DNA of 64,000 nt from Amoebidium appalachense (GCA_963693365.1 CAVNZM010000014.1:1612001-1676000), one strand, 5' to 3'. Shown: positions 1-64,000, counted from the first letter of the stretch. Notes: generated from the sequence alone by a model not told the origin. A program made the numbers and translations.

Positions 1-444
1 CTGTCTCTATCCCCCTCTCTGTCTCTGTCCCTCTCTCCGTCTCTGTCTCTGTCTCTGTCTCTCCCCCTGTGCCTGTCTCTGTCATCATGCCTCCCCCCCT
101 TCCTTTCATCATCGCTCTTTCCGCTCTGTAACATCCGCAGCCTCGACGGGTGAATAAACCCAGCTGTCATATCGGAATCGCTTGCACTCCCCTCCGATTT
201 TCCACCCGTATTTTGCGGTAAAACAATCGGTGCGGGATTCACAAAAGAAGAAGAAACGGTGGTAGGGGCCGGGTTAACCTTAGGTAATGGGTTGATCGCG
301 GGTGCTGGATCGATTTGTTTCGGCAATTGTTCGTGCTGTTTTGGTTGTTCTGGTGCGGTGGGTTTCGTTGGCGGTGGTGCCGCTGCGTGGTGAGGGGAGT
401 GTCAGGACACACATGAGAGCCAGGAATTAGTGGTAGTCTTTTTT

Positions 445-502
<58 letters not shown>

Positions 503-2881
503 TACACAGCGAAATAAGGCCTGGTTGGATGGGTGGGTGAATGTGCTGGGTGGGTGGGAGGCCCAGATGAGAGTTCCGCTGGAAAAGGGGGGGGGGGGGG
601 TTTGAATGCGGAACACGATGAGAAGCATGGTGCAGGACACGTGCAAAGGCAAACATTCAAGTATGCAACATCAGCCATGCGCACAGTATGCGTCATAAGC
701 AGAGCCCATCCTCAGGGAGGGCCCAAGTCATCAATTGCGTCTGAGTTTCGACCCCTTAGCCCGCGTATATACGACTCTCCAACTCAGACAGCAGCATCAA
801 CTGAACTTGGGAGGGTCAACCCGTCTTGATCAAAGACGAGCAGGGTTGCTTATGCAAGCAAGGTGAGCAAAACGGTGAAGATGTGTGTGCAAACTAAAGC
901 ATTGCAGCGAAAAAATGCGTATGTGCTTACAGATGCACGATACAGAGCAACCATGCCCGGTTGCATGGAAGTAAAGCGGTCGGGGGGGGGGGGGGGGGGG
1001 GGGGGGGGGGCTCTGAAAACGGTATACAGAGGGAGCATAAAGACGCATCCCAGGACACTGGTGCCGACCAAACGATTGTGCAAAAAGAAATAAACACGCA
1101 TCGGATACACTACACAGCGGAGTCCTCGCTGTGGTGAGGTGGAGGGAAGAGGGGGGGGGGGGGGGGGACCAAAGAACGTACCAGAATAACTAAACAAAGT
1201 CAGGACAGGAGAGGGACAGGAGGTGGGGGGAGGGGGGGAGGGGAATAAGAAAAAATCAGAGGGGAAGGGGAGGGGGGGGGGGGGGGGGGGGGGGGGGAAT
1301 AGCAGTACCTGCTGCCGGTGCCGGGTCTGCTGCTGCTGCCTCTGGGGGTGTCCACTTGACCTGGTTGGTCACATAGTTCCAATAGTATGGATAGCCCCTG
1401 TCCGAAACATGAGATGGGGTTTGCAGATGCTCACAAATAAAAAAGAAAAAAGAGAAGAGAAAGAGGAAAAACTGAAAGAACCCCCCCCCCCCCCCCCTCC
1501 CCTCCCTCCGTCCCCCCAAAAAGAAGATAAAGAAGAGAAAAAACCAAATCTCCTATACAATTAATGCCACGCTTCACATCAGAGAGTGGAAGGAAAAAGG
1601 TGTTTAGACCGTAACCCCACAAGAAACCATCTAAGTGGAATCTTTTCCAAGACCGGACCTTGTGATGTAACACATTGTTCGCATATTGCCGACAACCAGA
1701 CAAGCTAAGACCGTTTTGTTTATTGGAAAACCAGTCCATGGGTTTCGGCTCCCCCCCCAAAAAAAACACCCAGAAACACTCTAAAAAAGATGTTTAAACC
1801 GCAAAACGAGTTAAATATCTAATGTATGTGGCCATGGAACAAACAATCACGGCTGTGGGATGAAACACGATTAGAAGGGCCACTCAACCCCGCTAGAAGG
1901 AAGAGTTCCCGCCACAGGTTGACAACATGGGTAGAAGGCGGGCGAGGTCTTCTGAACTAAACGGTGGTTGCCCGGGAGCAGTAAGAGGACGGGTAAGAAG
2001 AAGGAAAGGAAGGCGGGAGAGTCGAAGGATCTACAGCTCAACCCAGCCAAACGATGACACCAGCAAGCGAGGTTACAATCAGCCAACTATTCTTGATATA
2101 TATATATGGGGGGGGGGGGGGGAGAGGGGGGGGGAAGGAGGGGGGCAGGGGAGGGAGCGGGGAGGGAGGGAGAGGGGGAAAGGGGGGGAGGGGGGGGGGG
2201 GGGGGGGGGGGGGTGGGTGGATTACGTTTTTTCATCAACAACTTTCTGCCAACCGGGAGGAAGTGGTGCTTCGGCCGCTGCAGTGGTCTGTGGCTAAAGT
2301 GCGATTAGACCAAGGATTGAAAGTTGAGGTCATCAACTTTACTAGTAAAAGATAGGGGATGGGGAGGAAGGGGAAAGGGGAACGGGGAAAGGGTAAGGAG
2401 GAGGAGGAGAAAACGGTAAGGGAGAGGGGAGGGGGAGAGAAGAAGAGGGCGACGGGGGGGCTGGGGGAAAACAGGAAGGGGGAGGGGGGAGGGGGAGAGA
2501 AGGGGGGAGGAAGGGGGGGGAGGGAGGGGGGGGGGGGGGAGGAACAGAGACAGAGAGTAGAGGAGTAGAGGGAGGGGGAGAGAGAGAGAGAGTGTGTGTG
2601 TGTGTGTGTGTGTGTCACCTCAGCAACTAGCACACAATCGGAAGAAGGGGAGAAACAGCGAAGAACCATCCAAAATTGAACTTTTATCTCGGCGGACGAT
2701 TCATTCGATTCTCGGTATAGAAAAGAGAGATTTGCAAAAAGGGAAGGAGAGCGGGGGGTTGTGGTATTCCAACCTTTGCTGCCGGGGTTTCCTTCGGGGT
2801 TTCGGTCTTTGCCTCGTTCCCCTTCAATATGCCCCTTTTGGCCAGCCTTGCGGCCAGAGCCGGGGGTAGAGACTTTGACAT
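1..2881 (-). CDS. PQBP1: Polyglutamine-binding protein 1-like WW-domain protein, 5' part (exons 2881-2774, 2293-2226, 1397-1309, 382-<1)
   Basis: ATG at 2881 gives MSKSLPPALAARLAKRGILK, matching the PQBP1 N-terminal signature. Phase-compatible GT-AG introns rebuild a WW domain LPPGWQKVVDEKTGYPYYWNYVTNQVKWTPP. The last visible exon encodes an RD/DR-repeat tract (HDDRDRHRGRDRDRDRD) as in PQBP1. The C-terminus lies beyond the window. Confidence 0.85.
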
Positions 2882-3269
2882 CTCCCACTCATATAAACTG
2901 CTACACTTGTATAAGGTTGCAAGGAGGTAAACACAACCGAGTTAGTTGCAATGGCCTGAAAAAAGTGAAAGGGAAAAAGGGAAAAAGTGAAATCGTCTGG
3001 TTCGCGCCACTATGTAGCCTACAAAAGTAGACCCTCGCTTGCCTTAATAATTCAATTATTGTGGGCTCAAAACTCTGTCATTACGGAGTAGTCTGAGCAC
3101 TCTCAATACAAACGTGACCTCGTGAAGAGCATCTGAAAAATTGTCTAGACAACATAATAGATTATAAAGAACACAAAACTTTATGATTATAGAATTCTTA
3201 TAAAGAAGCTTCAAAGTAAATTCATAGAAAGCGTAGAAGTTTAGGGAAATCACAGGAATTTCATAGAAA
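2882..3269. promoter_or_regulatory. Probable bidirectional promoter between PQBP1-like and POP7
   Basis: 388 bp of AT-richer, repeat-free sequence between two divergent start codons (2881 minus, 3270 plus). Inferred from gene arrangement only. Confidence 0.5.
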
Positions 3270-7561
<4,292 letters not shown>

Positions 7562-8139
7562 AAAAAGGAAAAATACCGGTTTGTGCGTGTAGTACCATTT
7601 TTTTTTCCTGTTAATGTGTGACTAATCGTGATGGTAAGAGTCGCCCTGATGCTGTTGGTTTATTAATGGTAGGGTTTGTTAGAAATAATTGTCTGGATCG
7701 ACAGTATATCATCTTGTTTGCTGTTTTTTGGTTGGTTTCTGTTCTCGCTTAGCCCATTAATAGATGCATGTTGATCAAATGAGAGATTCAAATCCCGGCC
7801 GTTGTTATATATAATGACCGTGCATGAATGTTAGAGTAGACTGAGTCACAGCTTATTCCTAAATTCAATGGATTGAATATGGAGATCATGAGATCGTACG
7901 TGATGTGTTCTGATCGGAATGAATCGTTTTTCTGCACGACCAATAAAACAGCACGACTATGTTTTGGATTTGTGTGAATTGCATTTATAATAGCTTCCAA
8001 GATTTGAGGGTGAGAGATTTGATTTGACTCTTAAGCCAGATACTATAAGTACTAAAAGTACTATACTATAAATACTATAAGTCGTTTCATTCCGTTTGTG
8101 CGGGTTCTCAGATCAATAAGTTGTGTGGGTGTGCTTTTT

Positions 8140-8173
<34 letters not shown>

Positions 8174-8804
8174 TACGAATGAAGCCCTGGGTTACGTATA
8201 GGGAGTTTGCTTTGCATAAACCGCAAACAAGCACAGCATTTCATAAAAGAGTCTCCAGAATAAAAAAAATAAACCCACAAACAGCGACCCTATGTATGCC
8301 TGGTCCAATATGTGGGGGGGGGGGGGGGGGTTGCTGCCCCTCCCACGGGCTATAGAAGCCTGACGGCCCTACATATATGTCGCTCGAGGTTAAATTGGGC
8401 CGGGCCCCCCTGTTTTTACGTCATGCGGTAATGTCTCAATCAGGTGCAAGGGGGCTTCTGTCGTATGAACCATTGTGAGATCACTGTTTTCATTGGACAC
8501 TTTTGGACAGTTCACCCAAATGCATTTATCTGCAGAATAACGTCCGTAATAAGTAAAATGAGGTCACACGCCGAGGTGGAGGTCTGTGCTGGTACCATCG
8601 AAACTTAAGGTCCCCCTCTCCCCGCTCGGCCCTCCCCCTTCCTCCAAGGCCCCCCCCCCCCCCCCCCCCCCCGGCTCCCCTTAGTGGGCCGTTAATAGCC
8701 CAAGGGGAGCTCACTCTGCAGTACTCTGAGATGTGTCTGTGTGTGCATGTTCGCTGCATGAGTGGCAACCATTCTAGGTCTTTCCCGGACCTTCCGCTAC
8801 GTAT

Positions 8805-8836
<32 letters not shown>

Positions 8837-9613
8837 CCCTCTCCCCCAACACATCCCCCCCGGCCCTCCCTTCCCCCTCCAAACACACTCACACGCACAC
8901 ATATACACATGGACACGCCTACACACAACACATACATGTACATGTACATTTACATGTACACCCACATGCAGTGCATGCTCGCGGCAACCCCAGCCCCCCC
9001 CCCCCCCCCCCCCCCCCCCCCGGCCCCCCTCCCCCCCCGTTTGAACCCACGTACAAAAAAAAAAAAAAAAAAAAAAACACATGGGCCAACACACACCACC
9101 CTGCTACACTTAATCTACACAATTTCTGCATACACATGATATAGCGGTGCACACACGTGTCACACTGTGTGACACAAATTTTGTGCTTAGTACAAGCATG
9201 CCAGCACATGTACATGTCATGGTCTCATACAAAAATTGCTGCCCAGCCAGTGAGCTTATAGTAGATCTGCAAGTATGTATGCATTTGCCGCGGTGGGTAA
9301 TGTTTTTAGAACCATAAGCACAGGGGAAAAAAGAGGACCTCCCAATGCGGCAGTGGCTGAAGCTCAAGAGAGAGAGGGAGGGAAGGGGGGGGGAAGGGTG
9401 GGGGGGGGGGGGGGGGGGGGGAGGGGGCGGAGGGACATAATAGGCAGCGGGAATTGAACCGAAAGAAACATCATTTTAAGGGGTTTCGGAAAAAACTAAA
9501 CTGCTTGCATCTCCTATAATTAATTTGCAACACTTGAATTGGCAGTACAGATGATATGCCCCCCCCCCCCCCCCCCTCCCCTCCGTCCCCCCCCCCCCCC
9601 CCCCCTCCCCTCC

Positions 9614-9646
<33 letters not shown>

Positions 9647-10232
9647 AAAAGAAAAAAGGTGCCACGGGAAACTAATATATAAAAAGCTTTCATGAATTAG
9701 TGAAATCGTATACACCGTGGTAAATATGTACGCACAATGGCGCACACACGCATGCAAAGCCTTTAATTTGTGACAGACACACACGGCGTCGCGTGCCGCA
9801 CAGACACAGAGACATGCCAAATACGAAAATTCAACCGTAGGACTTCTAAACCTTCCTGTACTCCGTGGCTCAGCTATGGCGGTTCACCAACCACTAAGGG
9901 TACCATTACGCACCCAGATGCGCCGCAGTATGACATAACAAGCACTAAAACATCTCTTTTTACTCGGCACAGATAGCATAATCTCGCCACATTGAACAAT
10001 TAATACGGTACAACATACTAACACACATGATGGTTATATACCGTCCTAGTACTGACACCTGATCAGCGGTGGTTTACTACGTTTATGTACTGCGCATGCA
10101 TATCTGATCAAGCAACAACAAGCAGGCATAGATCATAGTATACATATCATTTAGTAACACATGATACGTACGGTATTGGCATCAAGCACCTTCGAGCTAT
10201 TTTTAGTCACGAAGAGCTATTCTTAGACATTG

Positions 10233-11723
10233 CTAATCCAAAAGCGGCTGTTTCTGAGATGGGTGGCAACCAGCCACAACACTAACTCCCTTTTCACAAT
10301 CCGATGGTGTTTTCTCTTTCGATTTCCGTGTTGTTCTATTCGTCGACTGGAAAGCGACATTATAATCCGGGGTGGATATATCGCTAAGCTGCTTAGGCCC
10401 GGACTGTTGCGCCGAATTTCCTTGTTGGCTAGGCTCGAGAATCGTTGAATAGGCGACTATAGTAGCAACCGCATCACATAAGTACGTAATCACCACCGTT
10501 CGGTAGATTGAAGACGTCAGCATAACCGCAAACATGTGTCCGGAATAAACGATTCCCAGCGCCACCGCCACCATCGTGACGAACGCGAGACCCAAAAAAA
10601 TACGTAAATTGTTGTGGTAGTCCATAAATCGCAAATCCACCTGAACCCCGTCCATCCCTCGCGTGTAGAGAAGACCCCAGACTGGAAATATTAACGCAGG
10701 GACCATCATACCGAAATCTAACATGATGTGCATGTGATCTAAATCCATATCGTAGAGAAAAACCCACATCCAGAAGCCTGTAAACGCAAGCACGCCAATC
10801 CCAAGAACGACAGGGACGGGTTTGTGGTATTCATTCTTGCCGAGAACGCGTATGCTGTGCGACCGAAACATCAAACCGACGATTCTCTGCCGTTTAAACG
10901 CACAGGATATACCAAACATTAATGTAACACACATTAACCCTCCAAACAAGAGAAACCGCACCTTAAACGCCTCTTTTGAAGCCATGGCTGCTTCCATCGT
11001 TCCTAACGTCTCCACGTCCAAAAAATCGACGGACCCCCCCACCGTCCCCGTGAAATTTCCGAGGAAAAGCGTCATTGCCACGAGCCCGGAGATGTTAGAG
11101 ATAACATAATCGTTGATAAAAAACCAACCACGCGCCCGGATAGCCGGTTTTTCGCGCATAACATAGCAAGCGACCCATGCCGCAAGCACGAATACCACAC
11201 AACCCGTGTTCAACCAAAAATTCAACCAAAAAACCCAATGATCCCCTTTCCGGTGTTCGTCGTATACTTCGATCGACTCTCGTTTCCCTTTTAGAAGTAT
11301 CTGTAGGTAACCCAGTTTTGCCGCGGTGTTGGTTGTCGTTTTGAGCGCGTTGTCGGCTTCTACCATTTTGCTTATTATAGGCTCCATGTACCAATAGCAC
11401 GGATATGGATAACGTATCTCCGAGATCGCCAACATTACCGTTTCGACTGCGATGGCAAAGGCAAAACAAACGAAAAATGCCGTCCATGTAACTACATAGT
11501 ATCGATGTACATGCGGGTTGCTAGGCTTTTTGGGTGTGGTTATGGGTCTTTTTCCTTCGTTCGGCGGCACCACCGGGGTTGTTGTACGCACGGATGTGAT
11601 GATGCTGTGAAGAGGGTCCGGTTTCTTGGGTGCTGTTGGCCTGTGAAAAAAACATATGGTAAGTATCCGTGGGGGAGAACCATAATTTGTGTTATACTTA
11701 ACGACGCAACTATCACACACCAT
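10233..11723 (-). CDS. Intronless multi-pass membrane protein (~8 TM helices), family unknown
   Basis: 496-aa ATG-initiated ORF of complex sequence with about 8 hydrophobic segments and a PCYW motif after TM1. It has no poly-C/CA tracts, unlike neighbouring host genes. Confidence 0.75.
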   Translation of the reverse strand: MVCDSCVVKYNTNYGSPPRILTICFFHRPTAPKKPDPLHSIITSVRTTTPVVPPNEGKRPITTPKKPSNPHVHRYYVVTWTAFFVCFAFAIAVETVMLAISEIRYPYPCYWYMEPIISKMVEADNALKTTTNTAAKLGYLQILLKGKRESIEVYDEHRKGDHWVFWLNFWLNTGCVVFVLAAWVACYVMREKPAIRARGWFFINDYVISNISGLVAMTLFLGNFTGTVGGSVDFLDVETLGTMEAAMASKEAFKVRFLLFGGLMCVTLMFGISCAFKRQRIVGLMFRSHSIRVLGKNEYHKPVPVVLGIGVLAFTGFWMWVFLYDMDLDHMHIMLDFGMMVPALIFPVWGLLYTRGMDGVQVDLRFMDYHNNLRIFLGLAFVTMVAVALGIVYSGHMFAVMLTSSIYRTVVITYLCDAVATIVAYSTILEPSQQGNSAQQSGPKQLSDISTPDYNVAFQSTNRTTRKSKEKTPSDCEKGVSVVAGCHPSQKQPLLD

Positions 11724-11739
11724 GTGGTTTTAAAGTTGC

Positions 11740-11977
11740 TGCATGTGTGTTTGTGTGTGTGTGTGTGTATGTGTGTGTGTGTGTCGGGACTAGCACAAGC
11801 AGCGCGTGCATCATTGGTCATGTGTGCGAGTGTGTAGGTACGCGGCATCATCTAATGTTAGGCCATGTACATGAAAATATCTAGCATCTGAGTAGCCCTG
11901 TGTGTATTTGTGAGGTGTGACCGTGTGCATGGACAGCGCATGAGAGGATTGTGTGGGGGGTAAGTGCCGCGCCATCG

Positions 11978-12018
<41 letters not shown>

Positions 12019-12376
12019 GTGTGTATGTGTGTGCCTCGTGTGTGCCACGGGTGTGTGTGCGCCTGTGCATGTGTGTGTGCACGCGCGTGCGTGCATGTGT
12101 GTGTGTGTGCGCGCGCTTGTACGTGTGTTTCTTTTTTTGTGTGGTTGTATCCGTCACGCGTGTGCTTATGTGTGTTTGTGCGTGTGCGTCTTTGTGGTAT
12201 GTGCGTGTGCGTGTGTGTGTGTTTATTTTAACCCGTGTGTTCCCTGGAGGAACCCCTTAGGGGTCATAAGGACTCCTGTCTTCCACTACGGTACTGTAAT
12301 CACTGACTGCACCTCAAGGTTTTTGGCCCAGCCTTGAAGCGGGTAATAGTATGTGTGTAGGTGTGTGTGTGTGTGC

Positions 12377-12415
<39 letters not shown>

Positions 12416-12448
12416 GGCGCACGGGCGGGGGTGCGTGCGTGTGTGTGC

Positions 12449-12486
<38 letters not shown>

Positions 12487-13133
12487 TTGTGCCTGTGTTT
12501 GTGCGCGCGCACTCGCCTGCGCGCGCATGTGTGTGTGTGTGTGTGTGTGTGCGCGTGTGTGTGTGTGGTTGTGCCTGTGTTTGTGCCTGTATGTGTGTGT
12601 GTGCGTGTGTGTTTGCACGCACTCGAGCGCGTGCGCTGTGTGTACCCCGTCACGGTGTGTGTGTGTGGGTGTGTAATGTATGTATGTGTCCTTCGGGTTC
12701 CGGGGGGGGGGGGGGGGGGGGGGGGTGTAACTGAATACATGCTGTGGTTTTGTGCGTGCGGGGTGCGTGTGCTGGTGTGTGTCTACGAATGTGTGGCTTC
12801 CGCTTTATGCTGTTTGTCTCTTCATTATTTGATCGCCGGAGCCATTGTACTGCGTAAGCCTGCTTATGCTACACTAAGTGTCTCCGGACCCGGTGTGTGT
12901 GTGCTTGTGTGTTTACCAGTTTTGAGTGTGCGAAGCGAGTGTCTGTGTGAGAAGGAGAGTGTGTGTGTGTGTACATGCGTGCGTACGTGCACTTGTGTGT
13001 GTGTGTGTGGGTTGTCCCGTTGTGTTGTGAACGTGTTCGTGTTTTGCTTGTATATACTGTACGGTGTGCGGTGCATGCGCACACGTGTGCATGTGTGTGT
13101 GACGGTGTGCATGTGTGCATGTGTGCATGTGTG

Positions 13134-13207
<74 letters not shown>

Positions 13208-13261
13208 CGCGCGCGTGTGCGGGGGCGCGTGTGTGTTTGTGTTTGTGTGCGTGTGCGTGCA

Positions 13262-13345
<84 letters not shown>

Positions 13346-13798
13346 GGCGCGGGCGCGCGCGCCACCGTGAGGGTGTGTGCATGTGTGTCAGTGTGTGTGC
13401 TTGTGTGTGTGTGTGTCTGTGTGTGTGCATGTGTATGTGTGTGTGTGTGTGTGTGCATGTGTGCATGTGTGTGTGTGTGTGTGCACGTATGCGTGTGTGC
13501 GTGTGTATGTATTTGTGTGTGCGAAGAGCGCGTGCGGGCGTGTGTGTGCACGCGACCGTGACGGTGTGTGTGTGTGTATGGATAGTCAATGCCAGTGTTT
13601 GTGTGTATGTGTGTGCGCGCGCACCGGTGTCGGCTCGTGTGCGTGTGTGTGTGTGCGCGCGCGCTGTACTACGGTGTGTGTGTGTATGTGTGTGTGTGTG
13701 TGTCTACTGGAGTGCTTGTGTGCCATATTGAATGTAACTAACACGCTGTGTGATGTGTGAAGGTTTGTGTGCCGCGTCACGTGCCGATGTGTGTGTGT

Positions 13799-13858
<60 letters not shown>

Positions 13859-13940
13859 GCACGTCTGTGTGCGTGTGTGTGTTTGTCCCTGTGTGTGTGA
13901 CATGTGCGCCGTGACATGTGCCAATGTGTGTCACTGTGCG
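11740..13940. repeat. Degenerate (TG)n/(CG)n-rich low-complexity tract
   Basis: About 2.2 kb of interrupted TG runs with TGCA/CGCG variants. It produces the spurious Cys/Val and His/Thr ORFs. Confidence 0.9.
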
Positions 13941-15181
13941 TGATTGCAGTCGTTGTGTTGTACCCTAGATGTACAAGCTAATATATATATACTCAAAGTT
14001 CAAATAAAAAAAGAGAAACAAAAAAATGGTGTGGTGGTCTTACCTCGAAGATGGGGAGATTCTGAGGCCATCCAAGAGCTCTTGCTCGGGACTGTCGCAC
14101 GTATTTGCGGAGGCCATCTTAGCAGCTGCGCAGGTTGCAGCCTCGGACAGGTCGAAAATTCGCTTTCCGTTTTCTCTTTTACTCAAAGCCTAAAAAAGCT
14201 AGCAGTACGGTCGCCGTTAGGACCTTCAAGAGCAACATACCAGTTTCTTTACCCCTGTCTTAGACATGGTGCTGCTGTCGGATATGGCGTGTTGCATGTG
14301 GTGAAAAATTTTGTAAAAAAATGGTGCCGGGTGAGTCACGTCTCGGTACGTTATGTCGCAAGAAGTGCAAAAAAAAGTTGAAGTTGCTGTTACAGTATAC
14401 TAGTGGTGCCGTAAGTTGCTCAACATCCCAACATCTCAGAGCCCTTATATATGCATCTGTACCTGTCACACAATGTATAGTATTCCATGGGGCAGGGCAA
14501 AAATATTTTTTAGCACGCAGTATACTGCAATGATTCGACCAGCTAGTACTAGTAGCCTCGGGGAAAGGGACGGCCCGTGTTATAAAATAATCAAATTGAT
14601 GAGACAAGTGGCAAGGAAGAACTTCATGTGACCATCGACCACCTCCGACTCTGTTTTTTTGGACGCCCCCCGTTGAATTCAGAACTGGGCGACACCGCAT
14701 TCCAGACTGTAAAACTTGAAAAGCGACAATAAAAACATCCAATGGACTAGCTGGATCTAGATAGGAATGTGGGTCGTCAATTGAAGTTTGAACTTTGGAG
14801 TTTGGCGCCGGCCGCTGAGACGGTTAGTAGTCACTCTCTGCGGCTTCTTCTTCTTCTTCTTCTTTTTTTTTTTTATGTTGCCGCAGCGTAGTAAGGCCGG
14901 GCCCGGCCACTTACATACTTGCTACATACTTACAATACGTACACGTAAGGCAGCGGGTACCGTAGCCTTGGCCAAGTGGGACTGAGTTTATTTTATCATG
15001 CACATTCCACAGAAATAATCGCTTCAGAGAGGGGGCCGTCGACTTGCAGGGTTAGACAGTACCCTGAAAATACCCTAAAAAATACCCCACTGCCAGAAAA
15101 AAATACCCCGCCTGGAAGAGACTGGGGTACACTACCCTTCCTGCGTAGGGTACGTGGCCGGATAGTGGAGTGTACATATAG

Positions 15182-15232
<51 letters not shown>

Positions 15233-16970
15233 AAGCACCAGCTGGGGTGGGAATTCGGTGATAGGCTATTATTTTCATGCATGGGATAGTTCGCTCGGTT
15301 ATCCAGCACTCAGCAGTCAAGTAAAATGAATTTTCGCCACCGTAGTGGTAAAATTGGGGAACCTTTTGACATAATCTTAAGGTTTTGGGGGCTTTTTGTT
15401 GACATTAATTTACAATTTTCATCGCCGCTGGTGCCACTTTTGTGCTGAACTTTTTAATCGCAAGCATGTTGATAGGTGTGAGTTTTTATGTCGCGTTTTA
15501 CCTCTTTCCCTACGGGTGTCTGCTACACTAGCTGGCAATGTGAACACTTCAGACTTTTTGTTGAATTCTGTTGGTCGTCACATTGAGTATTTATATCATT
15601 TTCACACAGTGTTCAGGTATCTCAGTATGCACTTGTTACTGGATAACTCGTGAAGTTTTTATTGTCTTCTCTGTATGCCGTGCATACTTGCATATCTTTC
15701 CGTCGAATAAATCCAGCCAAAAGAAGAAAAAAAAGTTACAATGTCATGGCCTTACACCAGTCTGATGGTTATTTTCGTTTTTTTTTTTTTTGGCGCAAAA
15801 CTCCCTCCCTTCAGTCAAAACACAGCCTTCAAGTCAGTTCTCAGGTGACTCAGAGCCGGTTTTTTTTTTAAGTTCTCACGTGTCACGCTTTCATCCGTGT
15901 TGTTTTTGGGCCCTTTCGCTGTAGGTCACTCTCTCCATGGGCAAACACGCGCTTCCTAGGGTAGCCCCTGTGGCTGCCAGCACTCGGCAGCCTGACCATC
16001 GCTTTTCAGATGGGAAGGAGCAGTCGAAGCCTGGCCCTAAAACACTCAAGTTGGGCGATTTTCTTAAACACGCTTGCGGTGGTCAAGGCAAAGAAGGCCA
16101 AGCAGTCTGGTACGGTCGCCACTGAAAAGTCTGTGGGCCAGGAATCGGGTGCTAATATTTCGGTTGCCAAGGAGGTGGCGGAGGTGGTGGAGAAAAATGC
16201 AGCCGTCTCTAACCCCCCGGCCCGGGGGAAGGGGGGGGGGAGGCCTAGGGGGGGGGGGGGGGGGGGGAGGGGGGGGGGGGGGGAACAACGAGAGGGAGTA
16301 ATTACGTTGGAACTGGAAAGAAAGCCCAGTTGCCTGTAGGCGGAGGAGACAGGCAGAGAGAGAGCTGGGAGGGTAGTGAGGGAGGGGTGGGGGTGCACGT
16401 GGGGGGGAGAGGGGGAGGCTTCGGAGAGAAAGAGAGACCGGGAGTCTCAGAGCACCGTGAGAGAGGGGGAGAGAGAGAGACAAAGAGACTCTCGGGGAGA
16501 GAGGGAGAGAGAGAAAGTAGAGAGGAGAAGAGAGAGAGAGAGAGAGAGAAAGAGAGAGGGCGGCGCGCTGCGCACGCCTCAGGCTATTCATTAAAGTTAG
16601 TCAGCAACACAATGTCTCTATCCTGAGATGAACAGGCGATTATAACACCTAAACGAAAGTTAGACTGGCTGTCTCAGGTTATAATGATGCGGGTAGGCGA
16701 GTGTGATATGCGTGCTCAGTGAAAACAAAATCCCTGAGTTTCAAAAGCACCTGTATCAAGTGTGTTTTGGCTTCTGAGGGGCTGCCCGCCGGAGGATATA
16801 TTTACATAGTAGCGGATAGGTATACAAAGGTTTATCTGATCTATCCAAAGTAAGTATATCCTGGAAATACCCCACCTTTCGCGAGGCCAAAATGGATGAC
16901 GTCACAAAACTTCGGAAAATACCCGACTTGAAACCTGCCACCTACTGAGATGGCTCCTTATTTTCCCTTA

Positions 16971-17230
16971 GGGCCTGTTTGGCAACCCGGGTTTAGGGTC
17001 CTAAATCCGGATTACGGGCGATTTTGGGTTTAGCGCTAAATCCAAATCTCAAAATCCAGCCGCTGCCAAACAGACGGCCAGATCCGGTCACGTAAATCTG
17101 GGTTTCAAACCCCTCGGGGCCCGGGTACCATATCAGGAGCGGGCAATTTTTGAATTCTCCCTCCCCGGCCCCGCCGGGGAAAATTTGAGGTTTTTGGACC
17201 TCAAAGAAGTCAAATCCTGCAAAATCCACT
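16971..17230 (+). mobile_element. PIF/Harbinger-type terminus (TTA + GGGCCTGTTTGG) with AAATCC/GGATT subterminal motifs
   Basis: TTA|GGGCCTGTTTGGCAACCCGGG fits the PIF/Harbinger TIR consensus and TWA target site. Related CTGTTTGGCA motifs occur at ~17064 (inverted) and ~30200. The partner TIR was not found in the window. Confidence 0.6.
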
Positions 17231-17994
17231 ACCGGGAGGCCAAAAAGGGTGATTTTACAAAAAAGGAGGGACATACATGAAAAAGAGAAAATGGGCGAGT
17301 TCAGTGGGCTGCCGATAAGTATATTTCGTGCTGGGCCGGTATACATGCTGCCGTGGTTGTTGCTGTAGACGGCAGTATGGCATCGCATGTGTCACGTGAC
17401 CTGCACGTGAATGCGACCATGTGCAGGCACTGAGTCTAGGGGGATTTGTATGTGTGTTTTGGAGCACCGACAAGGCAGAGCCAGGGTGAGGGATGTGTAA
17501 ACATGGAGTTTAGGGAGATCGTGCTGCTATTGTAACATGTGCACAAAACAGCCACGTGCACCGGCACACTCCGGTGTACAGAACAATAATATGCACATGC
17601 GTCACTGTAATATCATGTATGCGCATGCCGCACAAGGTTTAGGAGACCACCACAGTATATACTATTTTCTTTTGGTTGATATCCATGTAGGAATGGTGTG
17701 TTGCAGTTGTCATGATCAGCCTGAGGCAGGCACGTGCACTCACTGAATCACTAGAACTCATGAATAAAAAATACATTCGCTAAAAACGGCAAGGTAAATT
17801 TGGGGCCAAGCTATTATTTCCCCCTTTTAAACGTTTTTTTAGCTCCAAGAACTTCGACGCCAAAATTTCTATATTTGGCCATCGTATATGATAATGAACA
17901 CGTGTACTTAAATTAAAGTAGTTATATAAATATGAGCGGCCCGTTACAAATACAGTGACGAAAAACAGTGACCCACGAGCAGTTTTTCTTTCTA

Positions 17995-18055
<61 letters not shown>

Positions 18056-19370
18056 ACACACACCAGACACACACACCACCACCACGGTGACCACCACCAC
18101 CACCACCACCACCACTCACCCCTTAAAAAAACCACACACATACGTGCACGTGTACACACACACACAGAACACCACCACCACCTCCACTGGACCCCATTTC
18201 CTCGTTGTTTTCTTAAGCCTTCAGACCAGTCCTGCACACTGGAGTTAAACAATTGAATTCACCTAGGCTGACATGCATCCACCCCCGCCTTCCACTTCCC
18301 TCCCCCCACCCCCACCCCCCACCCCCCACCCCCACCCCCTCCCCCTCGATGAAGAAGGGCCCCCGTAAGCCTTGGGGGGGGGGGGGGGGGGGGGAGAGGG
18401 GAAGGGGGAGCTCTTGAGCCTCCGGGTAGGGAAGTGGGGTCCGGGGATCCGGAGAGGAGGGGGGGGGGGGGGGGGGGGGAAGGGGCATATAATATTGGGC
18501 CTAGATATCATAGTATGGGGCCCCGGGGGAGGGAGAGGTGGGGGGGGAGGGGGGAGGATCCACGGGAAAGACCTTTAGGTGCATGTTCTTATTTATACCC
18601 CCTTCGAATCATCCCCCCTCTCCCCCCCCCCTCCCCCCCCCCTGAGTGCAGGCCGTGACGTAGCTACGATAACCCTGCAGAAGGCAACAAAAATGTATTA
18701 ATTACTAGCACTATACATGTGTTCATAGTGCAGCTTGCACCACGTATGATCTCAGCAACTTTAAAGTAGTCACAAAGTTTAGTTATTTTCATTATTTTCA
18801 TTGCTCTGAACTCTATTACTCTGAAATGATCACCGTGCATGTGCCGCAAGATAACAACCCTATATGTGTGCAGCTGCTGCCTGCAGGTTAGACTCGCTGA
18901 AAAGACAATTGTCAGTGTGCATCCGACGCTTGCAGCTGCAGCTAGCCTCTGCAACATTAATACTTGCCAAGTGAATGCTCTTACACTTGATCATCATTCA
19001 CTCAAAAAACCGAGGACCGACAGATTAAATATTAATGTCGATCCGAATGATCAGCAAGTGTCTATGCGTACTACTATATATACACACACGTAAAATGCGA
19101 AGCTATCAGTTACAAGGCACACCTGCTGCACTGGCACACATACACATACACACCGGCAGATCGATGCTGTCAAAATTTACTTTCATGTACTTCGTAGGTC
19201 CGACACAGGTGCACATGAACACGTACATATGTACAAGCCGCGCACACACCACACCACACATACACACACACACACACACACTCACACACACACACGCACA
19301 CACGCACACACGCACACACGCACACACGCACGCACGCACGCACACACACACACACACGCACGCACGCGCG

Positions 19371-19462
<92 letters not shown>

Positions 19463-19899
19463 GACACACACACACACACACACATCACTGGGTGCGCTCG
19501 CTGGGGATTAGTTTTTTGGCACGCTGTTGACTTTATCGTGTGTTTATTATTTGCTATTTATTGGCCAGCGGCCAACATTTAAAAATATACTATATACCTA
19601 AAAATAGATACTGACTACGGCCAGCAGACATTATACACCTTCCAGGACACATTAACACCAATAGTCTAACACACCATACTCTCGATCACAAAGAATTCCT
19701 AACAAACAGAGAAAAGTGCAAAGGCTCTGTACTATTACTCAGATTCTAAATTTTAATTCTTTACAGTAAACTTCGGAATGAAAGCTAGCCCCCCCCCCCC
19801 CCCCCCCCCCTCCCCCCTAACATGACTGTACGAAGAACAGGTATAACTTGAAGCACTACAACACATATGAGATCCGTTACATTGGTGTACATTCCAATA

Positions 19900-21564
19900 T
19901 TAGACACTAGTTTGGCTACTCTGACTACTCTGAGATCCTGATTGGCTGCCTGCAGACTTGCGGCCACGATTACTTTGCTTTCGATCGTGCCATTGCAGCT
20001 GCGTCTCTCCAGCAGGTGGCAACGCCAGGCCCAGCACAGCAGATGCACGAGAAGGGGGTGGGAACTGCCCACCAGCCGAGGGCTGGCCCACATGGCCCAA
20101 GTAAGGATGGGGACCGTGCTGCGGCAGTAGCCCAGGCATGGGGAAGGCAGGGCCGGGCTGAGGCGGCATGATGCCCCACGGTGGGGGCCAGCCATGTGGG
20201 TGGTGCGGGCCTGGATGGGGTGCAGGGGGCATGTGCGGCACATGGCCCTGCTGCATGTCAAGCGCGGGTGCTGGTGGCATGGCATCCTGATTGGCTGCAA
20301 CCCAACGTGGGCAGCTCTTGGCCCGATTGGAGCCGGGGCAGCCCTTGCCCTGGCGGCCACACGTCTTGCAGGTCTTGGGGGCTCTCTGGGGTGGCTGCAT
20401 AGGAGGGGGCACCGGCAAATCCATCTGCAGGGGCCCCTCAGGGCCAATGTTGCGATGCTTTTTGCCCACTAGCATGGGCAAGGGCCGCTCACGCTGCGCC
20501 CCTGCATCGACACCGTCTGGAACAGGGAGGGGTGGCAAGGGGGCAGGCCGTATGGTTGCTGGCACAGCGTCTGCCCTCTCCTCGCGCATACGCTTGCGGT
20601 GATCTGCCAGGCCCTCGTGTGTGGAGCGCTGTGCATGTGCCGTCTGCCAGGTCTTCCACTTGTCGAAATGCTTCTTGATGTAGGCCGCATCCTTCATGTA
20701 GATTCCCCCAGCCACAGAGGCAGCCTTGTTGAAGTCTTGGGCCAAAGCCTCGAACAGCTGGCCGTTGGGCTTTGCATGTGCCTTGTAGGTGCCCAGGAGC
20801 AGCGTGCTGAATAGCTTGCGCTCCTGAGGGGTAAGCACCGGAAGGAAGGGGATGGCCACATGTTGCTTCTGCGCCAGGAACTTGTAGTCGCCCCTCAGTG
20901 CAGGGTCCGGCTGTGGTGCACCACGCGCCACCTGGTTGCCCCCCCCCCATGGCAGCACCGTCACCCTCCTCGACCTCACAGTCCTCTGGCCCGCCCATCA
21001 CGCCATTGGCTGCAGGCTCGATGTTATCAGACGGAGGTGGGGGTGCGGGCACCGCAACTGGCTCCTGCGCCGGGGCATTGGCCACACAGGAGAGCGGGGC
21101 AAAGTTGAAGTACTCCTCCGGTAGCTTGTAGCAGCCTACGGGTACCCACTGGGGGTCGAGGTGATGGCCGTACAGCATCAGCGCCAGTGCCTCCATGTCG
21201 TCAACAATCCAGGGGCTGTAGTGGGGGGGCCCCGATGCCTGGCCCAGGCGGTTGCGGTAGTGTGCACGCAGGTTGTGGCGGTGGCGCCTATTGGACATGG
21301 TGGCGTCCAGCAGGCGCAGCGACATGCGTGTGGCCCCAAAGTGGGTGGCCAGGGGGTTGTGCACTGCCCCCTCCACCTCGTTGGTGCCCCGGATGCAGCG
21401 GTAGCGCATGAGCCCATCTGCGTCGGCAGTGGTCTCGTAGTAGAGGGGCAGGCCGGGGGGGGTCCGACAGACAGCCATTTTGGGCGTGTTCGAGCAGCGA
21501 CTGTGGGGGCACAAGCAAACATCAGAGAGATGGGTGGGTGGTGGTGGTGGTAGTGTGTGTGTGT

Positions 21565-21612
<48 letters not shown>

Positions 21613-21684
21613 TGGGGTTGCTAAGGAAAAAAACGAGCAGGGAAAGGCAAAAAACAACTGGCTAGGCAGCAAGGGCCGTGCGGG

Positions 21685-21744
<60 letters not shown>

Positions 21745-21748
21745 ATGT

Positions 21749-21785
<37 letters not shown>

Positions 21786-22323
21786 GGCTAGGGTGTGCGT
21801 GTGTGTGCAGATGAACCAAGGATGACAAATAAGCGAAGAATCTTTTCTGTGGTGGTGGAGTTGTTGGGCGCCTGCAGGGGGAGGGGGGGGGGGGGGGGGA
21901 TGTTGCCTCGAGTCTTTCAAAGCCATCCTTCTTGAACAGAGGCTTGCCATCCGGTCCGGGCGGCACATCCTTGTAGGTGTTTTTGAACTCCACCAGCCGC
22001 GAGACCAGCGTGTATGGGTCGGGAATAACCCGCCGGATGCGCTCCATGAAGTAGCTCAGGTCGCCGCCCTTGAGCTCGGTTTCAATGTCGATGCCCTTCT
22101 GCTCCAGCACCCCCTGTGAGGCAGGATGCCAATATTAATTTACTACGCACACTGCAATTTGGGTTTGGTAGACTTTGATACCTGCCGTTATTGTAGGACC
22201 CCTCCCCTCCACCCCCCCATCTTCTCCCCCAACACAAGTAAAAAATGCATGTGGCTCTTTCCCCCCACAACCCTACATTATTTCTCTCTAGGCATATGAA
22301 TAACCCCCACTCTCCTCCCCCCC

Positions 22324-22372
<49 letters not shown>

Positions 22373-23397
22373 TCCCCCCCCTCTCTCTGAGGCTCAGGCT
22401 CTCTCTCTTCCCTCAGAAGTTTTGTCGAAGGTGTGCATGGTTGTGGGTGGAATGGTGAGTGTGTGCTAACGAGTGTATGTGTGTGTGCGCGTCAGTCACG
22501 CATGTTGTTGTTGCCGTTTTTTTTATTTTTATTTTTTATTTTTTATTTTGGGGGGGGGGGGAGGGGGGGGGCACCTTCACATGTCCGTAATCCTCTTCAT
22601 TCCACACAAATATTGCCTCGCTGAGTGCGCGTGCGTACTCAGCCCTGCGGGGGTGTGACTTGTACGTGCCGTCCGCCGTGTTTGCAATGGAGTGGAAGGC
22701 GTCATTCAGCACAGTCTGCCACACCACCTCCCCAGGCGGTGCCTGGCCCAACATGCCCTCTCTGGGAGCTGCCTCGGGTCCCCCTGGGGCTGCCTCAAGG
22801 CCCCCCGGGGCTGCCTGGGGGTCCTGGGGGGGTGCCTGTGGGCCGGCAAGGGGTTGCTGCTGCTCGGCAGGGGGAGGGGCTGGGTCAGGGACCACCGGCA
22901 CCTCGGCACCTGGGTCCGGTGGGGGCTGAATGGGCCGTAGCCACTGCAGGTGCACCATCAGCTCAAAGGGCGGCGGGCCCAGCTCTCCCAGGGTCTTGCC
23001 CTTGTCGGGGCCAAAGGGCACCTGCATGGCCGGCGACAGCACCTGATCCACCCGCACCACTGCATGCTTCTTGCCCACCTTCATGCCCCCCCAGCGCTCC
23101 GGCTGCACAGCCAGCACCACCCCGGTGGCTGCTGCAGCATGTGGGCCCCGCCGGGGCACAATCTCAACCCCTTCACCGAGTGCCTTTGCATGAAGCCGCG
23201 CTGCATGTCATAGAGGGAAGCAAAAAACTCAGCCAAAAAGCCACAGCACCAACGTTTTTCTCTTCGCTCCACAAAAATCAAATGCATATTCCTTAGCAAC
23301 CCCCCTTCCCCCCCCCCCCCCCCCCCTTCTCCCTCCCCCCCCCCCCTCTCCCAGTGCCCAGCTTGTGTGGCACTTGCACGTGTTAACAGTGCTATAG

Positions 23398-23435
<38 letters not shown>

Positions 23436-25051
23436 ACCACCACCACCACCACCAATCACCCCCTCCTTTGATAGCCACCCGACACCCAGCATAACACAAC
23501 TGGAACACTGGCCCATGTGGTCAGCCACCCCCCCCCCCCCCCCCCCCCCCCCCCTCCCCTCCCCCTCCCCTCTCCTCTGGGGGGCCCAAAATCTTTCTAT
23601 ATCTGGCATAAGCACATAAGCACTGGGGCAAAAAGCAGGTGGGATACACACCTGACAGGTTTGGCCTATCGACCACGGCCGAGTAGACCTGCAGGGACGC
23701 ATATGCATCAAGGGCAGCGTAGGTGGCCTGCACCTCTGATAGCGGCTCGTGCCAGTTGGAGCATCGAACAAGTGCCGGCTTGGGCAGCTTCTTGCCTATG
23801 ACCTGGGCAGTGATGTCGGCCAAGCCCCGGGCCGCAGAGGTGATAGCTGCACGGGCATAGCAGAACCGGCCCAGCTCCAGATAGCTGGCCACAGGGGTGC
23901 CGTAGTCCTTGTTGAGGTGGGCCGAGTCCGTGCCGATCTGCTTGCCCACCTTGATGATGCTGGGGTCCCTAAGCAGCGCAATCAGCTCGTCCACCAGCCG
24001 CGCGGGCGGGCTGTGGTTGGGGCCCATGCGTGCCAAGTGGAAGATGTACACGGCCCGTGCGGTGGCAATCTGCAGCGTGCAAACCTTGGACCGCGCCTGG
24101 CCCACCCGATAGACCCACTCGCAGTCCAGCCCCACCACGCGGTGCTGCTGCCCCTCCAGGTCGGCACGAATGGCCGCTGTAGCCACCACCGCCCCCTGGC
24201 AGTCGGTGTACACCGGCTTAGGGTAGTTGGCCGGCAGCTCCAGCCCAGGCAGACCGTCCGTCACGCTTACCAGCGCAGCCTCGTTCAGACGGACGGGGCA
24301 TTTTGGCCGGGCTAGGGTTGGAAACATGCGCTCAACAAATGCCCGGTCTTGGCAGCACCGATCTGTGTAGAAGAAGGCCGGGCCCTTGCTGTTGAGCGCC
24401 GCCGTGGTGGCAGAGATGCGCTGGATCACGGGCTCAATCTCCTGGTGGCTGCAGTCCCGTGTAAATACCTGCGCCCGGATCTCTGGGGTGCCGCACTGTG
24501 TGAGAGGGCATCTCCGAGCAGCCATGCATGTTCTAGCTTCCCTTACCACATGGCCCTTCACGAGACTTCAGTGCCCACACAATCCTTTCCCCCTCCCTCC
24601 CCCCAAACCCATGTGCCCACATACTTTCCCCTCCCTCTCCCCCAAAACCCTTCCCCCTCCTTCCCCCCAAACCCATGTGCCCACATACTTTCCCCAGGCC
24701 TCCCTTTCCCCCAAAATCTTCCCCCCCCCCTCCCCCCCTAAACCCATGTACCTACAATCCTTCCCCCTTCCTCCCCCTAAACCCTTGTGATCACAATCCT
24801 TTCCCCCTCTCTGCCTTCCCCCCAAACCCATGTGCCCACGATCCTTCCCCACTCCCCCTCCCCCCAAACCATGGGACAGCCCTCCATATGGCACCTACTG
24901 TCCCCCCCCCCCCCCCCCCCCCACCCCACCCCGGGCCTCTTGCCCTCTCTACCTTCAACCCCGACGGTGGTGTCTCTCCCCCCCCCCCCCCCCCCCCCCC
25001 TGCATCCCTTGCAATCACTGGCCCCTACTCCCATTCTGCTTGGCAGAAGCT

Positions 25052-25112
<61 letters not shown>

Positions 25113-25346
25113 ATTCCCCGCCAAAAGAAAGCTCCACCCCAGCCCACCCCAATCTCTACCCAGCAAAAACACATACACACATATCTGGAGCTTCCTAGTT
25201 TTTGCTCGACAGGGCAAGAATTGTCCCCAAAACCCACATACTACAAACCTCTACTCACAGTGTGCCACCTCATTAAATGTGGAGCCTAAGAGATTTAAAG
25301 GCCCTAGAGGGGGGAGGGGGGGGAGGGGGGGGAGGGGGGCGTGTGT

Positions 25347-25377
<31 letters not shown>

Positions 25378-25806
25378 GGCGTGTGTGGGGGGGGGGGGAG
25401 GGGGGGAAGGGGGCCTGGGGGGAGAGTGGGGGGAGGGGGAGAAGAGGAGGGACCACACACCGCCAAGCTCGTTTACACAAGTCCATAGGCCTCGGTACAG
25501 AGGCTCCCCATTGATGCCGGTGAGCTTCCCAATTTGGAAGGTGTGGTCGGCCTTGAGCACGTTGTTTACGGGCTTGAGCTGCGTGTCCAGGCTCTGGTAC
25601 TTTGCCGTGCGGTCGCTGAACTCAGTATACACGGCACTCAGGTATTTGCCTGAACCCCAAGTACTGTTAGAACTCCACCACCCTCCCATCAGGACCATCC
25701 CCCCCATTCCCTCTAGTCCCTCGTGTTCATCTCACCTCTCTGTATTTTCGTAAGTCTGTATGGCTTTTCCCATCTCAAAAACGCTACACACCCATCTCCG
25801 GCCGTT

Positions 25807-25843
<37 letters not shown>

Positions 25844-26015
25844 CCTCCCGGCGCGCGCAAACCCTCCAAGTCATTGCACCAACTTTCACCTTCTTTCCCC
25901 TTTGTGCCCCATCTGCAGTTTGTCCCCTGCACGTCCGTTTGCCCTTCCCCCCACACCCTCCTGCCACTACTATAATAACCATTAAGTACCGCCACCAAGA
26001 TCCAGTCTACCACCA

Positions 26016-26078
<63 letters not shown>

Positions 26079-26334
26079 CTCTCCACCTCCTTTCCCCCAA
26101 CACACACAGACACACATGCGCACACCCACCATCTAATTTCAGGCATAACAGTTCTCCACGATTTCCCAAGCACACTCACTGGTACATGGACCGTTATGCT
26201 TTCACCCCTCTGATGATCCCTCTGCCCTCCCCCCCCCCCCCCCCCCCCCCCCCCCCCACCACCACCACCACCACCACCACCATGACTGATTGCCACCACC
26301 ACCACCTAATCCATCACCATGTCCCCCCTCCCCC

Positions 26335-26382
<48 letters not shown>

Positions 26383-27773
26383 ACGGACCCACAAGTACAC
26401 GCACACTCACAGGCGCACATCCACCACCACACATCCACCACCACCATAATAGAAACTTATTGACCACACTTCCAAAACCCATTTCCAAGTCCCCCCCCCC
26501 CCTAAAAAAAAAAATAAAAAATAATAAAACAAAACCCTACCAAGCCAACCCAAAAAATGCCCAAGCACGTGCATACAAAACAATGGGGACCATTTACACA
26601 CCCAAAATGCAGTGCACACTTGCCTGAAGGCACATGTCCAGCGTAACCATTTTTGTCACCAAACGCCGAGAACTTAGCCGCCTGCTCCTCTGGGGGAAGT
26701 TCTGTCAGGCGCTGGTCGTGGGGGCGGAAATCGTTACGCTTTTTGAGTTCATACTTGGTCCAATGCAGCGCCCTCGAGTAATACAGGAGCCGCTGCTCGT
26801 CGTATCGCTGCTTGTGGAGCTCCGAGAGGAGGGTGGCAAAGGCGTTTGGGCCCACACCTTTGTCTGCCAGTGCACGCAACAATGTTACCACCTTTAGGTC
26901 GAGCCCACTGCGGTGGCTAAGGTAGGCCGGAAACTGATCACGCATGAAGAGTGGAAGGCGTTTAATTGTCTGGGGGTTTGTGCCGGCAAAGTTTTTTTTG
27001 CATGTGTCACAAAAGTACCGGGCCGTGATAATGTAGTAGCAGCTGTCAAAGTCGATAACACGCCGTCCTACGGGGTTGCTCATGAACCCATTGCGAGAAG
27101 TACGGTGTGGGTTGGGGTGGTTGTGGGGGTCCACGTAGTGATCATCGAAGGGGCACGGCACCATGAAACCGGGAGACAACCTTTCCGGAAGCCAGGCAAA
27201 ACATCTGGGTTTGTAGAAAGGCGCTGGATCGCCCCCAAATTTAAAGCCTATAATGGGAGGTGGAAGATGCCACCCCACAGGCGTCTTCTCATCTTTGAGA
27301 CTCTCTTTCACTGTGTGCAGGTGCGACTTGATTGTTTCGCCCGCCGCGTCAGAAAACTCCTCTCCACCGTCATCCCCGTCCGTATTATCTTCTCCCTCTT
27401 CCTCCCCTTCATCCTCGTCTACCCGGTACGCATCTGCTGCTGCATTTAGCAAAGGTTCCTCGTCGGGTTGCACCTGTATGTCTGGTGGGTGTGGAGCAGG
27501 GGCCCGATCCATTTCTCTTGGTAACGAATGGACGCTACCTGCCTCAACTACACGGGCCCTTATGTCGGCGGCCTTAGATAGAGGGGGCTGTTCGGGTTGT
27601 ACGTTTACGTTTAGTTCCTGCAAAACAGCTTTGTTTGCCGTCCCAAAACCTGCAAAGTTCGCTAAAGGCTGAACAAATGCAGCATCTTTTTTTTTGCGCC
27701 CAGCTCCCTCCCTAGCTCCGCCTGTTTTATGCCCAGGGCGCTGTGTTGTGCCCTTAGGGCAGCCTGGCTTCAT
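19900..27773 (-). CDS. DUF6729-type DDE transposase-like protein with an inserted WRN-like 3'-5' exonuclease (exons 27773-26624, 25649-25461, 24482-23652, 23200-22575, 22113-21907, 21500-19900; ~1530 aa)
   Basis: Phase-compatible exons give, in order: GGAREGAGRKK; a Cys-rich CPF...RYFCDTC region; VLKADHTF; NELGEIR; FYTDRCCQD; DnaQ/WRN ExoI-III motifs (VVGLDCEW, IKVG..IGTD, SNW..PLS..Q..YAALDAYAS); NDAFH; HAQNGCLSDPP; YRCIRGTNEVEGAVH; and a C-terminal CKTC..CPG..C knuckle. Two 1-nt indels in homopolymers (~21455, ~20945) are needed to keep the frame. Confidence 0.8.
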
Positions 27774-28209
27774 TTTAAACACTTGGGGCCTGGCCCCCTG
27801 CCCCCCTAGTGCGACTACGTTACCGCAAACATTCCCGTATTCCAGTGTGCTCGGCAATGCTGCTCATGGCCTTCCCGGACTGGTGGTTGTGACCAGTAAA
27901 GAGCGCGCCAATTCCTGACCGCCGCCTACAGCAGTGTATGATCTGTTATCCATATTCGGCAAAAGGGGTCTTGCCCAACCAATGGCTTGAATCCTTGTAA
28001 CTTTGCTTTATCCATATAAGGTTAGCTGAACACCCCCCCCTCCAATCATACCCCCCCCTTCTCTCTAGTAGTAGCTCCTGGCATGCCGCACCCCCCCCCC
28101 TCGGACATGGCCGTAATCTGGATTCCACTAATCCACCTCGGGAGGTGGATTAGCGCGAAATCCTTTCAGGTCCTGAATGTCCGACCCAATGAATGTTCAT
28201 TTTATGGAA

Positions 28210-28809
28210 CTATATATGGTGTCCTTTTGCACCAATCGTCGATAGTTTGAAGTGGCCAAAAAAGGATTGTTGAAAGGGCGCCAAACCAAACTTCCGTGTA
28301 GGCAAGTTGTGCTGCTCTTCGTCTGAGTAGTGGCCATGCTCCTCCGCGTTGTGCTTTTTTATAAAGTTCATAAGTAGAAAGCACACAAGAATGATCTTCG
28401 AGAGCATCTTAGGACAGTAGTTGGTGGCTTTCTGGAGTATCTGAAAGCGGTTTTTCAGCATACCATAGAACCGCTCAATGACCACCCGCGCCTTGGCATG
28501 CCTCAGGTTGAATAACTCCTTCGCATTCTGAGGACTAGAACACGACACATGAATAGACAACACCAGACACTTCAACATCAATATGACAGTGTGTGTGTGC
28601 GCGTGGCTGTTTGTGTGTGTGCATGTTCGTTTAGTGTGTGCACGCGGGCATGACCCGTGCGGGCACACGCGGACGCATGTGTGTGTGCGTATTTGTACAC
28701 GTGAGTCTGTGTAGGTGTTTGTGCATGCGCGCACGACCGAAGTTCAGGTTGGATGTGTGAACTATCTATCTCTCCTTTTCTCTCCCTATCCACTCTCTCT
28801 GTGCATGTG

Positions 28810-28875
<66 letters not shown>

Positions 28876-30033
28876 TGTGTGTGTGCAGAACAAAAGGAAA
28901 CAGGAAAAGCACACTTTTTTACAGATGTAGGGAGGGAGTGATGGGTCGAGGGGCCTTCTTTTTTTGGGGGAGGGGGGGAGGGGGGGAGGGGGGGGGGGGG
29001 GGGGGGGGGGGGCTAAATACGCCATTGCTCCCGTCCCGTACTCCTTCAGATGATAGCGGACTCCTCTGTAGGGTGCCAAAATTTCGTTTGTGTTCGGGTA
29101 GCCCTGGTCACCCAGGTAAACTTTCCCCGTCGGCACACGTAAATTTTGTGGAGGGGGCTGCTCGAGGGCACAGTTCAACACTGTGCTGTCTGCACCACAT
29201 CCCTCCCCACCGGGCAAACAATGTGGAATATGCTTCCCAGTCGCATGCACCCAATACATTTTGTGCTGTGCAACCTTTCCTGCACCGATACCGATCAGCA
29301 GCCTCCGGTTTGACCTTGCACGGAACAAGAGTGCCATCAACTGCCCCGAGAACAATACGGAAGTAAGGCCAAAACTCAGGGTTTTCACGCACCCAACTAG
29401 GCACCATATATGACTCATCGGGTTGAATCATGTATTCTTCCCCGAGAGCAGCAAGCGTGGCATCGATGCCTTCTCGAAAACGCCTGCAGCACACAATGAT
29501 GTCTGATTATTTTCCACATTCCTACATATAAGCTTCATTGAAAACAACAGCAAAACCTTGAGACAGTGCACGCGCACGTGCACCCTGGACAGTGGAACAC
29601 AACCCATTCGGAGCATTGTTGTTTAACAAGCACAGACAAATGCTGCAAACACACAGCCAATAACATAATTCAACAGGGCAGGAGTCATAGCACTACATAC
29701 CGGCTCACGGTCTCGGTGCTGTGTTGGAAACGTTCGGCAACGTTCCTGACTGCAACACCCTGCCCAAGGGTATACAGCATCATGCAGGTAACTTCCTGAG
29801 CGTCCATGTTATCACTCTCTTCAATGAATGGAGCCAACTTCTCAATTAACTCCCTTGCAACATATGGACTCACGCGTAGGACATCGTTCACCCTTGTCTC
29901 GTGAGCTGTGCCAAGCAGTTCTTGCACATACTCTCTACCACTGAGCGGGGAAGTACGACAGGGCTCTTTGAGCTCTGGGCTATAGGTCAAGGCTGCAATC
30001 GCAGCCAAAACGGCTATGTTCCGGGCTGCATAC
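28210..30033 (-). pseudogene. PIF/Harbinger (HARBI1-like, DDE_Tnp_4) transposase, intron-containing and frameshifted
   Basis: Motifs RFQHSTETVSR, GAVDGTLVP, YRCRKG..QNVLGACD, YLGDQGYP, PYRGVRYHLKE and ELFNLRHAKARVVIERFYGMLKNRFQIL. There is a frame break near 29220 in the expected GWEG region. Confidence 0.88.
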
Positions 30034-30448
30034 ATGGTGAGTGTCTCAAATAAAACCGTATACAACTCAGCACTTTCGTGGTTTATTACTGCTTATCACT
30101 ATGGTGTATATGTGTAGCGGGTCTGCAATTGCAAGTCACCGACCGGTGATGAACAGCGTGACAGCTGCAGAGCAAATCTAACCCGAAATCGTACGTGGGC
30201 TGTTTGGCATCCATGGGTTATCTACCCGGCTTAACCCAGGTTTAGCCTACATGGTTATGTTGGTATCGAACACCCATCCTACGTGTCTACCCAGAAAAAT
30301 ATTTATGTCAATAATTTCCACAAATAAAACCTCTATGAAAACTACTCCGGGACGTGTGTTGCCTCTAGGGGGACATCCCCTTGGACGAAAGTGAACCTGC
30401 AATGGTTGTAAACCACGGCACGAGAGCAGTATGCTTGCTCCAAAGGTT

Positions 30449-31483
30449 TCACTTAAGAATAGAGGCGAATACACGTGTGGTGGTGGCAGCAATGGAGGCC
30501 GGACGAAGTCGGGTATAGATCAGGAAGCAGTCGGAGGACCACCGGCCGAGTTGTTTGATCCGGGAGTCGTCGACCCCGGCCTCAGCCAGTGCTGTGGCCC
30601 CCCCGATGCGGAGGCTGTGTCCGGCAAACCGGGAGGGTGAGAGGCCTGCCTGGGAGAGGAGGGCACGGAAATCGGCAGAGAAAGCACTCTTGGTGTAGGG
30701 GATGCCACCGAGACTGAAGAGGGGGTCGTCGGGTTGACCGGACGTTGTATCCAGGAACTGCCGGAGGAGATGGGCTGGGGAGAAGTGGGTGAGGGGCAGG
30801 GCAGCTAGGGTGACGTTGACACCTCGGGCCTGTACATCCGTCTTAGAGGTTGGCAGGTGGAGGGTGGCATGGGACAAAGTACCGGTGGGGGTGTAGCTGA
30901 AGGTCACGTCCTTCCGTTTAACGTGACGGGACGGGTCGAAAGAAGTCAGGGTCTTGGAGGTATATTCCCCTGAACGGAGGAGACCACAGAAACCGACGAT
31001 GAGGGCCGTCCATAGCCGGAGATTGGCCGAGGAGGCCTTGGTGGGGCACTGGCCGTGGAGTAGGCGGAGGTGGGAGGGGAGGAGGGGTTCCCTGCCGGTG
31101 GATGAGCGGGGTCGGATGTTGTGAGAAAGCTGCCATCGGCCTACCCCCCGTAAGAACCAGGCCAGAGACTTGTCGTGGGGGTAGGGAGCAGGGAGGCCCA
31201 TGTCGAGGTGGAGCCTGGTGATGGCCGAATTGTAGCCGGTTAAGGAAGAGGCCTGTACCCCTCGTTGGGCACACCAGGCGAGAAAAAGTTGTACGGTGTG
31301 TGGGGAGGCCGGGAGGGAGGACCCGGAGGAGGATTGCAGCCGAGATGCCACACAGAAATCGATGAACACTTTTTGCACCCGGGAGTAAAAGGCCCGAGAG
31401 TCGAGGTTGAGACTCAGGGCCTGGCATTCCTGCAGGGTAGTGGTGGCTCGAAGTAGCTCGGCCGGAGCAAAGTGGGGGGCCAA
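30449..31483 (-). CDS. Tyrosine recombinase of Ngaro copy 1
   Basis: Motifs GLLRSGE, SKTD, GHSLRIGGAT, LGRWSS and catalytic Y (LIYTR), with an N-terminal SAM-like segment. There is no in-frame ATG start. Confidence 0.92.
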   Translation of the reverse strand: MAPHFAPAELLRATTTLQECQALSLNLDSRAFYSRVQKVFIDFCVASRLQSSSGSSLPASPHTVQLFLAWCAQRGVQASSLTGYNSAITRLHLDMGLPAPYPHDKSLAWFLRGVGRWQLSHNIRPRSSTGREPLLPSHLRLLHGQCPTKASSANLRLWTALIVGFCGLLRSGEYTSKTLTSFDPSRHVKRKDVTFSYTPTGTLSHATLHLPTSKTDVQARGVNVTLAALPLTHFSPAHLLRQFLDTTSGQPDDPLFSLGGIPYTKSAFSADFRALLSQAGLSPSRFAGHSLRIGGATALAEAGVDDSRIKQLGRWSSDCFLIYTRLRPASIAATTTRVFASILK

Positions 31484-31531
31484 TCTGCCAGTGTTGCTCC
31501 GGAACGGGAGATCTGGGGGGGGGGGGGGGGG

Positions 31532-33177
31532 TTAGCCCAAGGGAAGGGATAGGAACTCGTGGACCCAGGAGGGGAAGGGGCAGGGCTCCGGTTGCAGGGA
31601 AGGTCGGAGTCGTCGGGCCCGGGGAAGTTGGTTACGAGAAATGGCATCGGCCAGATGGTTGAGGGGTCCTGGTAGGTAGGATGCCTGTAACGTAAATTGG
31701 TATTGCATTTCCATGCGGGTGATGAACCGAATAAGTTTGGCCATCACGGGGTGGGGGGAAGACCGGGAGTGCAGGTCAGACACAGCACCCGTGTTGTCGC
31801 ATAAAATACGGACATGGTGGGTGGACCAGGAGGGGGCCCAGAGGGCCACGGCGGCTGCGATGGCCAGGAGTTCGATGACGGAAGAACCGAGTTTACCCTC
31901 ATGAGCATAGAGGGCTTGGGTGGAGGGGGACCAGGGCATGAAGAACCATTGGTCGAGCCAGTGGCCACCTAGACCCACCGATCCGGCAGCATCAGTGGCC
32001 AGGGTGGTGTATGTGGGGGGTGTGATGAGGTGCACCCCATTCCATGATGTGAGGAACTGGTGCCATTCGGCTATGTCGGCCCGGGCGGCAGCAGTCAGTC
32101 GTATGTGGTGGTGGCCGGCAAGGTGTGGGTGGGTCCGGAGAAGGGCCCATAGGCGCTGGGAGAAGGCCCTCCCGGGGGGAACCAGCTGGGCACACCAGGT
32201 GAGTTTGCCGAGGAGGGACTGGAGGTCCCGAATGGTGATGGTGGGCTTTGGGTGGGAAGTGAGGTCGAGTAGGTCCGAGAGCTTGGAAGCCGGGATTCGT
32301 GCCTCCATGGCGATGGAGTCGAATTCGATACCGATGAAGACGACACGGGTAGCCGGGCCCTGCATCTTGTCTTCGGAGATGGCAATGTGCAGCTCTCGGC
32401 AGAGTTGCAGGAAGGTGGATAGGTGACGTTGGCACTGCTGTTGTGTGGGTACGACTATAATCCAGTCGTCTACGTAGTGGCGGATGAGGGTAATACCGTG
32501 CTGGTGTGCCAGCCACTGTAGGGTGGCCGCGATCCGTTCCCAGATGGCGGGGCTAGATTTCAGACCGAAGGGCAGTCTGGTTTCAACGTAAAAATGCCCT
32601 TGCCATTTGAATGCCATTAAGTGGTGGTCTTCCGGTCGGATGGGCATGTGCCGGAAGGCAGCCTGCACATCTGCCACGGCCATGTAGCAGCCGGGGCCTG
32701 CGTCGAGAATGAGTTGGGTGACATCCCGGGCGCGAATGTACTGAAGTTCGTCGGGGTAGGTGATGCTGTCATTGACACTGCTACCCCGGGGCCAGGAGAG
32801 GTGGTGGATTCGACGGTACTTGGGGGGGTTCCCTTTCTTGGTAACGGCGCCGATGGGGGAGGAACGGTGGACGGGAAATTCGTCAAAGAATTGGGCCGGG
32901 GAGAGGGGGCCGCGCAGGTGGCCGAGGGCGACTTCTTTGGCAATATCCACCGTGATAGCGGCAGCTGCCTCCGGGGTGGTGGGTAGGTTGGGGCCCACCC
33001 GAGAGGTGGAGGGGCCGCGATAGCCGATGTCGACGCCGAATTCGACATCGTGGAGGAGTTGTGCGGCGAATGGTTGGTCCGGGTAGGAGGCCAGCAGTTC
33101 CCGGAGGTGGGAGGTGTCAATGTGGTGCTGGGGCAGCGGGCGGGCCTCCGGGTCTGAGCCTCGGGGGAAGGGGTGGT
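31532..33177 (-). CDS. Reverse transcriptase + RNase H of Ngaro copy 1 (5' part cut by the Copia insertion)
   Basis: Motifs RRIHHLSWP..SVND, ADVQAAFR, LPFGLKSSP, YVDD, TDAAG, ELLAI, CDN and NHLADAISR. The frame extends upstream of the listed ORF (YPDQ..FGVDIGYRGP) up to the insertion point. Confidence 0.92.
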
Positions 33178-34102
33178 TGTTAATTTCTATAAGTATTTAG
33201 GATGTAAGCAGAGACACAGTGGTGCAGTGTGAAAACACCACAGACACACACAACAACAAAACACGGAACGATCGGAGCAGTGTACACAACAGACATCAAT
33301 GTTTAGACACGACTGAACTGAATTTATTCTGATCTTCGAATAAATACCTGAAATTCCTCTAAGTCCAATCCATACATGATTTCCGACCAGTCGGAAATCA
33401 GATCCATCTCTAATAGAAACCAATCACTAAGAACCAATTGCTTTCAGAGAGATCCGGTACGCGGAGGCGTACACGATAGGACACAGACACTAGTTAAGAT
33501 CAACTCGTGTCATCATCAAGGAAGTTCTAACCTATGACATACTGCAAAGACTCAGACATATCACACTTAACCTTGATGATTGGTTAAAGCCCGGCAACAC
33601 ATGAAAACTAAAGTGAATTAATGAAGTCTAAACACACATGCTATTCTAAGTGTAGCCTAAGTGTGTTACCGTCCAATGAACACGTATTAAGTAACACAAA
33701 TCTACCTAACATATATTAGTAGAAAAGAAATACGATTATACACATGAAGACAAGGAGAGAAAGAAAAGAAAATAAGGAAGGAGAAAGAGGAAGGAAAAGA
33801 GAGCACAGATCAACAAACAAGATAGTAATAGCATAACTATAACCAGAGATATTTATGTACACACGAACATGTACACGTCTCTCCCTGAGTGGGTGGATCC
33901 GTGTACACACATATAAATATTCTAATCGATATTACAATACACGATTAAAGCCGATACAACACGATTACAAGTATACAAGCATATCGGAGATCGATGCTAC
34001 ACTTTACATAATAGGAGTGTGGCATTTACACTAAGCATATGAACTGAAACATAACACAAACTGAGAAGATCTTACCATATGTAAATACTACGTATTACAA
34101 CA
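33178..34102 (-). repeat. Copia 3' LTR (925 bp)
   Basis: Direct repeat of 39007-39931 with no differences noticed by eye. On the minus strand it is preceded by the PPT-like AAGTGGGGA. Confidence 0.96.
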
Positions 34103-34533
34103 TCCCCACTTAAGACTTTGAAGTTTGTGTTATCATATCCCCACTGAACTAGTGAAATCTCCCCACTTGAGAACAGAAACGGAAAAAAAAAATTAAAGTG
34201 TGTACTTTTCCGGGGGGGGGGGGGGGGGGGGGGGAGAAGGGGGGGGGGGGGGAGGGGGGGGGGGGGGGGAAGGGGGGGGGAAGGGGGGGGAAGGGGGGGG
34301 GGGGGGAGGGGGGAAGGGAACCGGGGCAAAAACAACGAATATATATAACGTGTATAGGCGGTGTTTGATTAACTGGGTTTTAAACCAGTGAAAGATAGAG
34401 TAGAGTGATGGTACAGGTCAAACCTTATATATAAACCCTAAGTGGGCATACCCACAAAGGCAATACATATGATATAATGATGTTGATAAAGTAAGTAGTA
34501 CACATGAGAAAATCACTCTTGAAGTAGGTCGGG

Positions 34534-37500
34534 TCAATCCACAATATCCGGTAAACAAAGTCGAGCACGATGGTGGACATGACTCGGGCCGGGGAGGGGT
34601 TTGGTGAGTATGTCAGCTAAGTTGTGGGCTGACTCAACGTAGTGGACAACCACGTCCCCACTGGCAATGTAGTCCTTGGTGTTGTGATACCGGACGGCAA
34701 TGTGTTTGGTACGGTGCTTGATGCCGGTGGAGTTGACGATGGCAATGGTCGACTGGTTGTCACAGTACACCGGAGTCGGAGCAAGCATGGGACAGCCGAG
34801 TTCCTTGAAGAGGTCACGGACCCAAGCAACTTCTTGGGTGCCAGCATTGAGAGCAATCAGCTCAGCTTCAGTGGTGCTGGTGGCCGTGATGGGCTGGAGC
34901 TTGGAGTACCAGATGACGGGCATACCAGCAAACACGATAATGTAGCCGGTGGTAGACTTCTTGCTGTCGGCACAACCAGCAAAGTCAGCATCCGTGTAGC
35001 ATTCGAGTATGGGGGACTGGGTGGCCGAGTACTTGTAGTCAATGCCAAGGGCAATGGTGCCGAGCAGGTACCGGGCCACACGACGGAGAAGGTCCCAGTG
35101 AGTCTTGCCGGGGTTGGTGCTGAACCGACCAAGGAAGCCGATGGCATAGGCAATGTCGGGACGTGTGCACCGTGCCACCCAGAGGAGACGGCCGAGTAAC
35201 TCACGGTAGGGCACGGTGAACGGTTGGGGGGGGCAATCAGCCAGGGAGACGGTGGTGCCTGCAGGGATGGGGGTAGACTTGGACTTGGCATCGGTGAGGT
35301 TGAAGTCGTGGATGATATCCATGATGTAAGACCTCTGGTGCATGTGGAGGTGATGGGGATCAGAGTGATTAAAATCAACACCGAGCATACGGTCAAATGG
35401 ACTCATACGACAGCTGGCCATCTTGCTGATGTGGGCAGCCAGGTCACTGGCAGCAGTAGAACCCCGGGTGTTGGTGATGGTGGAGTCATCGACGTAGTTA
35501 CCAGCCCGTACCACATCGTTGTTGGGGAAGAACCGGAGGTAGATGCACGGGTCGGTCTTAGTACGGGTCAGGCCATGGGCAAGAAGAATGCCGTCGAGGA
35601 AGTCGTACCAAGCCTTGGAGGCTTGCTTGAGGCCGTACAGGGCTTTCTTGAGTCTCCAGACCTTGCCCAGTGTGGCCATGGTGATGAATCCCGGGGGGTT
35701 GTTTCATGTAGATGGTCTCGGTGAGTGGGCTGTTGAGAAAGGCCGTAGACACGTCGAGTTGATGTATGTCATGACCTTCAACAACGGCCAGAGCTAGGAT
35801 GGCACGGAGAGCAGCCGGACGGATGACAGGGCTCTCAATCAACTCATAGTCAACACCGTATTGCTGACTGAAGCCTTGAGCAACACCACGTGCCTTGATC
35901 TTGGTGTCACCAGCCGAGTTGAGAGTTTTCTCGGAGACAATCCACTTGAAGCCGACGATGTTAGCACCAGGGGGAGGGTCAACAAGTTCAAAGATGTCTT
36001 TGTCGACGAAGGCTTGATACTCAGCAGTCAGGGCTGACTTGACCTGATCACCATTGGGTCCGGAACAGAGTTGACGGACAAGTTTGGGTAGTTGGTCGAT
36101 GTTGATGGGGGGACCGGGGGGGACTGGCAGGGTGGTGGTGGCTTGAAGTCCAACCTTGCCCTGGAGACGGGCAGAACGACGGGGTGCAGGAACCGGGGTA
36201 GGTGGAGACGGTGGGGGGGGAACTTGGAAGTTCGGAAGTGCAGGGGGGGCAACCTCCGGGCTGGACGGGGCCGAGTGGAAGTTGTCGGGGGAGCCGGGTC
36301 GGATGGGTGTGACGTTGCCAGGGCCAGGATGAGGGTCGGCAGGCTGGACGGGCACGGGGGCAGGGGGGCCGGTGGGGGGGGGGTGTCGGGGGGGAACGAC
36401 GATGGCAGGAGGGGGGCCAGAGTACACCAGACAAACATCATCTTCAGTGTCAACTGTGGGGGGTGGGGTGGTCGAGGTAGCAGTGGTGTCGGGGGTCGGA
36501 AGGGTTGATGGAATGTCGGACGGGAGATAAGCTGATTCGTCGAAAATCACATCACGGAAGAGGCCGACACGATGGGTGGTGGCATTGAAGATCCGGTGGC
36601 AGTGTGATTGAAGATCATAGCCGATATACATGCCGAGTTTGACGGTGGGGGCCAGCTTGTTCCGTTTAGAGGCTGGCACGTGAGTGTAGGCAGGGCAACC
36701 GAACACTTTGAGCTCGGAGATGTCGGGCTTGACACCGTAGAAAACCTCGAATGGTGTACGACCATTGGCAGTCGTGGACGGGGTGACATTGATGATGTAG
36801 GCGGCATGTTGGAGGGCCTCAGCCCACAGTTTGGGAGACAGAGACTGATCTTGGACTTGATGGAGGAGGCAACGGACAATCTCTTGGAGGAACCGCATAC
36901 GTCGTTCAACATAGCCGTTCAGTTGAGGGCAGTCCACCGGAGCATAGCTGGCCTTGATGCCCTGGGAGAGGCAAAAAGCACGGGTATCCTTGGAGGTGAA
37001 CTCAGAGCCGGAGTCGAAGTGGTAAACACCAACTTTGGAGGGGGCATGGGTGGCAACGAGGTTGGTGTGAGCTGTGAGAATATCCAGGGTGGTGGTACGG
37101 TCGGCCATCGGGTAGATCTTGACGAGGCCAGAGGCACGGCAGACAGTGACGAGAGCAACCTTGGAACCTCCGTACGATGTTGTGGTAGGCTCAAAAAAAT
37201 CCCAATGCCATTCATGACCGGGGATGTTGGAGTGAGGACGGTCACCCCTGAACGGAGCCTTGGTGGTCTTACCCATATTGCAGCCATGACAATCAGGAAC
37301 ATCACAGGCGAGGACAGAGGAGGGGAGACCAATAACAAGGTCGTGTTTCACCATGTCCTTGATGCTGGTCATAGCTCGGTGCCCCAGACGATGGTGCCAG
37401 ATGGATGGGTTAACACTGGTAGTGGCAGCCAGAGCCACAGGACGAGTGGGTGGTTGAATGGTGTAGTCCTTGAAGTAATACAGACCGTTGTGTAGACGGA

Positions 37501-38944
37501 GGTTGACGAGATGACGGCCGGTGAGTCGGTCGAAGAGGAATGACGGAGTGGAGGCATCGTTCAAATCACCCTTGATGTATTCGGCAGCAGCTTGGGATGT
37601 TGAAATGAGGAAGGCTTGGCCAGACGGGGTGTAGTAGGCTTCAATGGTTAGGGTGTTAGTGCCATGGTCGGTGGTGGTGTTGATGACGATATGGCCGGTG
37701 TGAGTGGCCAAGACGGGGGTGCCATTGAAGGCAGCAACGGGAGTCGGTGTCGGAAGGGGAGTGAGGTCATGGAAGAACTCACGGGTGGGGCAAACAGTCA
37801 TGTTGCACCCGGAATCCCAGGCAGGGTCGGAGGACACGGGGACGGAGCTAGCATTGTATGCCGAGAAAGCAAAGGAGACAGATTTCTCACTGCCTTGACG
37901 GGAACGGTTGTGTCTGGACATACGGCATTTCGGCTCAGGGCAATCGATGATCGTGTGATCAGGCTCGTGGCAGTAAGAGCATTCTTTCACGGACGGGGTG
38001 TTAGAACGAGCCGGGGAATCAGAACGACGGGAACCCGAGAAACGGGAACGACTGGGGGAACGAGACGTGGACCGGAAGGCAGGCCGGTGGGGGGAACGGG
38101 ATCGGGTGTGCTGACGGGAGAGACGAGTTCGGAGGTCCGTGCCAGAGGTACGGTCAAGTCGGGTGCGTAAGTCACGGCGAGGAAGATCACGGGGGGGAGC
38201 ACTGGCATTTAATGCCATGCTGGACTTGGAGGCACGGTGGGCACGGTTGTTCCGGAGTTGCATCTTGAGGTCTTGACGTAACTCGATGCCCTTGACGTGG
38301 TTATGGAGGGACTCGAAGTCGGGGAATAGCTTATCACCGAAGTGATAGTCTTCGATAAGACGATTGAACTCAGGGGTGAGGTCGTCTCTGGTGGTGAGTT
38401 CATTGAAGAACTTCTCAGCTAGACGAGTGAAGTGAATGGACTCATCTTGGAGAGACTGGAGCTGGTTCACGATGGTCTGCAGACGGCTCAGGTAGGTGGT
38501 GAATGATTCACCGGGCTGAAGGGCACAGGCATCCCACTGACGGTGAAGGATGCGGATCTGATCGGGTTTGCCTTGGAGATAGTGTTGACGGAATTTCCAC
38601 ATGGCCCGTTCAGGGTCCATGCCAATACGGTACTGGGCAACGGTGGTGAGGACGGAAGGGTCGATGTTCTGTATCATATGGAGCAGGAGGCAATTGCGGG
38701 CCTCTTTGAGTTCCGCGGTAGTGCCGTAGCCATAGAAGGGGGGTTCACCGTCAACCGCGACGGTGGTAGGGGGGACGTAGTTGTCAGCAAGGACAACATC
38801 CACGAGTCGGACACCTTTAGTGCCGGTCATCATGCCGAGAAAAATGATTTCCCATTGAAAATAGGTAGTTTTGCTATCGGGACCAGTCTTCCCTTCACCT
38901 TTCCACATGGTGATTTTGTTTACGCCAGTTTTGTTTGGATCCAT
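34534..38944 (-). CDS. Copia gag-pol polyprotein (one frameshift near 35695)
   Basis: Zn knuckle CSYCHEPDHTIIDC, protease WDSGC, GAG-pre-integrase WHHRLGH, integrase HWD..FDSGSEF..NGYVER, RT (KARGVAQG, LYGLKQA, YVDD) and RNase H (DADFAG, STTEAE, CDNQS, NLADILTK). The shift lies in a C6/G3 run within the QPPGF motif. Confidence 0.95.
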
Positions 38945-38992
38945 GATTGAAAAACGAGCGCGAGTTCTAGATGTGTGTAGGGAGCGTGCAAA

Positions 38993-39006
38993 AGGGCTGC
39001 ATAACC
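38993..39006 (-). other. Copia primer-binding site, GGTTATG (internal tRNA-Met) type
   Basis: GGTTATGCAGCCCT directly follows the 5' LTR on the minus strand. Confidence 0.7.
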
Positions 39007-39931
39007 TGTTAATTTCTATAAGTATTTAGGATGTAAGCAGAGACACAGTGGTGCAGTGTGAAAACACCACAGACACACACAACAACAAAACACGGAACGA
39101 TCGGAGCAGTGTACACAACAGACATCAATGTTTAGACACGACTGAACTGAATTTATTCTGATCTTCGAATAAATACCTGAAATTCCTCTAAGTCCAATCC
39201 ATACATGATTTCCGACCAGTCGGAAATCAGATCCATCTCTAATAGAAACCAATCACTAAGAACCAATTGCTTTCAGAGAGATCCGGTACGCGGAGGCGTA
39301 CACGATAGGACACAGACACTAGTTAAGATCAACTCGTGTCATCATCAAGGAAGTTCTAACCTATGACATACTGCAAAGACTCAGACATATCACACTTAAC
39401 CTTGATGATTGGTTAAAGCCCGGCAACACATGAAAACTAAAGTGAATTAATGAAGTCTAAACACACATGCTATTCTAAGTGTAGCCTAAGTGTGTTACCG
39501 TCCAATGAACACGTATTAAGTAACACAAATCTACCTAACATATATTAGTAGAAAAGAAATACGATTATACACATGAAGACAAGGAGAGAAAGAAAAGAAA
39601 ATAAGGAAGGAGAAAGAGGAAGGAAAAGAGAGCACAGATCAACAAACAAGATAGTAATAGCATAACTATAACCAGAGATATTTATGTACACACGAACATG
39701 TACACGTCTCTCCCTGAGTGGGTGGATCCGTGTACACACATATAAATATTCTAATCGATATTACAATACACGATTAAAGCCGATACAACACGATTACAAG
39801 TATACAAGCATATCGGAGATCGATGCTACACTTTACATAATAGGAGTGTGGCATTTACACTAAGCATATGAACTGAAACATAACACAAACTGAGAAGATC
39901 TTACCATATGTAAATACTACGTATTACAACA
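39007..39931 (-). repeat. Copia 5' LTR (925 bp)
   Basis: TG...CA ends; direct repeat of 33178-34102. Confidence 0.96.
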
Positions 39932-39972
39932 GTGGTTAGCAAGGGTGGTGTACCCTTGGGGAGATCCCGGCA

Positions 39973-40006
<34 letters not shown>

Positions 40007-40397
40007 CAGGGCCCCGGGGGGTTAGAGTAGGGCAGCTGGGCCCAAGTGAGGGTTGGCAGGGAGGGCAGCGGGGCCCTGTGCAGGGGAATGTGCCCGAGCA
40101 CGCGGGGGTGTGGGCGGACACAGCGGTAGAAGAAGGGGGGGGGAGGGAGTGCTAGGTGAGTGTAAGGGGGGGGAGGCTCGTGGGATGGGGGGGGGGGAGT
40201 AAAATTATGTGCAGTGGCCAGAATAAACGTCTTTGTATAGGGACATTTATTCTTGACGCGCGCGGGCGCCGTAGTTGGCCTGCGAAATTTTGTACTCAGC
40301 CCTATTGGCCCGTTCTCCCGAGCTCCGTTTCCCTGTACTCGTGTGTCCTAGCTCCTAACCCCTATGTTCTAGCTGTGTGTGTGGGTGTGCGCGTAGA

Positions 40398-41567
40398 CTA
40401 GGCATTGTGCTTGCAGTCTTTGCGGGGGTGTGTGCCAGAGCAGAGCGGGCACACGTGGGAGAAGGGGCAGGGCTGCTTAGCGCAGGACCGACCGTTAATG
40501 TGGAAATTCCTGCAGTGCGTCGCGGGTAGATCCACGGGTCGGGCCGGTTTTGCCGGGCCGGGTTGCGAGCCAGGGCGGTTAGGGGTGTGACCCCCGCCGG
40601 GCTTGTGGGGCGGCTTAAAGCCGTCAAGACCACAGCCGGGCTTGGGGTACATGGGGCAGGCCGCGCTGGGGTGGTCGGGGAAGCCACAGCGCTGACATGC
40701 GTCCTGGATGAGCAGAGTGGATGGCAGGAGGAGATCCTGGTGGAGTTGGGCGAGCAGGTTGGGGCACTCGATCGGAGCCCGACCCTGCTGGTGGGCCACG
40801 GTGCGGGCGTATACGTCATAGTTGTGGATCTGGGCCCACGGGTATCGGGTGCTGAGGCGAGTGATGTGCTGAGTCCAAAGTACGTCCTTGTCCGTGGGAA
40901 GGCCGAGGTGGTGCTTGGCGGCCATGTAATGGGTCCAAGCTTGGATCCAAATGACGAGTGAACGCAGGGGAACGGGTTTGTCTTGGCGAAAAGTCTCGAT
41001 GCTGCCGTCGTCGGCCATGCGCAGATGCTGACCTTTCTTGGATGGGGCCAGGAGGGCGGCAGGGGTGAACTTATACAGGTCGACGAAACGATTGGCGCGC
41101 AAATCTGCCAGCACATCCGCGGGGGGAAGCGGGAGTGTGCCCGGCTGAATGTCGCCAGTGTTCTCACCTGTGATGGGGGGCGCGGGCAGGGCAGGCAGGT
41201 CAAGGTCAGGGCCGAGATGCAGCCCCGGGGAAACCTCCCCGGGTGTGGAGGGCGCGGCGGGGGGCGCGGGAGGGTCGCGGTTGGTGAGAGCAGCCAGGAC
41301 GCCAGCCATCTGGGTGCTGATGGCGGTGAGGGCGGCTAGGACGGCGTCTTGAGAAGTCATCTGCGGCGACGGCGGGGCCTGAGGGGGGACTTCAGGGGTG
41401 GAGGGGAGAGTAGCCGGCGGGTCCGGGTCCGTGGTGGTATGGGCCGCTGGAGGCGCGTCAGTGTCTGCGGGAGCGTTGGTCAGCCTGTGGCGGAGGTCGC
41501 TGCGGGTCAGGCGCTTAGGTGCCGCGGCAGGGGCGGCGGCTGAGGCCTGGCGCTTTTTCGGCGGCAT
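40398..41567 (-). CDS. Gag-like ORF1 of Ngaro copy 1
   Basis: Intact 389-aa ORF with a CQRC..H...C knuckle and a C-terminal CRNFH...C...C.FSHVC..C...H....C finger typical of Ngaro/DIRS gag. Confidence 0.88.
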   Translation of the reverse strand: MPPKKRQASAAAPAAAPKRLTRSDLRHRLTNAPADTDAPPAAHTTTDPDPPATLPSTPEVPPQAPPSPQMTSQDAVLAALTAISTQMAGVLAALTNRDPPAPPAAPSTPGEVSPGLHLGPDLDLPALPAPPITGENTGDIQPGTLPLPPADVLADLRANRFVDLYKFTPAALLAPSKKGQHLRMADDGSIETFRQDKPVPLRSLVIWIQAWTHYMAAKHHLGLPTDKDVLWTQHITRLSTRYPWAQIHNYDVYARTVAHQQGRAPIECPNLLAQLHQDLLLPSTLLIQDACQRCGFPDHPSAACPMYPKPGCGLDGFKPPHKPGGGHTPNRPGSQPGPAKPARPVDLPATHCRNFHINGRSCAKQPCPFSHVCPLCSGTHPRKDCKHNA

Positions 41568-42602
41568 GCTGACCGGCGTAGGGAAAGATAGGGAGAATGA
41601 AAAGGAATGAAAAGGAATATATAGCTGTAAGGCTGTGGATGCTAAACACAGAAGATGTGTTTGTAGCTTGCTGATCTGCTAAAAACTGTCGTGCTTATAT
41701 ACCTAAGCCTACCGATCTAAGCCAATCAAAAATCGATCTAGTGATATGTGAAATCTGATCCGAGCCAATCGTAACTCGGTCTAGTGATCTGTGGTATCTG
41801 ATGTTTTGACTGGCTAATAGGTGCCCGTGTGCGGGCAGCCAACCGCTAACTGCTAAAACACGAAATGAAGCCTACATGGTTATGTTGGTATCGAACACCC
41901 ATCCTACGTGTCTACCCAGAAAAATATTTATGTCAATAATTTCCACAAATAAAACCTTTATGAACTTTTACTAAAAAGATATCCCCAGCATATCTGTAAG
42001 CTATCGATTAGCCGTCTACAAGAGCGCTTTGCGATCACCAATATCCATCTTTAATACTACTTTATGTAGTTCAGACGAACATAATTGGCATACTTAACAC
42101 CTCTTGAAGAATTTGCAGAGATATATTACAGACATGTTGTGGTTAACCTAAATGTATCCTTACAATGTAGTTATGTAATATGTTATTTCAGTCTAACACG
42201 AGTTGTCGACTTTAGGACGTACTAAAAGCAACTCACCGATAGGCTAGGGATATTTTTATTGGTACATAGTGACACAAACAAGATATGCGTGAGACGTATT
42301 TACGTCATAATATAGATTCATCATCAATTGAGGAAAAGACACAATTAATATACACTTTAGACGGCCTATTAGTAACGTTATATATGGTCGCTCCCATAGA
42401 TAGAATAATTATATATTCATAGTTCTGGTAAGAGCACCGGAAGATTTCTTGATGCAATTTTAAAGCCATCTTTCAGGATGTTCTAAAAGTCACACTAAAA
42501 AGACCGTCGTCATCCTTAAAGTCATCTATTGGATGGCTGGAGGTTGTCGTGATGATATCTTAAACCCCCACCTCCCTCCTCCTCCCCCCCCCCCCCCCCC
42601 CC

Positions 42603-43172
42603 CCACCCACCCCACATGAACCTTTGACGATCGATGACGACGATGAGGTGCCAGACCCACAGGGTCTTTTCCTGGGGACCACCACCCACCCCACATGAAC
42701 CTTTGACGATCGATGACGACGACGAGGTGCCAGACCCACAGGGTCTTGCCTCCATACTTTATTTACCTTAACAGGACAAAGAGCCGGTACCCACCTATGG
42801 GTGCTAAACATGCACATGATCATTCATGTGCTATAAGAGCAACACAGAAACGAAACACGGAAACAACAGCAGCCATAGGACAAAGAGCCCCAGACCCACA
42901 GGGTCTTGCCTCCATACTTTATTTACCTTAACAGGACAAAGAGCCGGTACCCACCTATGGGTGCTAAACATGCACATGATCATTCATGTGCTATAAGAGC
43001 AACACAGAAACGAAACACGGAAACAACAGCAGCCATAGGACAAAGAGCCCCAGACCCACAGGGTCTTGCCTCCATACTTTATTTACCTTAACAGGACAAA
43101 GAGCCGGTACCCACCTATGAAACGAAAAACGGAAACAACAGCAGCCATAGGACAAAGAGCCGGTACCCACCT
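42603..43172. repeat. Local tandem duplications (~80-bp period x2, then 160-bp period x~2.5)
   Basis: CCAGACCCACAGGGTCTT recurs at ~42651, 42730, 42890 and 43050; the 160-bp units appear identical. Confidence 0.9.
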
Positions 43173-43730
43173 CTAGATGATAACGTAGCCTTATAGCTGC
43201 TGATGACTTCATGGGCCAACCTTGCCAAAACCTGTAAAGGAACTCGAGCTAAGAATTAGCTCATCCTACTTGCGAGAAGTGGGGGGAGGGGGGGGGGGGG
43301 GGGGGGACTGAGGGGGCTGACTGAGAGTGGCAAAAAAAGAGTCGACAGAACCAACCTCAAACATAGTAAGGACGGAAACCCGGACCAGAACTTATGAAGT
43401 CTAGAGAAGCAGAAAATCGCTTGAACGATCGGTGGAGGGGATGATAGCTATAGTGCTAACAGCAAAAGTAGTGCCCACAGTCGCTGGTTCATGAACGTGA
43501 AAGGCAACGTGCATCTGCAGCCAGCAGACACACGCACACGCACGCACACACACACACATACACACACACACACACACAGACACAGACACAGACATAATCA
43601 CAGGACGGACACAGACCAGACAGACAAACGCCATATGCACAAAAGCAGGCAACACAAAACTAACCTTCAAAGGGCAGCATGGTCCAAAACAATAAGCACG
43701 GTGGCTGCGGGATCTGCGGAGGGGATCTGT

Positions 43731-43833
43731 GACCAGGCGACCTGCGGGAAGGGAACTGCGACCAGGCGACCTGCGGGAAGGGACCTGCGACCAGGCGACC
43801 TGCGGGAAAGGACCTGCGGACCTGCGGGAAGGG
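43731..43833. repeat. ~29-bp-period minisatellite (GACCAGGCGACCTGCGGGAAGGGA...)
   Basis: GACCTGCGGGAA recurs 4 times within about 100 bp. Confidence 0.85.
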
Positions 43834-44158
43834 GGAAGAGAAATGGAGCAAACAACGTGCGTACAGGCTTAAATGGAGAAAAAATTGCAAACCGGATTGG
43901 GATTTAGCCAATCACTATTCGCCGCGCCTGATTAGGAAAAAGATAAAAATAGATTTCGGCTCGCGCGCGCGCGTGCATCCGGCTTGGTGCCCTTAGCCGT
44001 CACAACTATCAGACTATAGTTACGTGTCCTCCACTTCTTTGTTCTTGACCATTTTTTCGGCATGAAAGGGTTTCTGTTACTTCTTGCTGTCCTTCTTAGC
44101 GTGCTTGCTTGTCTTTTTTTCAACATGGGTGTCACTGGCGCTTTCGACTTCTTTGAAA

Positions 44159-44200
<42 letters not shown>

Positions 44201-44855
44201 ATGCACACTGCACACACACACACACACACACACACAGGCGCGCACACACAGGCACGCACACACACACAGGCGCACACCTACACAACACACACAGCACATG
44301 CACACACAAGCGCACACACGCACACACCCTGTTATCCCTGATCATGATGCCCCCTCCCCCCCTCCCTCTTCCCCCCCCCCGCCCCCCCCCCCCCCCCCCC
44401 CCCCCCCCCACCCACCCACCTACAAAGACGAAAACATTGTACATGTATTGCATACACAAATATACTCGCACATATACATACACACATTCACTTTAATCTT
44501 TCAGGCTACATGTGCAATATACATTAATTATGCACAGTCGATAGAATTCGTTGTGAAACCCCCCCCCCCCCCCCCCCCCCCCCCTCCTCGTTCCCCCCCA
44601 TATGCAATGGGGATAATATTGTTTCCCGCTATTAATAAAAAAAATCACCGTTCTAACTTCCTAAGACCGAACCACTTGTAACACCGACAGTTTCGGTTGT
44701 GTGCCGTGGAACCTCCCCCCCCCCCCCCCCCCCCCCCCCCAACCCACCCACCACCACCTTACCAATATTGAGGTGTACACTGCCCCCACATCCCCAACTG
44801 TGTGCTGAATATCCCGTGCTAGGAAACCAATAACGTGAAAGTAACACATGCCGCA

Positions 44856-47062
44856 TGTGGGTAGTTATTGAAAAAACCAATAATGTCTAGGTAACATACT
44901 ATGTACATATACTATGCTACAAAGGGGGTTCTATACGAGCTACAACGTTGTGTTTTTTTCGTGTGACCCTCGTACTCCAGGCGCACATTCACCATCCCCC
45001 CCATAAACGTTGTGGTAAAGTTCTCGTGCTAGAAGCTGTTCTGTGGGTAGTTATTGAAAAAACGAATAATGTCTAGGTAACACATGTACATATGCTATGC
45101 TACAAGGGGGGTTCTATTCGAGCTACAATGTTGTGTTTTTTTTGTGTGACCCTCGTACTCCAGGGGCACATTCACCATCCCCCCCATAAACGTTGTGGTA
45201 AATCTCTCGTGCTAGAGGCTGTTCTGTGGGTAGTTATTGAAAAACCAATAATGTCTAGGTAACATATGTACATATACTATGCTACAAGGGGGGTTCTATA
45301 CGAGCTACAACGTTGTGTTTTTTTCGTGTGACCCTTGTACTCCAGGGGCACATTCCCCATCCCCCCCCATAAACTTTGTGGTAAATGTCTCGTGCTAGAA
45401 GCCGTTCTGTGGGTAGTTATTGAAAAAACCAATAATGTCTAGGTAACACATGGACAGATACTATGCTACAAGGGGGGTCTATTCGAGCTACAACATTGTG
45501 TTTTTTTCGTGTGACCCTCGTTCTCCAGGGGCACATTCACCATCCCCGCCATAAACTGTGTGGTAAATTTCTCGTGCTAGAAGCTGTTCTGTGGGTAGTT
45601 ATTGAAAAAACCAATAATGTCTAGGTAACATACTATGTACATATACTATGCTACAAGGGGGGTTCTATACGAGCTACAACGTTGTGTTTTTTTCGTGTGA
45701 CCCTCGTACTCCAGGGGCACATTCACCATCCCCCCCATAAACTTTGCGGTAAAGCTCTCGTGCTAGAAGCTGTTCTGTGGGTAGTTATTGAAAAAACGAA
45801 TAATGTCTAGGTAACACATGTACTTATACTATGCTACAAGGGGGGTTCTATACGAGCTACAACGTTGTGTTTTTTTCGTGTGACCCTCGTCCTCCAGGGG
45901 CCCATTCACCATCCCCCCCATAAAATTTGTGGTAAAGGTCTCGTGCTAGAAGCTGTTCTGTGGGTAGTTATTGAAAAAACCAATAATGTCTAGGTAACAC
46001 ATGGACATATACTATGCTACAAGGGGGGTCTATTCGAGCTACAACATTGTGTTTTTTTCGTGTGACCCTCGTACTCCAGGGGCACATTCTCCATCCCCCC
46101 CATAAACTTTGTGGTAAAGTTCTCGTGCTAGAGGCTGTTCTGTGGGTAATTATTGAAAAAACCAATAATGTCTAGGTAACATATGTACATATACTATGCT
46201 ACAAGGGGGTTCTATTCGAGCTACAATGTTGTGTTTTTTTCGTGTGACCCTCGTACTCCAGAGGCACATTCACCATCCCCCCCATAAACGTTGTGGTAAA
46301 TCTCTCGTGCTAGAGGCTGTTCTGTGGGTAGTTATTGAAAGACCAATAATGTCTAGGTAACATATGTACATATACTATGCTACAAGGGGGGTTCTATACG
46401 AGCTACAACGTTGTGTTTTTTTCGTGTGACCCTCGTACTCCAGGGGCACATTCACCATATCCCCCATAAACGTTGTGGTAAATGTCTCGTGCTAGAAGCT
46501 GTTCTGTGGGTAGTTATTGAAAAAACGAATAATGTCTAGGTAACACATGTACATATACTATGCTACAATTGCAAGGGGGGTTCTATTCGAGCTACAATGT
46601 TGTGTTTTTTTCGTGTGACCCTCGTACTCCAGGGGCACATTCACCATCCCCCCCATAAACGTTGTGGTAAAGGTCTCGTGCTAGAAGCTGTTCTGTGGGT
46701 AGTTATTGAAAAAACCAATAATGCCTAGGTAACACATGTACATATACCATGCTACAAGGGGGGTTCTATTCGAGCTACAATGTTGTGTTTTTTTCGTGTG
46801 ACCCTCGTACTCCAGGGGCACATTCACCATCTCTCCCATAAAGTTTGTGGTAAATCTCTCGTGCTAGAGGCTGTTCTGTGGGTAGTTATTGAAAAACCAA
46901 TAATGTCTAGGTAACATATGTACATATATTATGCTACAAGGGGGGTTCTATACGAGCTACAACGTTGTGTTTTTTTCGTGTGACCCTCGTACTCCAGGGG
47001 CATATTCACCATCCCCGCCATAAACTGTGTGGTAAATGTCTCGTGCTAGAAGCTGTTCTGTG
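44856..47062. repeat. Tandem satellite, 12 units of ~183 bp
   Basis: Unit start TGTGGGTA(G/A)TTATTGAAA at about 44856, 45042, 45225, 45408, 45590, 45776, 45959, 46141, 46323, 46505, 46693 and 46877. Units are similar over their whole length. Confidence 0.96.
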
Positions 47063-47240
47063 TCTGATGTGTGGATGTCTGTGTATGTTGTGTGTGTGTG
47101 CATGTCTGTGTGTGTGTATGTGCTCAGTTGAAAGGGAAGGGGGGGAGAGGGGGGATGCACCGTGTGTGTGCATGTGTGCACGTGTGTGTGTGTGTGCTCT
47201 GTGGAGAGGAAGGGGAGGGGGGAAATGCACCGTGTGTGTG

Positions 47241-47306
<66 letters not shown>

Positions 47307-47460
47307 TTGTGTGTTTGTGTGTGTGTGCATGTTTGTGTGCATCGTGTGTGTTGTGTGTGTGTGGGCGTGCATGTCTGTGCATGTGTGCATGTGCTCGGTT
47401 GAGAGGGAAGGGGAAGGGGGGGATTCGTGTCCGTGCATGTGTGCATGTGTGCATGTGTGT

Positions 47461-47506
<46 letters not shown>

Positions 47507-48098
47507 ATGTATGTGTGTGTGTATGTGCTCAGTTGAGAGGGAAGGGGAGGGGGGGGGGTGCACCGTGTGTGTGCATGTGTGCATGTTAATGCAAAGTACA
47601 CACGGGGGAGTCCGTAGAATTGTTTTCCCGACGGAGGGGGGGGGGGACGTGATCGGGGAATTTCAGTGTTTTCTCCAGTCCCGCATGCAACATACCAGCC
47701 TTCGTATTCAAAAAACCCAAACACCCTTTCCTTTAGCAAGTAGCTGACTTTCTCACCACCAAACGTAGATGGGGGTGGGGGGGAGTGCCCACGTTCACCC
47801 ACACATCCCCACGGGCATTTGCCGGCCCATCAGGGGGGGTCCAAGAGGGGGGGGGGGGGTCATTCTATAGTGTGCATGTGTTGTGGAGGGAAAAAACGAG
47901 CAAAAACCCTCAGAATGGACGGATTTCGATGCAGTTTTTTTTTGTTTTCCCAATGGGAAGGTATGTTAATGCAAAGTACACACGGGGGAGTCCGTAGGAT
48001 TTTTTCCCGACGGAGGGGGGAACGTGATCGGGGAATTTCAAGACGAAAAATCTAAAATCTCAATATCTGCCAAAACCCTCCGAATGGACGGGGGGGAG

Positions 48099-48135
<37 letters not shown>

Positions 48136-48318
48136 AGGGGGGGGGGGGGGAGGCATCAAACGTGATGGCTCACACACCCCCACTGAAATTTGCTGGTCCC
48201 ATAGGTGGGGTCCATGGGGGGGGGGGGTCATTGTATAGTGTGCTTTTTTTTTGTGGGGGGGGGGGGGGGGGGGGGGTGGGTTTACACATTGGGTGGTTAT
48301 TTCCAAGGCAATGGCAAC

Positions 48319-48365
<47 letters not shown>

Positions 48366-49331
48366 TCCCCGGCGGGCCCAGCTGCGGAAGATTACTCTGA
48401 TCCACTCGAATCCTTTTGTCCCAAACACAGGCTTGCAGGATAAGAAAGGCCTGCACCTTGCAAAGCTGGATGCCTATTTTGCATCAGAAGGGAACTTCGA
48501 CCCCAGCCCCAGGCTTGAAGGACGTGGCAATTGCCTAAAGTTCCTGCCGCTACAGCTGCAGTTGTTCCTAGCGGGCTTAACGCCTGCTGAAGCACGGGGG
48601 ACTCCACGGGGGGATCTGCCTCTTCCAGTGAAAAGAAAAATATTCCCATACAACAGCTGCTATATTCGACTGCAAGAAGGTGAGGAGGGAGTGTATCTTA
48701 GTGATCCGACCTGAATCGATAAATGCTCCAACCAGAGTACTGTATGACGTCATCATATAAAAACGCCTGGCGCAGGGTCAGTTTTGCACGTGTTACTCTC
48801 TTTTTCTCACCATTTTACCCTAACGTGACAGGGAACAAGCACATCACAAAAAAACCGTAGAAAAATTCTTGGCGGGGTAGTGGCTTAGTAAGTAATGGTA
48901 GGCATTCAACGATTTTGAGCTTCAATTTACGGAGAACTTTGTAGTGTTTGCGCACCCCATGACTACAATAATTTCTCGGAATGCTTGTTGGTATGGCTTA
49001 TTTTGCACTTTACGGGTTCTGGCACCGGGAGGCCATAGGCCTGAGCCAAGAAAAACGTCAAACTTGTTACAAATGCGTGCCAAAGATGCATACTTTAAAC
49101 GTTCACGTTGTTGCTTTTGCACCACAGGTGCATTTTTCGTTTGAGAAACATTGACATCAGCTTTCAAATTCGTTTTTTTCGGTACACACACTTCAAATAA
49201 CCCTTTTAGCATCTAGTTACCACAAACAGTTTCGAAGAAACGAATAAAAACCAAACAAATCACCCCTAATCCGAAAACGACAAATGAGTGTTGCGCAATG
49301 TACAGAAACTGACCAGTGGGCAGAAGGTACT

Positions 49332-51365
49332 TTAACGTGTAGTGTTTCTGCGTGATCGTACCGGGCCTGTGTTTGTGTTGACTTGGGTGCGTGTGCGTGG
49401 AGGAACACCATGTGTGATGTGGTTTTCGAAGCATGCACGTGTTTGATCATTGCAGAGAAACACATTACACTTGATGCAGTAGGTATGTGTCTGGTGGCGT
49501 TCCCCTTTGTTCCTAAAGCAGAGAACGCATCTACCTTTTCTTTCTTTTCTGGCACGCTGGTGTCCGTGTAGAGCATGGGGGGCAGGAGCAGCAGGGGGAA
49601 GGGGGTATTCTAGTGCAGGCAGGTGGGGGTTGCATATGAGTGCTTCTGCTAGCTCACGCCTTGTGTCCATGCTCGTGTTTGTGGATTTGCCAAAGTATCT
49701 GTATGCAAAGTGTACGTTTGCTACTACAAACCCCAGAAGCCCCCCAAAGGTGCGGAGTTGGTGACGTTTAGTGCCCAAGGCTTCGTCCACAGAGCCGTTT
49801 AACATTCGTGTTTTGTTGAATATATCGGCCATGTTGTAGTTTTCGAAGTATTCTTCGACTGCTTTCGGTTGGGGGACGTCATTTCCGTTTCGTGATTTTC
49901 TCGGTTGACCCGGCTGAGTACTTGAACATGAGGTGATCACTTTCATACTGTAGTTCTTGTTTCTCCATAACACCGCAACGAGGTCTACTCCGTCCACACT
50001 GCACACTGCCTCCGACCATACACCACGTCCTTCCTCACATAGAAGGTCCAACATGTTGAGGGGAAAGTCTCTGGTTGCGGTTTTGACATTGAAAAGTGCG
50101 TAGAATCCGATTTTGTACACTTCCCTTGTCCCGGTTACTGACCCAAACCAGCTGTCTCCGACGATCGTTCTGGGGTTACGGTGGGTGGGGTTGGCCCTTG
50201 GGGTTAGAAGACGCAAGGTGGTGCCTGTTCCAGCTCCCAACTGTCGGTACGGTTTGCTTGCCATCCTAAGCTTCCCCTCGTTCATTTCGAAGTTAATGAG
50301 TATGTTGGTTACACAGTCGTGTAGAGTTTTTATTTCTTGACCGAGAGGGTGGGGTTTTCGTTTTATATAGATTTGGCACGGAAGGTTGCAATGATAGCTG
50401 GCAAAGATGGCCTCGTCTTCGCATAATTCATCCCCGGGCTCGATAGAGCAACGGCACCGACTCTGCAGTGCTTCCATGAAACCGCGTGTGTCTTTCAGTG
50501 GATCATCCTCCGGATATTGAGTGATGTCGGTGACGGTAAAGCAGGCACGGATGTTTTCGAACCGGTGTTCGGTCATGAAGCGGGCAAAGTCGTGTACGGG
50601 AAATATGTGGCTTGGGTTCTCTGCTGCCGACGTCCAGTAGTTCGATCTCGAGCCGGGTTCGAATGTTCCAGCCATGTAAATCCACATACCCAACCACCTA
50701 AGTAGCTCACCCGGGGTTAAGTCAACCCAATTTTTGTAACGTGCACGACCTACTTCGTTTGTGAGTGGAATGACTGCTGTGAAGAGATACTCCATAGGCA
50801 TGAAGTGTTCAAACAAACACAGAACACTCTTGCGCTTGTTTAGTGCTAGTGGAATGGTTGGTTTTCTGCGTGGGCCTGTTCTTTTGTCAAGTACTTGCTC
50901 ATCTGGGATGGTCCATTGCAAGGTGCACGTGGGGTCGGTGGGGGTAGGTAACTCTACTTGTTCATCTACAAGTTCTATCTCATCTTCATTCTCACTGTCT
51001 GTGACAGGAATCTCTACTTGTTGGATGTCTCCATCTGGATCTTCGTCACTATCACTCTCTAGCTCGCTACTTGTGTGTTCACTGTCTTCTTCATCTATTA
51101 AAGTTAGCTGATGGCGCAGAACTACTTCTGTGGTACCGTCAAAATCAAACTTTACTTTCCATTCACTGCCTTCGTTTGTCTTGCATCGTTTCACTACTGT
51201 GCCAACCAGTATTTGTGTGTCCCAACTCAGGCCGAACTTCTTGTAAGACCAACGTGTGGTGTCATCTGTGAAATCTTCCCCCTGAACCCCGTCAAATATG
51301 TATGCAAAACAACAGACACGAGCTCCAGAATAAAGTGACTCTATTGGGTCTAATGTTTTGGCCAT
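49332..51365 (-). CDS. piggyBac transposase (DDE_Tnp_1_7, PGBD4-like), intact 677-aa ORF
   Basis: Motifs M..HRFENIR, CEDEAI, YIKRKPHPLG, VGDSWFGSV and Y...YNMADIFN, plus a C-terminal Cys-rich domain CVLC..T..YC..C.VFLC...CF..H. Confidence 0.9.
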   Translation of the reverse strand: MAKTLDPIESLYSGARVCCFAYIFDGVQGEDFTDDTTRWSYKKFGLSWDTQILVGTVVKRCKTNEGSEWKVKFDFDGTTEVVLRHQLTLIDEEDSEHTSSELESDSDEDPDGDIQQVEIPVTDSENEDEIELVDEQVELPTPTDPTCTLQWTIPDEQVLDKRTGPRRKPTIPLALNKRKSVLCLFEHFMPMEYLFTAVIPLTNEVGRARYKNWVDLTPGELLRWLGMWIYMAGTFEPGSRSNYWTSAAENPSHIFPVHDFARFMTEHRFENIRACFTVTDITQYPEDDPLKDTRGFMEALQSRCRCSIEPGDELCEDEAIFASYHCNLPCQIYIKRKPHPLGQEIKTLHDCVTNILINFEMNEGKLRMASKPYRQLGAGTGTTLRLLTPRANPTHRNPRTIVGDSWFGSVTGTREVYKIGFYALFNVKTATRDFPLNMLDLLCEEGRGVWSEAVCSVDGVDLVAVLWRNKNYSMKVITSCSSTQPGQPRKSRNGNDVPQPKAVEEYFENYNMADIFNKTRMLNGSVDEALGTKRHQLRTFGGLLGFVVANVHFAYRYFGKSTNTSMDTRRELAEALICNPHLPALEYPLPPAAPAPHALHGHQRARKERKGRCVLCFRNKGERHQTHTYCIKCNVFLCNDQTRACFENHITHGVPPRTRTQVNTNTGPVRSRRNTTR

Positions 51366-53746
51366 GTTGGGCGCTCATCTTTCACATGAAACCCATGGCT
51401 TGTTGTGTTCGCGGACTCAGCAAGTTTCGTCCGTTTGATCATGAATCATGTTGTTGTCGAGCATGAATTCAAAAACTTGCAACAGCGTCGGCAACCAATA
51501 AAAGCTAGGGAAGGCCTTGTTAGTTACCGTACCAAAGACAAAAAAGGTGTAAACTTATGTTTTCTTACTGGCTGTACAAAAAAAAGCGGGCTCCTGGGCC
51601 CCAATAGCTCGCGGTATCCTTCCGAAACAAGCATTCCTAAAGTACTGCGGTCAGAGTACTTATGGCCGCTAAGTTCTCCGATCAGAGTACATTTCGGATG
51701 CATCATTAGGGTGGTGGGGTGTAAGGAGTTTTATGGTCGGCGATCCGCACTGCAGTTTCAGGTATGGTTGGCGTATTTATTCAGGACGTACTGACAGAAT
51801 AGTAAGTATAGCTCTAGTATAGCGTGAGGATATTCTTAGGAGCTTCCTAAGGTATGCGATATATATCTTTGCGTTTTTTTGCGTTTTTTGTGCATTTTTT
51901 TATTTTTTTATTTTTTAATGTGTTTATTTAGGGTAAATTCCACGCACCGGCCACTTGCTCCGCGCAGGCATTGCACCGTTTGCCAAGGTATCTCGCCTAA
52001 TTTATAGGTACCTTAAATATTATTATAACTAAAACTTCTGTATTTGGCAGTTGAATGCCCCAGTTTTACTTACATTAGACGGATCATGATTGTAATGATA
52101 ACAGTGCTTCGGATTCTGGTTTGCACCCCTCCAGTAAATCTTTGTTTCCATTGGCTATCAACGCCTCGCGCGCACCTGCGCGACGCCTTCATGTTTCATG
52201 TTTCAATAAAAGCGTAGGGACGCCTTCATTGTGAATGCAGTGTGAAATTCGATCCTAAAAAACAACCAATCAAAAACGTTGGAGTGATCTATCCCACAAT
52301 CAAATGCGAAATCCCTTTTCCGGCCGTATATATTGAGCTAACCCGCGCATAACGTGGTCCTGGGTAATCGGCATTGACCGGGTGGTGAAGACGCCGTGGC
52401 TGAGGATAGCGATACATGCTTTGCTTTTCTATCCCAGGGAACACTTAAAGATCATCTAAATCGATCCCAGTAAATCCTTAAAGAAGTCCTAAAGTAATCC
52501 TAACACAATACCTAATTGCAACTCTGAACATCTTTAAGCTACCCCAAATAGGGCGTGAAGATCGCAGAAAGGTATCACCAATACTTGCCTAAGATTGCGT
52601 TAGCATATCACATGCACAGACATGGCCTGTCTTGAAGATATAATTTGGATGGCCAATAGCGCTACAAAAGAACTCTCCAAAGATCTCCTTAGATGATCCA
52701 CTGCCTAGCTGTGATATATCCTGACGACATTCTAACGCAATCAGTTCGTTTCGCAAATGTTGCATGGCCATACGGGATTAAGAGAGGATAAAGATTGTAC
52801 TAAGATCTCCGCAGTACATCTTTAACATATCTCTACGCCCATCCCACGAGCGCCTTGTGTCAACTTACTTGCGTGTATAATGCATCTTACACACATCTAT
52901 ATATTATGTATCGGTATCTCTCATAGACATCCTGTAGAATGAGTGCAGACGTCTTTAGGACATCTGTTAACTACCCCATGTTCCGGGATGATAAAAATAT
53001 GTCCTCAATCCGTCCAAGATATCTTTAAGACGTAAAAGACACGAAAGCCCGAAAGACGTCTTTCATATATCCCGTATGCATCCGCAACCCATCAGACAAT
53101 TTGATGGGGGGTTAAGGACATCCGGACTTGTGCTGATGGGTATAAGTGCACTTCCAGGTGTCTGTATGACATCTTGTCAGACGACTTTACTACGTCTTGC
53201 AGATGTCCACTGTCTTGAATCCGTGCCAGACGTATTTAATATATATGGGATGTGTTTCAGACGCCTTGCCATCCTGAAATTCCGGGTTATCCTAAACCCG
53301 TCCTAAGCTATCTTTTAGATATATTAACGACGATAGGACGTCCTAAAGTCGTACAAGACAGGTTTCGGATGGGGGGTGATCTTTGCTGATGTCGTTGGTG
53401 GCTCCGATTTTTCCTTACACTCTCGCGACCGCTTGCATGCTTTCTGTCGCGGCGCCTCGACGGTTCGATAGAGTCCAGTGTTCGCTGAATGTGTAAGGAA
53501 AAATAAGGAGCCATCTCAGTAGGTGGCAGGCTGTCACCGTACGTGTGCCCACCTGCAGCGAACGTAAAGTTCATCGCAGCGCGTGCAGACCGTCAGTACG
53601 AGTGAGACTTGAAACCCAAATGTCGAACCCTGCCGTCGAGGACTTCACCTCTGATGCAGGTGCCTGCATTGTACGTATACTGTAGTACAAACTTTGTGAC
53701 TAAAAGTATACAACAAAACAACCAAAACAACCAAAAAAAGGTAAGG

Positions 53747-53749
<3 letters not shown>

Positions 53750-53834
<85 letters not shown>

Positions 53835-53871
53835 TGTGTGAGTGACACGTGTGTGTGTGTGTGTGTATGTA

Positions 53872-53940
<69 letters not shown>
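53750..53940. repeat. (TG)n microsatellite
   Basis: Long TG runs seen directly. Confidence 0.95.
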
Positions 53941-53942
<2 letters not shown>

Positions 53943-53954
53943 ATTTGCGTGTGT

Positions 53955-55638
53955 CACAGCAAAAAAAAGTGCGAATCCGGCTCCCGATGATCCCCGATCA
54001 CGAATTAAGCCAGCTATTCTGATTGGTAGACTGTAATGAGGTCTAAATTTATTCCCGATTTCGTCCGGAATTCTTCCCGACTACGCAAATTTGACCCGGC
54101 CCGAATCAATGTGATGCCATGTGCGGCCTAACGGTCACACCAAACAAGAAAAAGACTTGCAAGTATCGGTCAAGTCGCACCACTCGCGCGCATTTAGTAA
54201 CAAAGATTCATAGACAGCAGTTGGTCGTCAAAGACAACCGTTGGCAAGTTTTGGTGTAAAGAAAAAAGCGACTCTAAACTCGCTTGCACGCATTCGCGTT
54301 TGTCTTGTGTTTGGTGAGATTGCTGCGGCTCCATCTACAACTTGCATACACAGCAGTGGGCCGTGGCCCAAGACTGCGTAGAATAGTAGTTGGTGTTTTT
54401 ACAATAGTAAGCATATTGTTTTTGAGCAGGCAGGAGTTTGAGTCTGGAAAAACAGAGCTATGCGCCACAGGCTAGGTGAGTTTTTTTTAATAACCTCATC
54501 TTCACGAACCCTCTGACTTACATACTAGGCTTTTTGTCTCGTGAGATCACACGGCAAGAAGGATACAACCTAAAACTTGTAAGCGCTTCTGTGCTTGCCT
54601 TTGTCGAAATTGGGCGTCCACGTCCAGCCGTGCATAGGCATCTGTACATCCTCGAGTCTTTGTTGCTCTGTTATTAGTTTATACTTCTTGCAATCTATGC
54701 TGCATCAGTATTGCAGAGAAGGCCACGTTGTGTTGCCTCCTTTTTGGCCTTATATAACACCGTACCCCTAGGTTCTAAAAGTCTCTTCCCCATCGCAGGT
54801 CCTTGAACCTGCTACTGTGACTTTGCCAAGTTCGGGTTTTGTGAGCGGCTCTAACAGGCTCTAACAGGTAAGCCAAGGCATCAGCATGGTGAAGTATAGG
54901 GGCAAGATGGATGTTGTGTAGTTGACTGTATCGTTCCATACCTACTGGTACTCAAATTAAAGAGTCGAAACACAGCCCATTATCTGCGTTAGAATAAGGG
55001 TTAACACACGTGCACATAGGTGTGCAGGTGAACGGTTTGCTAACCTAGCTATATACTTCCATGGCTCCCCACGGCTACTTAGCTATAGCCTCTTCATGCT
55101 TGCAACCTGGTGTTGCTCATACTAGGGTTCTGTGTGCCAAACCCTTCTGTCTGCTTTTGTATATATTGTGAGTGCTTTCTACCCAGCTGAATAGCCGTTG
55201 TTGGGCTGTTCCAGGCTCGGCATCACACCTTGCATCACACTGTGTGTGATGACGAAGAACATGACTTGACACCACACTGTGTGCGGTACAAGTAACAAAG
55301 TAAAGGCGCGAGCTAGTCACAGTGTACTTCAGCATTCTTGCGGTTGACAAATGTCTTGTTTTGTATTTAACTTTGGGTTAAGTTCCAGTATCGAAAGGGC
55401 AGGAAGTATTGTAGGTAAGGGCAGGTCGGGAAGGAATCGGGGTGTCCCGGTCACGGGCGTGATCGGGATTTTTTTTGCGAATCAGGGTGTGATCGGTATC
55501 AAAAAATCGGGGTGTAATCAGGCTAATTTCATCCCGATCACGTCGCTAATTACGAATCGGGTTTCCCGATTTTGCCCCGATTCTCATATGGTGATCAGGG
55601 TGTAATCGGGACACAGATTCGCATCTTTTTTCGCTGTG
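53955..55638. mobile_element. Non-autonomous TIR element (CMC/Transib-like CAC termini)
   Basis: Left end CACAGCAAAAAAAAGTGCGAATC and right end GATTCGCATCTTTTTTCGCTGTG form imperfect inverted repeats. Inverted subterminal CCCGAT/ATCGGG clusters are present, TGTGT flanks both sides, and there is no long ORF. Confidence 0.7.
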
Positions 55639-55659
55639 TGTGTGTCGTATAGCTACACA

Positions 55660-55730
<71 letters not shown>

Positions 55731-55958
55731 TAACACACGTGTGCACACACACACACACAGTGTCAAACACACACACACACACATGCACACACACACACGC
55801 GCGCGTGCGCATAGAGACACGCAAGCACCGTCACGGCACACACACACACGTGTTAACACACCGTGACGCACGTACGCATGGACGCACGCACGCCTAACAC
55901 GTACTGACGTGTTGCCGCACGTGCGACGTTTAACATCTACTCAGGCGGCGTCCCTTTT

Positions 55959-55994
<36 letters not shown>

Positions 55995-57049
55995 AAGGAG
56001 ACACCGCCTCAGTAGGTGGTAGCACGCACGCACACACGCGTGCACACGTACTACAGTGTCACGTGCATACACACACACACACGCACACACACACAACCGC
56101 CCACCCACCGTGACTGTCGTGGCAACAACCAGAGTGTATACCAACTACTCTAACTATCTGCACGCTTAAAGGGGCTCGAAACCGTGTATACGTATAAACT
56201 TTTCTTTGAGTTGGGTGGGAAGCGAGTTTTTTGTGTTCTGAGAAGAACTTCCAAAAGCCCGCGACCCCGCGAGACACTTCACAGACACGCGGCCCACTGG
56301 CCAGACAAATACCACAGTGACATTCAGCCAATCACAACACTCCCTCCCCCACAGACTACACGCACTCCACACCATTGGCTACCGCGACCTCAGACACCCC
56401 TACAGCACTACAACACGTACACACGTTTACTCACAATACATATAAGCATACACACACGCGAGCAGGCAACATGGGTCTCGCCACGCACACAGCAAGAAGC
56501 AATACAACATTTAACATGGAGAGTACGCAGAGGCATGGGGCATGCACGCGCGCACCAAACAATCAGCCGCCGCTGCATCAGATTCTCCCCATACCACTGA
56601 TTAATCTCCTCATACCCCATTTAGACCCCGGCATCACTATGCAAGAAAACCCCCGAAATTAACTCATCAAAACACAAAATATAGAAGTAAACTAATACGA
56701 ATCAGCTCAGCACATGACAGTGACCCACACGCACACACACACACACACACACACGCACACACACACTGTAGACATGGTTGTGTACATTCACGTGCACACC
56801 GTGCTGTTCCCCCACAACCAGTCTACGTGCCTTTGTGTCTTCTCGCCAGAGGCTGGAATAGAGCCTCGGAAGCAGCTACCAATCGGCTGCATCACTTTTA
56901 GCTGTATTCCTTATTAGGGCAGTTGCTCTGCACCGTAAGTATGCAGTTAGGAGCGATGCAAAGAACGTGAACACTTTGCCAGCATGTATCTTAGGTGTAC
57001 GGCACACACTGTGTGCCGTAGACACTTTATTGGGCACTAGACATACACA

Positions 57050-57425
57050 TGTAGCACTGTAGTATAACTTGAAGCTAGATTATGATCACCCAGGAGAAGC
57101 TCATGTACTCATGTATATGTCATGTACTTTATTTTAAGTAGGGCCACATGCCAATAATTGGCTGTCGCCTTACAAAAGTATGCGAGCAGTGCTCTCCGGA
57201 CCGGCGGAAACCAAGGGACTATAAAAGGCTGGTACATTCCAGACTTGGGTCACTTGGGCGGGGCTGTGTGTCCGAGTAAACGTTACACTAGTCGTGCGGT
57301 GTCAGACTAGCTGTAGCACCCGCTTTCTTGTCTCTATACTTACGTGCTTCTCCTAGCCTGCATATGTTAACTAGGGCATAGAATAAGTGTATACACACCC
57401 TGGTTTTCACTGGCGACCGCAGGCA
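57050..57425 (+). mobile_element. Probable Gypsy-like 5' LTR plus PBS
   Basis: TATAAAA at ~57220, ...TTTTCA end at 57409, then TGGCGACCGCAGG (complement of a tRNA 3' end, Arg-like by inference). The LTR start (TGTAGCA at ~57050) is a guess because no second LTR is in the window. Confidence 0.5.
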
Positions 57426-57852
57426 GTCGAAGGTCTAGAGCGTTGGCATTAGCGTTTTTAGACTTTCGGGTGAGGTTTTATTTGTGGAAATTATTGACAT
57501 AAATATTTTTCTGGGTAAAAACGTAGGATGGGTGTTCGATACCAACATAACCATGTAGGCTTCATTTCGTGTTTTAGCAGTTAGCGGTTGGCTGCCCGCA
57601 CACGGGCACCTATTAGCCAATCAAAACATCAGATACCACAGATCACTAGACCGAGTTATGACTGGCTCGGATCAGATTTCACATATCACTAGATCGGTTT
57701 TTGATTGGCTCAGATCGGTAGGCTTAGGTATATAAGCACGACAGTTTTTAGCAGATCAGCAAGCTACAAACACATCTTCTGTGTTTAGCATCCACAGCCT
57801 TACAGCTATATATTCCTTTTCATTCTCCCTATCTTTCCCTACGCCGGTCAGC

Positions 57853-59023
57853 ATGCCGCCGAAAAAGCGCCAGGCCTCAGCCGCCGCCCCTGCCGCGGCA
57901 CCTAAGCGCCTGACCCGCAGCGACCTCCGCCACAGGCTGACCAACGCTCCCGCGGACACTGACGCGCCTCCAGCGGCCCATACCACCACGGACCCGGACC
58001 CGCCGGTTACTCTCCCCTCCACTCCTGAAGTCCCCCCTCAGGCCCCGCCGTCCCCGCAGATGACTTCTCAAGACGCCGTCCTTGCCGCCCTCACCGCCAT
58101 CAGCACCCAGATGGCTGGCGTTCTGGCTGCTCTCACCAACCGCGACCCTCCCGCGCCCCCCGCCGCGCCCTCCACACCCGGGGAGGTTTCCCCGGGGCTG
58201 CATCTCGGCCCTGACCTAGACCTACCTGCCCTGCCCGCGCCCCCCATCACAGGTGAGAACACTGGCGACATTCAGCCGGGCACCCTCCCGCTTCCCCCCG
58301 CGGATGAGCTGGCAGATTTGCGCGCCAATCGTTTCGTCGACCTGTATAAGTTCACCCCTGCCGCCCTCCTGGCCCCATCCAAGAAAGGTCAGCATCTGCG
58401 CATGGCCGACGACGGCAGCATCGAGACTTTTCGCCAAGACAAACCCGTTCCCCTGCGTTCACTCGTCATTTGGATCCAAGCTTGGACCCATTACATGGCC
58501 GCCAAGCACCACCTCGGCCTCCCCACGGACAAAGACGTACTTTGGACTCAGCACATCACTCGCCTCAGCACCCGATACCCGTGGGCCCAGATCCACAACT
58601 ATGACGTATACGCCCGCACCGTTGCCCACCAGCAGGGTCGGGCTCCGATCGAGTGTCCCAACCTGCTCGCCCAACTCCACCAGGATCTCCTCCTGCCACC
58701 CACTCTGCTCATCCCGGACGCATGTCAGCGAGTGTGGCTTCCCCGACCACCCCAGCGCGGCCTGCCCCATGTACCCCAAGCCCGGCTGTGGTCTTGACGG
58801 CTTTAAGCCGCCCCACAAGCCCGGCGGGGGTCAAACCCCTAACCGCCCTGGCCCGCAACCCGGCCCGGCAAGACCGGCCCGACCCGTGGATCTACCCGCG
58901 ACGCACTGCAGGAATTTCCACATTAACGGTCGGTCCTGCGCTAAGCAGCCCTGCCCCTTCTCCCACGTGTGCCCGCTCTGCTCTGGCACACACCCCCGCA
59001 AAGACTGCAAGCACAATGCCTAG
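57853..59023 (+). CDS. Gag-like ORF1 of Ngaro copy 2 (frameshift near 58730)
   Basis: Same protein as 40398-41567 but split over two frames at CQR|CG. Confidence 0.85.
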
Positions 59024-59412
59024 TCTACGCGCACACCCACACACACAGCTAGAACATAGGGGTTAGGAGCTAGGACACACGAGTACAGGGAAACGGAGCT
59101 CGGGAGAACGGGCCAATAGGGCTGAGTACAAAATTTCGCAGGCCAACTACGGCGCCCGCGCGCGTCAAGAATAAATGTCCCTACACAAAGACGTTTATTC
59201 TGGCCACTGCACATAATTTTACTCCCCCCCCCATCCCACGAGCCTCCCCCCCCTTACACTCACCTAGCACTCCCTCCCCCCCCCTTCTTCTACCTCTGTG
59301 TCCGCCCACACCCCCGCGTGCTCGGGCACATTCCCCTGCACAGGGCCCCGCTGCCCTCCCTGCCAACCCTCACTTGGGCCCAGCTGCCCTACTCTAACCC
59401 CCCGGGGCCCTG

Positions 59413-59454
<42 letters not shown>

Positions 59455-59459
59455 CTGCC

Positions 59460-61146
59460 GGGATCTCCCCAAGGGTACACCACCCTTGCTAACCACCCCT
59501 TCCCCCGAGGCTCAGACCCGGAGGCCCGCCCGCTGCCCCAGCACCACATTGACACCTCCCGCCTCCGGGAACTGCTGGCCTCCTACCCGGACCAATCATT
59601 CGCCGCACAACTCCTCCACGATGTCGAATTCGGTGTCGACATCGGCTATCGCGGCCCCTCCACCTCTCGGGTGGGCCCCAACCTACCCACCACCCCGGAG
59701 GCAGCTGCCGCTATCACGGCGGATATTGCCAAAGAAGTCGCCCTCGGCCACCTGCGCGGCCCCCTCTCCCCGGCCCAATTCTTTGACGAATTTCCGGTCC
59801 ACCGTTCCTCCCCCATCGGCGCCGTTACCAAGAAAGGGAACCCCCCCAAGTACCGTCGAATCCACCACCTCTCCTGGCCCCGGGGTAGCAGTGTCAATGA
59901 CAGCATCACCTACCCCGACGAACTTCAGTACATTCGCGCCCGGGATGTCACCCAACTCATTCTCGACGCAGGCCCCGGCTGCTACATGGCCGTGGCAGAT
60001 GTGCAGGCTGCCTTTCGGCACATGCCCATCCGACCGGAAGACCACCACTTAATGGCATTCAAATGGCAAGGGCATTTTTACGTTGAAACCAGACTGCCCT
60101 TCGGCCTGAAATCTAGCCCAGCCATCTGGGAACGGATCGCGGCCACCCTACAGTGGCTGGCACACCAGCACGGTATTACCCTCATCCGCCACTACGTAGA
60201 CGACTGGATTATAGTCGCCCCCACACAAGAGCAGTGCCAACGTCACCTATCCACCTTCCTGCAACTCTGCCGAGAGCTGCACATTGCCATCTCCGAAGAC
60301 AAGATGCAGGGCCCCGGCCGGCCACCTGTGTCGTCTTCATCGGTATCGAATTCGACTCCATCGCCATGGAGGCACGAATCCCGGCTTCCAAGCTCTCGGA
60401 CCTACTCAACCTCACTTCCCACCCAAAGCCCACCATCACCATTCGGGACCTCCAGTCCCTCCTCGGCAAACTCACCTGGTGTGCCCAGCTGCCAGTGGTT
60501 CCCCCCGGGAGGGCCTTCTCCCAGCGCCTATGGGCCCTTCTCCGGACCCACCCACACCTTGCCGGCCACCACCACATACGACTGACTGCTGCCGCCCGGG
60601 CCGACCTAGCCGAATGGCACCAGTTCCTCACATCATGGAATGGGGTGCACCTCATCAAACCCCCCACATACACCACCCTGGCCACTGATGCTGCCGGATC
60701 GGTGGGTCTAGGAGGCCACTGGCTCGACCAATGGTTCTTCATGCCCTGGTCCCCCTCCACCCAAGCCCTCTATGCTCATGAGGGTAAACTCGGTTCTTCC
60801 GTCATCGAACTCCTGGCCATCGCAGCCGCCGTGGCCCTCTGGGCCCCCTCCTGGTCCACCCACCATGTCCGTATTTTATGCGACAACACGGGTGCTGTGT
60901 CTGACCTGCACTCCCGGTCTTCCCCCCACCCCGTGATGGCCAAACTTATTCGGTTCATCACCCGCATGGAAATGCAATACCAATTTACGTTACAGGCATC
61001 CTACCTACCAGGACCCCTCAACCATCTGGCCGATGCCATTTCTCGTAACCAACTTCCCCGGGCCCGACGACTCCGACCTTCCCTGCAACCGGAGCTCTGC
61101 CCCTTCCCCTCCTGGGTCCACGAGTTCCTATCCCTTCCCTTGGGCT
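59460..61146 (+). CDS. RT/RNase H of Ngaro copy 2 (frameshift near 60315)
   Basis: YVDD and RNase H motifs as in copy 1, with small insertions relative to copy 1 at ~60315 and ~60490. Confidence 0.88.
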
Positions 61147-61205
61147 CAACCCCCCCCCCCCCCCCCCCCCAGATCTCCCGTTCCGGAGCAACTTGCACTG
61201 GCAGA

Positions 61206-62237
61206 TTGGCCCCCCACTTTGCTCCGGCCGAGCTGCTTCGAGCCACCACTACCCTGCAAGAATGCCAGGCCCTGAGTCTCAACCTCGACTCTCGGGCCTT
61301 TTACTCCCGGGTGCAAAAAGTGTTCATCGATTTCTGTGTGGCATCTCGGCTGCAATCCTCCTCCGGGTCCTCCCTCCCGGCCTCCCCACACACCGTGCAA
61401 CTTTTTCTCGCCTGGTGTGCCCAACGAGGGGTACAGGCCTCTTCCTTAACCGGCTACAATTCGGCCATCACCAGGCTCCACCTCGACATGGGCCTCCCTG
61501 CTCCCTACCCCCACGACAAGTCTCTGGCCTGGTTCCTACGGGGGGTGGGCCGATGGCAGCTTTCTCACAACATCCGACCCCGCTCATCCACCAGGGAACC
61601 CCTCCTCCCCTCCCACCTCCGCCTACTCCATGGCCAGTGCCCCACCACGGCCTCCTCGGCCAATCTCCGGCTATGGACGGCCCTCATCGTCGGTTTCTGT
61701 GGTCTCCTCCGTTCAGGGGAATTTACCTCCAAGACCCTGACTTCCTTCGACCCGTCCCGTCACATTAAAAGGAAGGACGTGACCTTCAGCTACACCCCCA
61801 CCGGTACTTTGTCCCATGCCACCCTCCACCTGCCAACCTCCAAGACGGATGTACAGGCCCGAGGTGTCAACGTCACCCTAGCTGCCCTGCCCCTCACCCA
61901 CTTCTCCCCAGCCCATCTCCTCCGGCAGTTCCTGGATACAACGTCCGGTCAACCCGACGACCCCCTCTTCAGTCTCGGTGGCATCCCCTACACCAAGAGT
62001 GCTTTCTCTGCCGATTTCCGTGCCCTCCTCTCCCGGGCAGGCCTCTCACCCTCCCGGTTTGCCGGACACAGCCTCCGCATCGGGGGGGCCACAGCACTGG
62101 CTGAGGCCGGGGTCGACGACTCCCGGATCAAACAACTCGGCAGGTGGTCCTCCGACTGCTTCCTGATCTATACCCGACTTCGTCCGGCCTCCATTGCTGC
62201 CACCACCACACGTGTATTCGCCTCTATTCTTAAGTGA
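61206..62237 (+). CDS. Tyrosine recombinase of Ngaro copy 2
   Basis: R..K..HSLR..GRW..Y catalytic set; nearly identical to 30449-31483. Confidence 0.92.
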   Translation: MAPHFAPAELLRATTTLQECQALSLNLDSRAFYSRVQKVFIDFCVASRLQSSSGSSLPASPHTVQLFLAWCAQRGVQASSLTGYNSAITRLHLDMGLPAPYPHDKSLAWFLRGVGRWQLSHNIRPRSSTREPLLPSHLRLLHGQCPTTASSANLRLWTALIVGFCGLLRSGEFTSKTLTSFDPSRHIKRKDVTFSYTPTGTLSHATLHLPTSKTDVQARGVNVTLAALPLTHFSPAHLLRQFLDTTSGQPDDPLFSLGGIPYTKSAFSADFRALLSRAGLSPSRFAGHSLRIGGATALAEAGVDDSRIKQLGRWSSDCFLIYTRLRPASIAATTTRVFASILK

Positions 62238-63304
62238 AACCTTTGGAGCAAGCATACTGCTCTCGTGCCGTGGTTTACAACCATTGCAGGTTCACTTTCG
62301 TCCAAGGGGATGTCCCCCTAGAGGCAACACACGTCCCGGAGTAGTTTTCATAGAGGTTTTATTTGTGGAAATTATTGACATAAATATTTTTCTGGGTAAA
62401 AACGTAGGATGGGTGTTCGATACCAACATAACCATGTAGGCTTCATTTCGTGTTTTAGCAGTTAGCGGTTGGCTGCACGGGCACCTATTAGCCAATCAAA
62501 ACATCAGATACCACAGATCACTAGACCGAGTTATGACTGGCTCGGATCAGATTTCACATATCACTAGATCGGTTTTTGATTGGCTCAGATCGGTAGGCTT
62601 AGGTATATAAGCACGACAGTTTTTAGCAGATCAGCAAGCTACAAACACATCTTCTGTGTTTAGCATCCACAGCCTTACAGCTATATATTCCTTTTCACCC
62701 ACCCACCTACACCCACACACAACCCCCATTGATCCACACATACGTGCTGTTTTTTCACGGGGCGAAGACTTCCCCCGTTTTTTGGGCACATGGACCTCAC
62801 GGATCAATAAATTGATGACTGGGGGCTTGCCGTGGTTTACAACCATTGCAGGTTCACTTTCGTCCAAGGGGATGTCCCCCTAGAGGCAACACACGTCCCG
62901 GAGTAGTTTTCATAGATAGACTGATCACAATCAAGCGATTTTGCACATTCTTTACGGTAAACAGTCCGGAAATTTCTCCTAGTTACAACTTTGTGATTGG
63001 TTGGGATTCGCGCTGTGTTCCTGTGATTGGATACCTAAAATTTGTTGGCCACATTTGGGTGTTTGCGCCATCAACTTGGTATCAGGCGTGCTACTGCGAA
63101 GGTCCGACTTTCACCGTGAACGTGGGTGGCTGCCAGCGTAGCTGGAGCTGCTTGCACTGTGCTTTGCAAGTGCAACCGGTGGTACTGTGTGACAGTGACC
63201 ACTGGGAGGGTAGGCTGCTGTGTTGGGGCCGTGGGCACGACCAGTAGGGAACCCTTTTGACACGTTGGTGTGAGCCACTGTGGTGGCAAGAACGTGCAGC
63301 TGAG

Positions 63305-64000
63305 ATGGCTGGCACTGGGGCTGAGAGAGGCGGGCGCCGTTCCCGCAGTCGCAGCCGTGAGCCTGGCCGGCGGTCGGCCACGCCTGAGGGCGGTCGGGAG
63401 AGTTCCCCTTATGATTCTGGTGAGTGTGCTGATGATTCCTGTGTGTGTATGGCTCCGCCCATGTCTGGGCTGGGTGACGATACAGAGACACGTGGCATAC
63501 ACACACCTGGCCGTCGTGTTATGCCTGCTACTCAGTTGCGTGGGCGCAGGACTCTTCGGGGCACTAGGCCTATTAATGTTGCTGCTTTCCATGTTGAGCC
63601 TGAGTCTGATGATTCTGAGTGGGAGCAGAATGGGTCTAGCGAGAGCTCGGGGTCTGAGAGTGACGAGGGTGGTGACTCAGATTACGAACCCCAGTCACCT
63701 GTGCGCTCTCCTGGTGTGTGTGATCGTGTGGGGGATGGGGATGACGTTAGTGAGAGTGATGGTTCTGAGTCTGAGCCTGATCTGACTGTACCCCCACCTG
63801 CACCTGACCCTAGCACACAGGAACGTTCTTTACTTGATCATGCCGCTGAGGTTATGGGGGTAGATGCTAGCAGCACGGAAGAAGTGTTGCGCCGGCAGAC
63901 TGAAGCATTGCGTGCATTCGAAGCCCTGCGAGAAGCTGGGTGGGTTCCTGCTAAAAGGAGGGGTGCACGTGGTGTTGGCAGTCAGGCTGGTGGGAATAAA
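63305..64000 (+). CDS. Open acidic/low-complexity ORF running off the window, probable gag N-terminus of the Gypsy-like element
   Basis: ATG at 63305 (MAGTGAERGGRRSRSRSRE...) has no stop to 64000 (232 codons), so it is absent from the ORF track. It lies about 0.45 kb after the PBS once Ngaro copy 2 is removed. Confidence 0.5.
   Translation, partial: MAGTGAERGGRRSRSRSREPGRRSATPEGGRESSPYDSGECADDSCVCMAPPMSGLGDDTETRGIHTPGRRVMPATQLRGRRTLRGTRPINVAAFHVEPESDDSEWEQNGSSESSGSESDEGGDSDYEPQSPVRSPGVCDRVGDGDDVSESDGSESEPDLTVPPPAPDPSTQERSLLDHAAEVMGVDASSTEEVLRRQTEALRAFEALREAGWVPAKRRGARGVGSQAGGNK

What the first reader, a model, noticed from the sequence alone, without database searches (positions are those of the whole stretch)
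19900..27773. Spliced ~1530-aa transposase-like gene with a WRN-type 3'-5' exonuclease inside its DDE core
Seen: the ORF track shows only fragments, but six phase-compatible exons join into one protein. Its order is basic GGAREGAGRKK motif, Cys-rich DUF6729-like region, D (KADHTF), D (YTDRCC), a full DEDDy exonuclease (GLDCEW / IGTD / YAALDA), DxxH (NDAFH), E (RGTNEVEGAVH), then a Zn knuckle. Known: D..D..(C/D)xxH..E is the signature of the Mutator/hAT/Kolobok/Novosib/Dada group, whose insertion domain follows the second D. Inference: this is a poorly characterised DNA transposon lineage carrying an apparently active exonuclease exactly in that insertion position, perhaps to trim or process ends or flanks during transposition. 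Similar domain pairings may already exist as unannotated fungal or protist proteins.
Basis: partly seen in the sequence, partly recalled or inferred. Interest (0 to 1): 0.82.

Follow-up and report, generated by a model that had tools for sequence, protein, structure and literature searches.

The report
Mobile Dada transposon with built-in exonuclease
This is a transcribed, multicopy 11-kb jumping gene of the protist Amoebidium whose cut-and-join enzyme carries a predicted DNA-trimming module, a design already published in 2013 for Dada transposons, so it is a well-preserved new example with mappable ends rather than a new kind of element.

Summary
A 1533-aa Amoebidium parasiticum transcriptome protein matches the six exons exactly; two introns are GC-AG. 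As assembled, exon 6 has two one-base homopolymer excesses, so the window's frame stops at codon 1072.

D418, D487, DxxH (890-893) and E1044 are conserved (DDE in 98 of 100 spanning homologs). The predicted fold matches the IS256-family transposase ISCth4 (Z 13.4) and WRN exonuclease (Z 26.7). Kojima and Jurka (2013) described this layout, a DEDDy exonuclease between the second D and DxxH, in Dada transposons of Laccaria and Ectocarpus, with the same end-processing idea.

What this locus adds: the element spans 17118-28096 (10,979 bp) inside a Harbinger transposon. It has an apparent 8-bp target duplication (6 bp is also possible), a 7-bp subterminal inverted repeat, an empty site in four runs and several other flanks. 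It is not in a small-RNA gene here. A 2025 Ectocarpus library still lists its exonuclease-bearing Dada as incomplete, TSD unknown. This scan had already found the same kind on other DNA (seven earlier notes).

Verdict: new member of a known kind, low interest.

The parts
17118..28096 (-). Whole Dada-type element, 10,979 bp (left end could be 17116 if the TSD is 6 bp)
   Evidence: Empty-site contigs and other-flank contigs at both ends (table 7; tables 7, 8)
17110..17117 (+). Left target-site duplication CCCCTCGG (8 bp apparent)
   Evidence: empty site continues from 17117 into the sequence found after 28104 in X5, X2, X8
28097..28104 (+). Right target-site duplication CCCCTCGG
   Evidence: empty-site contigs in X1 and X5 join 28097 to the sequence before 17110
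17134..17140 (+). Left subterminal inverted repeat CAGGAGC, positions 17-23 from the end
   Evidence: 14 of the first 23 bases match the other end; a run of 7 or more in 181 of 100,000 shuffles and 262 of 100,000 random window 40-mers
28074..28080 (-). Right subterminal inverted repeat, positions 17-23 from the end
26624..27773 (-). Exon 1: basic N-terminus, acidic linker, DUF6729 with zinc-finger ligands C207, H212, C255, C258; GC donor
25461..25649 (-). Exon 2: first catalytic D418 (codon 25548-25546)
   Evidence: (127 of 127 aligned homologs)
23652..24482 (-). Exon 3: second catalytic D487 (24363-24361) and the whole WRN-type DEDDy exonuclease (D566, E568, D632, Y701, D705; 24126-23707)
22575..23200 (-). 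Exon 4: predicted beta-rich domain, disordered Pro-rich linker, DxxH (D890 at 22703-22701, H893 at 22694-22692)
21907..22113 (-). Exon 5: part of the helical insertion domain; GC donor
19900..21500 (-). Exon 6: catalytic E1044 (21373-21371), C-terminal helical domain, four-Cys knuckle (C1378-C1397; 20370-20311), Pro/Gln tail; broken as assembled by two one-base excesses
21455..21462 (+). G8 run, one base longer than in the transcript contigs (first frameshift)
   Evidence: table 4
20939..20948 (+). C10 run, one base longer than in the transcript contigs (second frameshift)
   Evidence: table 4
16971..30243 (-). Host PIF/Harbinger-type element that the Dada copy interrupts near its left end (not part of the Dada element; right limit set by a later insertion at 30244)
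   Evidence: DDE_Tnp_4 E 1.3e-11 at 28213-28743; contigs starting at 16967-16971 run across the empty site

Best explanation
It is a transcribed, multicopy DNA transposon of Amoebidium, likely of the exonuclease-bearing branch of the Dada superfamily, whose single spliced 1533-aa protein is predicted to cut and rejoin DNA with a DDE core and would trim exposed 3' DNA ends with its built-in WRN-type exonuclease. Shown: splicing, both ends, target duplication, an empty site, other flanks, conserved catalytic residues. Predicted: D418, D487 and E1044 lie on one RNase H-type core, with the exonuclease and a beta-rich domain looped out before DxxH. Inferred: the zinc-finger and helical domains bind the subterminal repeats; the DDE site frees the 3'-OH ends and joins them to GC-rich targets with a stagger of 8 (or 6) nt; host repair makes the duplication. 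The exonuclease most likely acts in cis as an accessory on 3' ends exposed during excision (donor flanks or surplus flank nucleotides) and is useful but not essential. Confidence is about 0.9 for identity and mobility and about 0.5 for the trimming role.
For: Transcript-derived protein identical to the exons. Empty site in X1, X2, X5, X8; other left flanks in X5, X7, X8; one other right flank in X14. X5 contig depth 1460-2873 inside the element against 163-197 in the left flank (a hint only). Of 100 homologs spanning D1 to E, 98 keep DDE, 96 DxxH, 86 all five exonuclease residues and 83 all of these. Model pLDDT 84, pTM 0.77. Matches: WRN exonuclease Z 26.7, rmsd 1.7, 184 aligned; ISCth4 Z 13.4, rmsd 5.6, 341 of 401 aligned; integrase cores Z about 10 spanning model residues 263-957. 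An exonuclease-less relative gives ISCth4 as top hit (Z 13.3, rmsd 3.5, 275 aligned; Foldseek E 2.1e-4). The paper describes the same exonuclease position in Dada-1_LB, Dada-2_LB and Dada-1_ES. D1-D2 spacing is 69 here against 68 in Dada-U6_DR. Read by eye, Dada-5S-A_CaAu has N, E, G and the second D at +25, +26, +28 and +69 from the first D, as here.
Against: No published Dada protein could be aligned with a tool: Dataset S1 is unreadable, and no Laccaria or Ectocarpus record came back or the motif searches. Membership therefore rests on motifs, spacings and by-eye comparison. The TSD looks like 8 bp, not the published 6-7. No tRNA or Rfam gene lies in the window. Both zinc fingers differ by one ligand from the published CCCC and CCHC. 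The window copy is frameshifted as assembled. Exonuclease activity is untested, and 11 of 94 homologs with intact DDE and DxxH lack a full exonuclease site, including a 5-member dead clade (support 0.995). Distances between the three acids in the model could not be measured.
Confidence: 0.85

Rival explanations
1. Same element, but it moves by copy-out/paste-in through a circle like IS256-family elements, and the exonuclease trims the flank-derived spacer or flap of the junction.
For: [quoted passage not shown] Dada papers report one-ended events and flank replacement. Some listed left junctions fall at 17121 and 17125.
Against: Fold likeness does not fix the pathway; Hermes and P transposases also match (Z 8.9). 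No end-to-end junction was listed, whose joint table was cut. The odd junctions may be subfamily variants, since contigs starting at 17125 carry 2 substitutions and a 3-base insertion.
Confidence: 0.25
2. The exonuclease is mainly a structural or DNA-binding passenger with little role in end chemistry.
For: Fish Dada are not reported to carry it. Two homologs lack it and nine have three or fewer of the five site residues, all nine with DDE and DxxH intact.
Against: 86 of 100 spanning homologs at about 25-35% identity keep all five catalytic residues, which a passenger would not do. The search was seeded with an exonuclease-bearing query, so this share is biased upward.
Confidence: 0.15
3. The exonuclease acts on RNA, as a MUT-7/Nibbler-like trimmer of host small RNAs, to counter silencing.
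For: Nibbler/MUT-7, EXD2 and RNase D are close structural relatives (Z 18-19 for Nibbler and RNase D).
Against: WRN, a DNA exonuclease, is clearly the best match (Z 26.7; profile E 1e-49 against 1.4e-20 for mut-7). The domain sits inside the transposase core.
Confidence: 0.1
4. It is a single-copy domesticated host gene, or two separate genes (a WRN-like exonuclease and a transposase) joined by the reader.
For: It is transcribed and spliced; a domesticated Dada exists in carps and minnows.
Against: One transcript-derived protein holds both parts. There is a target duplication, an empty site and several flanks. All catalytic residues are intact, unlike dDada.
Confidence: 0.02

Closest known systems
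Dada superfamily, exonuclease-bearing families Dada-1_LB, Dada-2_LB (Laccaria bicolor) and Dada-1_ES / Dada-1_Ec32 (Ectocarpus); Kojima and Jurka 2013, PMC3706591; PMC12477816 supplement
   Same: D, D, DxxH, E layout; DEDDy WRN-like exonuclease between the second D and DxxH; N- and C-terminal zinc fingers; introns; length within the published 4666-10979 bp; proposed 3'-end processing.
   Different: New host group in the searches made (ichthyosporean; one search found no paper). Both ends and the target duplication can be read here, whereas Dada-1_Ec32 is listed as incomplete with TSD '?'. Zinc ligands are C-H-C-C and C-C-C-C.
Target-specific Dada lineages (Dada-U6, -U1, -5S and tRNA-targeting families; PMC3706591, PMC8869645)
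   Same: D1-D2 spacing and the NE-x-G motif; no long TIRs but a short subterminal inverted repeat; G-rich start of the end (AGG or GG in Figs S2, S3); an 8-versus-6-bp TSD ambiguity also met in Dada-U1 and Dada-tIA_PMar.
   Different: They insert at fixed sites of small-RNA genes with 6-7-bp TSDs and are not reported to carry the exonuclease. This copy is inside a Harbinger element, and other copies have unrelated flanks.
ISCth4 transposase (IS256 family, related to Mutator; PDB 6xg8; PMC7780238)
   Same: Nearest solved transposase fold; D-D spacing 66; C/DxxH at the start of a helical insertion; 8-bp TSD.
   Different: Bacterial, 401 aa, 31-bp TIRs, A/T-rich targets, no exonuclease; 11% identity.
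KolobokD (PMC9587614)
   Same: A C/DxxH-group transposon that encodes a DnaQ-type 3'-5' exonuclease, proposed to degrade DNA intermediates from the 3' end.
   Different: DEDDh (TREX/ERI1-like) rather than DEDDy; Kolobok makes TTAA duplications.

Membership tests
Dada superfamily (defined by transposase) | [quoted passage not shown] | tested here: met
   D418, D487, D890xxH893, E1044; 127/127, 139/140, 125/129, 129/130 and 123/128 aligned homologs; fold
Dada superfamily (defined by transposase) | Dada-like core spacing and motifs | tested here: met
   D1-D2 69 against 68 in Dada-U6_DR; +25 N, +26 E, +28 G, +69 D as in Dada-5S-A_CaAu, translated by eye; Atlas clusters with Chordata commonest at 0.97 and 0.95
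Dada superfamily (defined by transposase) | N-terminal four-ligand zinc finger (published as CCCC) | tested here: met
   C207-x4-H212 ... C255-x2-C258, the same inner spacings as C389/C394 and C429/C432 of Dada-U6_DR; second ligand is His here and mostly Cys in homologs
Dada superfamily (defined by transposase) | C-terminal CCHC zinc finger | tested here: inconclusive
   A four-Cys knuckle at the same place (C1378, C1381, C1388, C1397); third ligand is Cys, also in 51 aligned homologs
Dada superfamily (defined by transposase) | No long TIRs; short subterminal inverted repeat | tested here: met
   7-bp repeat at positions 17-23 of both ends; 14 of 23 terminal bases match
Dada superfamily (defined by transposase) | 6-7-bp target-site duplication | tested here: inconclusive
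   8 bp apparent. 6 bp fits if the element starts at 17116: 8 of the 12 listed other-flank contigs keep the GG, 1 does not, 3 have variant ends (table cut). The repeat spacing favours 8.
Dada superfamily (defined by transposase) | Direct alignment to the published Dada proteins | not testable with these tools
   Dataset S1 (.fa) unreadable; no Laccaria or Ectocarpus record retrieved. By eye, the exonuclease of homolog P0121 (E 2e-59 to P0004) closely resembles the Dada-1_LB row of Fig. S1.
Exonuclease-bearing Dada (Dada-1_LB, -2_LB, -1_ES) | DEDDy exonuclease between the second D and DxxH with all acidic residues | tested here: met
   D566, E568, D632, Y701, D705 between D487 and D890
Target-specific Dada lineages (U6, U1, 5S, tRNA) | Insertion at a fixed site of a small-RNA gene | tested here: not met
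   0 tRNA and 0 Rfam matches in the window; the empty site is Harbinger DNA. The 30-base flanks of other copies were judged by eye only. Not filed under these lineages.
Kolobok / KolobokD | TTAA duplication; DEDDh exonuclease | tested here: not met
   Duplication is CCCCTC(GG); exonuclease has Y701
Mutator (MuDR) / IS256 | Well-matched TIRs (31 bp in ISCth4; long TIRs and 9-11-bp TSD in MuDR, recalled) | tested here: not met
   Best local match of the two 300-bp ends off the terminal register is a gapless 23-mer with 18 matches; terminal identity 14/23. It works like this group in fold only.
KDZ / Zisupton | CxC cysteine clusters and KDZ catalytic domain | tested here: inconclusive
   No such Pfam hit on P0004 at E 0.01; only CxC4/CxC5 Atlas leads at 0.79-0.80

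The most novel reading that the evidence does not exclude
The exonuclease-bearing Dada branch is a large fungal and protist lineage that does not target small-RNA genes. It has symmetric 7-bp subterminal repeats, an 8-bp duplication and a loose preference for GC-rich sites ending in GG, and its WRN-type domain trims transposition intermediates in cis, possibly in an IS256-like copy-out/paste-in pathway not yet shown for a eukaryotic DDE element. This intact, expressed family in a culturable protist would be a ready system to test it.
Probability: 0.25. Interest if true: 0.55.

Novelty: new member of a known kind. Interest (0 to 1): 0.22.

Why it matters
The architecture and the end-trimming idea date from 2013, so the finding itself is not new. 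Its value is practical. It gives both ends, a target duplication, an empty site and a transcript-derived full-length protein for the exonuclease-bearing Dada branch, whose Ectocarpus member still had no TSD in a 2025 library. That makes the untested role of the exonuclease assayable. It also suggests that many fungal and protist proteins labelled '3'-5' exonuclease' or 'DUF6729' in databases are Dada transposases.

Tried and rejected
No whole genome is held, so paralogous copies could not be aligned; no second copy of the gene or its ends lies in the window.

The repeat finder was swamped by simple repeats. An exact search for the 23-base left end in metagenome contigs gave 0 matches. No run on record as RNA was listed; X8 and X14 are guessed RNA, though their contigs skip the introns.

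Paper searches: 'DUF6729' 0 papers; five-term transposase/exonuclease search 0; Dada+WRN+transposase+exonuclease only the 2013 paper; Dada+ichthyosporean+transposable elements 0. The Amoebidium genome paper had no 'Dada', 'DUF6729' or 'exonuclease' in the two supplement files held; other supplements of that paper, the 2013 Dataset S1 and Repbase entries were not seen and may already define ends or TSDs for such families.

An intron as the cause of either frame change in exon 6 was rejected, because the transcript contigs show one-base differences. A tRNA A-box likeness of the empty site on the minus strand (11 of 13 bases by eye against a recalled consensus) was rejected: the duplicated bases are not at the tRNA positions 8-13 used by Dada, and the other flanks do not share it.

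The sequence search of PDB found only exonucleases, and Foldseek on the full model listed only exonucleases. Three-letter protein motifs found nothing in the 2022 supplement, which holds DNA. A first exon join was off by one base and was redone.
Full report
OBSERVATION. The gene is on the minus strand. A search with exon 3 returned a 100% identical protein. Its cluster holds 18 transcriptome-derived proteins named Amoebidium parasiticum by EukProt, among them P0004 of 1533 aa. tblastn places P0004 on six exons of the window. The exact boundaries give introns of 974, 978, 451, 461 and 406 bases; introns 1 and 5 are GC-AG. Contigs of runs X8 and X14 (guessed RNA, one sample) skip these introns, and DNA runs X1 and X5 show none of these joints among the rows listed (table cut). 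So transposase and exonuclease are one protein. One correction: as assembled, the exons total 4604 bases, two more than needed, and the frame stops at codon 1072. A G8 run and a C10 run in exon 6 are each one base longer than in the X8 and X14 contigs; X5 also has contigs with the shorter runs (table 4). Homopolymer errors in the assembly are the likely cause (inference), but a broken copy is not excluded.

THE PROTEIN. Pfam finds DUF6729 (155-342) and DNA_pol_A_exo1 (557-715). phmmer with residues 146-1286 found 4775 representatives at E up to 0.001 and 323 at 1e-30; many of the weaker hits will be plain exonucleases. I aligned P0004 with the other 149 of the 150 listed. I looked up names for 20 of them; the named ones are from chytrids, Mucoromycota, agarics, Trametes, aphelids and Plasmodiophora, and the rest are unnamed metagenome proteins. 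D418 is kept in 127 of 127 aligned rows, D487 in 139 of 140, D890 in 125 of 129, H893 in 129 of 130 and E1044 in 123 of 128. Of the 100 homologs spanning D1 to E, 98 keep DDE, 86 keep all five exonuclease residues and 83 keep everything; 49 partial rows were left out of that count. On a core tree of 101 rows (FastTree, midpoint root), 9 have a dead exonuclease site with DDE and DxxH intact, five of them forming one clade (support 0.995), and 2 lack the domain (gene models not checked on DNA). The query carried the exonuclease, so these shares favour exonuclease-bearing members.

FOLD. The model of residues 146-1286 (65 rows) has pLDDT 84 and pTM 0.77. D418 lies on the first of three strands, D487 follows the fourth strand, then come the exonuclease, a beta-rich domain and a disordered linker, then DxxH, a helical insertion and the helix with E1044. 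The wide structure search gave WRN exonuclease Z 26.7 (rmsd 1.7, 184 aligned), ISCth4 transposase Z 13.4 (rmsd 5.6, 341 of 401 aligned) and integrase cores at Z about 10 that span both halves of the core. A natural exonuclease-less relative (P0180) gave ISCth4 first (Z 13.3, rmsd 3.5, 275 aligned; Foldseek E 2.1e-4), then integrases, Hermes and P. Atom distances were not available, so convergence of the triad is supported by topology, not measured. In ISCth4 the helical insertion domain begins at the C/DxxH motif, so the exonuclease here is a second insertion upstream of it.

THE ELEMENT. Contigs in X1 and X5 join position 28097 to the sequence that precedes 17110, and contigs in X5, X2 and X8 join 17117 to the sequence after 28104. 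This empty site shows an insertion of 17118-28096 (10,979 bp) flanked by CCCCTCGG on both sides. The empty site may be an allele or another copy of the host element. An X14 contig leaves the element at 28096 into another flank. At the left end, 12 listed contigs in X5, X7 and X8 enter from other flanks: 8 at 17115-17116, 1 at 17118 and 3 at 17121-17125 (82 rows not shown). One flank recurs in X7 and X8. Most keep GG before 17118, which means either a target preference or a 6-bp duplication with the element starting at 17116. A deep X7 contig begins at 17118, and the subterminal repeat CAGGAGC sits at positions 17-23 of both ends only in the 8-bp reading (a run this long in 181 of 100,000 shuffles). 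X5 contig depth is 1460-2873 inside the element and 2685-3944 on the main left-end contigs (one variant contig 162), against 163-197 in the flank; this is a hint of many copies, not a count. The target is the left end region of a Harbinger-type element (DDE_Tnp_4), in a window of other transposons with no tRNA or Rfam gene.

COMPARISON WITH WHAT IS KNOWN. Kojima and Jurka 2013 (PMC3706591; parts 1-3 of 4 of the text and Figs S1-S3 read) define Dada by a DDE triad with DxxH, N- and C-terminal zinc fingers, introns, 6-7-bp TSDs, no TIRs and short subterminal inverted repeats. They state that Dada from Laccaria and Ectocarpus encode a DEDDy exonuclease between the second D and DxxH that likely processes cleaved 3' ends. 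That is the finding. Spacings agree: D1-D2 is 68 there and 69 here; D2-E is 176 there and DxxH-E is 154 here. An element in the supplement of Kojima 2022 (PMC8869645; parts 1-3 of 5 and supplement part 1 of 109 read), translated by eye, has N, E, G and D at the same offsets from the first D. I could not align the published proteins with a tool, so membership rests on these features. The Ectocarpus library (PMC12477816; one passage and supplement rows) lists Dada-1_Ec32 with a WRN-like exonuclease within the integrase, status incomplete, TSD unknown. KolobokD is a separate exonuclease capture (PMC9587614, passages). PMC11244446 (passages and two supplement files), PMC11952901 (one passage) and PMC7780238 (passages) were also consulted. 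I had reached the Dada reading before seeing the seven earlier notes of this scan that report the same kind in other genomes.

HOW IT MOST LIKELY WORKS. Shown: transcription, splicing, insertion with duplication and several insertion sites. Predicted: one RNase H-type DDE core with a looped-out WRN-type exonuclease. Inferred: end binding through the subterminal repeats, DDE cleavage and staggered strand transfer, host gap repair, and trimming in cis of exposed 3' ends by the exonuclease. Strong conservation argues that the nuclease is active; the dead clade and the exonuclease-less members argue that it is accessory. Cut-and-paste versus an IS256-like circle pathway is open.

VERDICT. Real, well preserved and probably recently mobile, but a new member of a kind described in 2013. 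The modest additions are mappable ends, an apparent 8-bp duplication, non-RNA-gene targeting at this locus and an ichthyosporean host. Interest 0.22.

Noticed in passing
window 16971-30243: Harbinger-type element with a spliced transposase gene (transcript contigs skip 29278/29482-29700). It is interrupted by the Dada copy about 140 bp from its left end and cut at 30244 by a retroelement.
   Followed up: partly
window 30244-33178, 39932-41957, 57472-62442: DIRS/Ngaro-type retroelement (reverse transcriptase and tyrosine recombinase) in a 98%-identical pair of about 2.95 kb plus further pieces.
   Followed up: no
window 33178-39931: Copia element with two identical 925-bp LTRs (33178-34102, 39007-39931); its pol reading frame is split in two near 35600.
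   Followed up: no
window 49332-51374: 680-aa open frame with DDE_Tnp_1_7 (piggyBac-like transposase), E 5e-38.
   Followed up: no
window 44856-47062: Tandem array with a period of about 183 bp, about 93% identical.
   Followed up: no
window 10233-11729: 498-codon minus-strand open frame with no Pfam match at E 0.01.
   Followed up: no
window 26624-26612: Transcript isoforms use other splice sites: P0012 (399 aa) reads past the GC donor of intron 1 and ends early, P0009 (937 aa) ends after exon 4, and P0007 has a 5-aa insertion in exon 4. Alternative splicing at the GC donor could limit full-length transposase (inference).
   Followed up: no
window 17118-17900: The left end is deeper in X5 than the coding interior, and an X8 contig leaves the element at 17451, which hints at internally deleted non-autonomous copies. 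A variant with a 3-base insertion at 17172 has a different terminal sequence.
   Followed up: no
P0017 (Podochytrium, 3352 aa): Holds three tandem copies of the transposase region, possibly head-to-tail elements merged by gene prediction.
   Followed up: no
P0063, P0080, P0082, P0089, P0155: A clade with an eroded exonuclease site but intact DDE and DxxH: a natural exonuclease-dead control.
   Followed up: partly
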